Shown: positions 1 to 64,000 of the stretch, in pieces | Layout: each line of letters begins with the position of its first letter | How positions within the stretch are numbered: position 1 is the first letter of the stretch | Origin: Candidatus Latescibacterota bacterium | GTDB taxonomy: Bacteria > Latescibacterota > UBA2968 > UBA8231 | Reading direction: 5' to 3' | DNA: 64,000 nucleotides | Assembly: GCA_965206595.1 (NCBI GenBank) | Contig: OZ242214.1 | Coordinates: 1,394,986-1,458,985 of the forward strand | Notes under the pieces: generated by a model | The model's input: the letters and a program-made list of their open reading frames with translations, nothing else | Database searches by the model: none | What the model was told of the DNA's origin: nothing | Translations under genes and position numbers: made by a program

Positions 1-1196
1 TCACCATCACGTTCTTCTTTTTCGGCTGGTGGATCTATTTCGCCTTCCCCAACGGACCCGGCTTTACCGGGGGCCTCGTCGAGGCGCCTCACGCAGTAGC
101 CTGGAGCCAGCTCATGGGCCCCCACATGGGGGGCGCCGGCGACCCTGACGGTTGGGCGCGCCTCAACGGCGTCTTCTGGGCGGCCTTTCTCCTGTTCTCG
201 TGGACGGCCGCCTCCATCGTCTCGGGTTCGGTCATCGAACGCATCCGCTCCTCGGCCTTCTGGATCCTGGCGATCCTGATCGGATCGGTGTTCTGGGTCA
301 TCGACGCGGCCTGGGGCTGGCACGCCGAAGGCTGGATGGTGCAGCTGCTCGGTTATCACGACGCCTATGCCTCCGGGGTGATCCACGCCATTGCCGGCGG
401 CTTCGCTCTCGGGGTCCTGGTGGTGCTCGGTCCGCGCATCGGCAAGTTCGCCCCCGACGGCACCCCGAGGAGCCTGAATCCCCGCAACCCCTGGCTGGTG
501 ACCATCGGACTGTTCCTGATCTACACTGGCTTCTGGGGGTTCTACGTGGCCTGCAACGTTCCGATGTGGGACGTGCAGAGCGGCGACGGAACTTTCTACT
601 CCGCCACCAACATCTACCTCGCTCCCACGACCTTGTCGGCGATCACCGTGAACTTCCTCATGGCCCTGTCCGGAGGACTTCTCGCGGGTTACGTCATCTC
701 CCGGGGGGACGCCTACTGGACCTATTCCTCCGGCCTCGCCGGGATCATCGCCGCCTCGGCAGGCAACGACCTGTACCATCCGATCCAGGCGATGATCATC
801 GCCGCCCTCGGCGTCCTGTTCATGTACAAGATGCACTACTGGGTCGAAAGGCGGTTCAAGGTCGACGACGCGGTGGGCGCGGTGGCAGTCCACGGCTACG
901 CCGGTTTTTTCGGCGTCGTCATCTGCGGATTCGTGCTCTGGGGCTATCCCTCTTCCCCCAACGGGGACTACGCGTCCATCAATCCGTTGGGTCAGATCGC
1001 CGGCGCCGTGATCATGTTCGCGGTGTTGGGCTTCATCCCGGGGTGGATCGCCGCCAGGATCATCAACGCCCTGGGCGGGCTCCGCATTCCGCGGGAAGTC
1101 GAGCTGGCAGGCCTCGACTTCAGCACCGCCCACGACCGCGCGCAGGAGGAGCAGGGCATCATCCACGCCGAGCGCGAGGAGCTCGGCAGGGTCTGA
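1..1196 (+). CDS. amt: Ammonium transporter (Amt/MEP family), 5'-partial (runs off window start)
   Basis: Frame of ORF 114..1196 stays open back to base 3 (TFFFFGWWIYFAFPNGPGF...). Multi-pass membrane protein with Amt-like segments VHAIAGGFALGVLVVLGPRIGKF and VHGYAGFFGVV. Stop at 1194-1196. Confidence 0.9.
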   Translation, partial: TITFFFFGWWIYFAFPNGPGFTGGLVEAPHAVAWSQLMGPHMGGAGDPDGWARLNGVFWAAFLLFSWTAASIVSGSVIERIRSSAFWILAILIGSVFWVIDAAWGWHAEGWMVQLLGYHDAYASGVIHAIAGGFALGVLVVLGPRIGKFAPDGTPRSLNPRNPWLVTIGLFLIYTGFWGFYVACNVPMWDVQSGDGTFYSATNIYLAPTTLSAITVNFLMALSGGLLAGYVISRGDAYWTYSSGLAGIIAASAGNDLYHPIQAMIIAALGVLFMYKMHYWVERRFKVDDAVGAVAVHGYAGFFGVVICGFVLWGYPSSPNGDYASINPLGQIAGAVIMFAVLGFIPGWIAARIINALGGLRIPREVELAGLDFSTAHDRAQEEQGIIHAEREELGRV

Positions 1197-1264
1197 TTCG
1201 CCTGACGTCCCCTCGAGGGGCGGAGATCGGAACATAGCAGCATACCGGAATACAGGAGAAAGTC

Positions 1265-1498
1265 ATGACTACGGGAAACGTCGAAAGCTGGGGGGGCAAC
1301 ATCTCGGAGATCGGCCCTATGTACCCCTTCGTCGGTTCGGAGGTTCTGCTGTTCGTTGTCGGAATGGCCCTGTGGGTCGTCTGGCACGTCCTGCAGATCC
1401 GCACCGAGACGAGGAGCTACGAGGACGAGATACAGCGTTTCGGCGACAAGGAGACGCTGCAGAAGATCCTAGATGCCGAGGATCCGTACGCTCCCTAA
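1265..1498 (+). CDS. Small hypothetical membrane protein (77 aa, one hydrophobic helix) directly downstream of amt
   Basis: ATG preceded by AGGAGAAAG; GC-rich third positions; hydrophobic stretch LLFVVGMALWVVW. No family recognised. Confidence 0.45.
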   Translation: MTTGNVESWGGNISEIGPMYPFVGSEVLLFVVGMALWVVWHVLQIRTETRSYEDEIQRFGDKETLQKILDAEDPYAP

Positions 1499-1628
1499 GA
1501 GACGGAGGAACAACAACCGACCAGCAGCAGCGCAGCCCGAAACCGGGAGGCCCTGAGCCTCATCCCATCGGCATAGGCCCCTTCGTGCGTGAGCACGTGC
1601 CCGTGTGGGGGGGGCCTTCCCCTCCGGC

Positions 1629-2744
1629 CTACCAGTCCACGACCGACCCGTCGTCCGGGTCGAAGTGAACTCGATAGGGACGCGGTTCGCCGACTTGATC
1701 CATCAGCTTGTCTTCGTCGATGGCGATGCCCCGTGGGCAGGGGTCGGTGGCCGTTGGCGACAGGCGGCAGAGGTTTTGCAAGCAGGTCCTCGTATTCGTT
1801 GCCTCCGCCCTCCTGGGTGAGAAAGTTGGGGATGGCAGCGGCGATCTGCAGACTCGCTGCGAGCGAACAGGGACCTTGGGGGTTGTGCGGGGCCAGCGGC
1901 GAGTAGTAGGCCTCGGCCATGCCGGCGATGATCTTCAATTCCGTGATGCCTCCGGCATAGCAGACATCCGGCTGCAGGATGTGGGCGGCGCGCTTTTCGA
2001 GGATTTCCTTGAATCCCCACTTGGTAAAGATGCGCTCGCCGGTGGCAATGGGGATGTGGGTCTTTTCGGCGAGCTCGGCCATGACATCGACGTTGAGGGC
2101 CTGCACGATTTCCTCGTAGAACCTAGGGATGATACGGTTCGAGCGCCTTGATGAGCAGCGAGGCGGTAGGAGGCTGTACTGCGCCGTGAAAGTCAACGGC
2201 GATATCGACGCCGGAGCCGTGTTGTTCGCGGAGCGCCTTGAAACGCTCGACGATCTCATCGACGAATTTCTGGCCCTCGATGTATTTGAAGGGGGAACGC
2301 GACGTGCCCGGACCCACCTTCATGGCGTTGACGCCGGTCTTTTCGCTCACTTCGCCATATACCCGAATCCGATCGCGCGTTGGGCCGCCGAGCAGCTTGT
2401 ACACGGGCACGTCATAGCATTTTCCGGTGATGTCCCAAAGGGCCATGTCAATGCCGGAGGAGATGGCGGTTTTGATCGGGCCCCCGCGATAGAAGGCGCC
2501 GCGGTGGATGGCCTGCCAGTGATGGGTGACCGGGCGGGGATCCTTTCCTACCAAGATAATCGGCGACTTCGAGGGCGCCGGCGGCACATGCCTTGGCGTC
2601 GTTCTTGAGCATTTCGCCCCAACCGGCGATACCCGCGTCCGTCGAGATCTTGACGAAGACCCAGGAGTTTTTGAGAACGAACGCCTCGATCCTGGTGACC
2701 TTGATCGCATCGTTGGGCCCGATCGGGGCTTGAGCGCTCGACAT
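1629..2744 (-). pseudogene. Enolase-superfamily dehydratase (mandelate racemase/muconate-lactonizing family, D-galactonate dehydratase-like) broken by three 1-nt frameshifts
   Basis: N-terminus in frame of ORF 2448..2744 (VFVKISTDAGIAGWGE), middle in ORF 2123..2752 (AFYRGGPIKTAISSGIDMALWDITGK...DIAVDFHG), C-terminal part in ORF 1495..2259 (HIPIATGERIF...ILQPDVCYAGGITE), last 35 codons back in the first frame (GIAIDEDKLMDQVGEPRPYRVHFDPDDGSVVDW, stop 1629-1631). Shifts near 2550, 2125 and 1740. Start has GAGGA RBS. Confidence 0.7.
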
Positions 2745-2932
2745 GGCAACAATCCTCTGGTTTCTGGGTGATGCTCCGGCCGCCGGCGAATGCTTCTGCG
2801 GCAGCTTCGAGTTTCCTGGAGTACCGGCTCCTGCGGTACCGGAATGGAGCGGCTGGATTTTCCCCCTGGTGCCGAAGGCTACCTCGAGCTTCGGTCAGGT
2901 GCCGTTCCCCGGAGGAATTGGCGTCCGCGGGC

Positions 2933-4048
2933 TCAGCCGCGGTCCGGCCCCGAGGGCAGGGGCGGCAGCTCCCCCAGGCGCCCCCCGTAGAGCTTGTTCA
3001 GCAGGCCGGCGCGCAGGACCTCGGCGTCATCTTCCGGGAACCGGTCCGGGTGGCACCAGCGCGCGACGAGATCGACGGTGAAGATGTACTTCAGGGTCCA
3101 GAAGTCGCAGGAGAACGGATCGGGAAGCTCGTGCACCCTCCCGTTGCGTACCGCCTTGACCGTGCGCCATCCTGACATCTCTCCCAGGTCCCCGGTGTCG
3201 AGCCGGTCGTTGCACCACATGACGATCAGCTCCGGGTTCCAGACGAGGACGTTCTCGAGGTTGACCACCAGCGACTCGAGGTCGCTGCCGGCCGCCACGT
3301 TGGTCCCGCCGGCCAGCTCGATCAGCTCCTGCACGGTGCTGTTGCGGCCGGCGGTCCCCAGCGGCCCCTGGGCCCACATGAAGTAGACGCGCGGCAGGGC
3401 GGATGGCCCTTCTCCTTCGAGGGGGGCGACCCTGCGCCGCACCGCCTCCAGCTCCTCACGGGCGATGGCGAGGAGTTCGTCCGCCCGCTCCCGGGTGCCG
3501 GTCAGCTCGCCGAGGGCGGCGATCTCCCGGTGGATGTCCTCGAAGCGCTCGATGAAGACCCCGAAGACGGGGATCCCCTTCTCCTCGAGGGCGGCTATCG
3601 ACTCCTCCTGGCCGGACCAGACGATCACTAGGTCAGGCTGCAGCGCCACCATGCTCTCGATATTGACGAAGTCCCAGTTGCCCGGCGTCGCCAGGGTGCG
3701 CTCGCGCATGCGCTCGTCCATGGCAGCGTAGTACGGGAAGACGCTCCCTTGGTAGACGTTGGTCGAGATGCCGACGAGGCGGTCCTCGGCCCCGAGCATG
3801 TAGAGTCCGCTGAGGGCGCTTTCGAGCAGGCAGACGATGCGCTCCGCCGGCTTCTCAAGCTCGATGCGCTTGCCGCGGAAATCGGTGACCCTCACCCCTT
3901 CGGTGGCCGCCACCCCTTCCGCGGCCGCAGGATCGCCGGGGAGGAGGAGGGAAAGGGGAAGAAGAAGGAGGAGGTGAAAAAGCAGGGGCCCCGCGGCGGC
4001 CGCTCCCGGTAGGGGGGGCGCCGCGGGGCCGCAAGCTGCAACGGTCAT
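2933..4048 (-). CDS. Periplasmic substrate-binding protein of an iron-siderophore/cobalamin-type ABC transporter (TroA/BtuF/FhuD-like)
   Basis: N-terminal signal-like hydrophobic region (LLFHLLLLLPLSLLL); PBP-type layout (RIVCLLESALSGLYMLGAEDRLVGIS ... LQPDLVIVWSG); 25 bp downstream of the TonB receptor on the same strand. Confidence 0.8.
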   Translation of the reverse strand: MTVAACGPAAPPLPGAAAAGPLLFHLLLLLPLSLLLPGDPAAAEGVAATEGVRVTDFRGKRIELEKPAERIVCLLESALSGLYMLGAEDRLVGISTNVYQGSVFPYYAAMDERMRERTLATPGNWDFVNIESMVALQPDLVIVWSGQEESIAALEEKGIPVFGVFIERFEDIHREIAALGELTGTRERADELLAIAREELEAVRRRVAPLEGEGPSALPRVYFMWAQGPLGTAGRNSTVQELIELAGGTNVAAGSDLESLVVNLENVLVWNPELIVMWCNDRLDTGDLGEMSGWRTVKAVRNGRVHELPDPFSCDFWTLKYIFTVDLVARWCHPDRFPEDDAEVLRAGLLNKLYGGRLGELPPLPSGPDRG

Positions 4049-4073
4049 CGGCTAGTGCCTTCGCGTGCAGGCA

Positions 4074-6137
4074 CTAGAAGCTGACCATCAGACCGCCGTT
4101 GGTCGAGAAGCCGGGATCCTGGAATCCCCAGGGCATCTCGAAGGTCTGGTTGGTGAGGTTGTAGGGCTCGAGGAAGAGGGTCAGATCGTACCCGTCCCGG
4201 GTGCTGACTCCGTACTGGACCCGGGCGTTCACCAGGAAGTACCCGGGGAGGGGGTCGTCAGCGTCCGTGTTTGGATCATCCTTCCTGATGTCCGAGTAGA
4301 TGCCGCTGTAGGATTGGGCCGTGACCGTCGCCCGCAGGCCCTGGGCAAGGGTCAGGTGGACGCCGAGGCCGATGACGCTCTCAGGAACGAAGTTGATCTT
4401 GGCGCCGATCAGATCCTCATTCTCGTGCTCTTTCACCTCGGCGTTGGTGTAGGTGTAGTTGGCGAACCACTCCACCATGTCGCTAAGGCGGTGGGTGACC
4501 TCCAGTTCGGCGCCGTTGGTCGCGGTGTTGCCGGCGTTGATGTCCTGCGACTGGGGCGCGCCTTCTACCTCCACCTGCACGATCTGGTCCTCGAGGGCGA
4601 TGTTGAAGCCCCGCAGGCCGACCTGCAGACCCGCCATGGGCCGGTAGTTCACGCCCAGGTCGATGCTGGTGCCCGCCTCCGGCTTGATGTCCGGATTGGG
4701 CAGGTGGCCGCTGTCCGTGCTACCCAGGGGGACGGTGCCGCCCACCGACTTTTGGGAAGGGGCCTTGAAGCTGGTGCCGAAATTGGTGTACACGGCCAGC
4801 TCGTCGCTGTGGTTGTAGCGGGCCCCGGCGCTGTAGAGGAGCTTGTTCCAGGAGTTGCTCTCTTCTCCCGGAGGAGCGCCGCTCAACAGCTCGATGTCGT
4901 GGGCGATGCTCGTGAAGCGTGCCCCGGCCCGCAGGGTGAGGTTGTTCAGGCGGAACTCCTCCTGGGCGTAGAGGCCCAGGCCGGTGGCGGTGCCCTCGTT
5001 GTTGGTGTTCAGAACGCCCGACTCCGAGGTGTTCTTGTAAGAGGCGAGCTGGTAGTCGGCGCCCACGGTGAGCACGTCTGACTCGCGGGTGATGACGGAG
5101 ACGGAGAAATCGGCCGGCATCACCGACTGGTCGACGCCGTCCTCCGAGCGCAGGGCGAGGCTCTCGGGGATGACCACCCCAAGGGAATCGCGAGCGAAGT
5201 TGTCTTCCTCCCAGCGGCGCACGTAGTCGCGGTAGCCGACCTTTGCGCGGGCGGTGATCTTGTCGGAGACCGGGTGGATGTATCCGGCGTTCAGGGTGGT
5301 GTAGGTGTGGCCGAAGTCCCGGTTCGGGCGGCCGCCATCGCCGGTGTGCCAGGTGCGGTGGGCATAGAGGGAGACCCGCTGGCCGCTGTCGTTGAGGTAG
5401 TAGGTTCCCCGCATGTACATCTTGGTCTTCTCGTAGTTCGGGGAATCGTCCTCGAGCATGTTCAGCCAGGAGTTTCTATTGCCGTCCTCGTCGAAGGTGC
5501 CGTAATAGGTGTAGTCGGAGTCCTCGTGGTGCCCGCCGAAGAAGAGGTGCAGGTTGCCGGCTGCCCTCTGGTGGAAGAAACGGCCGCCGATCGTCTTGTA
5601 GGAACCGCCGTACACCGAGGCGCTGGTGCGGGTGTTCCTGACCCTCTCCCGGAGGATGAAGTTGGCCGTGCCCGCCAGGGGCGACTGGTTGCCGGCGAAG
5701 TCCATGGCGAGGTAGGTCGGATAGAGCACCGAAGCCGAACCGCGCTGGTCCTCTACCCGTTCGAATGCCCAGGGGTCGAGGCTCTGCAGATCGACGAAGG
5801 CGTCGATCGGCAGGCCGTCGAGCATGTAGCCCTTGTAGGTGTGCGCGAGGCCGCCGGAGGACCCCCAGTTGGCGTCGTTGCGGGACAGCACGTTGGCGAA
5901 GTTGCCCGGGCTGTAGGAGAGGATTTCGGCGAGGTTGCCGTTGCCCTGGACCAGGGAGCCGATCTCGTCGGAGGTGATGATGGAGATCTTCTGGGTCACG
6001 TTGCCCGGCGTCTGCGGCAGCTTGGAGCCGGTGACGATGACCTCCTCCATTTCGGTGATATCTTCCTCATGGCTGTCGGCAAAGGCCAGGCCGGCGCCGA
6101 GGCAGAGGAACAGCGGGATGTGAAGAAGTCGCTTCAT
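4074..6137 (-). CDS. TonB-dependent outer-membrane receptor
   Basis: 687 aa; signal peptide MKRLLHIPLFLCLGAGLAFA; plug-like N-terminal region (EEVIVTGSK...), long beta-barrel-like body, C-terminal aromatic residue (...GGLMVSF); GGGAGG RBS. Confidence 0.9.
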   Translation of the reverse strand: MKRLLHIPLFLCLGAGLAFADSHEEDITEMEEVIVTGSKLPQTPGNVTQKISIITSDEIGSLVQGNGNLAEILSYSPGNFANVLSRNDANWGSSGGLAHTYKGYMLDGLPIDAFVDLQSLDPWAFERVEDQRGSASVLYPTYLAMDFAGNQSPLAGTANFILRERVRNTRTSASVYGGSYKTIGGRFFHQRAAGNLHLFFGGHHEDSDYTYYGTFDEDGNRNSWLNMLEDDSPNYEKTKMYMRGTYYLNDSGQRVSLYAHRTWHTGDGGRPNRDFGHTYTTLNAGYIHPVSDKITARAKVGYRDYVRRWEEDNFARDSLGVVIPESLALRSEDGVDQSVMPADFSVSVITRESDVLTVGADYQLASYKNTSESGVLNTNNEGTATGLGLYAQEEFRLNNLTLRAGARFTSIAHDIELLSGAPPGEESNSWNKLLYSAGARYNHSDELAVYTNFGTSFKAPSQKSVGGTVPLGSTDSGHLPNPDIKPEAGTSIDLGVNYRPMAGLQVGLRGFNIALEDQIVQVEVEGAPQSQDINAGNTATNGAELEVTHRLSDMVEWFANYTYTNAEVKEHENEDLIGAKINFVPESVIGLGVHLTLAQGLRATVTAQSYSGIYSDIRKDDPNTDADDPLPGYFLVNARVQYGVSTRDGYDLTLFLEPYNLTNQTFEMPWGFQDPGFSTNGGLMVSF

Positions 6138-6316
6138 TGAGTATGCCTCCCGTGTGTGAAGCGGTGCGAACTACGAACTACGCAGGGTGAGTATATTCCC
6201 GTGACCGGCCCGAAAGCCGGTGTCGAACAAATAATAACTAAAAGGGATTCCCACTTCATCCACAGGCCATTCACTGGCCGGATGAGGATGCGAATCGCAG
6301 CAGAAGGAAAGTGGAT

Positions 6317-7126
6317 ATGAGGTTGCTGGCCATTTTTGCTCACCCGGACGACGAGTCGTTCATCTGCGGCGGGACCTTGGCAAAGGCAGCGTCCGAAGGG
6401 CACGACGTCCACCTGGTCTGCGCCACCCGCGGGGAGGAGGGAGAGATCGTCCACCCCGGGATCGACCCGGACCGCTACCCCAAGGGGGAGGAACGGGGAA
6501 GGCTGCGGTCCGAGGAGCTGGAAAGCGCCGGCGCGATCATGGGAGTCGCCCCGCCGGTCTGGCTCGGCCACTGCGATTCAGGCTTCCCTGTCGAGGTCGG
6601 GCGCGGCAACCCGCGGGCGCTGATGAACCAGGAATCGGTTGCCCTGGAGCGGCAGCTTCTGCCGATCATCGCGGAACTGCGGCCGCAGGTGATGATCACC
6701 TTCGACCCCCACGGGCTTTACCCCCACGCCGACCACGTCGCCATTCACCGCGCCGCGGCCGCGGCGTTCTGGTCGGCCGGCAGCGTCGCGCAGCCGGCGC
6801 CGAGGCGCCTGTACTATCCGGTCTATCCCCTGGAGTTGTTGCGCGAGACGCAGGAAAAGCATTCCGCTGCCCCGATGGCCGACGTCGAGGCGGACCTGTG
6901 CGGGGTGTCGGACGACTCGATCGCGGCCGCAATCGACATTCGCGGCCATGAAGAGCAGAAACTGGCCGCGATCTGCGCCCATGCCTCGCAGTTCGGCACC
7001 GAGGAGCAGGCGCGCGCCCAGATCGAGCAAAGGCCTCAGATGATGGCAGTGGAGCATTACGCTCTCGGTGGCCTGAGGGGAAGCTTCCCGCCGATGCCGG
7101 TCGACTGCCTGTTTTCGGGCTTCTAA
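6317..7126 (+). CDS. PIG-L/LmbE-family N-acetylglucosaminyl deacetylase
   Basis: N-terminal AIFAHPDDESFICGGTLA motif, later HPHADH; ATG at 6317 is 7 nt after GAAGGAAAG (ORF track opens at GTG 6311). Confidence 0.85.
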   Translation: MRLLAIFAHPDDESFICGGTLAKAASEGHDVHLVCATRGEEGEIVHPGIDPDRYPKGEERGRLRSEELESAGAIMGVAPPVWLGHCDSGFPVEVGRGNPRALMNQESVALERQLLPIIAELRPQVMITFDPHGLYPHADHVAIHRAAAAAFWSAGSVAQPAPRRLYYPVYPLELLRETQEKHSAAPMADVEADLCGVSDDSIAAAIDIRGHEEQKLAAICAHASQFGTEEQARAQIEQRPQMMAVEHYALGGLRGSFPPMPVDCLFSGF

Positions 7127-7230
7127 GACTGAGGCGAGTCCCGAAACAACCGCTACCGGGCTGGGCAAGCCCCTGCATGGCGCCCGCTTCGCCGTTCCGT
7201 CCCGAGAAACCCGGGAAGCCCGGGACCCGA

Positions 7231-7693
7231 TCACTCGAAGTCGGACGAACTCTGGTTGAACTGCGTCGGCCAGCCGTTCCCGCATCGGCGTCGAAAACCG
7301 CGAGCCAGACGGTGACGGTCTCCCGCGGTTCGAGGGGCCAGTACCTGGCATCCTGGTGCCAGGGAACCGTCGATTCGTCGTGGGGGAACTTGATGAAGAA
7401 GGCCCCTCCCCACTGGTAGAAGTCGGGGCCGAGAAGGTCCTCGACGTAGTCGAGAACGGCGGGGATGCGGCCCAGCTCATGGACCAGCGGTTCGCCTTGT
7501 GCCAGTTGTTGACGCGGTAGATGTCGACGCTGTCCGGCACGCTGTCGACGAGCTCCGTGAACTCCCGCTGCAGCGTCGCGACCCCCTCCTCGTCGAGCAG
7601 GCGCAGGTTCTTCAGGTAACCGGTCTCGTGGAACTGTTCGATCCGGGCCGGGGTCAGGCGCAGGCCCCTGGCCGCGGCGGCGATTTCAGACAT
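7231..7693 (-). pseudogene. PhyH-family dioxygenase remnant (frameshifted, C-terminally truncated)
   Basis: Starts MSEIAAAARGLRLTPARIEQFHETGYL; after a shift near 7485 the alternate frame continues LVHELGRIPAVLDYVEDLLGPDFYQWGGAFFIKFPHDESTVPWHQDARYWPLEP (H-x-D iron motif); a second shift leads to a stop at 7231, so the distal His and Arg are missing. Confidence 0.6.
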
Positions 7694-7887
7694 GGGAGGT
7701 CTCCTCGTCGGGCTGGTGAAAGGGCCATGGCGAACCGACGCAAGGCCTAAGAGCGGACCCTGATTCTGCGTGCCTCGCGAACCTCACGGAGCCCCGCGCC
7801 GTCAACTCCAGGGATTGCGGACGTCAATTTCCGTTCTCCTGGCGAATCGGACCGCTGACCGGCCGGTCCCTCCGGCAGCGGCTCCGC

Positions 7888-8820
7888 CTACAGAGGGCTG
7901 GTGGTCGCCGCGGCCCCTGCCCGCTCTTCGGCCCACGCCTTGAGCGGGACGTCGTCCCAGTTCGAAGTGATCCAGTACTGGGAGGAGGGGTGGAACTCCG
8001 GCGTCTCCCCGAGGGGAGGCGACCCGGTGGCCAGCGCTCCCAGCAGCTGGCGGCGTATCGGAGAGCTGCGCGCGATCAGCTCGGGGTCCTGCTCGATGTA
8101 GTCGGTGGGCCGCAGCCAGCGGTAGTGGTAGCCGACGTGCATGATCTGGCGCGTCCTCGCCGACAGGTTGGGGCCGACGCAGTGCCAGGTCGCGGTGCGC
8201 CAGAGCACCGCGGTGCCGGGGGGAATCCTCAGCTCGACCGCGTCGTCGGGATCGACCGCGGAACCGTTCCGCAGCTCCTGCGGCCGCCGCAGGTGGCTGC
8301 CGGGCACCACCCAAAGGTTGCCGGAGTTCGACTCGCCGAGGTCGGAGAAGGCATAGAAGATCTTGACCTCCATGAACGGCAGGCGCCCGTCGAGGGAGGG
8401 GGCCTCGAACAGGTAGCTGCCGGCGAGATCGGGGTGCCAGTTGACGTTGCGGTACCCGGCCCGATGATCCTCCCCGTCGCCAAGGCCGACCCCTCCGGTT
8501 CGCATCCGGCGGGGGTAGGGCGGCCGGTAGTCGAGGTGGGAGGTGCGGATCTGGATGTTCCAGCCGATGGCGTCGACGACCAGGGGAAGGGCCTTCGGGT
8601 GATCGATCAGGTCGAGGAAAGCGTCGTGCTGGGCGAGGGCGTTGCGGACGGCAAAAGGCTCTTCGGGACCGAGGCCGGTCGATTCCCGGAGACGGGCGGC
8701 CACCTCGTCGACCGCTTCGAGCAGGCGGCCGACTTCGTACGGCTCGAGGAAGTCGTCGAGGATGACGTACCCCTTCTCCTCGAAGTCCCGCTGCTGCTCT
8801 GCGGTCATGGCGATGGCCAT
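7888..8820 (-). CDS. Phytanoyl-CoA dioxygenase (PhyH) family Fe(II)/2-oxoglutarate-dependent oxygenase
   Basis: 310 aa; N-terminal TAEQQRDFEEKGYVILDDFL, H-x-D (NWHPD), distal His (TWHCVGPN) and Arg. Confidence 0.85.
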   Translation of the reverse strand: MAIAMTAEQQRDFEEKGYVILDDFLEPYEVGRLLEAVDEVAARLRESTGLGPEEPFAVRNALAQHDAFLDLIDHPKALPLVVDAIGWNIQIRTSHLDYRPPYPRRMRTGGVGLGDGEDHRAGYRNVNWHPDLAGSYLFEAPSLDGRLPFMEVKIFYAFSDLGESNSGNLWVVPGSHLRRPQELRNGSAVDPDDAVELRIPPGTAVLWRTATWHCVGPNLSARTRQIMHVGYHYRWLRPTDYIEQDPELIARSSPIRRQLLGALATGSPPLGETPEFHPSSQYWITSNWDDVPLKAWAEERAGAAATTSPL

Positions 8821-8848
8821 CGTTCGGCTCTCGTCGCGCCTTGGGGGG

Positions 8849-9493
8849 TCAGTTCGACCCGGCCCAGCGCACCCCCTGGGTCATCAGCGCCTGCATGGCC
8901 GGACGCTGGAAGGTGCCGGCGGTGTGCCCGAGGGCGGTGTAGAAGACCCGCCCCGCCTTGTACGGCTTGACCCAGGCCATCGGATGCGGCTTGTCGCTCC
9001 ACTCCGCCGTGGCGAGGATGCGGATGGCGGGATCCCAGGCCGACATGTAGATCTCGTCCTCGACCTCGAAGTCGGAGATGCCCCGGGTCACCGGGTGGGT
9101 GCCGTCCTCGATGTTCACGGTGAAAGTCAGGCCGGGAGGATGCCAGTTGGCGTGCCCGCCGAGGAGATCGACAGCGCGCGCCCCGACCCACCAGCCGGTG
9201 CCGTGGACTCCGACCAGGCCCTTGCCGCCGGCGACGAAATCGAACAGCCCGTCCTCCTGTTCCTGGGTGAGGTCGGGCTCCCGCAGCACGCCCCCGTCCG
9301 GCCCCTGGAAGGCGCGGGTGAACCCGGTTCCGAACACGCAGGCGTCGAACTCGCGCAGCGCCGCGGAAGCGAGGATGTCCTTGTCGCCGTCCAGTTGCGC
9401 TTCGAGGTCGCCGGCCGTATTAAGGAATCCGCAGATCACCTCGGCGCTCTGCCCGAAGCCGTGATTTTCGCCCGACAAAACCAGAACCTTCAT
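8849..9493 (-). CDS. ThuA-domain protein (class I glutamine amidotransferase-like fold)
   Basis: 214 aa; MKVLVLSGENHGF ... FYTALGHTAGTF; GGAGGG RBS 9 nt upstream of ATG. Confidence 0.8.
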   Translation of the reverse strand: MKVLVLSGENHGFGQSAEVICGFLNTAGDLEAQLDGDKDILASAALREFDACVFGTGFTRAFQGPDGGVLREPDLTQEQEDGLFDFVAGGKGLVGVHGTGWWVGARAVDLLGGHANWHPPGLTFTVNIEDGTHPVTRGISDFEVEDEIYMSAWDPAIRILATAEWSDKPHPMAWVKPYKAGRVFYTALGHTAGTFQRPAMQALMTQGVRWAGSN

Positions 9494-9608
9494 TCGCAGT
9501 CCCTCCGTTGTGGTGGAATAGCATCCCGATATGGTTGCTCAGCAGGCCAAGGCCTGCCGCAGCCCAGATGGACTTCAGCAACGGGCTGATAACCCGGGGA
9601 AGATAGAT

Positions 9609-10550
9609 ATGGAGCTCGTGAGATATCCAGACAGCCGCATCGAAGTGCTCGACGACCGCTTCGCCCGCTACAAGCTAGCCAACGCCGCCCTCGAGATGCT
9701 GTGGACCGGGGGACGCTGGCTCGAGGGGCCGGTCTGGTTCGGCGACGGTCGCTACCTGCTGTTCAGCGACATCCCCAACGACCGCATCCTCAAGTGGGAG
9801 GAGGAGACCGGGGAGGTGTCCGTTTTCCGCAAGCCCTCCAACAACAGCAACGGCAACACCCGGGACCGTCAGGGCCGCCTGGTCAGCTGCGAGCACCGCA
9901 CCCGCCGGGTCACCCGCACCGGGCACGACGGCACGATCACCGTGCTCATGGACCGCTTCGAGGGGCGGCGGCTGAACGCACCGAACGATATCGTGGTCAA
10001 GTCGGATGGATCGATCTGGTTCACCGACCCGGGGTACGGCATCCTGATGGATTACGAGGGAGGCCGGGCCCCCTTCGAGAACGCCGCCAACGTCTACCGC
10101 CTCGACCAGGAAACCGGAGAGGCGACGGTGGCTGCAGGGGACTTCCGCCGCCCGAACGGCATCTGCTTCAGCCCCGACGAGTCGCTGCTCTACATCGTCG
10201 ACACCGGGCGCTCCGACGGCCCCGAGCACCCGACCCACATCCGCGTCTTCGACGTCGAGGGGGAGCGCCTTGCCAACGGCCGCGTCTTCGCCGACATGGA
10301 GCCGGGCGCCTCGGACGGCATCCGCACGGACCTGGACGGCAACCTGTGGTCGGGGGCCTGTTGGGGGGGAGAGGGGTACGACGGCGTCCACTGCTTCGCC
10401 CCCGACGGCGCCCTGATCGGCAAGGTCCACCTGCCGGCTCCCTGCTCAAACCTCTGCTTCGGCGGCCGCAGGAAGAACCGGCTGTTCATGACCTGCTCGC
10501 AGTCGCTGTTCTCCGTCTACCTCGAGACGAACGGAGCGCAGACTCCGTAG
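9609..10550 (+). CDS. SMP-30/gluconolactonase/LRE-like lactonase
   Basis: Beta-propeller lactonase features (EGPVWFGDGRYLLFSDIPNDRI, NAPNDIVVKSDGSIWFTDP, RPNGICFSPDE). Start set at ATG 9609 (MELVRYPDS), because the ORF track start 9531 would overlap the divergent ThuA gene. Confidence 0.85.
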   Translation: MELVRYPDSRIEVLDDRFARYKLANAALEMLWTGGRWLEGPVWFGDGRYLLFSDIPNDRILKWEEETGEVSVFRKPSNNSNGNTRDRQGRLVSCEHRTRRVTRTGHDGTITVLMDRFEGRRLNAPNDIVVKSDGSIWFTDPGYGILMDYEGGRAPFENAANVYRLDQETGEATVAAGDFRRPNGICFSPDESLLYIVDTGRSDGPEHPTHIRVFDVEGERLANGRVFADMEPGASDGIRTDLDGNLWSGACWGGEGYDGVHCFAPDGALIGKVHLPAPCSNLCFGGRRKNRLFMTCSQSLFSVYLETNGAQTP

Positions 10551-10609
10551 CTCTCCGCCCGGATCCGGGCTCCCCGGTCAACCTGGGACAGCCGCCGGGC
10601 GAGGAGGGC

Positions 10610-12043
10610 TCACTCGATCCAGAAGGAATACAGGCTCGCCCGGTGCAGGTAGAACTTCAGCTGCACCGGTTTTTCGAACACGAGGTCGTGCGGATTCTTC
10701 CAGGCGACCCTGGCGCGGGTCGAGTCGCCGGTGAACGGAGGCGGGCGCTCGGCCGGCACCCAGAAACCGGGGATCGGCCGCCCCGACTCGGCGTCGAGGA
10801 TCTCGGTGTAGATCTCCCCCCAACGCGCGTCGGCGTTGATGTAGACCTCCTCCCCCTTGAGCTCGAACGGCCGCGTCGTGACGACGCCGTTGTCGCTGCC
10901 CTCGAGCGACACGAAGCCGTCGGGCCGCAGCCTGGCCAGCGACAGGGCCCCGCTGTCGGTGAAGTGGCGGGGATCGACCCCCATGCGATGCAGCTCGTCC
11001 AGCTTGTCGCGGCGCTCGTAGTTCTCCAGGGACGTACCCCACCTGAGGCCGTTGTAGTAGCACCAGATCTCGCCGTCGTCGCGGACGACCGGCTGTCCGG
11101 CCATCAGCAGCTGCCCGGTATCGTAGGTTTCCCCGTCGTATGGCTCGACCCCGAGGAAGACGGCGCGGTCGGCGACCCGCTCCCAGTGATGGAGGTCGCG
11201 GGAGACGCTGAGCTCCACCTGGTTGATGCGGTCGAAGTTGGTTGCCGGCGGAGGGTTGGCTCCGAAGGGGTTGAACAGCACCGGGAAGCCGACGTAGAGC
11301 CCCTGGTAGGGGAAGACGGCCATGTTGTAGACCTCGGCGATGTAGTCCTCGCCGTCGACCCCGGCAGGGGTCACGTAGGCCGGATCCTCGACGATTTTGC
11401 GCACCCGCTGCCGGCAGTTCTCGTGGTCGATTTCGTCGGAGTGGAAGATCAGCTTCGGCTCGCTGAACTCCTGAAAGTCGGGGCCGCTCGTCGAAAGGAA
11501 GATCGAGCGCCCCCATTCCGTTCCCTGCTTGACCATCGCCAGGTACTGGCCGCTGTAGGGGTCCCGGGTAAACTGCGACTCGTCGCTGCTGGGGATCGCC
11601 GGGGCGCCGGTCGGCGTCCACCGGAAGCCGTCGGGCGACAGCGCCGGCTGCCGGCCCCAGGCCGCAAGCAGACCCTTGTAGCGCCGCTGCGGATCGGGAT
11701 CTGCGTCGTCCCGCAGGAGGTGGTAGGCCCGCTCGCTGCGGTCGCCGCCCGGGTCAGCGGCGAGGTTGTTCTGCCGCGACCCTTCCCACTCGAACAGGCC
11801 GAGGTCGGGCAAGTCCCAGTGCTCGCCGTCCGCGGAGGTCGCGTAGCGGAGGTGGTCGCCGAAGTACCACCACTCCCATACCTGTTTGCCGGGGTTCCAC
11901 TGCGGCGAGTTGCGGCTCTGCACCCCGCCCGGTATCAGCGGGCCGCACTTCTTCGGCTGGTGCAGGCGCCGGGTTATGCGCTCGCTCGAATGGATGGCGC
12001 CGTCGTCGAGAAAGAGCTGGTGGAACCGCTTCGCCTGGAGCAT
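10610..12043 (-). CDS. Hypothetical cytoplasmic beta-propeller-like protein with Asp-box (BNR-like) motifs; possible glycoside hydrolase
   Basis: 477 aa, no signal peptide; S-x-D-x-G-x-x-W-like motifs (SADGEHWDL, SRDLHHWE); GAGGAG RBS 8 nt upstream of ATG. Confidence 0.6.
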   Translation of the reverse strand: MLQAKRFHQLFLDDGAIHSSERITRRLHQPKKCGPLIPGGVQSRNSPQWNPGKQVWEWWYFGDHLRYATSADGEHWDLPDLGLFEWEGSRQNNLAADPGGDRSERAYHLLRDDADPDPQRRYKGLLAAWGRQPALSPDGFRWTPTGAPAIPSSDESQFTRDPYSGQYLAMVKQGTEWGRSIFLSTSGPDFQEFSEPKLIFHSDEIDHENCRQRVRKIVEDPAYVTPAGVDGEDYIAEVYNMAVFPYQGLYVGFPVLFNPFGANPPPATNFDRINQVELSVSRDLHHWERVADRAVFLGVEPYDGETYDTGQLLMAGQPVVRDDGEIWCYYNGLRWGTSLENYERRDKLDELHRMGVDPRHFTDSGALSLARLRPDGFVSLEGSDNGVVTTRPFELKGEEVYINADARWGEIYTEILDAESGRPIPGFWVPAERPPPFTGDSTRARVAWKNPHDLVFEKPVQLKFYLHRASLYSFWIE

Positions 12044-12283
12044 GGCATTCTCCTCAATGAAGGGGAGGCGGCCGTCTGGTTCACGCGGCCGCCTTGCAGG
12101 GAGCGCGGCAGGTTGTGCGCAGGTCGACGGGAGATCTTCTCAAGGCGATACCAAAGGCTGGTGTCACGGGAACGACCGGGTTCGGGAAGGGTCGAGGCCT
12201 CCCTTGACGATTCGCTTTCCGCAGCGGGAGATCGGGGCAGGAACGGAAGCCTCGAGCTCCGGGGCGGGAAATGGGCCTCCTCC

Positions 12284-12709
12284 TCAATGCGGCTCCGAAC
12301 CGGTGGTCCTCTCCGGCGATGTGCAGCTCTCCGCCTTGGCCAGGGCCTCGAGCCGGGCGGCGATGCCTGCGGCCAGCCCTCCCGGTTTCACGCCGACGAC
12401 CGACAGGTCGCCGCGCCCTGCTGCCGCGGTGAGACTGGAGAGATCCGCCACCCGGAAGAGCCGCGTTCCCGTCCGCCGCCGCCGTCCGAGTTCTCTCCAG
12501 GTGCCGGCGGCCAGGTCCGTAGAAGCGAACAGGCAGGCGAGCTGACGGACGCGCCGCACCGCGGACAGGCCCATCACCGTGTCCCCGGACTGGCAGCCGA
12601 TGCCTATCAGGCGGGATATCGCCGCGACCGCAGCTTCGTCGAGCAACTCGGCCTCGACGGAGGGGGCTGGCCTTTCCTTGTCCCGCTGATTTCGTTTTGA
12701 GGACCCCAC
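12284..12709 (-). CDS. Possible L7Ae/YlxQ-like RNA-binding protein (start uncertain)
   Basis: Core LIGIGCQSGDTVMGLSAVRR ... LACLFASTDLAAGT ... GVKPGGLAAGI resembles the L7Ae/YlxQ fold pattern; first codon is GTG without a clear RBS; an internal TTG (~12649) has GAGG upstream. Confidence 0.3.
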   Translation of the reverse strand: MGSSKRNQRDKERPAPSVEAELLDEAAVAAISRLIGIGCQSGDTVMGLSAVRRVRQLACLFASTDLAAGTWRELGRRRRTGTRLFRVADLSSLTAAAGRGDLSVVGVKPGGLAAGIAARLEALAKAESCTSPERTTGSEPH

Positions 12710-12869
12710 GGCCCGAACCTATCATCCACGCAAGCGCACCGCCAGGGGTGCCCCCCGCGGGTTCGAGCAGGCAAGCGGGTTCAAACTGGGACTCCACTTT
12801 CTCCCGGTAAAACGGATCCGGACTATTCACGAAAGGGCTCTCCATGTCCGTCGATAGACCCAGCCGCCC

Positions 12870-13884
12870 TAGTGTCCTGTCGTATAATTAACTGTACAAA
12901 CAATTGAAGGTGCCGTAGGTTTCTCTTATCCCCCTTCTGAAAGGAGAGACCTATGGTGACGGGGCGTCCATTACCGCCGTTAGAGCTGAGTCCGTCGGAC
13001 CGGGAACGATTGGAATCGATGGCCAAATCCCGGAGCCTTTCCCACGGGTTGGTGCGGCGAGCCGAGATTAGTCTGCTGGCCGCAGAAGGCGGGCCCAATG
13101 AAGCCGTCGCCGCCGCCGTGGGTGTGACGCGTGCTACGGCTTTCTCGAAAACGGGCAAGTGGCGCCGGCGCTTTCTCGAAAACGGGCTCCAGGGCTTGCA
13201 TATGGTTTGCAGCCCCATCGACACAAGCACTTCACGCTTTCCACCGATCCTTTCTTTGTCGACAAAGTACGGGATATCGTCGGCTTATACCTGAATCCCC
13301 CCGAGCACGCCCTGGTGCTGTGCGTCGACGAGAAGAGCCGGATCCAGGCGTTGGAACGAAGTCAGCCCATGCTGCCCCTGGGACTGGGATACGTGGAAGG
13401 GATTACGCACGATTACAAGCGCCATGGCACCACCACCCTGTTTGCCGCCTTGGACGTAGCCACCGGGGAAGTGATGACCCAGTGCAAGCCCCGTCATCGT
13501 CACCAGGAGTTCCTTCAGTTCCTGCGCCACATCGAGGCCCACGTCCCCGCTGACCTCGATATTCATCTCGTCGTCGACAACTACGCCACGCATAAGCATG
13601 CCAAGGTCAAGCGATGGTTGGCACGGCGTCCCCGATTTCACGTTCACTACACCCCCACCTATGCTTCGTGGCTCAATCAGGTGGAGATCTGGTTCAATAT
13701 CCTTACCCGCCAGGCGGTTCGCCGGGACTCGTTCCGCAAGGTGTCGGAGCTCATCGAGCGCATCGAACGCTACACGGCCAAATGGAACGCCAACGCACAC
13801 CCTTTCGTGTGGACGGCTACGGCCGATTCCATCCTCGCGAAAATCAAGAGACTTTGCGAACGAATCTCTGCGACACAACACTAG
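12870..13884 (+). mobile_element. IS630/Tc1-mariner-family insertion sequence, copy 1 (degenerate)
   Basis: Ends shared with copy 2 begin right after a TA on each side (TA|GTGTCCTGTCG ... CGACACAACAC|TA); imperfect 11-bp terminal inverted repeats; about 157 bp shorter than copy 2. Confidence 0.8.
12953..13884 (+). pseudogene. IS630-family DDE transposase, copy 1, inactivated by ~170-bp internal deletion plus a 12-15-bp duplication
   Basis: Split into ORFs 12953..13294 and 13159..13884; relative to copy 2 the segment encoding [16 protein letters not shown]...HRIWRTYGL is missing and CTTTCTCGAAAACGG is duplicated; otherwise near-identical at DNA level. Confidence 0.8.
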
Positions 13885-15768
13885 CCTGTCGAGTCTCCGC
13901 AGGGAGGCGAAATCCCTGCTCGACCGGGCGCGGCGCAAAGAGCATGAAGCGTTGGCCCTCATTGGCGAGCACCACCCGGACCCGGGAGAGTTCAGCACCT
14001 ATCGCGACGCCTTGCTGGTGGTCGCCCGCAAACAGGGGCATGCCGGGTGGGGGGAGTTGCAGCGGGCTTTCGAGGAGGAGGCCGGAGCCTCGGGAAAGCT
14101 CGAAGAACGGGCCGATCTGTTCGCCGAGCTCGCCTGCCTTTCGTATCGCGGCGACGACCACGTCAGCCGCCGAGAGCGCGCCGCCCGCATGCTGGGCGAA
14201 ACTCCTGGGATTTCCAGGGTGAGCCCCTGGGCAGCCGCGGCCGCTTCCGATGTCGAAGCTCTTGGGCAGCTGATCGGGGATGGGGAAAGCGCGGTCGTCC
14301 CCGGCGGGCGGCGCGACTGGCCGCCCCTCCTCTACCTCTGCTTCAGCCGGGTTCCGGATGCCCGGCCGGGGGGCGACGCCCTGGCCGCGGCGGAATTTCT
14401 GCTCGCCGCCGGCGCCCCCGGCGACACCAGCGTCGGCCCGGAGGAACGGGGGGGCTGGAGCTGGTCGGCCCTGACAGGGGTCATGGGGGAAGGGGAGCAT
14501 GGCCTCCTGCAGCAGCCCCCCCACCCGCGGGCCCGCGAGCTGGCGGAGGTGCTGCTCGACGCCGGGGCCGACCCCAACGACTCCCAGGGGCTCTACAACA
14601 CCATGTTCACCCCGGACAACGAGTGGCTCGATCTGCTCCTGTCACGCGGTCTGCAGGCCTCCGCAGTGGTCTATCCCTCCCACGACCCGCCGCTGAGAAC
14701 CCTCGACTACCAATTGTGCTCGGCGGTGAAGAGGGGGGTGGCCGAACGGGTGTCCCTGCTGCTGGGGCACGGCGCCGACGTGGCGGCACCCGATATGTAC
14801 AACGGCCGCTCGAACTACGAGAACGCCGTTCTCGGAGGCTTCCCGGAGATCGCGGAAATGCTGGCCCAGCACGGCGCCGAGGTTGTCGAGCTGTCCCTGG
14901 AGGACCGCTTCACCGCGGCGGTGATGAGCGGCGACGAGAGCAGGGCGAGACAGCTGCTTGAAGAAGCTCCCCGCATGATCGAGAACCCCGAGCTGCTCCA
15001 GGAAGCGGTCACCAATACCGCGGCGACGCGCCTGCTTCTCGACCTCGGGGCCGATCCCGACGCCCCGAACGAGAGGGGACGCGTCCCCCTGCACTGGGCC
15101 GCCTGGGAGAACAGCGGCGAGGTCGTCCGCCTGCTGCTGGCTCGCGGGGCGAACGGCGAGATCCGGGAGCGGGACCACGACGCCACCCCGGTCGGCTTCG
15201 CCAATCACGCCGGCCACTTCGAGCTTCGCGGCCTGCTGCTCGATCACAGCAGGGACGTGTTCGACCTGACCGCCTACGGAAGGGCGGGGCAGCTCGCCGC
15301 GGTCCTGGAATCCGACCCGGACCTGGCGAATGCCCGCCTCGTGGGAGGGCACACCCCGGTTCACGGCGTTGCGGCAGGCCCCGAAGGGGAACAGGTGCTC
15401 GACCTCCTGCTCGCCCACGGCGCCGACATCGACGCCCCTGCAGCCGACGGCACGACTCCGCTGTCCGCGGCGCTCGAGCGCGGGGACGAGGAGCTGGCAG
15501 CCCTTCTGAGGGCGCGCGGCGCCAGGGAACCCGAGGGGGACTGAGGCTCCCGGCGTTCCGGTTCGCCGCCGCAAAACCGACCATCCTGCCGGTTCCTCCA
15601 CTGACCCACCCGGGAGATCGGGTGCATTCGGCCGGGGCAACGAGGTGCCCCCCGGCGGTGAAGCAGCTGTCCGCCGCTTGTTCCGGGTCACCTGTTTGCC
15701 TATTAACGTGTCCGGCAGGCCTCGCCGCGGCGGGGCCGGGAGACCCAGGAGACACGCGGAGAATAGCG

Positions 15769-16644
15769 ATGGCCAAACGCGACCTGAACTTCGATCCCGA
15801 AGAGGGGATCGGCTTCATGAACATCGACGAGACCGACTACGGCGCCATGACCCTGGGGGAGAAGATGCGCCACCTCGAGGTCGAGGGGTACGTCGTCCTT
15901 CCCGGCGTTCTCGACGCCGATCGCATGGACCGCATCAAGCAGGAGATGGCGGACGCGCCGATGGGGACCAAGGACTACAGCGACTGCCAGACCTACCACC
16001 GCGAGCCGCAGTGGTACAGCCCGGCCCTGGCGGAAGCGATCGCCAATCCGCCCGTGGTCGAGTTCCTCGAGGCCCTCTGCGGCGAGGAGATCGTCTTCAC
16101 CCGCGGGCTGTTCACGCGCACCCTGTCCGGGTCCCCACCGATCTCCCTGCACACCGACGGGCAGCCGTTCGGCTCCTCGATCTTCGGGTACGAGGGCAGC
16201 TCGCCGAAGCTGCTGCGGGTGCTCTACTACCTCGACGACCTCACCCCCGAGCGGGCCCCCCTGCGCGTGCTGCCGCGATCCCACCTCTCCTTTCACGCCG
16301 ATGCCAACCCGTACGTGCGTTACAAGTCGCACCCGGGAGAGGTGACCCTTTGCGCAAAGGCGGGGACCGCGGTCGTATTTCCGGTCAACATCTTCCACGG
16401 CACCCACCCCAACCGGTCGGATGCGCTGCGCACCCTGGTGCAGCTGGGGTACCGTCCGGCCTGGGCGGGCCCGATTCAGCCGATGGAGGATTGGGACCCC
16501 GAGCTGGTCGCCGCCGCCCCGGCCGTGGCGCGCCGCTTCCTGCAGAGCCTCAACACCTCCGGGGTCGACTGGGAGCAGCCGCACAAGCCGGCGGGGATGA
16601 GGGCGGACGCGCCGGCGATCGCCCCGGAACGCTGGGAACAATGA
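15769..16644 (+). CDS. PhyH-family Fe(II)/2OG dioxygenase
   Basis: H-x-D (SLHTDGQ), distal His (FHGTHPNRSD), Arg. Start at ATG 15769 (MAKRDLNFDPEE) with GGAG RBS; the ORF track extension from 15622 is not credited. Confidence 0.85.
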   Translation: MAKRDLNFDPEEGIGFMNIDETDYGAMTLGEKMRHLEVEGYVVLPGVLDADRMDRIKQEMADAPMGTKDYSDCQTYHREPQWYSPALAEAIANPPVVEFLEALCGEEIVFTRGLFTRTLSGSPPISLHTDGQPFGSSIFGYEGSSPKLLRVLYYLDDLTPERAPLRVLPRSHLSFHADANPYVRYKSHPGEVTLCAKAGTAVVFPVNIFHGTHPNRSDALRTLVQLGYRPAWAGPIQPMEDWDPELVAAAPAVARRFLQSLNTSGVDWEQPHKPAGMRADAPAIAPERWEQ

Positions 16645-17693
16645 GCCGTCCGAGCCTGCTGCTGGCTTGCAGCAGGGAGGTGCGCGCGGGATGCCTCGCC
16701 CCTGCCGACATCGAGCGGCTCCAACGGTTCGCCGACTGGTCCTGGTTCGAGTGCGAAGGGGGAGGCATCGAGTCGACCAACGAGGACCCCGCCACCGCCG
16801 ACGAACTGATAGCGCAGGTCGGGGACAAGGACGGCCTGATCGTCTGCCACGGATCTCCGACCGTCGACGGCCGCGTCCTCGACGCCGCTCCGAAGCTGCG
16901 CATCGTCGGCGAGCTCGAGGGAGACCGCTTCGCCAGCCGTCTCGATCTCGAGGCCCTGTGGAGGCGCGGGGTGCGTACCGTCGACACCAACAACGCCGCC
17001 TCCTACCCGGTGGCGGACTGGGCCCTTGCCCTGATGCTGATAGCGGTCCGCAACGGCAGCCACCATTACCGCCGCATGATCTCCGGAGAGACAGTAGCCG
17101 ACGCCGCGGTCCTGGAGACCGGGGCCGGCACCCTGATCAACAGGGAGATCGGCCTGATCGGGTGCGGCCACATGGGCCGCCGGCTGATCAGGCTGCTGCA
17201 GCCGTTCGAGCCGGCGCGGATCTGGGTGCACGACCCCTACCTGCCGCGCGAAATGGCCGAGGCCGTGGGGTTCGTGCAGACGTCGCTCGAGCACGTTCTC
17301 GGCCACTGCGACGTCATCGTCTGCCTGGCGCCGCTCACTCCGAGGACGCGGCGCATGGTCGGCCGTGCCGAGCTCGACCTGATCCGGCCGGGGTGCACCT
17401 TCGTCAACGTGTCGCGCGGGCCGATCGTCGATCCGCAGGCCCTGATCGAGCGGCTGAAGAGAGGGGACATCACCGCGGGGCTCGACGTCTTCGATCCGGA
17501 GCCGGTCCCCCCCGACAACGAGATCCTCGAGCTGCCGAACGTGTTCCTGAGCCCGCACATCGGCTGGTACGGTCCCGCGGTGAAGCAGCAGTATTTCACC
17601 CTGATGGTCGATGAGCTCAAGCGCTTCTTCGGCGGCCACGAGACCTGGTTCGACCTGACGCCGCGCTCCCGCGACAACCGCCGGGGCGCCTGA
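16641..17693 (+). CDS. D-isomer-specific 2-hydroxyacid dehydrogenase family (NAD-binding)
   Basis: ATG 16641 overlaps the PhyH stop (ATGA); Rossmann motif GLIGCGHMGRRL; family-typical segments (CLAPLTPRTRRMV, TFVNVSRGPIVD); lies inside long ORF 15645..17693, whose upstream part is not credited. Confidence 0.85.
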   Translation: MSRPSLLLACSREVRAGCLAPADIERLQRFADWSWFECEGGGIESTNEDPATADELIAQVGDKDGLIVCHGSPTVDGRVLDAAPKLRIVGELEGDRFASRLDLEALWRRGVRTVDTNNAASYPVADWALALMLIAVRNGSHHYRRMISGETVADAAVLETGAGTLINREIGLIGCGHMGRRLIRLLQPFEPARIWVHDPYLPREMAEAVGFVQTSLEHVLGHCDVIVCLAPLTPRTRRMVGRAELDLIRPGCTFVNVSRGPIVDPQALIERLKRGDITAGLDVFDPEPVPPDNEILELPNVFLSPHIGWYGPAVKQQYFTLMVDELKRFFGGHETWFDLTPRSRDNRRGA

Positions 17694-17796
17694 TGGGGAT
17701 GGGGATTCTGTTGAAGCTACGTGCAGCAGCCGGGATGCCCGGCCATCGACCGGGGCGACAGCCCGCCTGCGGGGCAGCTCTCCGGGGAGGCCGGCC

Positions 17797-18594
17797 ATGA
17801 GGGGGCCGCGGCTGCCGTACCGGTACGACCACTACACCTGGCCGGAGCTGCGCGACCTCGTGGCGCGGCAGCCGGCGGTGGTGCTGCCGGTCGGCTCGAC
17901 CGAGGACCACGGCCACCACCTGCCGCTCGACGTCGACACCTTCGTCGTCAGCGAGGTCTGCGAGGCCGCGGCGAAACGCATCCCAGACGAAGTGCTGCTG
18001 CTGCCGGCCCTGCCGTACGGCTTCGAGGACCACCACATGGATTTCCCCGGCACCATCACCGTGACGGACGAGCACCTGCTGCATTTCGTCCTCGACATCA
18101 CCCGCAGCGTCGCCCACCACGGCTTCCGCAAGATCCTGATCGTCAACGGCCATGGCTCCAACAGCCCGATCCTCGAGCTGGCGGCGCGGCGCACGGTGAT
18201 AGAGACCGAGGCGCACTGCGGGCTGCTGATGGGGGGCTCGGCCGAGGCCGAGAAGGTGCGCGAGTCCGAGGTGCTGTCGCACGCCGACGAGATCGAAACC
18301 TCGGTGTACCTGCATCTCAACGAGGAGGCGGTGCAGATGGACAAGGCGGCCCGCGACGAGAAGATGCCGGTGGGGCGCTACTACTGGCGCGGCTCCCTGA
18401 AGGGGAAGGGGGCCTCGCCGCTGAAGATGATGGACCACTGGTCGCGGGTCTCCGAAACCGGGGTGATCGGGGACGCCACCCTGGCGACGCGGCAAAAGGG
18501 GGAGCGCGTGTTCGCGGCGGCCGCGGCGCAGCTGGCCGAAATCATCCGGGAGTTCCGCGGTCTCCCGATCGCTGAACGCGTCGACCACCACTGA
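17797..18594 (+). CDS. Creatininase-family (creatinine amidohydrolase-like) metal-dependent amidohydrolase
   Basis: VVLPVGSTEDHGHHLPLDVDT motif and later HGSNSP; GGGGAGG RBS 8 nt upstream of ATG. Confidence 0.85.
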   Translation: MRGPRLPYRYDHYTWPELRDLVARQPAVVLPVGSTEDHGHHLPLDVDTFVVSEVCEAAAKRIPDEVLLLPALPYGFEDHHMDFPGTITVTDEHLLHFVLDITRSVAHHGFRKILIVNGHGSNSPILELAARRTVIETEAHCGLLMGGSAEAEKVRESEVLSHADEIETSVYLHLNEEAVQMDKAARDEKMPVGRYYWRGSLKGKGASPLKMMDHWSRVSETGVIGDATLATRQKGERVFAAAAAQLAEIIREFRGLPIAERVDHH

Positions 18595-18599
18595 TTCCG

Positions 18600-19424
18600 A
18601 TGACGGCTGCTTCACAATGGGAGCCGGTGGAAGCCGGCCGCGGAGAGATTCTCAAGGCCCACGAGCGCCCGCTGGAGCTGCTGGGGCGCGGCGAGGTCCC
18701 TGCCCTGGTTATGCGCCGGGCTTTTGATCCCGCCCACTGCGCCGCCCTCGTCGAGCGCTTCTACGAGCGCCGCCTTTTCTACGACCCGCGGGGCGAGGGG
18801 GAGGCGGTCTCCCGCGTCGACGTCGGGACCAGCCTCGGGCGCCACCGCGGCGACCCCGAGGGGTTCTTCGCCCACGCCCGTCAGACCCAGGACCTCTTCG
18901 AGACCCTTTTCGAGGGGTACGACGATCCGGTCGCCTTCATCTACGAGACCCTGTCGGCGCTCGCCCCCGGAAAGCGGGTCATGGTCGCCCGCGAGCCGGA
19001 CGGCCGTCAGTACGGCCCGGCGATCTTCCGCACCTACTACGAGGGGGTGGGGCACACCCCGCACTTCGACTCCGCCCGCAAGCGGTCGAAGCTGTTCGAC
19101 CTGCAGGTGTCGCGGTTCGAGAAGCAGTTCGCCGCGGTGTTGTGCTTCCAGAACGCCCTCGATGACGAGGAGGGTGGCCACGCCTTCCTCTACCGGCGCC
19201 AGTGGTCGGAGGAACTGACCGAGGAGCTGCCCCGTTTCCGGGAGTACGCGGCCGGGCACGGGATCGAGCGGGTTCGGATCGATCTGCAGCCGGGGGACTT
19301 CTACATCTTCTGCTCCGAGACGATCCACGAGGTGCCGCCGCCGAAAGGGGATCGGCCCCGCATCGTCCTGGCCAGCTTCTTCGCGATGTCCCCGGAGGAC
19401 GACGAGATCTACGTCTGGTCCTGA
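18600..19424 (+). CDS. Putative Fe(II)/2-oxoglutarate oxygenase-like protein (family unassigned)
   Basis: 274 aa; candidate facial triad GVGHTPHFDS (H-x-D), distal His in IFCSETIHEV, Arg in RPRIVLASFF; ATG only 5 nt after the creatininase stop. Confidence 0.55.
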   Translation: MTAASQWEPVEAGRGEILKAHERPLELLGRGEVPALVMRRAFDPAHCAALVERFYERRLFYDPRGEGEAVSRVDVGTSLGRHRGDPEGFFAHARQTQDLFETLFEGYDDPVAFIYETLSALAPGKRVMVAREPDGRQYGPAIFRTYYEGVGHTPHFDSARKRSKLFDLQVSRFEKQFAAVLCFQNALDDEEGGHAFLYRRQWSEELTEELPRFREYAAGHGIERVRIDLQPGDFYIFCSETIHEVPPPKGDRPRIVLASFFAMSPEDDEIYVWS

Positions 19425-19447
19425 GCTTTTCCGGAAAACCGCCGGGC

Positions 19448-20356
19448 TCAGCCCCCGTCCGCGAGCTTCTCCGCCTCGGCGGCGACGTCGATTCCGACCA
19501 TTTCGGTCCAGGCGTCGAGGAGCCGGCCGGTCACCTCGCCCGGCCTGCCGTCGGCGATCGCTTGCCTGTCGACGTGGGTGACCGGCAGGATCGACCAGGG
19601 GGTGCTGGCGAAGAAGGCTTCGTCCGCGGTGTGGATGTCGTACGGCTGAAGGTCTTCCTCGCTTGCGGGAATCCCGGTCTGCGCGGCGAGGTCGAGAACC
19701 GTCTGCCTGGAAACCCCGGCGAGGATGGCGCGGTCGTCCGGGGTGCGGAGGACGCCCCCGGAGACGATGAAGACGTTGTACCCCGACCCCTCGGTGAGGT
19801 TGCCCGCGGCATCGGTCAGGATCGGCCACGCTCCGGGGTCGAGGTCGTTGGCCTCGATTTCCGCCATGGCCATGTTCATGCGGCTGAGGTGCTTGATCTT
19901 GGGGTCGAGGGCGAGGGGATCGTAGCTGCGGGTTTTCGTGACCACCGCGTGCATGCCCTCCCTGTAGTAGCGGGCGACCCATTCGTTGGCGACCGGGGCG
20001 TACTTGATGTAGAGGTTCGGCGGCCCCGCCATCCACGCCCGAGGGCCGCCGGATCCCCGCGTCACCAGCTGCGTTATGATGAAATCGATGCCGGGAGCCC
20101 GCTCGCGATTGCGCCGGATCCCCTCCTCGGTCAGGGAGAGCATTTCCGCGGGGGACAGCTCGAGGTCGATGCGCACGTACTTGAGCGACTTGTACAGCCG
20201 CTCGATATGCTCTTCCAGCCGGAACCCCTTGCCGCCGAAGGTCCGCTCGACGTCGAGCACCTGGTCGCCCAGAAGGGTGCCGCGATCGTTCGGGTCGGGG
20301 AGCATCCGGCTCATCGGCAGCCATTCCCCGTTCTTGCAGCCTACCAGCTCAGGCAT
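19448..20356 (-). CDS. Class IV (branched-chain/D-amino-acid) PLP-dependent aminotransferase family
   Basis: Fold-type IV pattern (FRLEEHIERLYKS, TEGSGYNVFIV, RQTVLDL); start 3 nt after the stop of the upstream PhyH gene. Confidence 0.85.
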   Translation of the reverse strand: MPELVGCKNGEWLPMSRMLPDPNDRGTLLGDQVLDVERTFGGKGFRLEEHIERLYKSLKYVRIDLELSPAEMLSLTEEGIRRNRERAPGIDFIITQLVTRGSGGPRAWMAGPPNLYIKYAPVANEWVARYYREGMHAVVTKTRSYDPLALDPKIKHLSRMNMAMAEIEANDLDPGAWPILTDAAGNLTEGSGYNVFIVSGGVLRTPDDRAILAGVSRQTVLDLAAQTGIPASEEDLQPYDIHTADEAFFASTPWSILPVTHVDRQAIADGRPGEVTGRLLDAWTEMVGIDVAAEAEKLADGG

Positions 20357-20359
20357 TGC

Positions 20360-21226
20360 TCAGGCGACCACTATCGGGCGGTGGAGCAGGGTCTGGCTCT
20401 CGTAGATGGAGCCGCTGCGTCCCGGGCGGATGACAGCCGGCTCGGGCACCGCGGGAACGTCGGTGTGTCGCGGCTTGGCGATCGGCTTCCCCCTGATGAT
20501 GCAGGCGTCGAACGCGGCCATGTCCTCCGGCGGGTTCTTGATGGGCCAGGCATCGGCGGCGCAGTACTGCAGCAGGTAGAGACGGCGCGACCGGGTCTGG
20601 GAAGTGTTGGGTGCCGAGGCGTGCAGCATGGTGCCGTGGTGGATGGTGATCCCGCCCGCCTTCACCTCGACCGGGACCGCGTTCTCCGCGCCGAATTCGT
20701 TATCGGTGACGGCCCCGACGAAGAACTCCTCCTGGTAGTGGTTGTAGATCGGCCCCCGGTGCGATCCGGGGACGACCAGCAGGCAGCCGTTCTCCAGGTT
20801 CATGTCGTCGATGGCCACTCCCACGGCCAGGATGTCTTCGTTGGTGCGCGCGCAGAAGGCGTAGTCCTGGTGCCATTCGACCGGGCTGCCGAACCCGGCC
20901 GACTTCATGTTGAGCTTGCCGCTGAAGTGGCGGATGTCCGGGCCGACCAGCTGCGCGACCTTGTCGAGAATGCGGCTGTCGCGGAAGATGCGGTCGTACG
21001 CCGGGTGCAGCTCCTCGGGATGCTTGAGGCGCCGCAGGCGCGGGGAAGCGGGGCTGTGCCCGGGCTCGAGGTCGAAGTCCTCGTCGTTCTCCGTCACCTG
21101 CCGGGAGCGCTCGACGAACTCGTCGGTTACCCGCCTGAGCTCCTCGATCTCCGGGCCTGAGAAAACCCCTTCCACGCTGGTGTAACCCCGGGCGTGGTAG
21201 GCTTCGACCTGTTCCTGTGTCAGCAT
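20360..21226 (-). CDS. PhyH-family Fe(II)/2OG dioxygenase
   Basis: Canonical N-terminus MLTQEQVEAYHARGY; H-x-D (EWHQDYAF), distal His/Arg (TIHHGTMLHASAPNTSQTRSR). Confidence 0.9.
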   Translation of the reverse strand: MLTQEQVEAYHARGYTSVEGVFSGPEIEELRRVTDEFVERSRQVTENDEDFDLEPGHSPASPRLRRLKHPEELHPAYDRIFRDSRILDKVAQLVGPDIRHFSGKLNMKSAGFGSPVEWHQDYAFCARTNEDILAVGVAIDDMNLENGCLLVVPGSHRGPIYNHYQEEFFVGAVTDNEFGAENAVPVEVKAGGITIHHGTMLHASAPNTSQTRSRRLYLLQYCAADAWPIKNPPEDMAAFDACIIRGKPIAKPRHTDVPAVPEPAVIRPGRSGSIYESQTLLHRPIVVA

Positions 21227-21323
21227 GGATGCTCCTTTTGCTCAAGGTCTGGGGGGTGACGCGATGGAAACAAATACGGGGTCCCGCGGTGGAAAAACAA
21301 CGAGTGCCATGCGCCGGGGCCAA

Positions 21324-22406
21324 TCACTCCAGGGGCGGTATCCCCTGACCCGCGGCGGCGCGCCGATTCCAGGAGACCCTGCCGGCGGCGACGTCTTCGA
21401 GGCTCAACTTCTCGCCGCCCCGCTCGGCCGAGCAGTTCGCTCCCAGCACCGCGACGAGGCTGTTGACGCTCGCCGGGTAGGGCGACCGCGTCGCCGTCGG
21501 ATCTTCGGCCCTGACCGCGGCGATGAAGGCGCGCGCCTGCAGCGCCTGGCAGTTCCGGCCGCCCCTGGCCGCCTCCTCGTCCTCGAAGACCGCGGTTCCG
21601 TTCTCGACCACCCTGTCGCTGCTCCATTCGACAATCGAGTCGTCGCCGACGACGGTCAGGGCGCGGCGTCCGGGGCCGGAGTCGCCGTCGTACAGGACCC
21701 TCGCCGTCGAGGCGTTGGCGAGCAGGCCGGAGGCGAAGCGGAAGTTGGCGGTGTACACGTGCGGCAGGTTCATCGGCTCGGGCCCCTCGCCGGGCCGGCG
21801 CCACTGGTAGAAGGCGGAGACGTCGGCGATGTCGCCGAGCAGGTAGCGCAGCAGGTCGACCATGTGGATGGTGTTCTCGACGAAAGAGCCGCCGCACTCC
21901 TCGTAGCGGCTCGTCCACCAGCGCAGCGGCTTTCCGGAGTAGAACATCTGGATCGAGGCGTGCCGGGGGGTTCGCTGACGCAGGAGCTGCCGGGCGGCCT
22001 TCGCCGAGGGGTGGTAGCGGAACTGGAAGCCGACCTGGCTGACGATGCCGGCGCGCTCGATGACCGCGGCGGTCTCGACCGCCTCGGCGGCGTCGAAGCT
22101 GACCGGTTTCTCGACGAACAGGTGGATCCCCCTTTCGGCGACCTCCCTCACTTCGCCGGTGTGCCAGGTAGGGGGCAGGCAGACGTAGACAGCGTCGAGC
22201 TCCTCGCTGTCGAGCATCTGCCGGTAGTCCCCGTAGGTCGCCGCGGGCCCGTACTCTGCGGCGCGTTCCTTCAGGGCCTCGGGGTCGACGTCGCAGAACG
22301 CCTGCAGAACGACCTCCCCGCTCCCGACCAGGGGGGCGAGCGCCGGAAGGTGCGCCCGCGAGGCGATGTGCCCGGTGCCGATGACTCCCACCCTGACAGC
22401 TCTCAT
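21324..22406 (-). CDS. Gfo/Idh/MocA-family NAD(P)-dependent oxidoreductase
   Basis: Rossmann N-terminus MRAVRVGVIGTGHIA, EKP motif (HLFVEKPVS); start at the internal ATG preceded by AGGAGA (ORF track starts 30 nt upstream at 22436). Confidence 0.85.
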   Translation of the reverse strand: MRAVRVGVIGTGHIASRAHLPALAPLVGSGEVVLQAFCDVDPEALKERAAEYGPAATYGDYRQMLDSEELDAVYVCLPPTWHTGEVREVAERGIHLFVEKPVSFDAAEAVETAAVIERAGIVSQVGFQFRYHPSAKAARQLLRQRTPRHASIQMFYSGKPLRWWTSRYEECGGSFVENTIHMVDLLRYLLGDIADVSAFYQWRRPGEGPEPMNLPHVYTANFRFASGLLANASTARVLYDGDSGPGRRALTVVGDDSIVEWSSDRVVENGTAVFEDEEAARGGRNCQALQARAFIAAVRAEDPTATRSPYPASVNSLVAVLGANCSAERGGEKLSLEDVAAGRVSWNRRAAAGQGIPPLE

Positions 22407-22569
22407 GCTTTCGGTCTCCTGGTCATGCAAAGGCAACCATCCGCCGGCAGGCTCGGAGGCGGTGCCACGGGTTTTCCGGCGCGGCTATGCCGGGGTTGAT
22501 CGCAGCGAGCCGTGCCGTACAATGCAGCCGCGAGGATAAGCAGTTCGACCTGAGACGGGAAGAAGCGAC

Positions 22570-23679
22570 ATGGAAGCGAAGAAGTACCGCGTCGCCGTGG
22601 TCGGCGGCGCCGGCACCTGGGGCCGCTACTACACCCGGGCCTGCGCCGAGCATCCGCAGTGCGAGATCGTCGCCCTCGTCGACAGGGCCCGGGAGAGGCG
22701 GCAGCGGTTCGCCGAGCATTACGGAATCCCCCGCACCTGCGACTCCATCGAGGAGCTGCTGGCCGACGAGGTGCCCGACATCGTCACCGCCAGCATCCCG
22801 GTCGCCTGGATACACGACACCGTCGTCGCCTGCGCCGAGGCCGGGGTCAGGGCGGTGTCGTGCGAGAAGCCGATCGACTACCAGCTGTCCCGCGCCGACG
22901 AGACCGTTAGGATCTGCCGCGAGCGCGGCACCGCCTTCGGCTGCGGCACCGCCCACTGGGGAGAGCCGTTCCTCCCCGAGACCGTCGCCTGGCTGCGGGA
23001 GGGCCACCTCGGAAAGGTGACCGCCGCGGCCATCCCAGGCGGGCTCCCCACCGAGGTCTCGGGAGGCGGCTGCCACATCCTGGCCATGATGCGCTTCGTA
23101 ACAGGTCTCGAGGTGGAGTGGGTCGAGGGAGTCACCCATCCCCCGGAACCGACCTTTGCCGCCGCCGAGGCCGAGAGCGACACCGAGATCGATCGGCCCG
23201 CGTACGGCAGGCTCGGGCTTGCCGGCGGCGCCGTCTGCGCGGCGCTCGATCCGCAGCTCGGGCACCGCGGCTGCATCCTCTCGGTCAGCGGCGAGAACGG
23301 CCGCGTCTGGATCTCGCGGCCGCGGCCGGTGATCGTGCTGGGAACCGGGGCCGAAGCGACCCCGGTCTTTCCCGAGTTTCTCGAAGGGCCGCCGCCGTCT
23401 CCCGGGGCCATGCACATGATCCGCCACGCCATCGACCGGCTCGTCGCAGCCTGCGAGACCGGGAGCAGCGAGGTCTCCTGCAGCGGCGCCGACTACCTGC
23501 GCGCCCTGGAGACCGCCATCGCCCTGAACCACTCGGCCGCCCGCGGCGGGGAGCGCATCGAGCTGCCCCTCGAGGACCGCTCGCTCAAGCTCTACCCGCA
23601 TCCCTACCGGCTCTACGGCGGCGATCAGGCCGGCTGGGAGAGCATCGGCTACAGCGGCCCCCCGGACATCGCGGCGTAG
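22570..23679 (+). CDS. Gfo/Idh/MocA-family oxidoreductase (divergent from 21324..22406)
   Basis: N-terminal YRVAVVGGAGTWGRYY nucleotide-binding motif, CEKP motif. Confidence 0.8.
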   Translation: MEAKKYRVAVVGGAGTWGRYYTRACAEHPQCEIVALVDRARERRQRFAEHYGIPRTCDSIEELLADEVPDIVTASIPVAWIHDTVVACAEAGVRAVSCEKPIDYQLSRADETVRICRERGTAFGCGTAHWGEPFLPETVAWLREGHLGKVTAAAIPGGLPTEVSGGGCHILAMMRFVTGLEVEWVEGVTHPPEPTFAAAEAESDTEIDRPAYGRLGLAGGAVCAALDPQLGHRGCILSVSGENGRVWISRPRPVIVLGTGAEATPVFPEFLEGPPPSPGAMHMIRHAIDRLVAACETGSSEVSCSGADYLRALETAIALNHSAARGGERIELPLEDRSLKLYPHPYRLYGGDQAGWESIGYSGPPDIAA

Positions 23680-23758
23680 CTGACCCCTCGGTTTCCTTCC
23701 CGCCTTTCTCCGGCTCCGGGCACCTTGATCGATCCGCTTCCGAGAAAGGAATAGCCAG

Positions 23759-24808
23759 GTGGATTCGCTGACCCAGGCGGCCCTCGGCGCCGCGGTCGGG
23801 TACGGGGTCCTGGGGCGGCAGGCCGGCCGCAAGGCCCTGGTATGGGGCGCGGTTCTCGGCACCCTTCCCGACCTCGACGTGTTCGTGCCGCTCGGGGACG
23901 ACGTCGCCGACTTCACCCACCATCGCGGCCCCACCCACTCGCTGCTCCTGCACGCCGCCGCAACACCAGTTATCGCCTGGGTAATGGGACGGGTGCAGCC
24001 GTCGATCCTGCCGTTCCGCCTCCGCCGCTGGCTGCTGACCTTTCTCTGCCTGACGACGCACGCCCTGCTCGACGGCTTCACCGCGTACAGCACGCAGCTG
24101 CTCTGGCCCCTGCCGGTGGCGCCGACCGCCTGGTCTACCCTGTTCATCATCGATCCCCTCTACAGCCTGCCGCTGTTCGCAGGGGTGATCGCTGCGATTG
24201 TGTCGACGGGAGAGAGAGCGGCGCGCTGGAACCGCCTGGGTCTGCTGCTGAGCACCGCCTACCTCCTCCTCAGCATAGCGGCCAAACTGCACGTCGACGG
24301 GGCCGTGCGCGAAACCCTGCGGGGGGATCCCGGGGCGGGATCCTTCATCTCGGGTGCCACACCGTTCAACATCCTGCTGTGGCGCGTCGTGGCGATGGAC
24401 AGCGACGGTTATCGGATCGGCTACTACTCTCTCCTCGACGACGCGGACCGCGTCCGCTTCACCCGCTACCCGGACGACCGGGAACTTCTCGAAGCCATCG
24501 CCGAGGAGGAGCCGGTAGCCGACCTGAAGCGGGTGACCAAGGGATTCTACGGGGTGCGCCTCGTCGGCAGCGAAATCCAGGTCGCCGACCTGCGCATGGG
24601 GTTCGAGCCGGCGTACGTGTTCCGCTTCGTGGTCGGGGAGCTACGGGAGGGTCAGGTAAGGCCGGTGCCGAACCGCCGCGCCGGGGGCGGCCCCGACGTC
24701 ATGACCCTGGGCTGGATCTGGCGGCGGATATGGGACGAGTCCCTGTCGCCTCCCCATCCGGGGGAGGGGCGGTCATCCAGCCTCTTCACTACGGGACGCA
24801 AAGGGTAA
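23759..24808 (+). CDS. Membrane-bound metal-dependent hydrolase (YdjM/DUF457-like)
   Basis: N-terminus MDSLTQAALGAAVGYG, PDLD and HRGPTHSLL motifs, several hydrophobic helices. Confidence 0.7.
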   Translation: MDSLTQAALGAAVGYGVLGRQAGRKALVWGAVLGTLPDLDVFVPLGDDVADFTHHRGPTHSLLLHAAATPVIAWVMGRVQPSILPFRLRRWLLTFLCLTTHALLDGFTAYSTQLLWPLPVAPTAWSTLFIIDPLYSLPLFAGVIAAIVSTGERAARWNRLGLLLSTAYLLLSIAAKLHVDGAVRETLRGDPGAGSFISGATPFNILLWRVVAMDSDGYRIGYYSLLDDADRVRFTRYPDDRELLEAIAEEEPVADLKRVTKGFYGVRLVGSEIQVADLRMGFEPAYVFRFVVGELREGQVRPVPNRRAGGGPDVMTLGWIWRRIWDESLSPPHPGEGRSSSLFTTGRKG

Positions 24809-24892
24809 GGATGCGGCGCCAAGCCGTGGCGGGGCGTACCTGGCGTGGGCGAAAATCTTCACACTCCCGTGCGCTGACCAACCCAGTCATAG

Positions 24893-25985
24893 AGCAAGTC
24901 CCCGGAATACAACGGACGCGAGCACGGGTGGTCCGCCCATTACGACGGCGAGTGGGTCTCGGCCGTACTGGCGGTGTTTCTGCGCGTGGTGGGCGGCTGG
25001 TATCGACGTCAGGCGCAGGCCATGGGCCATGACCGCGCGCGGTGGGGCTCGGTGACCTTCGTCCAGCGGTTCGGTTCCTCCCTGAACCTCAATCCCCACA
25101 TGCACGTGCTCATGCTCGACGGGGTCTACGTCGATGGGGAGGACGCTCCGGTTTTCGTAGCGGCCCCGCCGTTGTCGGACCAAGCCGTGCAGCAGATCGT
25201 GGAGACGAGTGCGCGCCGCATCATCCGCTTGTGCACGAAACGCGGCCTGTTGGACGACACCGCCGCCGATCCGCTCGCCGACGAGGAGCCGGTGCTGGCG
25301 GCTCTCACCGCGGCTTCGGTGCGAGGGCTCACCGCCACACCGGGGCCCGCGCCGGCCAACGCCTGCGCCGGGTCCTGAAAGATCCGGCCACCGGGGTGCG
25401 TACGGCGCCCTTGTGCTTTGCTTCGCGCGGCTTTTCGCTGCATGCGGCAACGCGGATCGCAGGCCCTGACCGGCGCGGGCTCGAACGCTTGTGCCGCTAC
25501 GTGGCCCGGCCGCCCTGGCGGGAGGGCGTCTGCGCTTTGTCGATGCCGACCCTCTTTCCTTCGCGCTCAAAACGCCGTGGTCGGATGGGACCCGCCATCT
25601 CCTGCTGTCTCCGATGGACCTGCTGGAGAAGCTGGCGGCTCTGGTTCCCCCGCCCCGGTTTCATCTCCTGCGCTACCACGGGGTCCTGGCGCCCCGGGCC
25701 CGGGCCCGCGAGCGCATCGTGCCGGCCAAGCCGGTTGCCGAGTCGTCGTCGGCGGACGGCTCGGCGAGCGTTGCGTCCTGCGGCCATCGACTGCGGTGGG
25801 CGACCCTGCTGGCGCGGGTGTTTTCCTCCGACCTCAGCGAATGCGCGGCATGCGGCGGTGGCCTGAGAATCATCGCCGCCCTGACCGATCCGGCCTCGAT
25901 CCGGACCTATCCGGAGGGGGTAGGGCTGCCGGCGATGCCCCCGCCGAGGGCCCCGCCTGAGCCGCTGTTCGAGTTCGCCGCCTGA
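24893..25985 (+). pseudogene. IS91-family (HUH, rolling-circle) transposase remnant: 5'-truncated and frameshifted
   Basis: Pieces in three frames: HUH-like NLNPHMHVLMLDGVY (ORF 24974..25378), LCRYVARPPW region (frame of 25042..25866), C-terminal FHLLRYHGVLAP plus Cys-rich CGHRLRW...CAACGG (ORF 25491..25985). Open frame begins only at 24893, directly after the ydjM-like gene, so the N-terminal ~100 aa are missing. Confidence 0.65.
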
Positions 25986-26289
25986 CCTGCCTTCTCGACC
26001 CGTCGCCGTCGCCGGGCGTACGGCGGGGGGTGCCCTCAACGGTCCCTCAGGCCCCGGATTTTGATCCGGATACGGGCCTACAGGCAACCAAACTGTACTG
26101 CGAGCTCGGCCGAAGGACTGGCAAACGATCCTCAGGGAGCTGCCTGACCCTAGCGGTGCGCTCAGCGCCTTGACCCGAGAGTCCAAAAAAGGTGCCTCAT
26201 TTTACCTATACTCAACGACGATGATGGCGCTCATAGCTCACCTCCATCTTTAAGAGACTGTTTCTGCATCGACCTTCTAATCCATTCGA

Positions 26290-26315
26290 CAACCTTGATT
26301 CTCTCGTAAAAACCC
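26290..26315. repeat. IS1182 terminal inverted repeat, outer left copy
   Basis: CAACCTTGATTCTCTCGTAAAAACCC; 20-nt core identical to the reverse complement of 28460-28479. Confidence 0.7.
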
Positions 26316-26445
26316 TACGTCCCCAGAATGCCCGGTTTTTTATACAACATATAGTGTATGCCTTGTCTTAGTTGGCCAATATATAGTGGCGCTCTAGTGT
26401 GCTGAATCGCTGAACATCCTGAAAATGGGGTTAATACGAAGGAGT

Positions 26446-26472
26446 CAACCTTGACTCCCTCGTAACAACCCC
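26446..26472. repeat. IS1182 IR-like repeat, inner left copy (imperfect)
   Basis: CAACCTTGACTCCCTCGTAACAACCCC; 3 mismatches to the core; 165 bp from the transposase stop. Confidence 0.6.
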
Positions 26473-26636
26473 GTTTTCAAGGCAGAGAATTTTTCTTGAA
26501 ACTTTAGTTTCACCAACATGAAAAGAATCGGGAATGCGCCGCTATTCAAGCAGCTTCAGCGCTCTATCGTCCGATGGCCTCGAATCGGGCTTATAAGGCC
26601 TTTTTGCGGCACCGAAAAGGACCTCCGTTCCCTTTT

Positions 26637-28382
26637 TCAGCCCATCGCCGGAGCTATGGCTTCGGGTTTGGGCGTAAGCGCCCGCAGCATTCTCTTGAAA
26701 TTGCAGGCCAGGGCTTTCAGGTAGACGGCCAGCTCCACGCGCCAGCGTCCGCGCACACGCAGGGCGCCCAGCCCGTGTCTTCGTTTCAGTTCCGAGACCG
26801 TGGCCTCGATGCCGGCGCGAATGCGATAGCGCTCCTTGAAGGCGCCGCTGGCGATGGCGCGGCGGCGGCGTTCGAGGTTGACGGCTTTCAGGTCCACGGT
26901 TACGGCGTAGCCGTCCCCGTCCTGGTTCGGCCGCACCGGGCAGAGGGGAAACAGGGCGCAGGTCTGGCAGCTTCGGCGCTCGAAGGTCAGCACCACGTGG
27001 TGCTTCTTCTTCTCATACGACGTTTGCTCTCTAGCCAGGTATCCGGCCGGGCAGATGGCCGGATCCCGGAGACGGGCCTCGACGAGGAAGTCGGCTTCGG
27101 TCACCGTATCGGGGCGCTCCTCGACGTCGACCTGCGGGCCTTTGACCGGGCTGACCAACTCGGTGCCCAGGCGCTCGGCGTTGACGGCGTTGTCGCCGGA
27201 GCCGAAGGCGGTGTCGGCGACCAGCTCGTCGGGTCGTTGCCCGCGCTCTTCGAGGGCCTCCAGCACCGGCATCGTCGCGTGCTCGTCACTGGCGCAGGCA
27301 TCGGTCACCGCTACGTGGGTGATCCTGTTCACGGTGTCGGTCTGGTCGTCGTCGGTCTGGTCGTCGTCGGTCTGGTCGTCGTCAGTCTGGTCGTCGTCAG
27401 TCTCGACGCAGGTCTCGGCGATCTGCACCTCATACCCCTTGCCCTTGCGGCCGTGGTAGGTGGCCTCGGCATCATAGGGGCTTTGCAGCGAGTCGCTGCC
27501 GACCTTCTCAGGCGCCTTCAGCACCACCGGCACGCCGCCTTCGCCGGCGTCGTCGTCCTCGGTCGAGGGGCGCTGCTTGTCCACGATCACCTCACACTGC
27601 TCCCACAGCAGGCGCTGCAGCAGCGCGTAGGATGCCAGGCCCTCCGCCGCCGTGCCCGCAAACAGCTGATGGAGACGGTAGAGGTCGCGGGCGCACACCG
27701 GCAGCCGCCTCTTGCCCGTGCCGGAGGGCGCGTCCTGGTAGGCCGTGGCGCTGCCGTCCTCCTTCAGGTAGCGCTCGCGCAGGCGCTTCGACACCCGCCC
27801 GTACAGGCGCGGATGCTCCGCCGCCAGGGTTTTCAGAAAGTGACGGAGGGTCTCACACAACAGCCCCAGACGCGACAACACCGCGATGTTGCTGAGCACG
27901 TGGGTGGAGTCCAGACGCTGCCGGGTGACCTTCGTACCCAACGCTTGGAGAATGCCATCCGTGGTCGCCTCGAACGCCTGCCGGCCGCGGTCATGGGCCA
28001 GCAAGCGAGCGCGGAAGTTGTGCAGCGTCAGGACGTTGTTAGTCCTCGTCTTCTGCGCCAGGTGGGCCTCCTCCGGGGTCAGCTCCAGGGCGTGCTGCCA
28101 CAGCAGGCTGAACTCCAGCTGCTCCAGCGCCTCGGCGTCGGTCAGAGCGAACATCTCCTTGAGCAGAAGCACGCCCAAGACCGTCGCCACCGGCTGGTTG
28201 GGACGACCGTTGTCGTCGCAATACAAGAGCGCGAACTGTTCTTCGTCGATCAGCGGCAAGGCGTGCGCGCGAAAGCTCTCGGCCCAGCTCGCCTGCAGGC
28301 GCCGCTGCTTGGACGGAGGCACCAGGTTGCGGCTCTCGAACAGGGTGCGTTGCGAATCCTTCGTACGAAACATCAGCCCCAT
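26637..28382 (-). CDS. IS1182-family DDE transposase
   Basis: 581 aa; N-terminal MGLMFRTKDSQRTLFESRNLVPP, C-terminal Cys-rich region (CQTCALFPLCP), acidic linker with (DDDQT)x4. Confidence 0.8.
   Translation of the reverse strand: MGLMFRTKDSQRTLFESRNLVPPSKQRRLQASWAESFRAHALPLIDEEQFALLYCDDNGRPNQPVATVLGVLLLKEMFALTDAEALEQLEFSLLWQHALELTPEEAHLAQKTRTNNVLTLHNFRARLLAHDRGRQAFEATTDGILQALGTKVTRQRLDSTHVLSNIAVLSRLGLLCETLRHFLKTLAAEHPRLYGRVSKRLRERYLKEDGSATAYQDAPSGTGKRRLPVCARDLYRLHQLFAGTAAEGLASYALLQRLLWEQCEVIVDKQRPSTEDDDAGEGGVPVVLKAPEKVGSDSLQSPYDAEATYHGRKGKGYEVQIAETCVETDDDQTDDDQTDDDQTDDDQTDTVNRITHVAVTDACASDEHATMPVLEALEERGQRPDELVADTAFGSGDNAVNAERLGTELVSPVKGPQVDVEERPDTVTEADFLVEARLRDPAICPAGYLAREQTSYEKKKHHVVLTFERRSCQTCALFPLCPVRPNQDGDGYAVTVDLKAVNLERRRRAIASGAFKERYRIRAGIEATVSELKRRHGLGALRVRGRWRVELAVYLKALACNFKRMLRALTPKPEAIAPAMG
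27336..27404. repeat. 15-bp tandem repeat (about 4.5 units, GTCGGTCTGGTCGTC) inside the IS1182 transposase gene
   Basis: Three perfect units at 27336-27380, then a G->A variant and a partial unit; encodes the DDDQT repeat on the minus strand. Confidence 0.85.
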
Positions 28383-28459
28383 CCAGTAAAGAGGAAGTGT
28401 GTGACGGATTGGTATACACCAATATACCAGGAACCCTTGATTATCAGGGCTGTGAGAGA

Positions 28460-28486
28460 GGGGTTTTTACGAGAGAATCACTCTTG
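28460..28486. repeat. IS1182 terminal inverted repeat, right (transposase-proximal) end
   Basis: GGGGTTTTTACGAGAGAATCACTCTTG. Confidence 0.7.
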
Positions 28487-28560
28487 TTAAAAAGTGCGTA
28501 AAGTGGAGGCTACACCCTTTCCTGCTGTGGGGATGTTGGCAGGTACCCGAAGACCCCAAT

Positions 28561-30142
28561 TTGCTCGCGCAAGTCGGTGATGTTCGCATAACTGTCGAGG
28601 TTTTGCAGACCTATGCTGCAAAGGCGCCTACCAACATGGAAGAATTCCAGGTTGAATACCGGGATCTGCTGCAAACTTTAGTGGATCGGGAGGTGCTGCT
28701 GCTGGAAGCCCAAATCCGGGGAATGGCTGAAGACTCCTTGGCCCAGTCACGACTCCGTGAGGATGAAACAGAGCGCCTCGTGCAAGAGATGCTTTCGCCA
28801 AGTTACCGCCAGGCTTTCGGTTACTCCTGAAGAGGTGAGAAGGGAATTCGAAACTGGTGGCTGGGATGACCAGGTCCAGTGCCTCCAGATCTTCGTGTCC
28901 GATTCGGCCAGAGTAGGAATGCTGTTGGACAAGTTGCAGGAGGGGGCCGACTTCGAGGAATTGGGCAGGCGCTGGGCGGAAGACCGCCTTTTCAAAATCC
29001 CGACCGGTTCGGTGCAGAGGTTTTCTTACTCTGCCAAGGACGGACCCCGAAAAGTCGTGGAGGCGGTTTTCGATTTGTCCGCTGGAGAGGTGACTGGGGC
29101 CATCGAGATCGACGGCGGATGGGTCATTGTCAAGGTTTTGGAAAGGCGTCGGGTTCCGTTCGAGGAGGTGAGGGAGAAGGTTCAAAACTGGTTGACCCGT
29201 AGAAAAAAGGAGGCTTTGCGAGACGTCTATTTCATTTCGCTGCGAGAGAGCTTCGAATTGGCTTTGAACCAGGAAGGAATTGACCTGGTACTGCGGATGC
29301 TGAAAGAGGGGGTCCGCGGCCATGGGCTGGCCGCGGAAGAGCGCATGGTGCCGGTGTACACCTACAGGGGAGGAGCGCTAACGGTAGAAGCGGCCCTTTC
29401 GGCGATAAAACAAGGACCTCGAAGTTCGGCCGACCTTTCCGAAGGCCTTGTGATAGAGAAGTTGAGAGAGGTTCTCAAGCGCAGGCTGGTACTGGCTGAC
29501 GCCCGGTCGCGAGGTCTGGATGAGACCGAGGAATTCAGGAAGTGGAGACGGGGGAAGAAGGCGGACCTGATGATCGGCATGTTGCGCTCCCGGGTCCTCG
29601 ATGAAGAACTAACGGTCTCGGAAGAAGAAATCCGGGCCCGTTACGAGGAGCGCAAGGAGCATTTTCGTCAGCCTGCAAGTGCTCGGGTTCTCGACCTCCT
29701 CGTCAAGGATCCCGGAGAAGCGAGAGCATTACGGCGGGAGATCGAAGCCGGCGGGGACATGCGCAGTCTCATACGTCGCCACAGCATCCGGGAAAATTCC
29801 GAGGAGGGGGTCCTGGAGGTTTACGAAGTACAGTCCATGATTTTTGGAGAAGAATGGCTCAACGCGGTCATGAATGCCCCGGTGAACGAACTACGGGGAC
29901 CTGTCGAGAGCAAAGGGGGATTCTCCCTGTTCAAGGTGCTCGAGAGAAGACCCCGCGACTACTTCCAGCTCGAAAACGAACGCGTGCGCATGACCCTGAT
30001 CAGGGAGATCAGGGAAATCAAGGAGCGGGTACTGTTCAATGAGTTCCTGGAGAGCTTGCTGCGCAAGCATTCCGACCTGATCCATGTTTCAGAGGAGAAT
30101 CTCGAGCGCATGGAGGCTGAGAGCAGAACTGAACTACAATAG
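28561..30142 (+). pseudogene. Parvulin-type peptidyl-prolyl isomerase (SurA/PrsA-like), frameshifted and apparently 5'-truncated by the IS1182 insertion
   Basis: ORF 28561..28830 (SurA-N-like ITVEVLQTYAAKAPTNMEEFQVEYRDLLQTLVDREVL) continues in ORF 28757..30142 after a shift near 28800 (parvulin-like VQCLQIFVSD...GADFEELGRRWAED...GAIEIDGGWVIVKV). No signal peptide; the reading frame stays open back into the IS right end. Confidence 0.6.
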
Positions 30143-30565
30143 GTTGATTGGGCAACCACCTAGAGGGAGGATCTGTCCTGACCTCCGGCCCTCAAAAGGC
30201 GGAGATCGAAGCGTTCTTCCGCAGCTTCTACTCTCGCCCGACTCGCCGAGGCCCCGGTTCTGCTGAAGGTTCGCGAGCCGCTCGAAGGGGAGGTAGCCCT
30301 TACCGGCCCCCCGCCGGATCGATGGCGATCAAGGCTGTCGAGCACCTGGCATCGGCCCGGTCCCAACAGGACCGACCGCGCCCGTCGCCCCCGTGCCCTG
30401 CTACTTCTCACGCTCTTGGATAAAGGGGTGGTCGGACTTCCGGCGGACGGTCACCCAGGAAAAGGCGAAAAAGCTGTTTCCGGCCCTCAGGTACCTGCTC
30501 GGCTTCTCGTCCAATCCCAATCGTCAGGGGCTGATCCTGCCCGCGGCGGATTCGGCGCCGATTTT

Positions 30566-32770
30566 TCAGAAATACAGTTTGTGCAGCACCCGCAGGTTGC
30601 TGCCCGGCTCGGGCAGGATCTCCTTGACCCGGTTGAGGTGCCTGCGATAGACCGCGTCGGTGGCGTTTTCCAGGCTGGCCGAAAAGGCGTGCAGACGCCC
30701 GCGCCAATGGGCGAGGTATTGCCCGGACAGATCAAGCACGGCGTAGCCGTCGGTCGGTTCCTCGAACTCGCCGGGACGGCCCTGGGCCGCGGCGAGGCGA
30801 AGCGCGACAGTGCCGCTCAGGGATTCCCGCCCGCCGGTCAGGCTGAAACGGCCCTGCAGTGGAGGCATCCGGGGCAGCGGCTCGTCGTCCCGGTCGCTCA
30901 ACACCCCTCGCACATGGCTCGCGGTGACCGCGGTTTCCCAGCTACGCGACAGCTCCCAGTCGACGGCGACCTCGGCACCGCGCATGCGGGCACGTTCCCC
31001 GACGGTCCGATACAGGAACAGGTCGGCGCGCCGCCGACTCTCCTCGCCGGTGTTCCTGGGAAAGATGAAGCCGTCGATGTCGTTGCGGAAAATGGCGAGG
31101 TGGAGATGTCCCCCGGGGTGGTGGTAGTCGGCGAACAGCTCGAGCCCCCGCCCGCGTTCGCTGTCCAGGGCGCCGTTGCCGACTTCGTAGGAGTACGCAG
31201 CCAGGTGCGGCCCCTCCGAGAACAGCTCTTCGATTCCGGGAGCCCGGAAGGTGCGCATCAGGGTCGCGCCCAGGGTCAACGCTTCGGTGGGGCGATAGTG
31301 AGCGGACAGGCCGCCTGACAATCCCGCGAAGTCCCGCCGCTGTATGCGGCCGACCATCCGGGAATCCCGCTCCTCCCGTGGTCGGACGCTGCGAGCGTCT
31401 AACCGCACGGCCCCGTTAGCGGCCCAGGAACCGCGTTCCCACTCCTGGTAGGTGAAGCAAGCCGCGGCGTACTCGGTTGCCGGAGGGGTGAAGCTGAGGC
31501 CTGCGGCGGCGTAGTTGCGGTATTCGTACCAGACCCCGGCGGCGCCGTTCTCGAAGGGACCGACGGGATTCAGGCGGGCGAGACTGGCGAGGTGGTGGGT
31601 CAGTACCCCGAACTCTATGCCCTTTGATCCGCTGGCCTCGAACTCGCCGTGCTGGTAGCGGGAGAAGGTGTGGTGCAGCTCGAGCTGCCTGATCCGGTCG
31701 GAAACCGCAAGAAGCTCGGCGCGCGTTTCCAGGTGCTGGCGTTCGAGCAGGATCGACACCCCAGACGGGTGGGAGCCGATCGGGTCCGGAGGTATGCCGT
31801 ACTCGGAATCGTAAAGGCTTCCGGAGAAGCCGAAGTGGCCCCAAGGCTTCACCAGACTGACTCCCAGCGATCCGTTGCCGGTGCGGATGTCGGTGTTGGC
31901 AAGGGTGCCTCGCGGAGTCGAGACATCCCCTGCATGACGCAGGCTGCTGTCGAAGCGCAGAGCGAGCGGTCCCAGCGGCTGTTCGAATGCGAGCCCCGCG
32001 GAAAGGCCGCCGGTGACGCTTTCCCCCTGCCAGACGAAGGAACCGTTGCGCTGCTGCGGCTGTTCGGAAGGAACGTACCCGCGGACGACGTTGACCACCC
32101 CTCCCAAAGCATTGGAACCGTAGAGGATGGTCTCCGGGCCCCGGATCACCTCGATGCGTTCCGTGGTCATCGGTTCGATCGCCACGGCGTGGTCCGACGA
32201 TGACGCGGACAGGTCCCCGGTGCGTTCCCCATCTTCGAGCACGAGCAGGCGGTCGCCGCTCAGTCCGCGCAATACGGGGCGGGAGGGCGCCGGGCCCATG
32301 GTTCGCTGCGCCACTCCTGGTTCAAAGTCAATGGTCTCGGCTATGGTGCGGCTGAGATTCTGACGGAGTTTGCTGCCGCTGAAAACGACTTCGGGTTCGT
32401 GAAGCGGGGAGACAGGCCGCTCGTGCTCATCCTCGACAACGGTCTCCTCCATGTGCAGGGCATCATGTCCGATCTGGAGATCGACGTGGGTTGTGTCTCC
32501 CTGCTCGACCCGCACCTCGAATCGCGCATCGCGGTATCCGAGGTGCAGCGTCTGCAGGATGTACATCCCCGGGGTCAGGGCGGGAAAAAGGAAATGCCCT
32601 TCGCTGTCGCTGACGCGGCCGTGGTTGATCCCCTCGATGACCACGGTTGCCCAGGGCACCGGGTCGCCGCTGTCGGCGTCGACGACGTGCCCGGCGAGCG
32701 CCCCTGTTGCAGCGGCGTACAGGGGCGCTGCCGACAGGTATGCAGCAAGAGCAAACGTTCGGAAGATCAA
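30566..32770 (-). CDS. TonB-dependent receptor with N-terminal carboxypeptidase-regulatory-like domain
   Basis: 734 aa; signal peptide, CarbopepD_reg-like segment (GHVVDADSGDPVPWATVVIEGINHGRVSDSEGHFLFPALTPGMYIL), plug and barrel-like body, C-terminal ...VLHKLYF. Start codon appears to be TTG, 4 nt after the lipoprotein stop. Confidence 0.85.
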   Translation of the reverse strand: MIFRTFALAAYLSAAPLYAAATGALAGHVVDADSGDPVPWATVVIEGINHGRVSDSEGHFLFPALTPGMYILQTLHLGYRDARFEVRVEQGDTTHVDLQIGHDALHMEETVVEDEHERPVSPLHEPEVVFSGSKLRQNLSRTIAETIDFEPGVAQRTMGPAPSRPVLRGLSGDRLLVLEDGERTGDLSASSSDHAVAIEPMTTERIEVIRGPETILYGSNALGGVVNVVRGYVPSEQPQQRNGSFVWQGESVTGGLSAGLAFEQPLGPLALRFDSSLRHAGDVSTPRGTLANTDIRTGNGSLGVSLVKPWGHFGFSGSLYDSEYGIPPDPIGSHPSGVSILLERQHLETRAELLAVSDRIRQLELHHTFSRYQHGEFEASGSKGIEFGVLTHHLASLARLNPVGPFENGAAGVWYEYRNYAAAGLSFTPPATEYAAACFTYQEWERGSWAANGAVRLDARSVRPREERDSRMVGRIQRRDFAGLSGGLSAHYRPTEALTLGATLMRTFRAPGIEELFSEGPHLAAYSYEVGNGALDSERGRGLELFADYHHPGGHLHLAIFRNDIDGFIFPRNTGEESRRRADLFLYRTVGERARMRGAEVAVDWELSRSWETAVTASHVRGVLSDRDDEPLPRMPPLQGRFSLTGGRESLSGTVALRLAAAQGRPGEFEEPTDGYAVLDLSGQYLAHWRGRLHAFSASLENATDAVYRRHLNRVKEILPEPGSNLRVLHKLYF

Positions 32771-32776
32771 TCCTTT

Positions 32777-33292
32777 TTAGCCTTCCTCATCGTGATCCTC
32801 GTCGGCGTGGGAGTCCTCAAAGCCCGGACCTCCTTCTTCGACGTGGACTTCAATATCCTTGGAAACGAAGTCGGCGTGGTCGTTGTGGTTGAGCTTGATC
32901 ACCATGGTGGTCTGCCCCTCTTCCAGGCCGGAAATGTGGAATGCCCAGGGGCCGTCTTCCTCGTGCTGTTCGATTTCGGCGATGCTTTCGTCGGCGATTT
33001 CCCAGTCAAGGGCATAGCCGTCGTCCGCGTCCGGGGTGAACAGGTCGCCGTCCTCGGCAATGAAACGCACCGACAGCAGGGGGGTTTCCAGGCCGTGGCC
33101 CACTTTGATGTCACCTTCTGTCTCGCCGTTCTCGTAGCGGACGAGCTCCTCGCCGCTGCCGAAGATGATCAAGCCGAAGGCTTCGGCGTGCTCTTCCCCC
33201 TCATGGGGGTCTACGGGATTGTCGTCGTCGCCACAGCCGGCAAGGAGCAGTGACATGAGAATCGGTGCTGCTGTCGAGATAATCCTGAGCAT
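32777..33292 (-). CDS. His/Asp/Glu-rich lipoprotein; putative metal-binding accessory of the downstream TonB receptor
   Basis: Start at internal ATG 33292 (MLRIISTAAPILMSLLLAGC, lipobox LLAGC) with GGAGAA RBS; very acidic mature protein with His clusters (DPHEGEEHAE, HNDHADF, DSHADEDHDEEG). Confidence 0.65.
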   Translation of the reverse strand: MLRIISTAAPILMSLLLAGCGDDDNPVDPHEGEEHAEAFGLIIFGSGEELVRYENGETEGDIKVGHGLETPLLSVRFIAEDGDLFTPDADDGYALDWEIADESIAEIEQHEEDGPWAFHISGLEEGQTTMVIKLNHNDHADFVSKDIEVHVEEGGPGFEDSHADEDHDEEG

Positions 33293-33513
33293 GGTATGGT
33301 TCTCCAGGTTGATGTCCCTGTGACCCGAAGGTCCCGGGGTTGTGATCAATGTGATACCGGTCGGAACAGGCAGGAGACATGGGCCTACCGCCTGTATCCA
33401 CGCGGGTCGGGTAAGGAGAACGCATCCGCACCCCGCCGATCCAGATGGCGCGGAAGCGTCGGGCGGTGGCGCCAGGATGGCGGAAAGGGACTACGTGAGG
33501 CGAGTGCGGATGC

Positions 33514-33825
33514 TCAGGTGCGGGGTGGGGCGCGATTCCCGAAAGAATAGCCGCGGAAGAAAAGCGGCGGCGGGACGGACCAGATGACCTGGTGGCGGGT
33601 GCGGGGTCCGGCGAGCAGGAGGGCGAGTGCAAGGATGACGCCGACGAGCAGCACCAAGCTGCTCTCGAGCATGCGGGCCGGGCAGTTTTCCGGTTCGGTC
33701 GATCCTGCGTGGAATAGCTGATGACCAAACGGGAGTGTAAGGAAAAGTCCGATCAGCAGGGCGGCAAAGCAGAGCACCGCGAGATTCGCGAGCCCTCGAC
33801 AGCCTCTGTGGTATCCGGTAAGCAA
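33514..33825 (-). CDS. Possible small membrane protein (two hydrophobic segments); weak call
   Basis: 103-aa ORF with hydrophobic stretches LAVLCFAALLIGLFLTL and LVLLVGVILALALLLA; no clear RBS. Confidence 0.25.
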   Translation of the reverse strand: MLTGYHRGCRGLANLAVLCFAALLIGLFLTLPFGHQLFHAGSTEPENCPARMLESSLVLLVGVILALALLLAGPRTRHQVIWSVPPPLFFRGYSFGNRAPPRT

Positions 33826-34474
33826 TGGTCGTCAACCTTGCTGTCAATGTACTCCTGCTGACGGTGAACCGTCAAAGTCGGGCAGGAGGGTCCTCAGTGG
33901 CATCCAGTCGGGCGCGGCCTTACTTCCAACCGGCATCCACCAGGCAGCTCCGTTCGCTCCCGACGCCATTTGGCCAGGGCAGGCTTTGGCAATGCGTAGT
34001 TCGGAAAACCATGGTGCTCGGGGGTGAGAGTCGCTTTGGAGGCGAGAGCGGCCAGCAGACCAAAAGGGGCCACTTAATCTGCTCTGCCAGCGGCGGACAA
34101 AGGGCCGGTCCAGCTGTATGGGAATCCTGCCGGGGACCAACAGCCCCCGGCAATAGTGTTCGTGACCGACGGCATCTACCACACCCTGTCGAGGTTCGCA
34201 CCTGCTGTTGGGGAAATGACCGAGGAGGAGCTGGAGGTTGCCCTGGATGCCATAATGCCTTGCTGAGGGGATTCGATGAAATTCATCAGCGACCGCGCCT
34301 GCTCGGATTTGGCAGCAACAGAGGGAGGCGTTCGTCCCCGCTGTGCCGGCTGCCCTCCCATTGGGCCAGGGCGGCTTTACGGCTGCCTTGTCGTCGCGCT
34401 CAATATCAGTCTGCTACACTATCGGCGATCGGATTTCGAACGGAAAAGAAACGAAACGACTGGAATGGTTTCTC

Positions 34475-35040
34475 ATGCGAAAAGAAACGGAATACTCCTG
34501 GAAGGAGCATCGCGTCCTTCGGGGTGACGGCCGGGGCGGATACGTCGTTCATCCGGCGCAGTACCGGTTCGTGCCCCGCTACCGGGGGGTGAAGGTCCTC
34601 CCCTTCGGGCTGGCCGCCACGGACAACGGGGAGATTCTGCTAACGGGGGCGGCGAGAACCGGCCGCGGTCCGTCGGTGTACGGAGAGACCGTGGCTTCCA
34701 TTAGCGCCGACCTCGGGGTTACCTGGAGCGAGTACGAAACCGCGGGGTTCGGTCCGGCCGTGCGCCTGACCTTGCTCGGCCGCGGCAGGCCTCTTATCGA
34801 GACTGGCTGCGCCCCTTGCTCGCCGAGCTTCCAGGGGCGCGCTTGGCTATCGTCGGGGGATGCCCGTCCCGGGAGGACCTCGAGCGGTTCTTTGCGGGCA
34901 CGCCCACGGTGTTCGTCGGATACCTGCAAGGGGAGGAGCTCGCCCACGCCTACGCCAGCGCCGACCTCTTCGCCTTTCCCTCGGCCAGCGAGACCTTCGG
35001 CAACGTCGTCCTCGAAGCCGCGACCTTCCGGCAGTGGCAG
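34475..35040 (+). pseudogene. Juxtaposed gene remnants: Asp-box (BNR-like) protein N-terminal fragment fused out of frame to a family-1 glycosyltransferase C-terminal fragment
   Basis: ORF 34343..35326 from ATG 34475 (MRKETEYSW ... [12 protein letters not shown] Asp-box); a second frame from ~34780 gives a GT-B C-terminal signature ([25 protein letters not shown]...[37 protein letters not shown]) that stops making sense at ~35030, where the convergent GT39-like gene ends. Confidence 0.4.
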
Positions 35041-35044
35041 GCAT

Positions 35045-37537
35045 TCAATCTGCTTTCGTTTCCTCCGATGCCTCGATCCACGGCGCCAGTTCCGTCCCCA
35101 GTCCGGGATCCAACTCAACGGCTCTTTGGAGGTGGAACAAAGCCTGGTCCCGATGATCCGGGATGGGGGCAAGGATCTGCCCCAGGCCTCCATGGACACG
35201 CGCTTGTTTGTCGTCCAGCTTCAAGGACAGCTCGAGAAACTTAGCAGCATTCTCGTGGCTGTTCTCGCGAAGTGCGATATGCGACAGGAAATTGTACGCC
35301 TTGGGAAGTGGATGAATCCGGATTGACAACGACAGTAGTTCGGCCGCGGTTACCTTTGCTCCGCGGTCGTATAGATTCAGGGATAGAATTGAATATTGAT
35401 TCGCCAGCCAGGATGTATCACTAGTGGGCTGGGAGGCTTGGCGAGCCCCTTCCTCAAGTACGGAAAAGGACAAGCCGGGCAAACCAAGTTCAACCAGACT
35501 CATCCCACTTGCCCAGAAATACAGATACTGAAAGCGATCCACGGTCCCGGTCAGGTACAGTTCCATTGCCTCTTTGTCTGACTGCCCCATCCGCTTCAGA
35601 ACCTCCGCTTCGACGAGATGGGCAACCTTCGACTGGGGCAACTGCCTTTTCGCTTCTGAGATCGCCCGCAGGCTCGCGTTGAGGTCCCCTTCCCGAAGGG
35701 CGGAAGCCGCGGTTTCCAGTAAAGGATCGGCACAATACGGGCTTGTCGGCATCCGCTCCTGAAAATGCGTCCAGGCTGCTTGCCACTCTGTTTCATCCTT
35801 TCTGAAGACCATGACAGCCGGGTGGTCGAAGCCGGTGAACGACGGTTCGCTCCCATCGTCCCGGAATTCCAGGCCGCCGATGGAAGGGTAGTTTTTGAAA
35901 CGGCGGACCAAGTCAAAACCCAGATCGCCCTCCACCAGCGCCTCGTATAATGCCGCCCCGCCCGGAATCAGCTCCGGGACTGCGGTGAAATGCTGATAGC
36001 GGTTGACGTCGGTGATGACGATATAGTCCAGAGCGTCCAACTGCCTCTTCAGCCAATAGAGCTCTCCTTTGCAGGTCGCGAATCCGCGGAATTGGAAGAG
36101 CATCAACGTTTGGAAAGCACCGATTTGGAATTTTGCGGGATCGATCATACCCCGCATGGAGAAGGCGCCCCGTTCGACTCCGATACTGCTGTTGGCCGGG
36201 ACATGGTCGTTTATCCACCGGGCAGTCTGGACGCGGCTGTCCTCACGGGTATAGAGGCTGGCAAAGGCAACGCCGTACAGTGCGCTGTACGCGAACACCG
36301 CGGCGCAGATGCCGACGGCGAGCATGCGCACCCGGACGAAGCGGGGAGAGCGGACGAACCAGACGCAGAAGTCGGCTGCCAATAGGGCGAGGAAAGGGAG
36401 CAGGGGCAGGAGATACCGTATGTGCTTGGTATGCAGGCCGCCGATCAGGAAAAAGTAGATCCCCGCCCAGAGCAGGATAAGTCCATTTCGATGGTTCCTT
36501 TTCCAAAGGCCGCGGGATATCCCGAGAAGGAAGAGGAGGGTAAGAGGCCAGCCCACTCCCAGGGGCCACAGGTGGGTCCAATAATGCAGGTATGGGACGG
36601 TGTGAACATCCACCAGGCTCCAGGGAACGAGACGCTCTCCCCGAGCCACTATCATCGAATATCCCAGGTCGTCGGAGGAATGGGCCCGGAAAATCAGGTC
36701 CCAGTCCGTAACGAGAAACGGCTGGAGCGCCAGCAGGGCCAGCACCGCGGCGAGACCTGCCATCCAAATCCGGGGTGCCAGGACTGCCTTCAGGTGTCGC
36801 TGGCGAACCAGATGGCCGGCCAGCAGCACGAGCCCCACCGACAGGCCGATCAGGCGGACGGCCCCACTGAGCCCTATCAGAAAACCGGACCATATGAACC
36901 ACCGCCTGTCATCCTTTTCTAGTGCATTCAAAAGGGCGTGAACCGCGGCCAGGACAAGCAGAGCGAACAGCCCGTCGACGGTGTAGAAATGGGCGAGCTG
37001 GATCGCCAGCGGGGCTACGGCAACGATGAAGACAGCTAGCAGCCCGGTCAGCTCACCGAACCAGCGAACCCCGGCCAGCCAGACCAGGTACAGCGTCAGG
37101 CAGGAGACCAGCACCGCAAGGGTGCGGGCAGTGAGATATACATACCGGACATCATCGGGCGATTCCTGAGATTTGAAGTCGCGGCCGAGAACGATCCGGT
37201 TGAGCTCCAGGAAGCCCCGCAAGAGATAGACAGGGAGCGTGCCGTAGCTGGTCAGCTCTGGGGCGAACGGGTCGATGGGACCCAGGGCAGCCTGGACGAG
37301 AGTGGTTTCATCCGGATGGAAATGGTAGAATGCTCTGTCGCCTGTGGACTGGTTTGGTCCAGGCAGCACGAAGGAGCTGTCCCCCCGGGTCAACCCTGCG
37401 AAGCGCAGCGAGCAGCCCAGTACGAGGCATATAGCCAGAAAGAGGGAAGGGACTCGGGTTTTCTTTCTATGTCCACTCATGGGTGGTTTTTTACGAACAG
37501 CATGACCGGGGCATGATGGCTGCCGGTTCAGTCCCAT
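35045..37537 (-). CDS. Polytopic membrane glycosyltransferase (GT39/GT83-like, PMT/ArnT fold) with C-terminal TPR-like repeats
   Basis: 830 aa; many hydrophobic helices; DE motif in the first loop ([10 protein letters not shown]); C-terminal helical repeats. Start ambiguous between 37537 and the ATG at 37480. Confidence 0.6.
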
Positions 37538-37769
37538 CGATACGTGGAAAGTCCGCCATCAGTTGCAGTTCTTGTCGGCATTTTTAGCAAGGGTGGCAGG
37601 GCAGCGAACCTCTGGAGGAAGCAGGGCGGATGATGACTGCGGGACATCGGGGGTGGGAGGGACTGAGGGAAAGGGGGGGGACAGCTGCCCGGCGGCAGCC
37701 CTGTCGGGCACAGCTTCGTTTCCGCCCGAGACAGTTAGTGGCGGACCTCGGCGGCAATAGCGATTCCCG

Positions 37770-38522
37770 CTACGCCACCCGCTGGCCGCCCCGCAGCACC
37801 GGCAGCCGATCCCCCCAGGGCTCGCCGGTGCGCACCAGGACCGGGTCGGGCACGTGGTACTGGGGCACATAAGCCCGCCGCGGCCGGTCCCTGGAGGTAT
37901 TGGGACCGCTGCGATGCAACAGCAGCGATGAGAACACCGCCACCTGCCCGGCGCGCATCTCCACCGGAATGGCCCCGTCGTCATCCACCTGGGCGTTCTT
38001 GCCCCCGTAGCGTTGCTCGTCCTCCTCTTCCGTTACGTGCTCGAGCACGCCGCGCCTGTGGGATCCGGGAATGATCCATATGCAGCCGTTCTCGAGGTCG
38101 GAGTCGGAGATCGCCGTCCAGCAGGTGATGTACTCCAGCGGCTCCGTCTTCGTATAGCCTGAATCCTGGTGCCAGTCGAAAACCTTGCCGAGGCCTCCGG
38201 GCATTTTCGTCGTCGCCTGGTTGTAGTAGAGATCCACATCCTCCCCGATTAGGAGGCGGCAGGCTTCCAGGTAAACCGGCTTCCTGAGGAAATCGAGCGC
38301 CACCGGGCTCAGGGTGTGAAACTGGGAGAACGAGCGGCGTCCGCGAGCGCTTTCCACCGCCGGGGCATCCCCAAGGGCCTCCGCCTCGCGCACGTGCTCG
38401 GCGTATACCCGGTCCATCTCCGCCGCCATCGGTTCGAGCTCCCCAGGAGAAAAAACCACGCCGGTAACGAAGTAGCCCAGCTCGCGAAACTGCTGCACTT
38501 CTTCAGTGCTGATCAGGGTCAT
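37770..38522 (-). CDS. PhyH-family Fe(II)/2OG dioxygenase
   Basis: H-x-D (DWHQDSGY), distal His/Arg (LLLHRSGPNTSRDRPR). Start at ATG 38522 (MTLISTEEVQQFRELGYF); ORF track opens at GTG 38561. Confidence 0.8.
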   Translation of the reverse strand: MTLISTEEVQQFRELGYFVTGVVFSPGELEPMAAEMDRVYAEHVREAEALGDAPAVESARGRRSFSQFHTLSPVALDFLRKPVYLEACRLLIGEDVDLYYNQATTKMPGGLGKVFDWHQDSGYTKTEPLEYITCWTAISDSDLENGCIWIIPGSHRRGVLEHVTEEEDEQRYGGKNAQVDDDGAIPVEMRAGQVAVFSSLLLHRSGPNTSRDRPRRAYVPQYHVPDPVLVRTGEPWGDRLPVLRGGQRVA

Positions 38523-38583
38523 GGGGCACCGCTTTTTGAGAGGTTGCTTCCGGTTGGCCACCCGGGCCCGGAGGAGAAAGAGG

Positions 38584-39105
38584 TCAGTCGCGGGCGTCCG
38601 GGGGCGATGAGAAAAATCCCTTCAGGGCGACGGCCAGCACCCACAGCAGGCCGAGGATGCACAGACCTGCCGAAGGCACCGCCAGCCATTGCAGCGAAGC
38701 CTTGGCCACGCCGGTGCCCCCCATACCGGGAGCTCTGAGCCCGGCCCACATCCAGAACAGCGGATACAGGACGGCCCCTGCGCCGAGGGCGAGGGCGGCC
38801 AACCTTCGGGTCCCGGGGGAGGCCGGAAGGCAGGATAGCAGGAGAATGAGGGCGAGGGCGGCGGTGCCCAGGCCGTTGGCATGCAGGTGGGCGCGCTTGA
38901 AGTAGACCCAGGCCTTGTCGATGACTTTCTGCATTTTCGCCGCGTCCCCGCCGTAGGCCTGCGGCAGGACCGCTTCCCCTTCGGCCTTGAGATGGGCCTT
39001 GATGTCCTCTTCGAAGGCGCCGAACACAGCCCCCAATCCGAAGCCGTAGCAGAGGGCCAGGAGGGCAAGGAGCGTCCCGAACTTCATCGGCGTGATTTTT
39101 CCCAT
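38584..39105 (-). CDS. Hypothetical integral membrane protein (about 4 TM helices)
   Basis: Hydrophobic segments FGTLLALLALCYGFGLGAVFGAF, GTAALALILLLSCL, LAALALGAGAVLYPLFWMWA, LCILGLLWVLAVAL. Start at ATG 39105 or 39087; ORF track opens at TTG 39141. Confidence 0.5.
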   Translation of the reverse strand: MGKITPMKFGTLLALLALCYGFGLGAVFGAFEEDIKAHLKAEGEAVLPQAYGGDAAKMQKVIDKAWVYFKRAHLHANGLGTAALALILLLSCLPASPGTRRLAALALGAGAVLYPLFWMWAGLRAPGMGGTGVAKASLQWLAVPSAGLCILGLLWVLAVALKGFFSSPPDARD

Positions 39106-39314
39106 GTCGATCAGATTGGTATCCAGTCGCGCAGGTGTCAAGACGTCGGCGTGACCGATGCTCGTTCCAGCGAGACCCCCTCAACGACAAGGAGCGGCGC
39201 CGGTGCATGAAAAGGGCCGGCCCCGGGAATGAAATCCAGGACCGGCTCTTCTCGCTTCCTCCTTGTAGAGCGGAGGACCCTCCGGGGAGAGAGAGGGAAA
39301 TCGCGAACCGTTAC

Positions 39315-40398
39315 TTACTTGAGCAGTGTCATGCTGCGGGTCTCGATGCCGGCAGGAGACTGCAGACGGTAGAAGTAGGTGCCGCTGGAGAGGCCGTCGC
39401 CGCTGAGCTCGACCCGGTAGGTTCCCGCCTGGCGAAAGTCGCTGACAAGGGTGCCGATGTGCTGGCCGAGGGCATTGTAGAGATTGAGCCGGACCTCTCC
39501 CGGCTGCGGGAGCGAGTACCTGATGGTAGTGGACGGGTTCCAGGGATTGGGATAGTTCTGAACCAGGTAGAAATCGGATGGCGCCCGGAGATCGCGCTTT
39601 CGGAAGCGACTACCGTCTCCACGCCCTGAACGAGGATTCCGAGGTGGTCGAGAAAGGTCCAGCCGGCCATCCAGAGATTGTCGGCGTCGAAGGCCCCGCG
39701 ATATGCGACTGCCTGGAAGAAACCGTCATCCGGGGGCGGCACGGCGCCTGACAGGGCCGGGCTGCCGGACATCGGGCGGGGGTCGAGGGCGCCGTCGTTG
39801 GTGCGGGAGATGCCGGTCAGCTGCACGGTACTGTAGCGATCGCCGAGCCCGCGGATGTAGACGTACTTCCCTTCCATTACAGTTGCGCCGGAAACGTGAG
39901 ACATGGCTTCGGCGGCATTGCCGCTGCCGGCGCGGGAGATGTCCTCGGAGCTGATCGCATCGCTTACCGCTGGCGCCTTCTGCCGTTCCTTGAGCAGCGA
40001 TGCCTCGGTGTTTCGCAGGGCGCGAACCTCGACTACCACCTCGTCGACGGCGATCGCTTCCGAGGTCAGGACGAGATCGAGGCGCAGAACCTCGCCGGCT
40101 GCGACCACTGCCTCGGTTACGGTCACGGTGTTGTAGCCGATCATCGAGCTTTCGATCTCGTAGGTGCCGGCCGGGACGTCGGGGATCCTGAAGTCCCCCT
40201 CGATTCCGGTCACCGTGCCGAACCCGGTCTCCTTGAGGTAGACGTACGCACCGACGAGGGGTCTCCCGTTTCCCCGTCGATGATGTCGCCTGCTACAATA
40301 CCGGTTTGTGCGCCCGCTTCCGAGGGCCCGGCGATGGGAAGCAGGGCGCCGAGAAGCAGTGCGCCGAATACCTGGGTCGATCTGTGATTCTGCCGCAT
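39315..40398 (-). pseudogene. Secreted CarbopepD_reg-domain protein with T9SS (Por) C-terminal sorting domain, interrupted by two frameshifts
   Basis: Signal peptide MRQNHRSTQVFGALLLGALLPIAG (GGGAGAAAA RBS) in ORF 40210..40437; CarbopepD_reg/plug-like region in ORF 39329..40213 (GIEGDFRIPDVPAGTYEI...GKYVYIRGLGDRYSTVQLTGI); a third frame ends with a type-A T9SS CTD (FYLVQNYPNPWNPSTTIRYSLPQPGEVRLNLYNALGQ...GTYFYRLQSPAGIETRSMTLLK, stop 39315-39317). Shifts near 40240 and 39580. Confidence 0.55.
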
Positions 40399-40592
40399 GA
40401 CGGGTGATTTTCTCCCAGGAGGTGAAGTGGATCCCACAGCTTGAGAATTGTAACCGGCAGCGATGGAGGGAGAGTTACGGAATTGTGACGATTGCGTGTC
40501 GCCAAAGCGGCTGGGTGGTTACCACAAGGACGGGCCCCGGCGATCGTAACCGGATCGCTATGAAGAGCCGGGCGCTCCCGCGGTTCAGCGAT

Positions 40593-42602
40593 TCAGTAGG
40601 TAAGCGGAAAGGAGGCTACCGCGGTATCGGTTCCGGAGTCCGCCCTCACGGTAAGGCGCAGCAGGTAAATGCCCGGGGGCAGGAGTCCGCCCGTTTTACG
40701 TCCGCGGCCGTCCCATGAAGCCCAAAAGCGGCCGCTGCCCCTGCCCGAGGTCTCCAGGTCTGCCACCCGCCTGCCCCTCAGGTCCAGGACCTCCAGGCTC
40801 ATGGGCACGTTTCCGGCAAGATTGACCAGCTCGTATTGGATTTCGAGGGCCTCGTTGACCCCGTCCCCGTCGGGAGTGAGGGCCGTGAGGGACAGTTTCT
40901 GGATCGAGCGCTTACGGGGGTTCCGGGCTCTGACGGTCAGCCCCTGCCCATCTGTCCGCGGGTCGACGTCTCCCGGGGCAATCCGATGGCGGACTTCTCT
41001 CGGCCTGGTGCTGTCGAACACCCTGCCGGAGAACAGGGTAGACGCCTGAAAGACCTCGGCGCGAAAGTCGATCTCGATCGGTTCACCGGTGAGCTGAATA
41101 TCGATGAAGGGCAGGCGCACCACGGTGTATCGGCCGTTCCAGGGTTCCACCTCGTACTCGTCGCTGCCGAGGGTTCTCGCTCCGATCCGCACCTCGTCGA
41201 CGGACGGGGCGACCGGCACGTCGAACTGAATGCTGTCAAACCCGGAGTCCTCCTCGGAGACGACGGCAAACAGTTTGTAGGTGAAGGAAGTCACCTCCCC
41301 GAAGCGGGTCTCCGGTGGGACGATTTCAGCGGTGATGAGCGAGGCTACCGGGGGTTGGGTGATTTCGAATTGGAGATAGTCCATTCTGCCGCCGGTGTTG
41401 CTGGTCGAGCGGAAATCGATGGCGAACTGCGCGAACCGGTGCGGCAGGGTGGTGGCGAGATCCAGCCGGCCTGACGCAAACTCCGCGGGAGCAGTCCAGA
41501 ATTTCCAGTTCTGGCTGTCGGGGGTGATGCCGGCCGCTTCCCCTCCTTCGAGACGTCCGTAGGCTTGACGGGTCAATTCCACCCCGCCGGCGTCGAAACG
41601 CGACCTTCGATCTCCCCGGAAAGTATTGCGCCAGTATTGGTGCGGGTCTTCGTCGGTGCCGCTGCGGGCGCTGATCCTTACACTGGCTCCGGGGGATGCT
41701 TCTCCGTTCCAGTACACGGCGTCGAGGCTTGCCCGGCCGCCCAGGTCGATTATGCCCGAGATGTAACCGGCTTCCGGGACGTACCCGTCGCCGTAGATCT
41801 CGAACTCGGCGATCTCCCACAGGTCCAACGGGGCGGTTAGCACGACCGCCTGAACCGCGCGGCCGATTTCAAGTTCGAACTCGGCACTAGTGTTCTCGAA
41901 GTCCTCGAACAGGACGTCGAATTCGAGGTGCCCGACCTGAAGCGGAAGCTCGCGCGTCGGGCCGCCGAACTTGAACCGATTCAGCAGTCCCGGCACTTCT
42001 CCCGGGCGAATGGGACTGCCCTCGGCGACACCTAGTGTCAGCTCGGGTATGAAGCGGTCGTGGGCGTGATCGGGACGGGTTCCGAAGCGGATGCGGCTGA
42101 TGTTGTAGGGATTGCCGAGATTGAAGACGAGGATCTTGTAGTCGACAACGCAGTCGCAGCCGGGATCGTACAGGGCCATGGCGTTGTAGCTGCCCGATTG
42201 CCCCTCCGAAGACCTCTTTCCCGCGGAGCCTTCGTACACGCTCGCGGGATTGCCGTCGAACAGATTGTCGATCTGGGGTTCGTTCTGCAGCCGTCCCGCG
42301 GTGGTGGAAACGCGGACGGAGCCGCCTTTGTCCCGTATCGAGGGGGTCAGGTTTTCGTCGGGAGAAACAAACACCGGGGCGATGGCGCCGTTCTCGAAAG
42401 CGATCAGTCGAGTGGAGCCGAACTCACTGGCGGCGGCCTCCTCCCATGTGATCTGGACCAGATCGACCCCTTCCGGGGCAGGAAGGTCCTGCCCGCCGAC
42501 GCGGACAATCGTCAGTGCCCCAGGGTCCCGGGATGACCACAGGAAAACCGAGAGTGCGACAATGAGTGCAGTTGCCGGGTGTTTCAACCCAACCCCGCGC
42601 AT
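40593..42602 (-). CDS. Secreted protein with discoidin-like N-terminal region and T9SS type-B/FlgD-Ig-like C-terminal domain
   Basis: Start at internal ATG 42602 (MRGVGLKHPATALIVALSVFLWSS signal peptide); DNLFDGNPASVYEG resembles F5/8 type C; C-terminus LTPDGDGVNEALEIQYEL...RFWASWDGRGRKTGGLLPPGIYLLRLTV matches gliding-motility/T9SS type-B-like domains. Confidence 0.55.
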   Translation of the reverse strand: MRGVGLKHPATALIVALSVFLWSSRDPGALTIVRVGGQDLPAPEGVDLVQITWEEAAASEFGSTRLIAFENGAIAPVFVSPDENLTPSIRDKGGSVRVSTTAGRLQNEPQIDNLFDGNPASVYEGSAGKRSSEGQSGSYNAMALYDPGCDCVVDYKILVFNLGNPYNISRIRFGTRPDHAHDRFIPELTLGVAEGSPIRPGEVPGLLNRFKFGGPTRELPLQVGHLEFDVLFEDFENTSAEFELEIGRAVQAVVLTAPLDLWEIAEFEIYGDGYVPEAGYISGIIDLGGRASLDAVYWNGEASPGASVRISARSGTDEDPHQYWRNTFRGDRRSRFDAGGVELTRQAYGRLEGGEAAGITPDSQNWKFWTAPAEFASGRLDLATTLPHRFAQFAIDFRSTSNTGGRMDYLQFEITQPPVASLITAEIVPPETRFGEVTSFTYKLFAVVSEEDSGFDSIQFDVPVAPSVDEVRIGARTLGSDEYEVEPWNGRYTVVRLPFIDIQLTGEPIEIDFRAEVFQASTLFSGRVFDSTRPREVRHRIAPGDVDPRTDGQGLTVRARNPRKRSIQKLSLTALTPDGDGVNEALEIQYELVNLAGNVPMSLEVLDLRGRRVADLETSGRGSGRFWASWDGRGRKTGGLLPPGIYLLRLTVRADSGTDTAVASFPLTY

Positions 42603-42696
42603 CTTTGCATAAAGACCCCGGAAACCGCAAGCCGTGCACTGTTGCATTGGAGCGGGACGGGGGGGTTGCAAACCATTGGGCTGGCCGGCGAAGGTG

Positions 42697-44439
42697 TCAT
42701 TCGTACAGCTCGACCGCCGTTTCCCCGCGGGCAAAGCGCTGCGCCGTCTGCGCGGCCGACTGGGAGCCGATGCTGCGGCGGGCGTCCGTCGCCCAGCGGG
42801 CCAGGCCGACCAGAAGCTGGCCCCGGGCCGGATGCCCTGCGCAGTGCTCCCACTCGTCGAACACGGTGCGCAGCGTGTGCAGCAGCGACCAGCCGTTGTC
42901 GTCCTTGAGAATCGTCAGGCCGAGCTCGGACAGCAGCCGGTTCCCGGAGTGACCGCTGTTGAGGTAGTCTCGGGTCATGCGGCCGATGTCGCGGATCCGG
43001 ATCGACTCGACGGCCTCCAGGATAGCCTGCAGGGCCCCGTCGGCGGCGGGGTTCTCTCCCTGTTCCGGTTCGGAGCCTCGCCCCGGACGCTCGGTAAGTT
43101 TCCTGGTCGAGATGTTGAGCCAGCGGTTGTCGAAGAAGCGCCAGGCCGCGTGATAGCAGGCGCGCGCGGCAATGGCGAAACCGGCCTGTTTCTCAATTGA
43201 CCTGAGGCTCGAACCCAGAGCCATTTCCCATGCCAGGTCGTGCCAGCCAGGGCTCATGCCGACCGGCGTGCGCGCCATGCGGTCGGCCGCCAGCAGCACC
43301 ATGGTCGTGGCGATCCGGTCTATCGAGGCCCCCTGTCTCAAGACCTCGGAAACGGCCCCGAAGGTCGTGGCGATATCCCCGCTCACCAGGGCATCGGAAA
43401 ATGCGTTCTCGTCGAAATCCCCGCCTCCGCCCTGCTTCGATGCCTCTTCGATCACTGCATCGGCGGCGGTGAACAGATCCATGGCCTCGCGCAGCACGTC
43501 CATCGGAACGGGCCGGCCGCGGCCGAGCATCTTTCCGGCGAGGTTGCAGACCAGCTCCTCGCTCAGATCCCATCCGAACTCGTCGAGCAGCTCGGCGAGA
43601 TGGGTGAGGTTCCTCAGGTTGTCCTGTTGCCCCAGGAAGTGGGGCAGCACCGCGCACTCCAGCAGCAGGGGAACGATGGCGCCGTCGTGACCCCGCAGGC
43701 GGCGCGCGGTTATCAGGCACTTCTCGATCCCCTCAGGCATCTTGTCGGAAGCGAAGAAGCGAACCCATCCGGCGAGCTTCGGCCAGTCGACCGGCGGCGG
43801 CAGAGGTTCCACCTGAGGGCGGTCCCCCGCCGTTCCCGCGGCGGCCGAGGCTGCCATCATCAGGGGGATCAGGCGGTCCTCCGGCTCGTAGCGCCGCGCC
43901 ACGTTCAACCCGTTGACGAACTGGGCGACGTCGTGGCCCCCGTTCTCGTGCCGGTGGGTGGTGATGTGCCCGCCCATGTGGCGCACGATCAGCTCCAGGG
44001 TTTCCCGCTCAGACACACCCTTGGCCAGCAGGATGGCGATCGCCTTCGACAGCGTCCAGCTGTCGCCGTTGTTGAGACCCTCCTGCAGCAGCAGGAAGTG
44101 GGCGTCGGGGCGCTTCGAGCCGCCACTGGCCACGTCGACGAAGACAGCCCCGTCCCGCACCTGCACCGGGAAGGTGTCGAGATCGTCGCAGCCCCCCGTA
44201 AAGCAGCCACCGCCCGCCATGTCGTAGCTGTACCCGTGCCAGTCGCAGGTGAGGACGCCTCCGCGGGCGATCCCCCTGGTGAGGGGGTAGCCCATGTGGG
44301 GACATTGGTTGTCGGTCGCATACAGCTCGCCGTCGTGAAGGAACAGGGCGACGCTGTGCCCATCCACCCGCACCGCTTTCGGCTTTCCCTCCTCGACCTC
44401 GGCGAGGTCGGCAACCCTCGCGAAGCTGTCCTTCATCAT
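42697..44439 (-). CDS. Rieske [2Fe-2S]-domain fusion protein, paralog 1 (N-terminal Rieske + ~450-aa domain of unknown function)
   Basis: Rieske ligand boxes CPHMGYPLTRG and CDWHGYSYDM about 17 residues apart; no family recognised for the C-terminal domain; conserved blocks shared with paralog 2 (e.g. LLAADRMARTPV). Confidence 0.8.
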   Translation of the reverse strand: MMKDSFARVADLAEVEEGKPKAVRVDGHSVALFLHDGELYATDNQCPHMGYPLTRGIARGGVLTCDWHGYSYDMAGGGCFTGGCDDLDTFPVQVRDGAVFVDVASGGSKRPDAHFLLLQEGLNNGDSWTLSKAIAILLAKGVSERETLELIVRHMGGHITTHRHENGGHDVAQFVNGLNVARRYEPEDRLIPLMMAASAAAGTAGDRPQVEPLPPPVDWPKLAGWVRFFASDKMPEGIEKCLITARRLRGHDGAIVPLLLECAVLPHFLGQQDNLRNLTHLAELLDEFGWDLSEELVCNLAGKMLGRGRPVPMDVLREAMDLFTAADAVIEEASKQGGGGDFDENAFSDALVSGDIATTFGAVSEVLRQGASIDRIATTMVLLAADRMARTPVGMSPGWHDLAWEMALGSSLRSIEKQAGFAIAARACYHAAWRFFDNRWLNISTRKLTERPGRGSEPEQGENPAADGALQAILEAVESIRIRDIGRMTRDYLNSGHSGNRLLSELGLTILKDDNGWSLLHTLRTVFDEWEHCAGHPARGQLLVGLARWATDARRSIGSQSAAQTAQRFARGETAVELYE

Positions 44440-44449
44440 GATCTCCTCT

Positions 44450-46216
44450 TCAATCGTCGAAGACGCCTACGGTGGTGCGGCCCTCGGCGAACCGCATCGC
44501 CGTGGTCGTGGCCGATCCGCTCTCCGCGTTGGTGCGGATGTCGGTGGCGTAGCGGGCGAGGGCGACCAGCAGCTGGGGCCTCGAGGGATGTCCGCACCCG
44601 GCCGCAGGGTCACCGGAGCCGCCCGCCTCCCACTCCTCCGAGATGGTGCGCAGCGTGGGCAGCAGCTGCGGCCCTGTGTCGTTCCAGAGAATCAGTCGCC
44701 CTAGCTCATGGAGAAGCCGACTGCCGTCGAAACCGGCATGCAGATAGGCGTGGACCTGGTCGCCGACTTGGGCGACCTGCAGGGTTTCCACCGAGCCGGT
44801 GATGGCGGCGATGCCGGCCTCCTCGGTTGCCCAGGCGTGCTCCCGCGCCGGCTCCGGGGTTGCGCTCAGGGGGTGCCTTGAGATGTTGAGCCAGCGATCG
44901 TCGAACAGCTGCCAGGCGAGGTGAAACAGACCCATGACGGCGACGCGATCTCCAGCTTCGGCCTGAGCGGTTCGCAGCGACCGGGCGAGATTCAGTTCCT
45001 GGGTCAGACACCCCCAGCCGGCATCGACGTTGACGGGAGTTCGGGCCATGCGGTCGGCGGCGAGCAGGACAAAGGTGGTGATCAGGCGTTCCAGGCGGAC
45101 CCCGGAGGCCAGGGCCGTGGCGACCCCGTCGAAAGAGCGATCGATGTCGACGCTCAACAGCGCTTCAACCAGGGCATCTTCGTCGTATTCGATCCGGGTG
45201 CGATCGCTTTCCGCGGCGCTGTCGATCGCCTGTCTGAGGGAGATCATCTTGTCGATGGCGTCCCGCTTGAACAGCTGCGGCTCGCCCCGCCGCTGGCCGA
45301 CGGTCTTGGAGCCGAGATTCAGGGTGAGCTCGGAGGCCGCTTCCCAGCCGAAGGATTGGGTCAGCTCGGTCAGGTACCCCAGGGTCTGGAGATTGTCGCT
45401 GAATCCGAGAAAGCCGGGCTGCGCGGCGCATTCGTACAGCAGCGGAAGGATGCGGCCCTCGTCCCCCTTGAGCCGCGCGGTGAAAAGGCACCTCTCGATG
45501 CGGTTATCCTGGCCGTTGCGGGAGAAGAGCCGCACCCAACTGGCGATGCGGTCCCAGGTGACCGGCTCCGGCAGGACGACCACCTCGAGGCGCTCCGACG
45601 CTTCCCCGGCGACGCAGGTGGCCGCGGTGGCCAGCGCCATCAGGCGGTCCTCGCCGTCGTAGCGGCGGCCGATGGCTATCCCGTTGACGAAGCGGGCGAG
45701 ATCGACGCCGGCGCCGGCGCCCCGCGAGCTGGCAACGTGTCTGCCGAAATGCCTGAGGATGACGGCGACGATGTCGCTTTCCGGTACCCGTCCGCGCAGC
45801 ATCAGGGCCATGGCCTTGGAGATCGTCCAGCGGTCCTCGTGCAGTAGTCCTTCACGCAGCAGCCGCAGGTGCTGCTCCCTGCGGCGGTAGGCCCCATCTC
45901 CCGGGCGAATCCAGACCTCCTCGCCGCGAACCTCTACGGGAAACACCTCGAGGTCGTCGCACATGTTGTTGAAACAGCCGCCCCCCTCGAGGTCGAAGCG
46001 GCGTCCGTGCCAGTCGCAGGTGAGAACGCCGTTGCGGATCGCCCCGCGCGTCAGCGGGTATCCCATGTGGGGACACTGGTTGTCGGTGGCGTAAATGCGG
46101 CCCTCGACGTTGAATAGGGCGATGCTGCGCCCTTGGCCGACCCGGACGGCCTTGGCGCCTCCCGGTTCTATCTCTTTCAAAGCCGCTACTCTGGTCCAAC
46201 CGTTTGCCGTTGCCAT
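44450..46216 (-). CDS. Rieske [2Fe-2S]-domain fusion protein, paralog 2 (tandem duplicate)
   Basis: Same architecture: CPHMGYPLTRG ... CDWHGRRFDLEGGGCF, collinear C-terminal domain (TTFVLLAADRMARTPV); 10 bp upstream of paralog 1 on the same strand. Confidence 0.8.
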   Translation of the reverse strand: MATANGWTRVAALKEIEPGGAKAVRVGQGRSIALFNVEGRIYATDNQCPHMGYPLTRGAIRNGVLTCDWHGRRFDLEGGGCFNNMCDDLEVFPVEVRGEEVWIRPGDGAYRRREQHLRLLREGLLHEDRWTISKAMALMLRGRVPESDIVAVILRHFGRHVASSRGAGAGVDLARFVNGIAIGRRYDGEDRLMALATAATCVAGEASERLEVVVLPEPVTWDRIASWVRLFSRNGQDNRIERCLFTARLKGDEGRILPLLYECAAQPGFLGFSDNLQTLGYLTELTQSFGWEAASELTLNLGSKTVGQRRGEPQLFKRDAIDKMISLRQAIDSAAESDRTRIEYDEDALVEALLSVDIDRSFDGVATALASGVRLERLITTFVLLAADRMARTPVNVDAGWGCLTQELNLARSLRTAQAEAGDRVAVMGLFHLAWQLFDDRWLNISRHPLSATPEPAREHAWATEEAGIAAITGSVETLQVAQVGDQVHAYLHAGFDGSRLLHELGRLILWNDTGPQLLPTLRTISEEWEAGGSGDPAAGCGHPSRPQLLVALARYATDIRTNAESGSATTTAMRFAEGRTTVGVFDD

Positions 46217-46263
46217 TTCCTATTTCGATTTGTCGAGGCAGTGCCGGGATTGCCCGCCGGGGA

Positions 46264-47172
46264 TCACCGGGCCGCCTTGACCCCGGGCATGGCCGGGACG
46301 TAGGACTGCCGGCGCCGATTTCCCGATGTCCATGCGGCGTCGGCGGGGTGGTGCTCCTCAAGCCATTCCCGCAGCGGGGCTTCGCCCTTTTCTGGCGCGT
46401 ACGCGCTGTTGTTGCTCGGGTTGTCGCGGAGCAGCTGCCGCCGGATCGAGTCGAGCCCTGGGTAGAGGTGTTGGACGGTCATGTCGTCCTTGGGCAGCAG
46501 CCAGCGGTAGCTGTAGCCCATCATCAGCATCTTGCGCGTCTCGTGCCAGCTGTTGACGCTGCGGCTGTGCCAGATGCGGCGGTCGATGATGACGGAGGTG
46601 CCGGGCGGCACGCACAGGGGAATCGCCCCCTCCGGGCTGGAGCGGCCGTCTTCGGGAACGTCGATTTCGTCGTGCAGGTGCGATCCCGGGACGATAAGTG
46701 TGTTGCCGCGGCCGGTCCCGGACATGTCGCTGACGAAGAAGAAGACTTTGATGGAAAGCCGTGGGCGCGGCGTCGCCTCGATTTCGTCGTTAACCCGCAT
46801 GCTGTCCTGGTGCCAGGCCACGGTGGGGCCCGATCGCCGCCGGTCCGGGTCGCCCGGGGGGGTCACCAACAGGCCGGAGTGGTAGATGCAGATGTTCCAG
46901 CCGAGTATTCCCCAGACCTTGGGGAAGGTGGTCTCCCAGTCGATCAGGTCGAGAAACAGGGGGTTCTGGCCGATGATGTCGGGAATGTCGATGGGGTCGT
47001 GCGGCCCGAATCCATAGGCGCGCTGCTTTGCGGCGACCAGGCGGTCACAGGCATGCCGGAGGGCCTCGGTGCGGTCGGACGGCAGGGCGTCCGGAACGAC
47101 GAGGTAGCCCTGTTCCTCGAACTCGGCGCGCTCCGAATCGGTCAGGCAATGGGCCAGGCAGGAGGGAGTCAT
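46264..47172 (-). CDS. PhyH-family Fe(II)/2OG dioxygenase
   Basis: N-terminal LTDSERAEFEEQGYLVVPD, H-x-D (AWHQDSMR), distal His/Arg (IWHSRSVNSWHETRK); 47 bp upstream of Rieske paralog 2. Confidence 0.85.
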   Translation of the reverse strand: MTPSCLAHCLTDSERAEFEEQGYLVVPDALPSDRTEALRHACDRLVAAKQRAYGFGPHDPIDIPDIIGQNPLFLDLIDWETTFPKVWGILGWNICIYHSGLLVTPPGDPDRRRSGPTVAWHQDSMRVNDEIEATPRPRLSIKVFFFVSDMSGTGRGNTLIVPGSHLHDEIDVPEDGRSSPEGAIPLCVPPGTSVIIDRRIWHSRSVNSWHETRKMLMMGYSYRWLLPKDDMTVQHLYPGLDSIRRQLLRDNPSNNSAYAPEKGEAPLREWLEEHHPADAAWTSGNRRRQSYVPAMPGVKAAR

Positions 47173-47409
47173 GAGCAGAAAGATAGAACCGGGGACGGCC
47201 TATCCAAATAGTGTCAGGGGCAGGGATGCGAGGGCAAGCAGGGCGATGGCCAGGACCCGGAGGTAGCATCCCTTCGCGACTGTCGGCGTGCCATCAGGCG
47301 GTCGACACCTTACCATGATCGCCGCCGGTCCATGCCGCTACAGGCTAGTCCAAAACAGGGCAGGAATGAAACAACTTGGAATGCGGGGGAAACAGTGGTA
47401 CCGTTATGC

Positions 47410-48581
47410 TAGTGTCCTGTCGTATAATTAACTGTACAAACAATTGAAGGTGCCGTAGGTTTCTCTTATCCCCTTTCTGAAAGGAGAGACCTATGGTGAC
47501 GGGGCGTCCATTACCGCCGTTAGAGCTGAGTCCGTCGGACCGGGAACGATTGGAATCGATGGCCAAATCCCGGAGCCTTTCCCACGGGTTGGTGCGGCGA
47601 GCCGAGATTAGTCTGCTGGCCGCAGAAGGCTGGCCCAATGAAGCCGTCGCCGCCGCCGTGGGTGTGACGCGTGCTACGGTCGGCAAGTGGCGCCGGCGCT
47701 TTCTCGAAAACGGGCTCCCGGGCTTGCATGATGAGCTGCGCTCAGGGGCGCCACGATCGAGTACGGATGAACAGGTAGCCGAGGTGGTATACAAGACCCT
47801 GAAGACCAAGCCCAAAGACGAAACACAGTGGTCGGTGCGCTCCATGGGCGAAGAAACCGGCTTGACCAAGGACGCGGTTCATCGCATTTGGCGCACGTAT
47901 GGTTTGCAGCCCCATCGACACAAGCACTTCACGCTTTCCACCGATCCTTTCTTTGTCGACAAAGTACGGGATATCGTCGGCTTGTACCTGAATCCCCCCG
48001 AGCACGCCCTGGTGCTGTGCGTCGACGAGAAGAGCCGGATCCAGGCGTTGGAACGAAGTCAGCCCATGCTGCCCCTGGGACTGGGATACGTGGAAGGGAT
48101 TACGCACGATTACAAGCGCCATGGCACCACCACCCTGTTTGCCGCCTTGGACGTAGCCACCGGGGAAGTGATGACCCAGTGCAAGCCCCGTCATCGTCAC
48201 CAGGAGTTCCTTCAGTTCCTGCGCCACATCGAGGCCCACGTCCCCGCTGACCTCGATATTCATCTCGTCGTCGACAACTACGCCACGCATAAGCATGCCA
48301 AGGTCAAGCGATGGTTGGCACGGCGTCCCCGATTTCACGTTCACTACACCCCCACCTATGCTTCGTGGCTCAATCAGGTGGAGATCTGGTTCAATATCCT
48401 TACCCGCCAGGCGGTTCGCCGGGACTCGTTCCGCAAGGTGTCGGAGCTCATCGAGCGCATCGAACGCTACACGGCCAAATGGAACGCCAACGCACACCCT
48501 TTCGTGTGGACGGCTACGGCCGATTCCATCCTCGCGAAAATCAAGAGACTTTGCGAACGAATCTCTGCGACACAACACTAG
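47410..48581 (+). mobile_element. IS630/Tc1-mariner-family insertion sequence, copy 2 (intact)
   Basis: About 1.17 kb; TA at both junctions; same imperfect 11-bp terminal inverted repeats as copy 1; single intact transposase ORF. Confidence 0.85.
47493..48581 (+). CDS. IS630-family DDE transposase (intact, 362 aa)
   Basis: N-terminal helix-turn-helix-like region, DDE-type core ([15 protein letters not shown] ... [19 protein letters not shown] ... [12 protein letters not shown]); RBS GAAAGGAGAG. Confidence 0.9.
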
Positions 48582-48611
48582 ATGGTATCCTCTCTTCAAG
48601 GAGGTAAACTC

Positions 48612-49097
48612 ATGGAGAAGCGGATGCTGATGGCAGGCGTCGCTCTCGCCTTCGCGAGCGCGGCCTGGGGGCAGTGCCCGAGTTCCGACGTTCTGGCGCC
48701 ATCCCAGGCCACCGTCCAACCCTACGGAAGCCACCAGGATCAGTTCATGCTGGTTTCGTGGGAGTCGGTCGAAGACGCAACGCGTTACACGATTTACTGG
48801 GAGATTTTCGTCGACTACCAGGTCGGTCCCAGTGGAGAGGTCGTCGAGCTCGACGAGCCACGGGTTTCCTTCGTGCCGCTGGGGACGGTGGATGCCCTGC
48901 TCGACAGCGAGATGCAGCGCGCGGTCTTTGGGACCGGGGATTCCGAGCCCACGGGCTGGGGCGTCACCGCCGACATGGATGTCCACGGCGAGTGGGTTTC
49001 GTCGCCGATGACGACTGCAAGCCTGGTCGTTCCCGAGACCACCACCGCTGTCGAAGCGGTGAGTTGGGCGGAGGTCAAGGCGACGGCCGCCGAGTAG
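48612..49097 (+). CDS. Small secreted hypothetical protein
   Basis: ATG 48612 with AAGGAGG RBS; signal peptide MEKRMLMAGVALAFASAAWG; followed by an intrinsic terminator. The IS630 copy 2 right end lies ~30 bp upstream. Confidence 0.6.
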   Translation: MEKRMLMAGVALAFASAAWGQCPSSDVLAPSQATVQPYGSHQDQFMLVSWESVEDATRYTIYWEIFVDYQVGPSGEVVELDEPRVSFVPLGTVDALLDSEMQRAVFGTGDSEPTGWGVTADMDVHGEWVSSPMTTASLVVPETTTAVEAVSWAEVKATAAE

Positions 49098-49122
49098 GCA
49101 CCTGCCACATCAGAAGTTCCGA

Positions 49123-49156
49123 CCCCGTCGAGCCATGCTCGGCGGGGTTTTTTTTA
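49123..49156 (+). terminator. Rho-independent terminator (GC-rich hairpin + T8)
   Basis: CCCCGTCGAGC-CAT-GCTCGGCGGGG followed by TTTTTTTT, 26 nt after the stop of 48612..49097. Confidence 0.65.
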
Positions 49157-49597
49157 CATGCCGAGTGCCCTGGCCCCGGTCCGGGTCAGGCGAGCCGAGG
49201 TCCACTCCGGCTCCCAGGTAAAGTCGACGATGCACTGGCGTACCCCGTCCACGGCGAGCACGCGGTCGCGGATCGGGTTGCCGATGAATTGGTACTTCGG
49301 GCGGCCGCGGTGCGGCATCGTCATCAGGATCCTGGCCACTCCGTCGTCGACCCGCAGATCGTAGATGTACCCCATGTCGACCACGTTGCTGTCGATCGCC
49401 ATCAGCTGATCGTCTTCGACCTGGCGCAGGGCCTCCCATACAGAGCGTTTGAGCGCATGGTCGGCGGCGCCGGCATGGGTCAGGCCGGTCTCGCCCGGGC
49501 GCCCCAACCTTCCGTTGGCGGTTGCCTTCACCTCAGGTAGCTCTCCTTCCGAAACCGAAAGCGGGTTCAGCAGACGACGGCGCAGGTCCTGTACCAT
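49154..49597 (-). CDS. DUF59/MIP18-like (metal-sulfur cluster assembly-type) domain protein
   Basis: C-terminal 147 aa of ORF 49154..50158 from the ATG preceded by GGAGGAGA; domain pattern VWEALRQVEDDQLMAIDSNVVDMGYIYDLRVDDGVARILMTM...VDFTWEPEWT. Confidence 0.55.
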   Translation of the reverse strand: MVQDLRRRLLNPLSVSEGELPEVKATANGRLGRPGETGLTHAGAADHALKRSVWEALRQVEDDQLMAIDSNVVDMGYIYDLRVDDGVARILMTMPHRGRPKYQFIGNPIRDRVLAVDGVRQCIVDFTWEPEWTSARLTRTGARALGM

Positions 49598-50958
49598 TTC
49601 GCGGCCGTTCTCCTCCGGGTAGTGCGAGGCGAAGTATGCGTTCTTTGAAAGAGCGCCGACCCCTCCTGCAAATCCGTCCTGCCGTGGATGGGGGCGCGGC
49701 ACCAGATCTGGCCGCGGCCGAAATAGCTGAGGTTGGGAGGACCGCTGTGGTTCAGGGGGCCGCAGTTTTTCGACCGATGCTCCAGCCAAAGGGCTATGAA
49801 AGCGTCGCGGCTTTCGCGGCGGAAGAACCCGACGCCCCATTGGTCGTTCTCGTGGGAAACTGGCACTTCCCCTTCGTGCAGAATCCCCTCGCGGTCGATC
49901 CAGACGGAGTCGCTGAACGGCATCCCGTAGAACAGCCACTCGTCGTCGCGCACCACGTTGGTCTCGAAGCGCGCCAGCGCATCCATGCGGCTCTCCTTGA
50001 GGAACCAGGGGAGCCCGGCGTAGAAGGTGTAGGTCAGGTCCATGTGCAGCCGGCTCGGCGTAAACACCGGGTGCAGGGAAGAGCGAGGAAACCCCCAGCG
50101 GCGCACCTGCACGCACAAGGGGCCGCGAATCACCTCGTAGTTCGGGCAGCGGGACCACCCGGTTACGCGAAATTTTTGGTAGTTGCCGGAGCCCATGTAG
50201 TCGTGGCCCCAGTCGATTCCCGGAGGTTCGCCGTGCCCTTCTCCCCCGGTGTACAGCTCCAAGGGGGCGCCGTAGGGCACGATCCCGAAGCCGCGTCTGA
50301 ACTGCAGCCGCTGCAGCTGGCCGTTCTGGGCGGAAAGGTGGGCGGTGAAGTGGTTGCTGGCGATGCTGAGGCCGAACTCCTCGCCGCTGACCGCCAAGTC
50401 GGTAGGGTACTCCGGCAACTCGGCGTCGCGGTTGCCGTACAGAATCAGGTACCGGCCGCGGCTGTTGGCCGGCAGATCGACCTGGAGCAGCAGCCGGCAG
50501 CTTCGCACCTCGCCGTCGAACACCTCCCGACAGACCTGGCTCGGCACCTCGCGCAGGGTCCCGCTTTCGTCATCGATCCTGGCGACGCGAAGCTCGCGTC
50601 GCAGATCGGTTACCTGGTCGGCAGCAAATTCGACGACGCTCTCGACAGGCTCCCTCGATCTTTCCAGGCCGGCGCTCTCGGCGATCTCCAGGACCTTGTA
50701 GAAGGCCCATCCCCGCGCCCAGTCCTCCCACGGGTCCGGCAGCCCCGCCACGCGCCCGAAGCTCGAAGCCGGGGAGGGGGCCGCTTCGCCGCTGCCATGG
50801 CCGGACAGGTGCCGCTGGCGTTCGAAGGTCAGCGTCTCCTTGATCGACTCGGCCAGCGACATGGCGACATCGATGTTGCCCTCCCGGTGTGCAGTCTCCA
50901 GGAGGCGCAATTTCACCTCGACGCTGTCGGTACGGTGCCGGTATTCGGTCTCTGGCAT
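49567..50958 (-). CDS. Hypothetical cytoplasmic protein (463 aa, no family recognised)
   Basis: Start at internal ATG 50958 (MPETEYRHRTDSVEV) with AGGAGAAAG RBS; the upstream 216 codons of ORF 49567..51606 are not credited; C-terminal ~25 aa look low-complexity. Confidence 0.5.
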   Translation of the reverse strand: MPETEYRHRTDSVEVKLRLLETAHREGNIDVAMSLAESIKETLTFERQRHLSGHGSGEAAPSPASSFGRVAGLPDPWEDWARGWAFYKVLEIAESAGLERSREPVESVVEFAADQVTDLRRELRVARIDDESGTLREVPSQVCREVFDGEVRSCRLLLQVDLPANSRGRYLILYGNRDAELPEYPTDLAVSGEEFGLSIASNHFTAHLSAQNGQLQRLQFRRGFGIVPYGAPLELYTGGEGHGEPPGIDWGHDYMGSGNYQKFRVTGWSRCPNYEVIRGPLCVQVRRWGFPRSSLHPVFTPSRLHMDLTYTFYAGLPWFLKESRMDALARFETNVVRDDEWLFYGMPFSDSVWIDREGILHEGEVPVSHENDQWGVGFFRRESRDAFIALWLEHRSKNCGPLNHSGPPNLSYFGRGQIWCRAPIHGRTDLQEGSALFQRTHTSPRTTRRRTAAKWYRTCAVVC

Positions 50959-51080
50959 TCTTCTTTCTCCTGTTCGGATCTCCGGCCGGCCGGCTGTCCG
51001 GCCTGGCACCTGGGCCGATCGCTTCAACGCAGTGGCAGGAAATGTCGGCAGAATCGAACCAGTCCCGGTCTCGGGGCTGG

Positions 51081-52112
51081 CTACGACTGCATGCAGGCCT
51101 CTGCTTCGGCTACGTCGTCGGCGCTGCCGATTATCAGGGGAGTGCGTTGGTGGAGGCTGTCCGGCACCAGGTCGAGTATGCGCGTGGTTCCGGTCGAGGC
51201 GCATCCGCCGGCCTGCTCGACGACGAAAGCCAGCGGTGCCGCCTCGTACAGCAGCCGCAGCTTGCCGCTTTCCGATTCGCGATCGCCCGGGTAGAGAAAG
51301 ATCCCCCCCTTGAGCAGGTTGCGATGGAAATCGGACACCAGGGAACCGATGTAGCGCCCCGAGTAGGGGCGGCCCCTGGGCTTGTCGTTGGCCTTCAGGC
51401 TGCTGATGTAGTTTCGGACTCCGGGAAACCACTTGTCGGCGTTTCCCTCGTTGACGCTGTAGATCTTGCCTCGAGAGGGGATGCGGATTTTCTGGTGGGA
51501 GAGCAGGAACTCGCCGAGGGTCGGGTCGAGGGTGAATCCGTGGGTTCCCCTCCCGGTTGTGTAAACGAGCATCGTGCTCGAACCGTAGATGATGTAGCCG
51601 GCGCACACCTGGTCGGTACCCCGCATGAGGAAGTCCCTTTCGGTGGGGCGCCGCCTTCTCCCTTTGCGCCTGTGGCGGTAGATGGAGAATATCGTGCCGA
51701 TGCTGACGTTGACGTCGATGTTGGAAGAGCCGTCCACGGGATCGAAGACGAGGAGGTAATCGCCGCTTGGATGCCTGGCGGGGATGGTGTAGACGTCGTC
51801 CATCTCCTCGGACGCCATGCCGGCCAGGTGGCCCGTGTGGTCGGTGGCATGGATTATCGTGGAATTGGCGAACTCGTCCATGTGCTTGACTTCCTCGCCG
51901 TGGACGTTGACGCGTCCGGTCAGGCCCATCACCTGCGCCAACCCCGCCTTGTTGACTTCGCGGGCGATCAGTTTTCCGGCAATGGCCAGGGCCAGCAACA
52001 GCTCGGAGAATCCTCCCCTGGCCTCGGGGAACCGGCGCTGCTCTTCCGTAATGAACCGGTGGAGGGTGGTCCCTCTTTCCATGCCGGGGAGTGGATCGGA
52101 TGAAGTCGTCAT
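51081..52112 (-). CDS. fbp: Fructose-1,6-bisphosphatase, class 1
   Basis: N-terminal TLHRFITEEQRRFPEARGGFSELL, later LVFDPVDGSSNIDVNVSIGTIFSIY and GKLRLLYEAAPLAFVVEQAGG; start at internal ATG 52112. Confidence 0.85.
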   Translation of the reverse strand: MTTSSDPLPGMERGTTLHRFITEEQRRFPEARGGFSELLLALAIAGKLIAREVNKAGLAQVMGLTGRVNVHGEEVKHMDEFANSTIIHATDHTGHLAGMASEEMDDVYTIPARHPSGDYLLVFDPVDGSSNIDVNVSIGTIFSIYRHRRKGRRRRPTERDFLMRGTDQVCAGYIIYGSSTMLVYTTGRGTHGFTLDPTLGEFLLSHQKIRIPSRGKIYSVNEGNADKWFPGVRNYISSLKANDKPRGRPYSGRYIGSLVSDFHRNLLKGGIFLYPGDRESESGKLRLLYEAAPLAFVVEQAGGCASTGTTRILDLVPDSLHQRTPLIIGSADDVAEAEACMQS

Positions 52113-52220
52113 CTGTGGGGTGCCCTTCTTGCCGAACATAAAGGGGTTGCCGCAGGTGCGGTCAAGGCGGATCCGCCTGGAGTGGGCATTCCTCAATCTT
52201 CAGGAATTCGCGTCCCCAGG

Positions 52221-53234
52221 CTACAGCTCCGCGGCAAGAACCCACATCGGATTCTCTCCCACCTCGTAGCTGTCGAGGAAAGCGAGCTCCCCCGAACCGC
52301 GGTCGATTCCATACGCCGACATCCTGCCGCTGTCGACGCCGGCTGCGAAGACGAACTTCCCTAGCGGGTCGATGTCGAACCCGCGCACGTGGGGTTCGGT
52401 CGGGACGCGACAGATGAGGGTGAGTTCCCCGGAAACCGGATCGATGGCGAAGCAGGCAACCGAATCGTGGCCGCGGTTGGGAGCGTAGAGGAACTTCCCC
52501 GAAGGGTGAACTCGCAGCTGCGAGGTGGTGTTCCCGCCCCGGTCGAAATCGGCGGGCAAGGTCGAGATCGTCTGAAAGGGTGGCGACAGGCGGCCGTCCT
52601 CCGCAACGCGGTATGCCGAAATGCTGCTCCCCTGCTCATCGGTCGTGTACATCACCTCGAGACGGGGATGGAAGCGGATGTGCCGCGGGCCGGTCCTCGC
52701 AGGGGGGACGAGGACGCCGAGATCCTGCAGCGCGATCTCGCCGGTCTCGCCGTCGTAGGTGTACTGGAAGATGGCGTTCTGGGTAATGCAGTGGGGAACG
52801 TACACGTACCGGTTGTTGGGGTGTACCTGGACCGAATGCGCTCCCCGAATCGAATGGACCGTACAGGCCGCGGGGGCGATCAGGGCCCCGTCTTCTCCGA
52901 CGCGATAGCTGCTCGCACGGGCGCCACCGTTGCTCGAGGTGAGCATGAACCTGCCGGTGGCGTCGGAAGTCGCGTACACGGAATCCGACTCTTCGGCGAT
53001 GGTTCCGAGAAGATCCAGGGATCCGTCGCGCGGGTCGATGGCAAAGCTCGCGAACCGGCTGGCCCTGCGCTGGACCACGTAGAGGACCCGTTTTCCCGGC
53101 TCGATGGCGATGGCAGCAGGTCCACCTCCAAGGGGGGTCTGGTGAGCCAGGTCGAGGGCGCCGGTTTCACCATCCATGGAGTAGGCGGCGACCCTGTCCT
53201 CATCCATGATCGAGACGTATATGTAGCAGGCCAT
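52221..53234 (-). CDS. 7-bladed beta-propeller lactonase (6-phosphogluconolactonase/YbhE-like)
   Basis: Repeated propeller blades (HPNNRYVYV, HPRLEVMYT, HPSGKFLYAPNRGHDSV); start at internal ATG 53234 (MACYIYVSIMDED). Confidence 0.7.
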   Translation of the reverse strand: MACYIYVSIMDEDRVAAYSMDGETGALDLAHQTPLGGGPAAIAIEPGKRVLYVVQRRASRFASFAIDPRDGSLDLLGTIAEESDSVYATSDATGRFMLTSSNGGARASSYRVGEDGALIAPAACTVHSIRGAHSVQVHPNNRYVYVPHCITQNAIFQYTYDGETGEIALQDLGVLVPPARTGPRHIRFHPRLEVMYTTDEQGSSISAYRVAEDGRLSPPFQTISTLPADFDRGGNTTSQLRVHPSGKFLYAPNRGHDSVACFAIDPVSGELTLICRVPTEPHVRGFDIDPLGKFVFAAGVDSGRMSAYGIDRGSGELAFLDSYEVGENPMWVLAAEL

Positions 53235-53905
53235 CCTGTCTCCTCTGGTTTGGGTATGGGTTGTCCAGGGCAACCTACGGGAATCCTTCTCCTGCGACCA
53301 ACGCCGCGGGTGGAGCCTCGCGACCCCGTCCCTGGGGATCGGCTCGCATGCGGTAGAAATCCCTTATATCCGGATGCCAGGTACAGGATGGGTTGCGACC
53401 ACGGGCGCTCCCTTTCCCTCGATGCCCACAAACACGGGCCTGGAGGGAAAGGGAGCGGAACGCGCTCTACCTGCCGACACCGTACTACACTCCCGGCGGC
53501 CGTGAATGGGAGGAACTCGACCCCGTGCTGCCTGCCGGCTTCGACCCGGAGGGGCCGGCGGAGTTCGAGGATTTCTGATTTGGGGAAGAGTACGTGTCAG
53601 CTCCCGACGAGGGGGCGGGACCACGAATGCAGCGGTGGCGAAGGACTGCACGTGTTGAAGATCATCATGGGGCTGTTCGAGTCTGCCGCATACGGCCGTC
53701 GAATGGAAATGCCGCAGAAACCGGAGTCATCCCCTGCTGCGCTGGCGCCGGGAACACGGCCTCGGCGATCCAGGACCGTGCCGAGAGACTACGGGGAGTG
53801 GCTGGCGGTCGAGGATGAACGACTTGCCGGGAAGAGCCCGAACGCGTAAGTCCGGGTTCGTACCGAGGGGGCGGATGCCCCCGTAGCCACTGACAGCTGG
53901 GGGGA

Positions 53906-54772
53906 TCAGGCTGCTTCGGACAGGTTCTCCGGCATGTTCTCGAGCCTCGTCATCCAATAGTGGGCGTCGAAATTCCCGTCGCCGGTCAGAAATCGCCACA
54001 GCTTGATCCTGTTGACGATCTCGAGACGCCCGTCGGCCGCCTCGAACCAGGGCTCCTGCCGGTTGAGGATCGTCGGGATGCTGTCCTCTCTGTGGCTCGA
54101 ACCGCCGTAGATGATTTCCGGCCCTCCCCCTTCATCGAGGTCATCGGTGTTCCACAGTCGCAGCTGCCGCACCGTGGGGTTCAGGCGGATCTTGAACATG
54201 TAACGGACCCGGTCGGTCTTGTTCTGCCGGCCGCAGTGCCAGATGCCGTGGTGGACGACCGCCAGGGTGCCCGCTTTGCACACCATCGGCAGCTGTCCGA
54301 GGAAGTTCTGGTAGCGGCCGACGTCGAGCTCGTTGACGCGGCGGAAATGGCTTCCCGGAAGCAGCATGGTGCCGCCCATTTCCAACGGCACGTCGTGGGG
54401 GAAGTACATCAACTGGATGTCGAAGTGCATGCGCATGTCGATGATCGAGTCGCCGTGCAGCCCCTGGGCATGGCCTTCGTTCGGCTGGCGGACGTGAACG
54501 GCCTGATGGTCGAACAGGGGGTCTTCTCCGACCAGGCTCTGGATGATCCCGTGTATTTCCGGCATCCTCAGCATCTTTCCGACAGGAGAGGGGTCGGGGT
54601 AGCATTTCGACAACGGGGTGCCGGCGGGTTGGCTGTCGATGCCGCCGCCGTCGATCTCGGCGATCACCGCCCGATTGATCTCCCCGGGTACGATCTCGTC
54701 CAACTGAAGCACGCCGCGGGCCACGAATTCAGCCATCTGACTCGAGTTGAGCAGGTACTTTTTTTCGACCAT
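53906..54772 (-). CDS. PhyH-family Fe(II)/2OG dioxygenase
   Basis: Start at internal ATG 54772 (MVEKKYLLNSSQMAEFVARG) with GGAGGAGA RBS; H-x-D (LHGDSIID), distal His/Arg (IWHCGRQNKTDRVRY). Confidence 0.85.
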   Translation of the reverse strand: MVEKKYLLNSSQMAEFVARGVLQLDEIVPGEINRAVIAEIDGGGIDSQPAGTPLSKCYPDPSPVGKMLRMPEIHGIIQSLVGEDPLFDHQAVHVRQPNEGHAQGLHGDSIIDMRMHFDIQLMYFPHDVPLEMGGTMLLPGSHFRRVNELDVGRYQNFLGQLPMVCKAGTLAVVHHGIWHCGRQNKTDRVRYMFKIRLNPTVRQLRLWNTDDLDEGGGPEIIYGGSSHREDSIPTILNRQEPWFEAADGRLEIVNRIKLWRFLTGDGNFDAHYWMTRLENMPENLSEAA

Positions 54773-55050
54773 CAGTCGATCTCCTCCAGTTTCTCGAAGA
54801 TGAACTCGTTCTTTTGAAACGAAGTGGTGTACTCGGTGTCGGGGTAGGGAGGGATCAACTGCGGGAACTGGATCACCCTCCACCCGTCGAGCAGGGCGTC
54901 GAGGCCGGTTTCGTACGGCGGTTCGCTGCTGTCGCCGGTGGTGTGGTGCTCTTTTCCGGTGCCGTCGTAGAAGGTCCATCCCTTGACCGGGCTGTCTAGC
55001 GCCGAGTAGGACAAGTAAAGAATCATCACCTTCTGTCTGCGCTCCGGCAT
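54772..55050 (-). CDS. Small hypothetical protein (~90 aa) translationally coupled to the downstream PhyH gene
   Basis: Stop TGA overlaps the PhyH ATG (TGATG); candidate starts at ATG 55062 or 55050 (GGAG 8 nt upstream); sequence MPERRQKVMILYLSYSALDSPVKGWTFYDGTG...; no family recognised. Confidence 0.45.
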   Translation of the reverse strand: MPERRQKVMILYLSYSALDSPVKGWTFYDGTGKEHHTTGDSSEPPYETGLDALLDGWRVIQFPQLIPPYPDTEYTTSFQKNEFIFEKLEEID

Positions 55051-55135
55051 CTCCTTCTCCATCCCCAGAAGTGCTGGGTGTCGGGCAGTCACTCTTCCTG
55101 TTTCACCAAATGATAAGCACTTCCGGGCCCTGCCG

Positions 55136-56341
55136 TCAGGCGGATGCAGGCGCCGCCGGCAGGCTGACCAGGGCCCGGTCCCTGATCGGCAGGTGGACGA
55201 TCGCGGCCGCGACCCCGAGAACGATGGCCCCGACCCAGACAGCATCGTACGATCCGGTGGCATCGTAGATGCGGCCTCCGAGCCAGACCCCGAGGAATCC
55301 ACCGACCTGGTGGCTGAAGAAGACGATCCCATAGAGCGACGAGAGCCTGGCGGGTCCGAAGATCTGGGCGACGGTACCGCTGGTCAGCGGCACTGTCGCC
55401 AGCCAGAGAAACCCGATGGCGCAGGCGAAGATCAGGGCGGTCGCCGTGGTGACGGGCACCACCAGGAAGCCGCTGATGACCAGGGCCCGGGCGAAGTAGA
55501 GGAAGCTGAGAAGGTATTTTTTGCGGTAGCGATCCCCGAGCCGGCCGAAGAGATAGGATCCCCCCATGTTGAACAGCCCGATCAGGGCGAGGGCGGCGGC
55601 AGCGGCCATCTCGGGTAGCCCGTGATCGCCGAGGTAGGCCGGCAGGTGGGTGGCAATGAAAGCGACATGGAATCCGCAGACGAAGAAACCGGCGTTCAGC
55701 AGCAGGTAGCCCGAATGCTTGCCCGCCTGTGACAGGAGGCGGGAAAAGTTGTCCTCGAGGTCGGAGGTGCGGGTACCCTCCCGGGCATGCGATGCCGGAG
55801 GGAATCCGAGTGCGAAGAAGGCGATGGCAGCGACCACGGCGGCGCCGTACAGCAGGGTGGCCTGCCACGATACGGTGTCGATCAGCCACTGGATCAGCGG
55901 GACGAGGGCGAAGGTGCCGAAGGAACCGGCAGCGGTTACGATGCCGAAGGAGGTGACCCTCTTTTCGGCCGGGACCACCCGGCTGACGGCGCCGAGAAGG
56001 ACGACGTAGGACGTGGCGCTGAGAGCCAAACCGACGAGGACCCCGAGGGAGAGGAAGGTGAGCCAGGGACCGGTAGCGACGGCGAGGAGGACGAAGCCGG
56101 CGGTGTACAGCAGAGCCCCGGAGGCCACTACCCGGCGCGGGCCGATGCGGTCGGCGAGCATGCCGGCGATCGGCAGCCCGAACAGGATGTTCTGCAGGGC
56201 CATGGCGAGGCTGAAGGTCTCCCTGCCCGTCGACAGGGATTCCGTCACAGGTTGCAGGAACAGGCCGAAGGACTGCCTGGCTCCCATGGAGATGGCGACC
56301 GTGACCGCGCTGATCAGGATGACGAGGGTGGATTTCTTCAC
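55136..56341 (-). CDS. MFS-family transporter
   Basis: 401 aa; about 12 hydrophobic helices; typical cytoplasmic-loop motifs (GMLADRIGPRRV, GRLGDRYRKK). Confidence 0.85.
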   Translation of the reverse strand: MKKSTLVILISAVTVAISMGARQSFGLFLQPVTESLSTGRETFSLAMALQNILFGLPIAGMLADRIGPRRVVASGALLYTAGFVLLAVATGPWLTFLSLGVLVGLALSATSYVVLLGAVSRVVPAEKRVTSFGIVTAAGSFGTFALVPLIQWLIDTVSWQATLLYGAAVVAAIAFFALGFPPASHAREGTRTSDLEDNFSRLLSQAGKHSGYLLLNAGFFVCGFHVAFIATHLPAYLGDHGLPEMAAAAALALIGLFNMGGSYLFGRLGDRYRKKYLLSFLYFARALVISGFLVVPVTTATALIFACAIGFLWLATVPLTSGTVAQIFGPARLSSLYGIVFFSHQVGGFLGVWLGGRIYDATGSYDAVWVGAIVLGVAAAIVHLPIRDRALVSLPAAPASA

Positions 56342-56580
56342 GACGAGGCGATCCGCAGGGATTCAGGACATCTGCCGCGGCTTGTGGCCGGGGATCGGCG
56401 ATGGCTACAATCCGCATCCGGCCGATTGCGGAAGGAACCCGGAAACCGCGCCAGCCTTCGTAAATTCAGGGAGAAAGGGGACCGGGAGGCGGGGTGGTCG
56501 GGCGGGGCAAGGGAAGATCAGGGCAATCCGCTTTCAGGCAGGCCGCCGGGGAGGTAACCGTCCGCATGAGTTCTCTACCG

Positions 56581-57450
56581 CTAAGCGAAATACATCTCCC
56601 CGGAAAAAGGCAGGGGTTGCGAAGGCCGTTCGTAGTGGATCTGTTTCGGAGTCCTTTCGAGGGCCGCTGCCCACTGGTCGCGCCAGTCCTCGTAGCGGGT
56701 TTCCGACCCCGGGTCGCGACGGCTGCGAACCACGCTGCTGGGCCACTCCGGCCGCGGTGAGGGCTCCCCGGCCTTCTGGTAGCGCAGATCCATGCTCCAG
56801 CGCACGCCGTCGGTGTTGTTGGGGCCGGAGCCGTGCGGGGTCAGCTTGTGCACGAACAGCACGTCCCCCTTCTTCATCGGCAGCGTCACCTTCTCGACAT
56901 CGGGCAGGTCGTGGTGGTAGGTCCAGTAGACCATGCGGTTGCGGTGCACGCGGGGCAGAACCTGGAGGCAGCCGTTCTCCTCGGTGGCGTTGACGAGGGG
57001 CACCCAGACCGTCACCTGCAGGATCCCGGCAGCTTCCTGGGTGGTGAATACGGCGTCCTGATGGAAGATGACGTCCGTCGACGGCATCTTCGGGCGCACG
57101 TGAGAAACCGCGTTGCAGCTGATTTCGGGACCGATAAAGGGCTCGATGAGATCGACGAGGTTCTCGTTGCGCAGGAACTCGAAGGTGGCGCGGCGGCGAG
57201 TGACGCCGATATCGGGACAGCCGTCGACTTTCTTGGAGTCCTCGCCAAGCCGGGCAAGTCGGGTTTCGAATGGCTCCTCTGCGTGGAGATCGTCGATCTC
57301 CCCGCGGGCGTGAAGGTCCCTGGCGATCCCGTCGACGATGGCGATGTGGTCCTGGATGAGGGGTTCGAAATCGGCGTCGGTAAGTCCCCCTTCGACAACG
57401 ACGTACCCTTCTTCCTTGAAGAACTCGAGATGTTCGTCGGTGGTTTTCAT
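56581..57450 (-). CDS. PhyH-family Fe(II)/2OG dioxygenase
   Basis: Start at internal ATG 57450 (MKTTDEHLEFFKEEGYVVVEG); H-x-D (IFHQDAVF), distal His/Arg (KLTPHGSGPNNTDGVRWS). Confidence 0.85.
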   Translation of the reverse strand: MKTTDEHLEFFKEEGYVVVEGGLTDADFEPLIQDHIAIVDGIARDLHARGEIDDLHAEEPFETRLARLGEDSKKVDGCPDIGVTRRRATFEFLRNENLVDLIEPFIGPEISCNAVSHVRPKMPSTDVIFHQDAVFTTQEAAGILQVTVWVPLVNATEENGCLQVLPRVHRNRMVYWTYHHDLPDVEKVTLPMKKGDVLFVHKLTPHGSGPNNTDGVRWSMDLRYQKAGEPSPRPEWPSSVVRSRRDPGSETRYEDWRDQWAAALERTPKQIHYERPSQPLPFSGEMYFA

Positions 57451-57563
57451 GTCGGCTCCGGCGTTTCTGTGAACTCGAGAATTGTCAGGCTTGGATTGTT
57501 GGCAAACCATCATCTGAAAATAGCGAAATTGCGTTCTGCGCCACCAAACCGAAGGAGCATACG

Positions 57564-58349
57564 ATGCCAGATCCACATTCCCTGGAAGGAAAGAAAGCAC
57601 TCGTGACCGGCGGCCGGCGCCGCATCGGCAGGGGGATCGCCCTGTCGCTGGCGGAGGCGGGCTGCGATGTCGGAATCAACGACCTCGAAGAAGACGCCGA
57701 CGCCCTGGAGACCCTGCGCCTGATCGACGAGCGGGGCCGCAAAGCCGCGTTCTTTGCCGGCGACATCTCCAACAGCGCCCGGGTCGAGAGCATGTTCGCC
57801 GCATTCCTCGAACGCTTCGGCCGCATCGACATACTGGTGAACAACCCCTACGGCGGCACCGGACAGCCGTTTCTCGAGCTCACCGAGGAGAACTGGGATG
57901 CCAATCTCGATATCGGCCTGAAGGGATTCTTCCTGTGCAGCCAGCAGGCTGCCCGGGCAATGGTGGAACAGGGGGACGGGGGCTGCATCGTCAGCACCTC
58001 CTCCGTTCACGGGGTGCGCGCCTGGAAGGAAGACACCCCCTACGGCGCTGCCAAGGCCGGCGTCCTGCGCCTCACCGAGAGCATGGCCGTCGACCTCGGC
58101 GAGCACGGTATCCGCTGCAACGCCATCATGCCCGGCCACATGGACACGACCCACACGATCGGCACGCCCCCGCCGGAACGGGGAAGCATCGAGGAGGATC
58201 TGTACGCTTCGGTGCCTCTGCGCCGGCGCGGCACCCCGGAGGATATCGGCCGCGCTGTCGCCTTTCTCTGCTCTCCTGCCGCAGCCTGCATAACCGGGGT
58301 ATCGCTGGCGGTCGACGGCGGCCTGCTGGCAACTGCACCGGGAGACTAG
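57564..58349 (+). CDS. Short-chain dehydrogenase/reductase (SDR) family oxidoreductase
   Basis: KKALVTGGRRRIGRGIA (TGxxxGxG), NNPYGG, catalytic YGAAK; RBS GAAGGAG. Confidence 0.9.
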   Translation: MPDPHSLEGKKALVTGGRRRIGRGIALSLAEAGCDVGINDLEEDADALETLRLIDERGRKAAFFAGDISNSARVESMFAAFLERFGRIDILVNNPYGGTGQPFLELTEENWDANLDIGLKGFFLCSQQAARAMVEQGDGGCIVSTSSVHGVRAWKEDTPYGAAKAGVLRLTESMAVDLGEHGIRCNAIMPGHMDTTHTIGTPPPERGSIEEDLYASVPLRRRGTPEDIGRAVAFLCSPAAACITGVSLAVDGGLLATAPGD

Positions 58350-58351
58350 CC

Positions 58352-60535
58352 ATGGGGAAGGCGGTGATCGCGGACAACTCCTGGATGCAGTTGCGCAGCA
58401 GGGACAAGGAGTACGGGGCCACATTCGAAAAACCGTTTCCCGTCGGCACCGAGTACTACCGCCCGCCGACCCCGACCCAGGAATTCTGGGACGCCGACTT
58501 TCGCCGCATAAGCGCCGCGGGCATGAGCATCGTGCGTGTCTGGTACAGCTGGAACTGGGTCGAGACGCTCCCGAACCGGTACGAGTTCGACGACCTCGAC
58601 CTGCTGTTCGAAACGGCCGCGAAATACCGGCTCAAGGTGTGGCTCGACACTCCTCTGGGCACCCACATGGCCGCCCCTGCCTGGATGTTGCGCGAACACC
58701 CCGACATGCGCGCTGTCTGGCGGGACGGCAGCGTGCAGCAGGACGTGGCCGGGGACTTTTCTCCCCATGGCAGCATGACCCACAACTTCGACCACCCGAT
58801 GTGGCGGGTGTACGTCGAACGCTACCTGCGCCAGCTGGTGCCGCGTTACAGGGACCACGAGGCGATGGGTATCTGGGGCACCTGGGACGGGATCGGCTAT
58901 GCCGCGGCCTGGACGGCGCCCGAGCCGTACCCGCCGTACAACGACTACACAATCGCCAAGTACAAGGACTGGCTGTACCGGCGCTATACCCTCGACGAGC
59001 TCAACGAGAAGTTGCTGCGTCGCTACCGCTCCTGGGAAGACGTGCAACCGCCGCGCAGCAACGCCGCCATCGTCGAGATGCTGTTGTACAGGCAGTTCCA
59101 CTGCGAGAACATGGCCGACCACCTCGGTTGGATGGCCGCCCTCGTCGACGAGCTCGACGGCCGCCACGAGCAGCGCTCGCACGGCGGCTCCTACCCGATG
59201 CCCCACCACGAAACAGTGAGTCCGGCGATCGACAGCTGGGGGCTGTCCCACCACTCGGCGGACCGCCTGACCAGCGGCGATCCGTACAGCCTGGCCTGCG
59301 AGGCCTACGGCTTTCACTGGTGCCGCCCCATGGGGCGGGACGGCCGCTGGTGGAACGAGGAGATCTACGGCAGCTTCGTCGGCGGCCTCATGCCGCGCGA
59401 GAAGATGACGATCGGTGAAGAGTCGGCCATGCACATCTGGCTGACCCTAATCGAAGGGGGTGCCGGCGCCATGTTCTGGCAGTACCGGCCCGAGTACATG
59501 ACCTTCGAGGCTCCCGGGCTCAGCATCATGGCACTCGACGGCGGCCCGACCGTCCGCTTCGCCGCCGCGGAGCGGACGATCGCGCAGATCGATGCGATCT
59601 CCGACCACTTGCCGCTGTCGATCCCGCGCTCCGACATGGCCATCGCCTACAGCGGCAGCAGCCACCAGGTTTTCGACTTCAACGACGCCGGCTTCAAGTT
59701 CCTCCAGCACCACCGGGGCATGTACCGGGCGCTGTGGCCTCACAGCGTCGCCGTCGATCTCGTCACCGCGAAGACGGACTGGTCCGGGTACGGGCTGGTG
59801 TACCTTCCCAACTTTGCGGTCATGGAGGAGGAGGCCCTGGCGCGGCTGCGGGGAGTGCTCGAGGACGAGCAGGGGCCGCGCCTCCTGGCCGACGGGTACT
59901 TCGCCACCTTCGCCGGCAAGGGACACTGGAGCTTCAGTCCTCCCGATGGGCTCGGCGACCTGATCGACTGCCGCATCGCCGACCTCGACATGGTCAACGA
60001 GCAGGATGTCGCAGCGGCAAGAAACCTCCTTGCAACCCCATACGGAGAATTCCGGCTGCCCGCGGGTACCTCGTACTGCATCATCGAGCCGGGCAGCGGC
60101 ATGGAGGCCGTCGGCACTATCGGAGGCCGGGTCGTCGGGGTGCAGTCGGCAGGCCAACGGATGACCTGGTACGGCGTCTCCCTGGCGGCGACCGGCTCCT
60201 CCACCGTGACCGGGCAGCCGGGCGGGCCCTCGCCGGTCCCGGTGGTCGATGAGAGCGTGGCCCTGGCCATCGCCAGGGAGGCCGGGGTCGAGTCCCGGTT
60301 CGATATCGGCGGGGACCGCGTGGTCGCGTACCGGCGCCAGTCCAGACGCGGCGGGTCGCTGGTGTTTCTGTTGAACCTCGAAGAGCGGACCGCGAGGACG
60401 ACGGTGGGGTTGCGCTGGAAGGTAGACGAGGCCCGGGATCTGCTCGCCGGACGGCCACTTGCCCTGGTCAACGGCACCTTCCAGTTGGAACTCGCTTTCG
60501 GCGAAGTGGCAGTGATTCACTGCACTGACGCCTGA
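58352..60535 (+). CDS. Glycoside hydrolase family 42-like protein (beta-galactosidase-like fold; catalytic competence unverified)
   Basis: Start ATG 58352, 2 nt after the SDR stop; N-terminal region collinear with GH42 TIM-barrel proteins (EYYRPPTPTQEFWDADFRRISAAGMSIVRVWYSWNWVETLPNRYEF...KVWLDTP...AAPAWM); the N-terminal 139 codons of ORF 57935..60535 overlap the SDR gene and are not credited. Confidence 0.5.
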   Translation: MGKAVIADNSWMQLRSRDKEYGATFEKPFPVGTEYYRPPTPTQEFWDADFRRISAAGMSIVRVWYSWNWVETLPNRYEFDDLDLLFETAAKYRLKVWLDTPLGTHMAAPAWMLREHPDMRAVWRDGSVQQDVAGDFSPHGSMTHNFDHPMWRVYVERYLRQLVPRYRDHEAMGIWGTWDGIGYAAAWTAPEPYPPYNDYTIAKYKDWLYRRYTLDELNEKLLRRYRSWEDVQPPRSNAAIVEMLLYRQFHCENMADHLGWMAALVDELDGRHEQRSHGGSYPMPHHETVSPAIDSWGLSHHSADRLTSGDPYSLACEAYGFHWCRPMGRDGRWWNEEIYGSFVGGLMPREKMTIGEESAMHIWLTLIEGGAGAMFWQYRPEYMTFEAPGLSIMALDGGPTVRFAAAERTIAQIDAISDHLPLSIPRSDMAIAYSGSSHQVFDFNDAGFKFLQHHRGMYRALWPHSVAVDLVTAKTDWSGYGLVYLPNFAVMEEEALARLRGVLEDEQGPRLLADGYFATFAGKGHWSFSPPDGLGDLIDCRIADLDMVNEQDVAAARNLLATPYGEFRLPAGTSYCIIEPGSGMEAVGTIGGRVVGVQSAGQRMTWYGVSLAATGSSTVTGQPGGPSPVPVVDESVALAIAREAGVESRFDIGGDRVVAYRRQSRRGGSLVFLLNLEERTARTTVGLRWKVDEARDLLAGRPLALVNGTFQLELAFGEVAVIHCTDA

Positions 60536-60573
60536 ATCGTTGCGTAGGGGGCACACACGGTCCGGGGCAGCAT

Positions 60574-60606
60574 CCGGCAGGGAACATCCTGCCGGATCTG
60601 TTTGCT
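60574..60606 (+). terminator. Candidate intrinsic terminator downstream of the GH42-like gene
   Basis: Perfect 8-bp stem CCGGCAGG-GAACAT-CCTGCCGG followed by ATCTGTTTGCT (weak T tract), ~40 nt after the stop. Confidence 0.35.
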
Positions 60607-60980
60607 GAAATCGATATTGCCGTTCCGGGCCCCCATCCTCGCGCCGACCGGGGCCAGTGGCTTCCCGCCTAGATCGAGCGGACAACACCCGTCAGCACCC
60701 CGACTATCCCGCATGAGGGAAGGGGACGGCGGCAAGGGTGATCCCCGCGTCCGGAAGCGGATCAGCGACCAACCGGCCGCTATGGAACGTCACGTCCCGA
60801 AGGAATGGGTCGGCTCTCCGCGAGGGAGGAGCGAGCCCGTTCCCCGGCTACGTACCCTCCCGCGAAGTCGGTCCAGATACCGGGGTACTGCGAAGGTCAT
60901 GGAGACGCGGTCGATCGGTGTTCTTTCGTCCCGTACTCTTCGCCGGAAGTGCTGAAACCGGGAGCCGGGAAAGGAGAATC

Positions 60981-61940
60981 ATGAGGCGTGTAGCCAAACC
61001 GGAGGGCCTGCACAACATCGTCGTCGAGGAAGTGGAGACTCCTCGGATTTCTCCCACGGAGGTCCGCGTAAAGACGCAGCGCACTCTGATCAGCCGTGGC
61101 TCGGAGATCGGCGCCCGCTACACCCGGGAGGGCCCTGTCGACCCGGCCATCATGGGGTACTCGCAGGCCGGCGTCGTCGTCGAGGTGGGCGCCGAGGTCG
61201 ACGGGTACTCCGCGGGGGACCGCATCGCTTCGGTGCGGCCGCATGCCGAATACGTCGTCGTCGACGTCGAGCGCCACAGCGGCGACATCATCCCGCTTCC
61301 CGACGGGGTCAGCTTCGAGACCGCTACCTTCTGGCCGCTGACGACCAGCTCGGTCCGGTGGATGCAGGAGGCGGGTATCGCCCGGGGGGAGACCCTCGTG
61401 ATCCTGGGACAGGGGCTGGTGGGGAGCCTGTGCATGCAGGTCGCGAGGAAGCTGTACGCTCCCCGGATCATCGCCGTCGACGCGCTGCCGCTGCGCTGCG
61501 ACCTGGCGCGGGCCCTGGGTGCCGACGAGGTGGTCGCCGCCGCCGCGGAGGATCCGGTCGAGGCGATCCGCGGTCTCACCGGAGAAGGGGCCGACGTCGT
61601 CGTCGAAGCGGTTGGCGGACCGGGCGGCGTCCGGGCTTTCGAGCAGGCCCAGGAGATGCTGAAACGGGGTGGCCTTCTGCACGTTTTGGGTCTGTACGAA
61701 AACGAGCCGCTTCCCCTCTATTCCAACCGGATCCAGGGCCGGCGGCTGCTGGGAGGGTACATCGACCTCGATGCCAGGAAGGCGAGCTCGGTGGAGGCGA
61801 TGTCCCTGCTGGAGAGCGGGGCCATCGCCACGGAACGGATGATCACCCACCGCTTCCCGTTCACCGAGGCCAAGGAGGCGTTCGACCTGCTTTACGGCCG
61901 GCCCGGAGAAACGATGGCCGTCATCCTGACTTGGGGCTAG
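60981..61940 (+). CDS. Medium-chain dehydrogenase/reductase (MDR, alcohol-dehydrogenase-like) family oxidoreductase
   Basis: ATG 60981 with AAAGGAGAA RBS; GroES-like N-terminal part and Rossmann motif LVILGQGLVGSLCMQVA; upstream part of ORF 60738..61940 not credited. Confidence 0.75.
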   Translation: MRRVAKPEGLHNIVVEEVETPRISPTEVRVKTQRTLISRGSEIGARYTREGPVDPAIMGYSQAGVVVEVGAEVDGYSAGDRIASVRPHAEYVVVDVERHSGDIIPLPDGVSFETATFWPLTTSSVRWMQEAGIARGETLVILGQGLVGSLCMQVARKLYAPRIIAVDALPLRCDLARALGADEVVAAAAEDPVEAIRGLTGEGADVVVEAVGGPGGVRAFEQAQEMLKRGGLLHVLGLYENEPLPLYSNRIQGRRLLGGYIDLDARKASSVEAMSLLESGAIATERMITHRFPFTEAKEAFDLLYGRPGETMAVILTWG

Positions 61941-62034
61941 CCGGTTTGGAGCCCCCGGACAGATCGGCACCGGTTCATTTTTTCCAGGGGAGCCAGGCGC
62001 GGGAATCCCGTTTGACAGCCTCGGGAACGGGGCC

Positions 62035-63102
62035 TTGTTTCCAAGCGATTACCCTGCCTCTGGACCGCCCACAGTGAATATCCCGACCCCAGCCATTTTC
62101 CGAGTCGCACTCCTTTTCCTCATTTCCTGCGCACCGCTCACGAAACCGGTGCCCGAACCCGATTCCGCTGCCACCGAGCCGGAGGAGGCGCAGGAAACCC
62201 CCCTTGAGCGTTACCTGCAAAGCAGGCCGGCGGAGGAGACCGAGACCAAAAGCAAAAAGCCCTGGATCGCCGTCCTGCCGATGAAAGACGAGTCTGGATT
62301 TCGCGAAGGTGTGTGGGATATAGAAAACGAGCTTCCAGCCCTGCTGACCGAGGAACTGGGCTCGCAGGATGTCTGGCGCTCCGTTCCGTACGACGCAGTG
62401 CGGCAGGTCGCAGGCGGTGCGCGCGATCACTGGCCCGACGAGGAGCTTATACGCGTCGCCGTTCTGTTGCGCGCCGACATCCTTCTGAAGGGAACGGTTC
62501 TCGACTACAACATGGAACGGTTCCATGTCGGAGATCCGCTCCTCGCCGGGTACAAATCCTTCAGCGGCATCGCCGAACTGGAGCTTAGCGCAATGCGGGG
62601 AGGGGACCTGTCGACGCTCGGAAGGCTGTATTCGAAGAAGGAGACGACCGACCGCGACCTCGGACTCGACCTGTTCGGCAAGCCGCGCGAGCAGGACTTC
62701 CAGTACGTCAATCTCGACAAGATGGCGTTCGGCTCCGACGAATTCCGCGCCACTCCCATAGGTGAGGCAACCGTGCAGGCGCTCGTCGAGGTGGGGGACA
62801 AGCTCTCCGAGCTGATTCGCCCGGGGAACATTCGCCTGGGAAGCGAACCGGCGAAGATCCTGTCGGTGTACGGCGACGAGATATTCATCAACCTCGGGAG
62901 CGAGAACGCCGTGCACAGGGGGTACCGCTTCGAAATCTACCCCGGGCCGGAGCGGGCAATCGAGAAAGAGCTGGACACCTTGGTGAGCGTGGGCTTGGTC
63001 GAGGTTGCCGACGTCGTCGGGGCGCGCGTATCTCGAGTCGTGATGATCGGCAACGGGGAAATCGCCTCCGGTGACCGCCTGAAATTCGTACAACCCCAGT
63101 AG
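62035..63102 (+). CDS. Putative lipoprotein (CsgG/LpoB-like motif IAVLPMKDESG); start uncertain
   Basis: Lipobox-like LLFLISCAP; ORF track opens at TTG 62035, an in-frame GTG at 62074 gives a shorter signal peptide (MNIPTPAIFRVALLFLISC); no family assigned confidently. Confidence 0.5.
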   Translation: MFPSDYPASGPPTVNIPTPAIFRVALLFLISCAPLTKPVPEPDSAATEPEEAQETPLERYLQSRPAEETETKSKKPWIAVLPMKDESGFREGVWDIENELPALLTEELGSQDVWRSVPYDAVRQVAGGARDHWPDEELIRVAVLLRADILLKGTVLDYNMERFHVGDPLLAGYKSFSGIAELELSAMRGGDLSTLGRLYSKKETTDRDLGLDLFGKPREQDFQYVNLDKMAFGSDEFRATPIGEATVQALVEVGDKLSELIRPGNIRLGSEPAKILSVYGDEIFINLGSENAVHRGYRFEIYPGPERAIEKELDTLVSVGLVEVADVVGARVSRVVMIGNGEIASGDRLKFVQPQ

Positions 63103-63123
63103 TCGAGAGAGGAAAGCCGGAAG

Positions 63124-64000
63124 GTGGAGGGAGTTGTCAAATACCAGCGGGGCCGCGGGTTCGTGGAGCTTCGCGACGTCGAGGAGCAGCCTCCCGGGCC
63201 CTCGCAGGTGAAGATCGAAGTGAAGGCGAGCGGGATCTGCGGATCCGATCTGCACATCCTGCACGACACGATCAACTACAACATCCGCACCCCGGTGGTC
63301 ATGGGCCACGAGTTCAGCGGCGTCGTGATCGAAAAAGGGGCCGGGGTCGGCGAGGGGGTGGCAATCGGCGATCGCGTCACGGGTGAACCGAGCATCGAGA
63401 TCTGCGGCAGCTGTTCCTACTGCCTGAGCGAACACTACAACCTCTGTCCTGGCCGCAGGGTGATGGGCTACTACCACAACGGCTGCTTCGCCCCGTACGT
63501 CAACGCCCGTTTTGTCCATCGCCTGCCGGACAACGTCAGCTTCAAGGCGGGGGCGGTAACCGAGCTCCTGGCGTGCTGCGTTCACTCCGTAATCGAACAG
63601 GCGGGGGTGGCTGCCGGTGACTTCGTCGCCGTCATCGGACCAGGGCCGGTCGGTTTGTTCTCGGCGCTGGTAGCGAAGGCGGAGGGTGGAACGGTGATGG
63701 TTTGCGGCACTTCCAGGGATCGCGAACGTCTCCGATTTGCCGAAGAGCTGGGGATCGATGAGACCGCGGTCGTCGACGGGACCGACGTCGCAGGGCGGGC
63801 GCGCGAGTTGACCGGGGGCTACGGCGCAGATGTCGTTGTCGAATGCGCCGGGGTGGCACCGGCCATCGACCTCGCTCTCGACATGGTGCGCAAACGGGGC
63901 AAGGTGTCGCAGATGGGGCTGCCCGGGAAGCCGGTGCAGGTCGACTTCGAGAAGGTGGCCTACAAGGAACTGCAGGTGAGCGGGGGGATCGGACAGAGGC
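63124..64000 (+). CDS. Zinc-dependent alcohol/polyol dehydrogenase (MDR family, sorbitol/threonine dehydrogenase-like), 3'-partial
   Basis: GTG start 63124 with GAGAGGAAAG RBS; catalytic-zinc motifs GICGSDLH and GHEFSGVV, structural-zinc Cys cluster CGSCSYCLSEHYNLC, Rossmann GPGPVGL; runs off the window end. Confidence 0.85.
   Translation, partial: MEGVVKYQRGRGFVELRDVEEQPPGPSQVKIEVKASGICGSDLHILHDTINYNIRTPVVMGHEFSGVVIEKGAGVGEGVAIGDRVTGEPSIEICGSCSYCLSEHYNLCPGRRVMGYYHNGCFAPYVNARFVHRLPDNVSFKAGAVTELLACCVHSVIEQAGVAAGDFVAVIGPGPVGLFSALVAKAEGGTVMVCGTSRDRERLRFAEELGIDETAVVDGTDVAGRARELTGGYGADVVVECAGVAPAIDLALDMVRKRGKVSQMGLPGKPVQVDFEKVAYKELQVSGGIGQR

Follow-up and report, generated by a model that had tools for sequence, protein, structure and literature searches.

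Organisation of the gene cluster

Four genes arranged head to tail were located in the window, the 64,000-nucleotide stretch of Candidatus Latescibacterota DNA that was analysed (Table 1). Sequence reading and the ORF list confirmed the originally predicted coordinates, including a 4-nt ATGA overlap (16641-16644) between the PhyH_A stop and the 2HADH start and a 5-nt gap (TTCCG) between the creatininase stop and the WelO5-like start. A 103-nt spacer separates 2HADH from the creatininase gene, so translational coupling joins the genes within two pairs, PhyH_A-2HADH and creatininase-WelO5-like, and not in an unbroken chain. The predicted co-translation of four enzymes was thus supported within each pair and overstated for the whole cluster.

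Table 1. Features of the four-gene cluster and its conserved neighbours (positions in the window).
Feature	Position	Strand	Length	Pfam family and remarks
Candidate promoter TTGTTC-N17-TATTAA	15678..15707	+		62 nt 5' of PhyH_A start
PhyH_A, PhyH-family Fe(II)/2-oxoglutarate (2OG) oxygenase	ATG 15769 to TGA 16642-16644	+	291 aa	PF05721, 66 bits
2HADH, D-2-hydroxyacid dehydrogenase	ATG 16641-16643, stop 17691-17693	+	350 aa	PF02826 (2-Hacid_dh_C), 148 bits
2HADH-creatininase spacer	17694..17796		103 nt	GGGGAGG Shine-Dalgarno 7 nt before creatininase ATG
Creatininase-family metal-dependent hydrolase	ATG 17797 to TGA 18592-18594	+	265 aa	PF02633, 242 bits
WelO5-like Fe(II)/2OG oxygenase	ATG 18600 to TGA 19422-19424	+	274 aa	PF22814, 77 bits; 2OG-FeII_Oxy_3 sub-threshold
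AT4, class IV (BCAT / D-amino-acid type) aminotransferase	19448..20356	-		PF01063, 144 bits
PhyH_B, third Fe/2OG oxygenase	20360..21226	-	288 aa	PF05721, 121 bits; His119-x-Asp121
GFO1, GFO/IDH/MocA oxidoreductase	21324..22436	-		PF01408 + C-terminal domains; upstream of PhyH_B
GFO2, second GFO/IDH/MocA oxidoreductase	22570..23679	+		PF01408; divergent from GFO1

The GC3 of all four ORFs was typical of real genes (0.88-0.94 for the three listed; genome GC 65-70%), their lengths equalled the gene calls in relatives and catalytic motifs were intact in all four predicted proteins. Genes in bacterial operons are most often joined by a 4-nt ATGA overlap or separated by just a few nt. Comparable junctions recurred in the window, where AT4 and PhyH_B lie 3 nt apart and two Rieske genes 10 nt apart. 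Tight packing alone is therefore not unusual. Judged by comparison with relatives, what does exceed chance is the conservation of gene order and of the 4-nt overlap.

A GGAG Shine-Dalgarno motif was present 8 nt ahead of the PhyH_A ATG. The 30-mer of the candidate promoter occurred once in the window and was identical in the homologous locus L081. Both hexamers were kept in L001 and L002 with a varying spacer. The candidate was not flagged by a consensus promoter scan. A single promoter ahead of PhyH_A probably serves both gene pairs.

Modified-peptide tailoring had been hinted at in the original prediction, with a search for short precursor-peptide ORFs in the flanks as a check. The sole short ORF in flanks or spacers was a chance 35-aa ORF in the spacer (17693-17800), which had lost its ATG in L081 and showed stops in all frames in L002. 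Spacer nucleotide identity to L081 was 79%, compared with 94-96% for the flanking genes. The L085 spacer, 244 nt long and AT-rich, could not be aligned, and the region upstream of that cluster was also wholly different. No Rfam match was obtained for the 103-nt spacer, and neither a conserved short ORF nor an RNA element was found at the cluster. With no RiPP gene among the Pfam-scanned ORFs of the window either, the hint failed.

Protein families and catalytic residues

The four family assignments were borne out by Pfam (Table 1). None of the four proteins reached an NCBIfam equivalog cut-off, in agreement with the original prediction, which assigned no substrate, and the same held for AT4. 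PhyH_A carried the motif His128-x-Asp130 with a distal His near 210-213. Its nearest PDB relatives, DhiD, TlxI and EasH, were remote (E about 1e-6). In 2HADH, the motifs GxGxxG at 174, SRG at 258 and PHIG at 305 were found, and the best PDB matches were phosphoglycerate dehydrogenase, 2-ketogluconate reductase and glyoxylate reductase (E 1e-36 to 1e-31). The metal-binding and catalytic residues of the creatininase-family protein were intact (Glu36, His38, Asp47, His119, His162 and Glu167). Its NCBIfam scores were all below the cut-offs: 147 against 172 for MftE, 111 against 235 for creatininase, 84 against 245 for IolN and 24 against 180 for ArfB.

The WelO5-like protein contained His155-x-Asp157, His243 and Arg254. 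In a profile alignment, His155, Asp157 and His243 corresponded to His164, Gly166 and His259 of WelO5, and the three positions were invariant in 21 aligned members of the WelO5-like family. Foldseek searches with an AF2 model (pLDDT 90) retrieved WelO5 structures as best matches (TM 0.76-0.80, 18-20% identity), followed by SadA. The top match, 5IQU, is the engineered WelO5 variant G166D. The His-x-Asp motif in place of the halogenase His-x-Gly leads us to expect hydroxylation or another oxygen transfer and not chlorination; the protein is thus probably a hydroxylase rather than a halogenase. Both cluster oxygenases, with their His-x-Asp triads, are predicted to be of the oxygenating and not the halogenating type.

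Conservation and genomic context

The closest relatives of the cluster were found in MAGs labelled Latescibacterota. Gene order and ATGA overlap were shared with L081 (93-96% protein identity), L002 (88-95%) and the TARA ocean contigs L085 and L086. For the latter two, identities were 83% for PhyH_A, 69% for 2HADH, 80% for the creatininase and 69% for the WelO5-like protein; PhyH_A of L081 was 96% identical. The TARA contigs have a GC content of 0.50 compared with 0.68 here, and their upstream genes differ; orthologues of GFO1 and GFO2 lie downstream. The order kept at 69-96% protein identity despite different flanks and GC marks the cluster as a selected functional unit, as had been proposed. 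The four genes are predicted to form a true operon, inherited vertically in an uncultured bacterium, marine or sponge-associated, and kept in a few such bacteria.

Not all four genes appear indispensable together, since 2HADH is truncated in L001 by an insertion of ~7 kb and missing in L092, where a dienelactone hydrolase takes the place of PhyH_A and 2HADH. The creatininase-WelO5-like pair persisted in L092 and was adjacent in the window, L081, L001, L002 and L085/86. Scattering of the genes in related genomes, named beforehand as a possible refutation, applied only to more distant homologues, which were located in other contexts for every cluster gene; close relatives kept the cluster.

In about 19 Poribacteria loci, WelO5-like genes are directly followed by a 64% orthologue of PhyH_A. 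Homologues of 2HADH at 43-66% identity occurred either with gamma-glutamyltranspeptidase and an Opp/Dpp transporter or with MR_MLE, GFO, SDR, Amidohydro_2 and a sugar ABC transporter. The anticipated pairing of the creatininase subfamily with oxygenases was recurrent, involving the WelO5-like gene here, three luciferase-like monooxygenases (L087-L089) and a distant PhyH (L176). Elsewhere, creatininase homologues neighboured aldolases, Ldh_2, AP_endonuc_2, PhyH and 2-Hacid_dh. Some homologues of 71-79% identity stood in unrelated contexts, beside OMP decarboxylase, beside pabB/pabC-like genes or alone, so the hydrolase may serve a general function and be loosely tied to the pathway.

The WelO5-like proteins form a tight subfamily of about 275 aa with at least 53% identity among the homologues listed. 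Poribacteria, Latescibacterota and Gemmatimonadota MAGs carry several copies of it, in utilisation-type contexts. Homologues at 53-66% identity were found in other gene contexts, and paralogue neighbours included MR_MLE, Ldh_2, UxuA-like proteins, GFO, CocE/NonD and M28 hydrolases and an Opp-type ABC ATPase. The MR_MLE proteins resembled acid-sugar dehydratases (247 bits with the galactonate dehydratase model, 206 bits with the rhamnonate model). Distant WelO5-like domains were fused to aldo/keto reductases, consistent with a carbonyl compound as the oxygenase product.

A second conserved unit, comprising GFO1, PhyH_B and the class IV aminotransferase, is convergent with the cluster. AT4 ends 23 nt past the WelO5-like stop and belongs to the same operon as PhyH_B, which lies immediately upstream of it. 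AT4 was found near the cluster in L081, L002, L001 and L092 (81-94% identity) with intervening insertions, and in L092 the AT4 and PhyH_B genes overlap. L085 has a 65% GFO1 orthologue on the downstream side of the four genes, and both L085 and L092 have a GFO2 orthologue (71-77%) at the corresponding place. An ankyrin-repeat protein is encoded next door to the cluster. Other neighbours were PIG-L, ThuA, an SMP-30 lactonase, a GH32/43-like protein, two TonB receptors, a 7-bladed lactonase, GH42 and MFS. Taken together, the surroundings and the paralogue contexts, peptidases among them, are catabolic in character. The neighbour families point two ways, to sugars, sugar acids or cyclitols and to amino acids or peptides. 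Seven PhyH genes were present in the window. A Pfam scan of ~45 GC3-selected ORFs across the 64 kb revealed no radical-SAM, RRE, NRPS, PKS or ATP-grasp protein, and the conserved unit encodes no transporter or regulator.

Proposed function and related systems

From gene context, we consider the chances about even that the operon contributes to the catabolism or scavenging of a nitrogen-bearing, carboxylate- or sugar-derived small molecule, and not a biosynthetic tailoring cassette. This reading follows from the conserved unit, the absence of a biosynthetic core among the Pfam-scanned genes of the window, the catabolic contexts of paralogues, the aldo/keto reductase fusions and the PhyH-rich genome style. 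In such a route, the Fe/2OG oxygenases would hydroxylate C-H bonds, and hydroxylation at a carbon attached to N or O would release the substituent and unmask a carbonyl. The binuclear metal hydrolase could open a cyclic amide or cleave an amide, or a 1,3-dicarbonyl in the manner of IolN. The aminotransferase would take off an amino group, leaving a 2-oxo acid, and the dehydrogenase would interconvert 2-oxo and 2-hydroxy acid. Ring or chain hydroxyls would be oxidised by the GFO/IDH/MocA enzymes.

A narrower form of this catabolic reading, breakdown of a cyclitol or aminocyclitol (inositol-like or rhizopine-like) or of a keto-sugar acid, is unlikely. The GFO/IDH/MocA enzymes would oxidise ring hydroxyls, an IolN-like hydrolase would open the diketo ring, 2HADH would reduce a keto-aldonate, the aminotransferase would take off a ring amino group and the oxygenases would demethylate or hydroxylate substituents. 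The IolN model matched over its full length (E 1e-23), IolG (myo-inositol 2-dehydrogenase) was the top model for GFO1 and 2HADH resembles 2-ketogluconate and glyoxylate reductases. Lactonases, ThuA, AP_endonuc_2, UxuA-like proteins, acid-sugar dehydratase-like MR_MLE and the GH32/43-like protein among neighbours and paralogue contexts also fit. However, scores remained far under the equivalog cut-offs (for IolG, 110 against 355), the hydrolase matched the MftE and creatininase models better than IolN, and a kinase, an aldolase and an IolE/IolD-type gene are all missing from the conserved unit. Use of host-derived creatinine by a true creatinine amidohydrolase is very improbable. Symbionts reportedly receive creatinine from sponges (PMC8546597), the protein scores 242 bits with Pfam Creatininase and has conserved metal ligands, and close homologues are named creatinine amidohydrolase by JGI, but these names are automatic family-level labels. 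The creatininase equivalog TIGR04448 was missed, likeness to solved creatininases was limited to residues 13-126, and no gene for creatinase, sarcosine oxidase, N-methylhydantoinase or cytosine/creatinine deaminase was found in the window.

Non-ribosomal, non-RiPP tailoring, in which the enzymes would modify or assemble a secondary metabolite or compatible solute, is likewise improbable. The characterised relatives of WelO5 and the nearest PDB matches of PhyH_A (DhiD, TlxI, EasH and AndA) are natural-product enzymes, and pairs of class IV aminotransferase and 2-hydroxyacid dehydrogenase also occur in the supply of hydroxy-acid building blocks. These similarities are remote, however (18-20% identity; E about 1e-6 to 1e-10), the multi-copy WelO5-like family occupies varied sugar and peptide utilisation contexts, and a scaffold-forming enzyme, resistance gene, exporter and regulator are all missing from the window. 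Maturation of a ribosomal peptide, hydroxylated by the oxygenases and cleaved by an MftE-like peptidase, is largely refuted and deserves hardly any weight. MftE is a creatininase-homologue peptidase (PMC10885120) and was the top NCBIfam model for the hydrolase, but its cut-off was not reached, MftA/B/C (radical SAM, RRE) and other RiPP genes are missing from the window, and the spacer and upstream region offered no conserved short ORF.

Known systems share some features with the operon and differ in others. WelO5, AmbO5 and Wi-WelO15 (5IQS, 5IQT, 6GEM), carrier-protein-independent Fe(II)/2OG halogenases, belong to the Pfam family of the WelO5-like protein and have its fold (about 280 aligned columns); both His iron ligands and the C-terminal region align as well. 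The halogenases differ in sequence and at their defining Gly (WelO5 Gly166), where the protein here, like all 21 aligned relatives, has Asp157. Known WelO5-type enzymes belong to cyanobacterial biosynthetic clusters, and their substrates are hapalindole-type alkaloids. SadA, an N-succinyl-L-amino-acid beta-hydroxylase (3W20/3W21), was the next-best relative in structure and sequence, with weak similarity (profile E 1.4e-3; Foldseek E 6e-9, TM about 0.6). It works with the desuccinylase LasA. The combination of an Fe/2OG hydroxylase and an amide hydrolase may follow a parallel logic, although the partner here is of the creatininase family and not an M20/amidohydrolase-type desuccinylase. Mycofactocin peptidyl-dipeptidase MftE (TIGR03964) comes from the same creatininase fold family and was the best curated model, whereas its obligatory partners, MftD included, are missing. 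The Thermotoga-type inositol pathway, with the hydrolase IolN (NF041098) and IolG-type dehydrogenases, likewise combines a creatininase-family hydrolase with nearby GFO/IDH/MocA enzymes, but the oxygenases and aminotransferase have no counterpart there. Sponge symbionts show a massive, functionally unassigned PhyH expansion, for which Kamke et al. 2014 (PMC3909097) assign only a PhnY/PhnZ-type role, to a few PhyH genes. The window resembles these loci in its PhyH density, its ankyrin-repeat neighbour and its Poribacteria and Latescibacterota MAG relatives, whereas the operon is without a PhnZ/HD partner and adds the WelO5-like oxygenase, the creatininase-family hydrolase and 2HADH.

Gene organisation of the cluster and its surroundings

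The GC content of the window was 62-70%, and many long ORFs were therefore spurious. Real genes were chosen by third-position GC (GC3) and then confirmed by family searches. Four of them formed a cluster on the forward strand, encoding the Fe/2OG oxygenase PhyH_A, a D-2-hydroxyacid dehydrogenase (2HADH), a creatininase-family hydrolase and a second, WelO5-like Fe/2OG oxygenase (see table). The stop codon of PhyH_A and the ATG of 2HADH overlapped as ATGA, and the creatininase and WelO5-like genes were separated by 5 nt. The coordinates and junctions of the original prediction were exact. Its proposal that all four genes are co-translated held for both short junctions but omitted the 103-nt spacer between 2HADH and the creatininase gene, which divides the cluster into two pairs of coupled genes. 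Junctions of this kind are commonplace in operons, and the window had others elsewhere. As expected for an operon, the four genes were on the same strand, overlapping or nearly abutting, with junctions conserved in relatives. Judged from the sequence, the four genes form a real operon whose conservation is restricted to a narrow range of lineages.

A consensus scan gave no terminator-like sites between the four genes, and two matches inside the WelO5-like coding sequence were at chance level. Altogether, the promoter and terminator scan was uninformative. A possible promoter of the operon was the motif TTGTTC-N17-TATTAA upstream of PhyH_A. This 30-mer was identical in the metagenomic contig L081; the hexamers were kept in the loci L001 and L002, where the adjoining bases had diverged.

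Coordinates of genes and other features in the window.
Feature	Position	Strand	Match or remark
PhyH gene	7888-8820		
477-aa protein	10610-12043	-	no Pfam or NCBIfam match
Ankyrin-repeat protein	13598-15544	+	648 aa
Possible promoter	15678-15707	+	
PhyH_A	15769-16644	+	PF05721, 66 bits (cut-off 22)
2HADH	16641-17693	+	PF02826/PF00389, 148 bits
Spacer ORF	17693-17800	+	35 aa
Creatininase-family hydrolase	17797-18594	+	Pfam, 242 bits
WelO5-like oxygenase	18600-19424	+	PF22814, 76.7 bits (cut-off 27)
GFO1 - PhyH_B - class IV aminotransferase	22436 to 19448	-	convergent unit
PhyH_B	20360-21226		
Y2 (IS91-type) transposase, first ORF	24974-25378		split gene
Y2 (IS91-type) transposase, second ORF	25491-25985		split gene
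DDE transposase	26637-28382	-	full
PhyH gene	37770-38561		
Rieske [2Fe-2S] protein	42697-44439	-	~580 aa
Rieske [2Fe-2S] protein	44450-46216	-	~580 aa
PhyH gene	46264-47172		
DDE_3/HTH transposase	47493-48581		
PhyH gene	53906-54979		
PhyH gene	56581-57600		

The region from 4 to 24 kb encoded, in order, a TonB-dependent receptor, a PIG-L deacetylase, a PhyH protein, ThuA, an SMP-30 lactonase, a 477-aa and a 141-aa protein (both without Pfam domain), an ankyrin-repeat protein, the four-gene cluster, the convergent unit of the class IV aminotransferase AT4, the third oxygenase PhyH_B and GFO1, then GFO2, a YdjM-family membrane protein and transposase remnants. The ankyrin-repeat gene, directly upstream of the operon, had counterparts of 82-88% identity in L081 and L002. 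Eukaryote-like repeat proteins of this kind are typical of sponge symbionts. Homologues of the 477-aa protein were all annotated as hypothetical in MAGs of Latescibacteria and Gemmatimonadetes. Its AF2 model (pLDDT 85.6) matched propeller glycosidases of GH32, GH43, GH62 and GH130 at E ~3e-9 with low global TM, and the protein looks like a GH32/43-type five-bladed propeller with a C-terminal beta-sandwich. A homologue with 31% identity was located directly upstream of the WelO5-like gene in locus L064, and in Poribacteria, others were located 5-8 kb away from WelO5-PhyH pairs. The GHL10-like protein beside WelO5-like genes of Poribacteria was considered as a counterpart and rejected, being unrelated by BLASTP.

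The density of Fe/2OG oxygenases was extreme, with seven PhyH genes and one WelO5-family gene in 64 kb. It matches the extreme PhyH expansion, of mostly unknown functions, reported for sponge-associated Poribacteria (PMC3909097). Directly downstream of one PhyH gene (46264-47172), tandem Rieske genes 10 nt apart encoded proteins with an N-terminal Rieske domain and a long C-terminal part without Pfam match. The transposase genes of the window were regarded as debris of mobile elements, and the GC content fell to 0.57 at 28-30 kb.

Conservation and dispersal of the genes

Scanning GTDB species genomes with an alignment of the WelO5-like protein gave 156 loci. The 80 that were kept were labelled Poribacteria (33), Latescibacterota (33), Gemmatimonadota (8), Opitutales/Verrucomicrobia (2), Planctomycetota (1) or unclassified (3). 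The closest loci, L001 and L002, both labelled Latescibacterota, had 88-93% identity and were syntenic with the window. In L081 (93%), the arrangement of the four genes was identical down to the 4-nt overlap, the 103-nt spacer and the 5-nt gap, and additional genes were inserted downstream of the cluster. In the TARA ocean contigs L085 and L086, from an organism with 50% GC, the gene order was the same (PhyH 83%, 2HADH 69%, creatininase 80% and WelO5-like 69% identity). The upstream gene was different (YajQ), and orthologues of GFO1 (65%) and GFO2 (71%) were present downstream. The ATGA overlap was kept in L081, L085 and L086, and the creatininase-WelO5 gap was 3-13 nt in the window, L081, L085 and L092. 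The central spacer was variable, with 103-244 nt across the loci compared.

Locus L092 retained the WelO5-like (80%) and creatininase (91%) genes 3 nt apart, with a dienelactone hydrolase in place of PhyH-2HADH; AT4-PhyH_B-GFO2 was located 7 kb off, past a transposase and a giant gene. In L001 (1902-9200), an insertion of ~7 kb, carrying a 1137-aa ORF and others, cut 2HADH after ~123 codons. AT4 and GFO1 appeared there as split matches. The disrupted genes of L001 may be pseudogenes or assembly frameshifts. The insertions at the cluster borders differed between L081, L001 and L092, so that the region is a rearrangement hotspot. From this comparison, the creatininase and WelO5-like genes are the most constant core and PhyH_A-2HADH is a frequent partner. 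The convergent GFO1-PhyH_B-aminotransferase unit was a regular neighbour. The neighbourhood check called for in the original prediction thus favoured a unit, which was kept among near-orthologues (L081, L002, L085/L086). The scattering that it had named as an objection was seen at larger distances, where the component genes disperse.

Several other recurrent contexts contained WelO5-like homologues with 53-66% identity. In about 19 Poribacteria loci (context A), the gene was followed by a 64% PhyH_A orthologue and then by an MR_MLE resembling galactonate dehydratase, a hydrolase of the CocE/NonD type, GFO and the GHL10-like protein. The order in context B was PhyH, FGE-sulfatase, WelO5-like, MR_MLE and three membrane proteins of DUF6785/6784; a class IV aminotransferase was located ~8 kb from there. 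In context C, WelO5-like was preceded by an ABC ATPase of the Opp type and secreted CHU_C proteins and followed by an M28 peptidase. Context D consisted, in order, of urease accessory genes, MR_MLE, WelO5-like, Ldh_2, a UxuA-like protein, DUF6785 and MR_MLE. Some homologues adjoined housekeeping genes.

Creatininase homologues of 71-79% identity were likewise in varied contexts. In one context, the gene came after three luciferase-like monooxygenases and had aldolases and Ldh_2 in its vicinity; in another, it adjoined OMP decarboxylase. Two contexts held homologues of 73-76% identity. In L180 (5001-8376), the gene was directly upstream of chorismate-binding (pabB-like) and class IV aminotransferase-fold (pabC-like) genes. 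In L176/L177 (1286-8271), its neighbours were another creatininase paralogue, AP_endonuc_2 and Ldh_2, and it was convergent with an overlapping distant PhyH/2-Hacid_dh pair and PIG-L. A 71% homologue in L178 was beside an ankyrin protein and a homologue of the window's 477-aa protein. None of the 80 metagenomic 2HADH homologues (43-66% identity) had the other three cluster genes nearby. Their contexts were gamma-glutamyltranspeptidase with an Opp/Dpp transporter, or MR_MLE, GFO, SDR, Amidohydro_2 and a sugar ABC transporter, which shows that this 2HADH subfamily is generally located in utilisation loci.

The WelO5-like oxygenase and its partner enzymes

A profile of 21 homologues of the WelO5-like protein retrieved WelO5 structures at E ~1e-10 and SadA at E 1.4e-3. 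The AF2 model (pLDDT 90) had WelO5, WelO5* and Wi-WelO15 (5IQS, 5IQT, 6GEM) as its best Foldseek matches, with TM 0.76-0.80 and 18-20% identity, followed by SadA. In the profile alignment, His155, Asp157 and His243 were aligned with His164, Gly166 and His259 of WelO5. These three residues and Arg254 were invariant among the 21 homologues, as were many other Arg, Asp, His and Lys positions, with R39, R53, D62, R72, D74, K125, R144, R172 and Q176 among the conserved residues. The halogenase signature, His-x-Gly/Ala replacing the carboxylate iron ligand, was absent, the corresponding residues being His155-Phe-Asp157. Unlike the halogenases, the protein thus keeps the carboxylate ligand and should hydroxylate or otherwise oxidise its substrate instead of chlorinating it. 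No characterised hydroxylase-type WelO5 homologue was found in the literature or among curated models.

This His-x-Asp subfamily of the WelO5 fold comprised proteins of ~275 aa with at least 53% identity among the homologues listed. By MAG label, it was spread over Poribacteria, Latescibacterota, Gemmatimonadota, Opitutales and Planctomycetota, often in several copies, and every member was annotated as hypothetical. The family was narrow: at E <= 1e-30, it matched 73 of the 1.84 billion representatives of clusters at 50% identity, many of them fragments. Three distant WelO5-like domains were fused C-terminally to an aldo/keto reductase (P0494, P0498 and P0499 taken together, two cases) or to a methyltransferase and SDR (one case, 1233 aa). 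As possible Rosetta-stone links, these fusions hint at a carbonyl compound as the product of the oxygenase.

The partner enzymes, too, had intact catalytic motifs. PhyH_A had the triad His128-x-Asp130 with a distal His at 210/213, and PhyH_B the motif His119-x-Asp121. 2HADH carried GxGxxG at G174, SRG258 and PHIG305; its best NCBIfam equivalog model was PGDH (148 bits, cut-off 454). No gene tested reached an NCBIfam equivalog cut-off. In the hydrolase, the motifs Glu-x-His-x8-Asp, NGHG His and His-x4-Glu were present with Glu36, His38, Asp47, His119, His162 and Glu167, which we take to correspond to the ligand residues of the P. putida enzyme. With 24 bits against the ArfB model (cut-off 180) and scores below the cut-offs of three further models, the hydrolase is probably outside all characterised creatininase-family subfamilies. 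A literature search for new functions of this family gave nothing relevant.

Function of the operon and alternative explanations

There is an even chance that the operon is a catabolic or scavenging module. This reading is based on the conserved unit, the lack of a scaffold-building gene and the utilisation-type neighbours of every component family. Based on the known reaction types of the enzyme families, the oxygenases would carry out Fe/2OG hydroxylations; at carbons bearing a heteroatom, the substituent would be lost and a carbonyl would remain. Hydrolysis of a cyclic amide or amide, possibly a 1,3-diketone, would fall to the creatininase-type enzyme, and transamination to the class IV enzyme. 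2HADH would interconvert 2-oxo and 2-hydroxy acids and the GFO enzymes would oxidise hydroxyl groups. Recurring partners were related to sugars, cyclitols and sugar acids (GFO, MR_MLE dehydratase-like, UxuA-like, lactonases, GH-like protein, PIG-L) and to amino acids and peptides (aminotransferase, peptidases, Opp/Dpp, GGT). A nitrogen-containing sugar- or amino-acid-derived carboxylate as substrate would reconcile both classes. Dipeptide or N-acyl-amino-acid racemases among the MR_MLE neighbours would have supported a peptide substrate; this assignment was rejected, two of the three tested scoring best on acid-sugar dehydratase models.

Catabolism of cyclitols with an IolN-like hydrolase is unlikely, as the hydrolase reached 84 bits against the model of this 3-dehydro-scyllo-inosose hydrolase (NF041098, cut-off 245). 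Improbable, too, is small-molecule biosynthesis, for which no scaffold-building gene was present among the ORFs scanned with Pfam. Creatinine degradation would fit the binuclear-metal ligands and catalytic His of the hydrolase, but is poorly supported and very improbable. The creatininase model (TIGR04448, EC 3.5.2.10) gave 111.5 bits in two stretches (cut-off 235), PDB creatininases were aligned only with residues 13-126, and the genes annotated in the window included no creatinase, sarcosine oxidase or N-methylhydantoinase.

The peptide tailoring hinted at in the original prediction would correspond to RiPP maturation with an MftE-type hydrolase. It is poorly supported and hardly credible, with 147.2 bits against MftE (TIGR03964, cut-off 172), no conserved short ORF and no RiPP partner genes. 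MftE depends on MftA/B/C (PMC10885120) and was the only RiPP-linked creatininase homologue found in the literature. Among ~45 GC3-selected ORFs of the 64-kb window scanned with Pfam, there were no radical-SAM, RRE, NRPS, PKS or ATP-grasp genes, and the mycofactocin-type set of linked precursor gene, RRE protein and radical-SAM maturase was absent. When all ORFs in the three spacers were listed down to a length of 15 aa, there was a single candidate precursor, the 35-aa ORF that fills the 103-nt spacer and whose TGATG and ATGA junctions would couple all four genes. It was rejected because it was not conserved: the ATG was ATA in L081, every frame of L002 contained stops, and the spacer of L085 was 244 nt, AT-rich and unalignable. 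Spacer identity to L081 was 79% vs 94-96% for the genes. The ORF is thus attributed to chance in a GC-rich spacer. When 12-26 kb was scanned permissively with Rfam, the spacers held no structured RNA or riboswitch, and the only match was a chance miRNA elsewhere.

The operon is uncharacterised and lies in a PhyH-rich marine or sponge-associated genome. At present, it is an ordinary-looking operon of common enzyme superfamilies that opens no long-standing question and contradicts no expectation. The part of most interest is the WelO5 subfamily of hydroxylase type. Tentatively, this His-x-Asp subfamily could supply the key oxygenase for a so far undescribed pathway that breaks down a common marine or sponge-derived metabolite, with the operon and the convergent PhyH-aminotransferase-GFO unit as the most complete genetic description of that pathway. 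If so, it would be a first starting point for understanding the unexplained expansion of Fe/2OG oxygenases in sponge symbionts. Identification of the substrate would explain a small piece of the PhyH/2OG-oxygenase expansion typical of sponge-associated Poribacteria and Latescibacterota and give a function to a conserved hydroxylase-type branch of WelO5. To our knowledge, the WelO5 family is otherwise known only as alkaloid halogenases, and the proposed role would be its first natural, non-halogenating function in primary metabolism.

Follow-up and report, generated by a model that had tools for sequence, protein, structure and literature searches.

Insertion sequences of the IS91 family have distinct initiation (oriIS) and termination (terIS) ends and do not duplicate their target, and termination fails in 1-10% of events, giving rise to one-ended transposition; read-through past terIS has been put at 1-10% for IS91 and at 1-14% for IS1294 (PMC13181058). 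The oriIS of ISCR27 is GCGGTTGAACTTCCTATACC, located 236 bp after the stop codon of its transposase gene (PMC8894482), and that of ISCR1 is GTGGTTTATACTTCCTATACCC (PMC13023784); transposition has not been demonstrated experimentally for any ISCR element (PMC6218425). ISCR1 of complex class 1 integrons is a rolling-circle element fixed by a conserved neighbor, and it is thought to mobilize DNA on its terIS side. Helitrons are eukaryotic HUH (Rep) rolling-circle elements that capture fragments of neighboring genes by termination read-through; their combined Rep and helicase architecture and their eukaryotic hosts set them apart, and their likeness to the element described below is one of analogy only.

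The window (the whole 64-kb stretch of Candidatus Latescibacterota DNA that was analyzed) contains a ydjM-like gene, beside which an earlier note, made from the sequence alone, had placed a decayed IS91-family remnant with an HUH-type transposase. In the broad sense of the family, that placement was confirmed by profile searches, whose failure the note itself had named as refuting; the fragments did fall in the IS91/HUH family (Pfam Y2_Tnp, PF04986). At a probability of roughly 0.85, we consider the region from ~24809/24853 to 26212 to be a dead, non-autonomous copy of an ISCR-like rolling-circle insertion sequence, belonging to the IS91 family sensu lato. Situated downstream of ydjM, the element has its terIS (termination) side turned toward that gene and its oriIS (initiation) end at 26212 (Table 1). 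The whole interval is best annotated as a pseudogene. Elements of this known type are ordinary, and a dead insertion sequence is of little importance for the window itself; the wider interest is confined to the footprint of neighboring-gene capture found on sister copies. Neither blastn nor tblastn detected a second copy of the element within the 64-kb window, and a weak 60-bp match at 1552-1610, considered as a candidate second copy, received no support from tblastn.

Table 1. Features of the element and its neighbors in window coordinates. P0001 is an intact relative of the transposase (476 aa); L001 is the contig encoding the best homologue.
Feature	Position	Strand	Remarks
ydjM-like gene, 349 aa, left neighbor	23759-24808	+	Pfam PF04307, E=8.6e-32
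5′ (terIS-side) leader	24809-24941	+	Core 24853-24941 common to all full-length copies examined; 24809-24852 in some only
Junction of internal 404-bp deletion	24941-24942	+	Missing DNA corresponds to L001 5984-6387
Transposase fragment A	24941-25339	+	P0001 residues 130-262, 95% identity; Y2_Tnp positions 1-73; HUH motif NLNPHMHVLMLDGVY
First frameshift, +2 insertion (AC duplicated)	25339-25340	+	blastn vs L001
Transposase fragment B	25339-25512	+	P0001 residues 262-319, 93% identity; LERLCRYVARP with single conserved Tyr
Second frameshift, -1 (G lost from CCGGCCGGCCC)	25512-25513	+	blastn vs L001
Transposase fragment C	25512-25985	+	P0001 residues 320-476, 90% identity; Y2_Tnp positions 118-179; TGA stop at 25983-25985
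oriIS-side non-coding region, 227 bp	25986-26212	+	Stop codon to right terminus; homology to L001 copies ends at 26212
GC-rich, bulged hairpin	26050-26078		Internal, 134 bp from end; kept in window-like subfamily only
oriIS-type conserved terminal block TTGACC..GAGTCCAAAAAAGGTGCCTCATTTTACCTATACT	26170-26212	+	46 occurrences, 42 distinct flanks
Adjacent IS1182-family element	26289-28487	-	27-nt imperfect inverted repeats at 26289-26315 and 28461-28487

The pseudogene, of the HUH/Y2_Tnp type, spans 24941-25985 and is spread across three frames in a six-frame translation of 24780-26100, as had been noticed before. Searching with P0001 by tblastn yielded three segments (joint E-value, 4e-161), with residues 130-262 in frame 2 (24941-25339), residues 262-319 in frame 1 (25339-25512), and residues 320-476 in frame 3 (25512-25982). 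When the pieces were stitched together, the resulting 364-aa product matched Y2_Tnp at E=3.5e-28 and 99.3 bits (cut-off 20.9) over positions 1-179 of the 183 in the profile, with each piece matching a successive part of it, and the HUH motif HMHVL can be read in the translation of 25100-25114. A large protein collection contained 3074 homologues, the best of which are 476-aa proteins of at most 92% identity that combine the Zn_Tnp_IS91 (PF14319) and Y2_Tnp domains; intact relatives thus consist of a zinc-binding domain followed by an HUH domain.

The plain IS91 label, although sound for the broad family, did not hold for IS91 proper. Against the NCBIfam profile ISCR_clade_Ia (NF052416, curated cut-off 925 bits), the stitched product scored 201.8 bits (1.6e-59, profile positions 148-482 of 509), compared with 50.1 bits (2e-13) against transpos_IS91 (NF033538, cut-off 125 bits). 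Intact P0001 reached 329.8 and 97.1 bits, respectively, and is below both cut-offs, whereas the transposase of L087, a plasmid element and bona fide member of ISCR clade Ia used as a positive control, passed the first at 1108.4 bits and failed the second at 95.5 bits. P0001 and the L087 transposase are 40% identical over 465 residues. On these scores, the transposase is nearer to ISCR than to IS91 proper, while by curated cut-off it is a member of neither NF052416 nor NF033538.

The likeness to ISCR clade Ia (e.g., the ISCR27-type element beside rmtC on pECL3-NDM-1, NZ_KC887917.1) extends to a single-ORF transposase with the same two domains, the motifs NLNxHxHxLxLDGVY, LExLCRYxxRPA, and ALVPPPRxHLxRxHGVxAP, an oriIS-type end of the form ...AAAAA(A)GG..(T)T..CCTATAC some 230-255 bp past the stop codon, and the lack of terminal inverted repeats. 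Apart from the profile score that leaves P0001 outside the clade, the differences are that the present host is an uncultured member of Candidatus Latescibacterota rather than the carrier of a proteobacterial plasmid, that there is no resistance cargo, and that the window copy is a pseudogene. With IS91, IS801, and IS1294 are shared the HUH rolling-circle transposase and functionally distinct oriIS and terIS ends; the absence of target duplication and the one-ended transposition beyond terIS on termination failure that characterize those elements (PMC13181058) may be common to both. IS91 proper differs not only by the profile scores (97 bits for P0001 and 50 bits for the pseudogene vs the cut-off of 125) but also in that only one Tyr is evident here in the RY motif when aligned with ISCR, there is no orf121, and no clear CTTG/GTTC target is seen. 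ISCR1 has lost its terIS and is only found fused to the 3′-CS, whereas here the leader is retained and fragments of the neighboring gene are carried on dispersed daughter copies.

The right terminus of the element is at ~26212 (...AAAAAAGGTGCCTCATTTTACCTATACT), 227 bp past the stop codon and 122 bp beyond 26090, where the element had previously been thought to end. Homology with three copies in L001 breaks off at one common base, beyond which the flanks are unrelated; the four copies found initially ended at the same base with differing flanks. Over all fetched loci, there are 46 occurrences of the terminal motif AAAAAAGGTGCCTCATTTTACCTATAC, in 42 distinct flanking contexts. The consensus end is ...CCTCATTTT(A/T)CCTATAC-TT, and the TT is present, with variable bases after it, in 40/42 distinct ends. 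The oriIS end of this uncharacterized ISCR-like family, plentiful in Candidatus Latescibacterota genomes, is thereby located to within one or two bases. The window copy ends in CCTATACT, followed by CAAC as flank, where 40/42 distinct ends have CCTATACTT, and its oriIS end may be slightly damaged; at the orthologous locus (L076), the end is CCTATACTT and the adjoining flank is CCGACGACGATG. The clade Ia plasmid element ends in GCCAAAAAGGGCGGTTGAACTTCCTATACC, similar to the terminal block in the window; judged against this end and the published oriIS of ISCR27 and ISCR1, the terminus at 26212 matches the core of an ISCR oriIS. The near-consensus oriIS kept by the window copy would in principle permit initiation by a transposase supplied from another copy.

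The two ends are unlike and lack terminal inverted repeats, as the left leader is not similar to the inverted oriIS end. No clear CTTG or GTTC lies beside oriIS, but the TT plus variable bases could be read as C/TTN, the slash being the junction. Flanking direct repeats were not seen by eye at L001, L014, or L086, where the left ends are ragged. A short gene start abutting oriIS (MSAIIVV...) was compared with the MetE-like or periplasmic-binding-protein gene located after ydjM in relatives, and it is not the beginning of that gene.

Working leftward, the leader from ~24853 (AATCTTCACACTCC...) is common to full-length copies elsewhere, and 24853-24941 matches at least 11 of them. Upstream of ~24853, the copies diverge at differing points (13 loci aligned, plus L084-L086), and the left end is ragged. 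In L001 coordinates, the left boundaries fall at 5947-5955 (L086, L014), 5888-5895 (L004/L025, L034, L033), ~5866-5872 (L021, L003), 5851 (L008/L010/L084), 5843 (L026), 5788 (L002), and 5666 (L001). Among full copies, these form a nested series, in which the native junction between ydjM and the element is always intact. Ends that vary from 5666 to 5955 define neither a terIS sequence nor a cleavage site, and in a search for a terIS palindrome, 24809-24941 folded no better than its shuffles (z = +0.8 and -0.6 for the two strands).

The two longest members of this series extend into ydjM. An intact copy in L001 carries the last 61 codons of the gene (window 24624-24808) on its terIS side, and an intact copy in L002 carries the last 20, both at unrelated loci and each fragment being preceded by unrelated sequence. 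L001 5665-5850 translates in frame as the YdjM tail, SFVVGELRDGQVRAVPNRQ...WIWRRIWDESLPPPHPGEERSSSLFTTGRKG, up to and including the stop. This tail is native to YdjM, because the pattern FRFxVGE...W.W.RIWD (here FRFVVGE...W.WRRIWD) is conserved in homologues down to ~50% identity and in other phyla. Orthology between L001 and the window locus can be dismissed: the gene upstream of the L001 copy is an unrelated one, the right flanks differ, and the remainder of L001 has no match to the window. On these copies, ydjM DNA is joined to the element exactly as in the window, and such extra DNA is confined to the terIS side. The flank upstream of the element is common to L002 and L026, which are distinguished by an indel at the junction, so these two reflect one event rather than independent ones; clearly independent ydjM-tagged loci number only two. 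A metagenome-wide exact scan for further ydjM-element junctions using the 20-mer AAGGGTAAGGATGCGGCGCC returned four loci, none otherwise similar to the window or the element, and these were judged to be chance matches. In L001, ORF callers fuse the upstream gene to the captured ydjM fragment (4860-5894), and annotators should be aware that upstream genes may be joined to such fragments.

Synteny of the GFO_IDH_MocA gene with ydjM is retained in three relatives (L076, L077/L078, and L079). At L076, ydjM and the leader are still present, along with 52 bp from the start of the transposase gene; next come an insertion that carries a DUF2971 gene and HicAB, scattered fragments of the element, and lastly its final 590 bp, and 11 bp of right flank are in common with the window. 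In L077/L078, 11 bp (GGATCCGCGCC) follow ydjM, and all that remains of the element is its terminal 42 bp; the two parts meet at a GCGCC microhomology. L079 has a site without the element, but with element fragments 2.5 kb away. Since loci with this synteny hold this insertion too, decayed to other degrees, it predates the separation of at least three of the lineages (88-91% nucleotide identity), with a different course of decay in each. To the right of ydjM and the element, all four related genomes compared are different, and none is syntenic with the window.

Metagenome-assembled genomes of Candidatus Latescibacterota account for all of the closest loci, and the family amounts to dozens of copies in genomes of this group. 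The 5.9-Mb chromosome OZ244619.1 has ~20 loci and another genome has ~13, many of them fragments that keep the oriIS end. Numerous 590-bp stubs consist of the oriIS end only and have a common internal boundary. A 2.5-kb oriIS-linked module, containing a GFO_IDH_MocA oxidoreductase gene and a gene for a 212-aa protein, is found at two sites whose right flanks differ.

Extra DNA confined to the terIS side is the pattern expected of read-through from oriIS past terIS. In this process, as in IS91 and ISCR, rolling-circle replication would run from oriIS back through the transposase gene to terIS, and occasional failure of termination would carry it into ydjM, leaving daughters that bear 20 or 61 codons of ydjM. 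The ydjM tags suggest, from their footprint, one-ended transposition of this sort from a ydjM-adjacent donor. One old capture whose left end was later eroded would, of course, leave much the same pattern as repeated read-through. A competing account, which we regard as unlikely though deserving of weight, is that recombination, deletion, or segmental duplication among copies moved the ydjM fragments. The host genomes are indeed full of rearranged and internally deleted copies, the L002/L026 pair shares its upstream flank with an indel at the junction, the 2.5-kb module has been duplicated between L001 and L076 at 98% identity, and right of ydjM the locus is rearranged in every relative; however, recombination does not readily account for extra DNA on the terIS side only when the oriIS end is base-exact in 42 distinct contexts, nor for nested left boundaries that always keep the native ydjM-element junction, and 1-10% read-through is documented for the family (PMC13181058).

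Read-through past terIS is the step thought to let ISCR elements gather neighbors such as antibiotic-resistance genes, and the ydjM-tagged copies would be its natural footprint. We go further only tentatively, and at rather less than even odds, in proposing that the ydjM-adjacent insertion is the donor-type locus of an ISCR-like family that is actively shuffling genes in Candidatus Latescibacterota, and that read-through from oriIS launched the intact ydjM-tagged daughters; the same activity might also explain the 590-bp stubs and the 2.5-kb module. If the donor-locus proposal is correct, it would provide natural, non-clinical evidence of gene capture of the ISCR type, a process that still lacks experimental demonstration in these elements.

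The GC-rich hairpin (GGCCCCGGATTTTGATCCGGATACGGGCC) that the earlier note had offered as the terminal hairpin of the element is real and lies at exactly 26050-26078, but it is not terminal, being 134-162 bp inside the element end. Its predicted free energy as DNA is -12.1 kcal/mol, with z = -3.2 on both strands, and 2/200 shuffles were equally good. Explicit pair counting over 21 diverse right ends revealed no covariation (74.6% paired cells vs 73.5% in shuffles, with 29/500 shuffles pairing as well as the hairpin), and RNAalifold, run on 21 right ends, missed the hairpin and gave no convincing conserved structure for the final 90 bp. The hairpin is present in all copies of the window-like subfamily, whereas the diverged subfamily (L002/L017 type) has lost the outer stem and is left with an inner stem of 4-5 bp in a shifted register. 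A reading as a transcription terminator was rejected, as there is no T-tract and a terminator scan found no such site there, and Rfam (E<=1) gave no known RNA family in 24000-29000. Most likely, the hairpin is a lineage-specific 3′ non-coding feature and not a terminal structure. It is rather improbable that, though non-terminal, it is a working part of the oriIS region, such as a transposase-binding or strand-initiation structure. Such a role would fit the z-scores, the retention throughout the window-like subfamily, the persistence of the shifted inner stem in the diverged one, and the two subterminal palindromes carried by the oriIS regions of IS91 and IS801 (PMC13181058). However, 82 bp suffice for the oriIS of IS91 (PMC13181058), well short of 134-162 bp; pairing among the right ends was at the level of shuffles and invisible to RNAalifold; and the L077 stub holds only the last 42 bp, although a stub need not be functional.

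The state of the window copy is explained by three lesions. Blastn aligned window 24941-26212 with L001 6388-7655 (94.6%) and window 24624-24941 with L001 5666-5983 (94.7%). Since both flanks match L001 without its positions 5984-6387, the loss is an internal deletion of 404 bp and the 5′ end remains, contrary to the truncation that had been supposed. The deletion, with 1 nt (T) of microhomology at its junction, took 17 bp of leader together with the ATG and codons 1-129, among them the Zn_Tnp_IS91 domain that intact relatives such as P0001 possess. The N-terminus is thus missing, as previously stated, but by 129 residues instead of ~100. Similarly, an open frame does begin at 24893, immediately after a TAG at 24890-24892, but it does not mark the transposase start; on alignment, 24893-24940 is 5′ leader that is in frame by chance, with transposase homology from 24941 only. 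The deletion is specific to the window lineage, as the orthologous L076 locus retains the missing gene start; other internal deletions of a like kind occurred in L004, L025, L026, and L034.

With the start codon, 129 codons, and zinc-binding domain gone, in addition to two frameshifts, production of a transposase by the window copy is impossible. Programmed frameshifting was rejected because intact relatives have a single ORF, relative to which the shifts are +2 and -1 indels, and because the start codon is deleted. We gave little credence to the idea that both frameshifts are assembly or sequencing errors and that the copy is less decayed than it appears. The -1 indel does sit in a G/C run (CCGGCCGGCCC) and the related contigs are, going by their names, long-read metagenome assemblies, but the +2 indel is a dinucleotide duplication untypical of homopolymer errors, and even without both indels the gene would still be dead from the 404-bp deletion.

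The original picture of a 5′-truncated remnant abutting ydjM at 24809, with the hairpin as its other end, is scarcely credible. In its favor, the open frame starts only at 24893 without the N-terminal domain, the hairpin is thermodynamically real, and IS91-family ends bear subterminal palindromes (PMC13181058), but 24853-24941 is homologous to the pre-ATG leader of at least 11 full copies, and the homology of every copy continues 134 bp past a hairpin that shows no covariation and whose outer stem is absent from the diverged subfamily.

Both neighbors named in the earlier note do adjoin the element. On the left is the ydjM-like gene (Table 1), and on the right is the IS1182-family element, whose transposase ORF (26637-28382, minus strand) is an uninterrupted 581 aa with matches to Pfam DDE_Tnp_1_6, DDE_Tnp_1, and DUF772, the first and last of these above the Pfam cut-offs. 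Its match to NCBIfam transpos_IS1182 (NF033551) had E=1.2e-51 and 176 bits, under the cut-off of 270. The 27-nt inverted repeats are 89% identical, and no target duplication was seen beside them. The suggestion that 24.8-28.6 kb is an insertion hotspot was supported inasmuch as the stretch right of ydjM differs in all four relatives, and the region fits a rearrangement-prone spot. The label is nevertheless loose: two copies of an IS630-type element lie elsewhere in the window, at a distance from the ydjM locus, so insertion sequences are simply plentiful in this genome.

At two orthologous ydjM loci (L077 9051-9102, and likewise L078), only a 42-bp oriIS stub is left of the ISCR-like element (IS91 family in the broad sense) that lies dead beside ydjM in the window. 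This stub is joined to 11 bp after the ydjM stop codon with GCGCC microhomology at the joint, which looks like near-complete, microhomology-mediated excision. At a third orthologous locus (L076 9253-11650), the element is broken 52 bp into its transposase gene by other DNA, within which lie a gene with a faint DUF2971 match and a HicA/HicB toxin-antitoxin pair.

Retention of the oriIS end alone was also found in many stubs of 590 bp (see table). Among the loci concerned, some duplicate others. Every stub starts at one and the same place inside the element, corresponding to window 25622-25626 (...CTGCTG|GAGAAGC), and this common boundary suggests either a site of pseudo-termination within the element or a mini-element family. 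A 590-bp stub, together with an element fragment, a 212-aa gene and a GFO_IDH_MocA gene, also makes up a 2.5-kb module that occurs with 98% identity but different right flanks at L001 1-2565 and L076 12471-15031. An oriIS could have mobilised the module as cargo; alternatively, its presence at both loci could reflect two strains within one metagenome sample. The terminal oriIS motif was itself found in tandem in two copies of the element, as CCTATAC five times over (L062 ~4700-4730) and as TTATTTTACCTATACGT three times over (L036 ~1690-1725); these arrays may have arisen by slippage, or because initiation and termination took place at the end more than once.

In the window, the DNA abutting the oriIS end (position 26212) has a minus-strand reading that leads directly into that end; a gene may have begun here and been severed when the element inserted. 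L076 has the first 11 bp of the flank in common with the window. That the reading is the start of the genes found after ydjM in relatives was ruled out. In L001, which holds an intact copy together with a captured ydjM fragment, the upstream gene as called (4860-5894, with a faint FG-GAP match) enters that fragment in another frame, so that the C-terminus annotated for this gene is spurious, a product of the insertion.

In the neighbouring IS1182-family element, which showed no target duplication, the AT-rich left end includes an extra copy of sequence resembling the inverted repeats (26446-26471), as well as a 29-nt palindrome (26420-26479). Its transposase ORF contains a 15-bp tandem repeat of 4-5 units (27321-27410), giving DDQTD repeats. 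To its right, the G+C content falls to about 52-58%, against about 68% in the surroundings, and this segment may be acquired DNA because it is syntenic with none of the three related ydjM loci.

Coordinates of features in the window and at related loci
Feature	Location	Strand	Remarks
Shine-Dalgarno-like GGAGGTG, then ATG AGC GCC ATC ATC GTC GTT G	window 26213-26250	minus	
IS1182-family element	window 26289-28487		27-nt imperfect terminal inverted repeats; uninterrupted 581-aa transposase ORF
461-aa gene	window 28757-30142		PPIC-type rotamase domains; within the segment of reduced G+C, 28488-30200
IS630-type element, two copies	window 12869-13884, 47409-48581		
590-bp oriIS stubs	L001 1977-2564, 10691-11279; L041 2003-2569; L044 4009-4597, 7157-7745; L061 4046-4640; L076 14449-15043		

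The two IS630-type copies share 684 bp at 99.9% identity and a further 333 bp at 95.5%, and each has one HTH ORF and one DDE_3 ORF (PF13358, 1.8e-24). A 70-bp stretch related to this element is also present in L076.

Follow-up and report, generated by a model that had tools for sequence, protein, structure and literature searches.

When a transposase gene is flanked on one side by two copies of the same inverted repeat, is it part of one insertion sequence (IS) with a doubled end, or do two elements lie side by side? This is the question raised by one locus in the window, by which we mean the whole 64,000-nucleotide stretch of DNA that was analysed. We are confident, on the strength of related copies in other genomes, that what lies here is a pair of distinct transposable elements from the same family, placed end to end, and not one IS with a doubled end, and below we consider in turn where each element stops, what became of the neighbouring gene and why such pairs might arise (Table 1).

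The insertion sequence and its ends

The transposase has three Pfam matches, all above their gathering scores (PF05598, 27.8 bits; PF01609, 44 bits; PF13751, 63.6 bits), and its best NCBIfam match is the IS1182 model (NF033551, transpos_IS1182; E = 1e-51, model positions 34-487 of 488), the next-best IS-family model being IS5 at 61 bits. The NF033551 score of 176.1 bits is below the 270-bit equivalog cutoff, and plasmid proteins annotated by PGAP as ‘IS1182 family transposase’ are 28-31% identical to the window transposase. The IS has the termini TGA...TCA, with IRR at 26452-26472 and IRL at 28460-28480, and these pair at 18 of the first 21 terminal positions when read off the match line by eye and at 22 of 30 by script count. 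The initial annotation had proposed an IS1182-family DDE element with terminal inverted repeats: domains and repeat pairing bear out an IS1182-like DDE element of this kind, and membership of the family itself is plausible from the domains, the best HMM, the inverted repeats and the 4-bp duplication of relatives, but stays below the NCBIfam cutoff.

Relatives of this element are widespread. One protein (P0001) is 100% identical to the window transposase and has another copy (P0018) on its contig, while the 20-nt IS end is found in MAGs labelled Latescibacterota, Dehalococcoidia, Anaerolineae, Kuenenia, Planctomycetota, Phycisphaerae, Acidobacteria and Gemmatimonadota. The tandem repeat within the transposase gene is 30 bp shorter in the sister copy.

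Where, then, does the IS end on its left? The 20-nt core TGATTCTCTCGTAAAAACCC occurs without mismatch at 26296-26315 (+) and 28461-28480 (-), and with three mismatches at 26452-26471 (+), against a chance expectation of 0 in 100 shuffles; the two left copies of the longer repeat (26290-26315 and 26446-26471; repeat pair D2) lie 156 bp apart and are 88% identical. The inner copy is also one half of a 29-nt palindrome, whose other half is an inverted IR-like arm at 26420-26447. The repeats first reported here are thus real, the perfect core on both sides and the imperfect inner copy having been found again by sequence search, and it is the supposed ambiguity of the left boundary that goes away. 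IS copies L001-L003, which lie in different contexts and are 92% identical, end TGATTCTCTCGTAAAAACCCC...GGGGTTGTTACGAGGGAGTCA, which is the inner type, as do the MAG copies L012, L019, L031 and L022, and each of these seven has a matching 4-bp duplication. Going by these related copies, the IS truly ends at the inner, imperfect repeat (26452), and the outer, perfect repeat, which had been a candidate for that role, is the end of another element, a 152-bp MITE that has a target duplication to itself. Since the MITE sits at the IRR boundary, the outer repeat is the MITE's IRL-type end and the inner repeat the genuine IRR of the IS. The suggestion that duplications be sought at both candidate left ends gave ACCT at each, against CTCT on the right, so that neither matches; the window IS is accordingly without a target-site duplication, in a lineage in which matching 4-bp duplications are found at seven IS copies and eight MITE copies. 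The stretch 26296-28480 was also considered as one composite unit with two IRL-type ends, and was rejected, having no matching duplication and no second copy.

Base composition had been read as a sign of recent horizontal origin, the element and its flanks being described as lower in GC than their surroundings. This is so for the MITE, the non-coding tips of the IS (0.45-0.48) and the AT-rich 110 bp to the left (0.44), but not for the body of the IS: the whole IS is at 0.64 and its transposase gene at 0.67, against a window mean of 0.65, so that the argument for recent arrival fails for an element body whose GC is that of its host. Three features had escaped the initial annotation altogether, namely the inverted arm at 26420-26447, the direct ACCT repeats at 26292-26295 and 26448-26451 and a frameshift in the adjoining PPIase gene.

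Table 1. Features of the locus, in window coordinates, with the dispersed MITE copies of a related MAG in the last row
Feature	Position	Strand	Remarks
Degraded IS91-family (Y2_Tnp) transposase gene	24974..25985	+	In at least 2 frames; directly left of MITE/IS
Left MITE duplication ACCT	26292..26295	.	In the 6-bp reading AACCTT, 26291-26296
MITE, 152 bp, non-autonomous relative of the IS	26296..26447	+	GC 0.43
Imperfect palindrome, 29-nt	26420..26479		Two IRR-type ends tail to tail (MITE end, ACCT, IS end); pair I1, 86% complementary
Right MITE duplication ACCT	26448..26451	.	Also the 4-bp MITE/IS spacer and original flank of the IS IRR
Complete IS1182-like IS, 2029 bp	26452..28480	-	Ends set by alignment to L001-L003, L012, L019, L031, L022
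Transposase gene, intact 581-aa ORF	26637..28382	-	DUF772, DDE_Tnp_1 and DDE_Tnp_1_6 domains
15-bp tandem repeat, 4.5 copies	27336..27403	-	Inside transposase gene; encodes (DDDQT)n; repeat D1
IS IRL flank CTCT	28481..28484	.	Differs from ACCT on the other side; junction identical in L004
Parvulin-type PPIase lipoprotein pseudogene	28486..30142	+	Homologue codon 1 at about 28486/7
2-bp deletion, frame change	28793..28794	+	His codon in homologues; GAGATGCT--TTCGCC vs L005 GAGATGCTCCACCGAC
MITE copies of MAG CBDCXV01	L006, L010, L020, L023, L024 (twice), L030		Duplications AGTT, AACT, AGCT, ACCT, AGAT, ACCA, ATAA

A 152-bp partner with a natural empty site

The MITE has the attributes that one would look for: it is small and noncoding, its ends match those of the IS, its duplication has the length of its partner's and its copies are dispersed in unrelated contexts. 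Its IRL-type end at 26296 equals the IS IRL at 20 of 20 nt and its IRR-type end at 26447 matches the IRR side of the IS at 24 of 28 nt, while the interior of about 100 bp is unrelated to the IS. No ORF of at least 50 aa lies wholly within it, nothing was returned when 25800-28900 was scanned against Rfam at E <= 0.1, so that neither the MITE nor the palindrome is a described RNA family, and no further copy was seen within the window. At least seven dispersed copies of 152-156 bp, with differing flanks and duplications, are carried by the Latescibacterota MAG CBDCXV01; the duplication is perfect at each of the seven listed in Table 1, and six that were aligned are about 93-95% identical by a hand count of the alignment.

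A sister locus, L004, provides the matching empty site. Here the IS occupies the same junctions and exactly 156 bp (152 + 4) are missing, the sequence reading CGACAACCT|TGACTCCC with ACCT present just once where the flank meets the IS; the left flank is 99.7% identical to that of the window and the right flank 99.6%. We envisage that the IS was placed 5-6 bp upstream of a gene for a parvulin-type PPIase lipoprotein, and that a MITE would later have inserted exactly at the IRR boundary, duplicating the flanking ACCT. Judging from the sequence patterns, it was presumably moved in trans by an IS-type transposase, and the presence of the MITE in one and its absence from the other of two genomes 99.6-99.7% identical in these flanks gives indirect support to such mobilisation.

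Could the whole be a single IS of 2185 bp (26296-28480) lying between perfect repeats, with the inner repeat either an internal site near the end at which the transposase binds, or a tandem copy of one end? The outer and right repeats, perfect over 20 nt, do pair better than the inner one, and larger forms of IS1272, in which sequence on the IRL side is duplicated in tandem, have been reported (PMC5678879). We nevertheless regard this as extremely unlikely, because the IS stops at the inner type of IRR in seven independent copies that have matching duplications, the orthologous IS in L004 is without the 156 bp, the 152-bp piece brings an inverted IRR-type end and an ACCT/ACCT duplication of its own and also occurs as dispersed solo copies, and the sequences flanking the outer ends do not match (ACCT vs CTCT). 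A different objection accepts both elements and turns to their history. The IS probably came first and the MITE second, yet the sister genome could have lost the MITE by recombination at a 9-nt repeat, CAACCTTGA; MITE and IS would then be ancestral, with the MITE resident and the IS arriving beside it. The 26-nt direct repeats (88%) share these nine as their first nucleotides, and a crossover there gives the exact L004 sequence; moreover, it is the MITE that has a perfect duplication and the IS that has none. Set against this, loss needs an extra event, the flanks differ by only 0.3-0.4%, so that recent gain by an active family is simpler, and the arrangement ACTT-IS-ACTT-MITE-ACTT at L035 fits sequential insertion into a duplicated target, all of which makes the ancestral pair rather improbable in our eyes. 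Whether gained or lost, the segment is a MITE, and only the order of events changes.

The PPIase pseudogene and its flanks

To the right of the IS lies the PPIase gene, with PPIC-type rotamase domains recognised by PF13145 (92.8 bits in two stretches) and PF00639 (53 bits). It had been described as open in frame into the IS end, and this stands: the frame is open from 28456, after a stop at 28453. The placement of the IS next to a parvulin-type PPIase gene, cutting it off from its upstream region, was likewise correct. A missing signal peptide and a simple 5' truncation, which had also been proposed, do not survive alignment with full-length homologues. Homologues of 553-555 aa align from residue 1 to window codon 28486/7, at a distance of 5-6 bp from where the IS stops, and codons for the lipobox LWGC persist at 28525-28536, so that the coding part reaches residue 1 and what is missing is the start codon and the DNA upstream of it. 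The first codons align weakly with homologues at the DNA level, and the estimate that none or one codon was lost is uncertain by a couple of codons. The aligned homologue start at 28486/7 is not a start codon in the window, and from the stop at 28453 as far as 28561 the frame offers no ATG, GTG or TTG. Compared with its 553-555-aa homologues the gene thus has no start codon and a split frame. Because it has no usable start codon and an independent 2-bp frameshift, both of which are common to the sister genome L004, the gene is dead, a pseudogene and not merely a 5'-truncated gene.

In L005, L042 and L043 the PPIase gene is preceded by TPR-ExbB-ExbD-ExbD-257aa, and neither these upstream neighbours in L005 (TPR, ExbB, two ExbD and a 257-aa protein) nor its downstream genes have a tblastn match in the window. 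The left flank at 26100-26295, compared with the sequence upstream of the PPIase in the same three loci, scored no higher than shuffled controls, and short-word blastn gave only noise. The IS91-family relic on that side has the same arrangement in L004. Given that no matching duplication surrounds the IS and that the conserved neighbours upstream of the PPIase are gone, the IS probably marks an old IS-mediated rearrangement.

Two other readings of this junction deserve consideration. According to one, the IS simply inserted upstream of the PPIase with the duplication ACCT and the right copy then mutated to CTCT, no rearrangement being needed. The IRL-side flank does fit the target consensus at -2/-1 (CA) and at duplication positions 1-2 (AG), and L043 has ACCTGCTCCTGATG just before its start codon, which is loosely like ACCT plus CTCTTG. 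We consider this unlikely, as two substitutions in 4 bp would sit badly with a flank divergence of 0.3-0.4% between genomes, the left flank resembles the sequences upstream of the PPIase in L005, L042 and L043 no more closely than shuffled controls do, and the conserved ExbB/ExbD neighbours are absent, an IS91 relic standing in the left flank. According to the other, a chimeric join at the IS would account for both the missing duplication and the break in synteny, and the frameshift would be a long-read error; the contigs do resemble long-read metagenome assemblies of modest coverage (with names like ctg820168_11x), and ISs are classic points of misassembly. Such an artefact seems to us very improbable, for both junctions and the 2-bp deletion are the same to the base in the window contig and in that of L004 (assembly ERZ25071132), and the deletion takes two bases of a His codon and is no homopolymer shortening.

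Abutted ends, their meaning and known systems

How might two such elements come to lie 4 bp apart? From 14 insertions with matched duplications the target consensus is AANNTT, with A at -1 in 14/14, A at duplication position 1 in 13/14, T at duplication position 4 in 13/14 and T at +1 in 14/14. The duplication can be read as 4 bp (ANNT, with termini TGA...TCA) or as 6 bp (AANNTT, with termini GA...TC), and both readings fit; they are indistinguishable because the flanking bases are A and T in all 14 cases, while one MITE copy (L024:1728-1880), with AACCAA on both sides, favours the 6-bp reading. When spacers of 0-20 nt were allowed between abutted ends, all six pairs (window, L020, L026, L030, L035 and L044) had a spacer of exactly 4. 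The abutted junctions come from MAGs of Latescibacterota and Dehalococcoidia and from a single metagenome contig without assignment. A metagenome scan with the same spacer range returned one contig only (L044, spacer 4), so that the junction rule rests on six cases.

These patterns suggest re-targeting as the cause of abutment. Joined to the duplicated ANNT, the element termini (T...A) would restore a palindromic (C)AANNTT(G) target on either side of the element, so that each insertion would leave a fresh target copy on either side, and a second element landing there would give pairs spaced by 4 bp. By a rough estimate, 3 of the 14 matched-duplication insertions would be at element junctions, where random use of AANNTT would predict about 0.7% and random use of CAANNTTG about 5%. 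In the window, L020, L030 and L026 the distal duplication of the partner element is off by 1-2 bases, which simple re-targeting leaves unexplained. On whether the family actually prefers to re-insert into its own duplicated targets, with the ‘double IR’ of the window as one instance, we are evenly divided; if it does, elements would pile up one against the next, always 4 bp apart, and the family would have an inherent way of forming tandem and composite arrays.

For the present, the value of the locus is mainly one of annotation. The true ends are fixed for a widespread and so far unnamed IS1182-like element, a cognate 152-bp MITE is identified together with a natural pair of filled and empty sites, and a ‘duplicated IR’ is seen to be something that two abutted elements sharing one target duplication can produce. 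In addition, the neighbouring PPIase gene can be annotated as a pseudogene, and the IS probably marks a breakpoint of rearrangement in its source genome. What is known of transposition is unchanged, since IS1182-derived MITEs with 4-bp duplications are already described.

Among known systems, ISPse1 of Paracoccus seriniphilus, an IS1182-family element, has 1653 bp, 16-bp IRs and 4-bp direct repeats (PMC3281130). The window IS resembles the family in its single DDE transposase with N-terminal DUF772 and C-terminal DDE_Tnp_1_6, its short IRs and the 4-bp duplication, and departs from it in its greater length (2029 bp) and in a transposase with a variable (DDDQT)n repeat, about 28-31% identity and a sub-cutoff score. 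The ISMac2-derived MITEs of Methanosarcina acetivorans, also of the IS1182 family, are 160 bp long and present in 14 copies, with 26-bp IRs and 4-bp direct repeats (PMC3852290). Ours are similar in size (152-156 bp), in their IS1182-type ends, in the 4-bp duplication and in having many dispersed copies, a likeness taken from the published description; the window MITE differs in its host phylum, apparently Latescibacterota, in abutting a full IS precisely where that IS ends and in having a natural empty site. For IS1272 of staphylococci, variants with duplicated IRL-side sequence and three-IR structures are known, and the element is reported to replace inverted-repeat targets, making no duplication (PMC5678879). 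It belongs to the same broad family, and its three-IR variants resemble the repeat pattern first noticed in the window, whereas our family regularly duplicates AANNTT targets and the extra IR in the window belongs to a separate MITE.

A further comparison is with the ‘IR-targeting’ of IS30 and with the abutted IR-IR junctions of IS30, IS911 and IS21, in which the spacer is short and fixed and resident ends are preferred; the IRL-IRR junctions of these elements are reactive and act as intermediates in transposition, whether of a single element or of a dimer. Common to both are ends abutted with a short fixed spacer and, if re-targeting holds here, resident ends as preferred insertion points. 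Here, by contrast, the junctions bring together different elements, whatever their orientation (that of the window pair is tail to tail), and the spacer is the target duplication, so that plain re-use of a duplicated target motif would be sufficient.

The insertion sequence and its MITE

Two related mobile elements adjoin each other at this locus, an IS1182-like insertion sequence (IS) and its cognate MITE, beside a dead gene for a parvulin-type PPIase lipoprotein. The transposase carries the Pfam domains DUF772, DDE_Tnp_1 and DDE_Tnp_1_6, and its best IS-family model, matched almost from end to end, is NCBIfam IS1182, with a score of 176 bits (E = 1e-51) that lies below the model's curated cutoff of 270. 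In addition, tblastn on plasmids returned matches at about 28-31% identity, mostly to genes annotated 'IS1182 family transposase'. Homologous transposases range from 556 to 581 aa, and this variation plausibly reflects the (DDDQT)n repeat, which is 30 bp shorter in the orthologous IS of the sister-genome locus, L004.

Features of the locus, in window coordinates, with GC content where determined
Feature	Position	Strand	GC	Remarks
Whole window			0.65	
IS91-family (Y2_Tnp) transposase gene	24974-25985	+		degraded, at least 2 frames; 24887-26290 with flanks; directly left of MITE/IS
110 bp left of MITE			0.44	
MITE	26296-26447		0.43	152 bp; IRL-type start, inverted IRR-type finish
29-nt palindrome	arms 26420-26448 / 26451-26479			inverted pair I1; inner repeat is one half
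IS, whole	26452-28480	-	0.64	IRR at 26452 end, IRL at 28480 end
IS non-coding tips			0.45-0.48	
Transposase gene	26637-28382	-	0.67	intact, 581 aa, between the repeats
15-bp tandem repeat, 4.5 copies	27336-27403			inside transposase gene; encodes (DDDQT)n
PPIase pseudogene	28486-30142	+	0.56	right of IS

The repeats that the initial annotation placed around the transposase are real. Perfect matches to the 20-nt core TGATTCTCTCGTAAAAACCC lie at 26296-26315 (+) and 28461-28480 (-), and a copy with 3 mismatches lies at 26452-26471 (+); chance would give 0 matches. The two left copies lie 156 bp apart (repeat family D2), and the tetranucleotide ACCT directly precedes each of them. This ACCT, the 29-nt palindrome and the PPIase frameshift had been overlooked. 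Overall, the earlier observation holds, and its interpretation is right only in part: the left boundary, for example, is not ambiguous as had been supposed. A transposase 92% identical to that of the window (P0004) is found on three metagenome contigs, L001-L003, in unrelated contexts, and in their alignment with the window similarity begins at TGATTCTCTCGTAAAAACCCC and ends at GGGGTTGTTACGAGGGAGTCA. These copies are flanked by matching 4-bp target-site duplications (TSDs; AGGT, AGAT and TGCT), and their right-hand end is the inner, imperfect repeat of the window. A genome scan with the 20-mer, using one genome per species, gave 36 loci, four of which (L012, L019, L031 and L022) hold complete or internally deleted IS copies with the same inner-type IRR end and matching TSDs. 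Because all of these copies end in this way, the IS is bounded on the left by the inner repeat and measures 2029 bp; 18 of its first 21 terminal positions pair on a manual reading of the match line, and 22 of 30 by script count.

Two independent lines of evidence, a natural empty site and a set of dispersed copies, show the segment left of this boundary to be a MITE. Its left end is of IRL type, with 20 nt identical to the IS IRL, its right end is an inverted IRR (24 of 28 positions match the IRR side of the IS), its interior of about 100 bp is unrelated to the IS, and ACCT flanks it on both sides. The empty site lies in L004, a locus on a second contig (assembly ERZ25071132), whose left and right flanks are 99.7% and 99.6% identical to those of the window; there the IS is present at the window's junctions, and the sequence ...CGACAACCT|TGACTCCCTCG... 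lacks exactly 156 bp (152 + 4). As to dispersed copies, the Latescibacterota MAG CBDCXV01 has seven of 152-156 bp in different places, each with a perfect TSD (AGTT, AACT, AGCT, ACCT, AGAT, ATAA and ACCA), and six of them, when aligned, share about 93-95% identity with the window MITE by manual count. Other IS lineages possess MITEs of their own, such as the 163-bp copies of Dehalococcoidia (L026, L027 and L035), and a Kuenenia MAG (L037) has a 122-bp element bounded by inverted repeats, without a matching duplication.

Target site and abutted elements

The empty target could be reconstructed for 14 insertions with matched duplications, and the base counts show that this IS/MITE family targets (C)A|ANNT|T(G). 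A at target position -1 and T at +1 are invariant (14/14 each), TSD positions 1 and 4 are A and T in 13/14 each, and the outer C at -2 and G at +2 are found in 7/14 and 10/14. As the elements start with T and end with A, AANNTT is regenerated at both junctions of every insertion. The duplicated target copy might then simply be used again by a second element, which would set the MITE exactly at the IS boundary.

The only feature here that we consider mildly unusual is the recurrent abutment of elements at a 4-bp spacing, on the basis of six cases. When the collected loci and the JGI metagenome collection were searched for places where one element ends and the next begins 0-20 nt further on, six abutted junctions emerged (the window, L020, L026, L030, L035 and L044), of varied element types and orientations, and the spacer was exactly 4 in all six. 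AANNTT occurs 36 times and CAANNTTG 5 times in the 64-kb window, and by a rough estimate the use of junctions in 3 of 14 insertions is more than a random choice among AANNTT sites would produce. The figure broadly fits a preference for the extended palindrome, which the element ends help to rebuild. L035 has the textbook product, ACTT-IS-ACTT-MITE-ACTT, and is the only abutted pair that is perfect, with ACTT three times. In the pairs of the window, L020, L030 and L026 one element has a perfect duplication and the distal copy of its partner is often 1-2 bases off (ACCT/ACCT/CTCT, AGCT/AGCT/AGGT, ATAA/ATAA/GTAA), mismatches that simple re-targeting does not explain. A 4-bp duplication with TGA...TCA termini normally cannot be told here from a 6-bp one with GA...TC termini. 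The MITE copy at L024:1728-1880, which begins with A rather than T and has AACCAA on either side, suggests a true duplication of 6 bp (AANNTT), in which case the elements would end in GA...TC.

A probable rearrangement beside a PPIase pseudogene

The window IS has no matching duplication around it, its flanks in transposase orientation being AGAG at IRL and AGGT at IRR. Since L004 has the same flanks, the mismatch is old rather than the product of a random misassembly. It may stem from an IS-mediated rearrangement, or from a plain insertion after which the right copy of the duplication gained two substitutions, and the neighbourhood bears on the choice. In the relatives L005, L042 and L043 (71-73% protein identity) the intact PPIase gene is always preceded by TPR-ExbB-ExbD-ExbD-257aa; none of these genes lies within the whole 64-kb window, where the left of the IS is occupied by the IS91-family relic and ydjM, and nothing resembling the three relatives' PPIase upstream regions could be detected in the left flank. 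Unmatched flanks resembling reciprocal halves also occur elsewhere in the family: two IS copies without matching duplications in one Dehalococcoidia MAG (CBDFKS01) share AGCA, on the right flank of L033:780-2762 and the left flank of L013, an apparent signature of recombination, for example inversion, between two IS copies. On these grounds the locus probably sits at an old rearrangement point, and we see an even chance that the IS itself marks an IS-mediated event. The IS91-family relic is also present in L004, and with the MITE and the IS it makes the site a small mobile-element graveyard.

Between the window and L004:7564-9562 the IS interior is only 95.6% identical (87 substitutions and the 30-bp difference in repeat number), whereas the tips are identical or nearly so and the flanks almost unchanged, a pattern suggesting that the interior was converted by other copies of the IS. 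In L004 the transposase is split into two ORFs of 410 aa and 176 aa; the window copy is intact.

The proposal that the IS had truncated the PPIase gene at its 5' end, leaving it without a signal peptide, does not survive comparison with homologues. With the protein rebuilt across the frameshift as query, homologues of 553-555 aa align at 71-73% identity over 98-100% of the length of this query, their residue 1 falls on window codon 28486/7, 5-6 bp from the IS end, and the lipobox LWGC is encoded in frame, so the coding region is essentially complete. From the stop at 28453 onwards, the frame offers no ATG, GTG or TTG until the TTG at 28561, and where the homologues start the window has GTT or TTA. 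In addition, two bases of a His codon are missing near 28793 (GAGATGCT--TTCGCC vs GAGATGCTCCACCGAC in L005), and this loss gives rise to the stop at 28828-28830. L004 shares the deletion and the 5' sequence, and for that reason only a 407-aa C-terminal fragment (P0121) was called there. Both genomes carry the gene as a pseudogene. The GC content around it is 0.65-0.69.

Composition, host range and known relatives

The low GC that had been taken as a sign of recent horizontal origin lies in the tips, the MITE and the 110 bp to its left; nothing in the composition of the IS body points to a recent foreign source. That the family as a whole does spread horizontally is shown by the range of hosts in which its ends occur: in the L006-L041 scan the exact 20-nt IS end was found in MAGs labelled Latescibacterota, Dehalococcoidia, Anaerolineae, Kuenenia, Planctomycetota, Phycisphaerae, Acidobacteria and Gemmatimonadota. 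For near-identical IS ends this range is unusually wide.

Among known systems, the IS1182-family element ISPse1 is reported to make a 4-bp duplication (PMC3281130). MITEs derived from an IS1182-type element have been described in Methanosarcina, where they measure about 160 bp and have 4-bp direct repeats (PMC3852290), and the window MITE, at 152 bp and with ACCT on either side, is like them.
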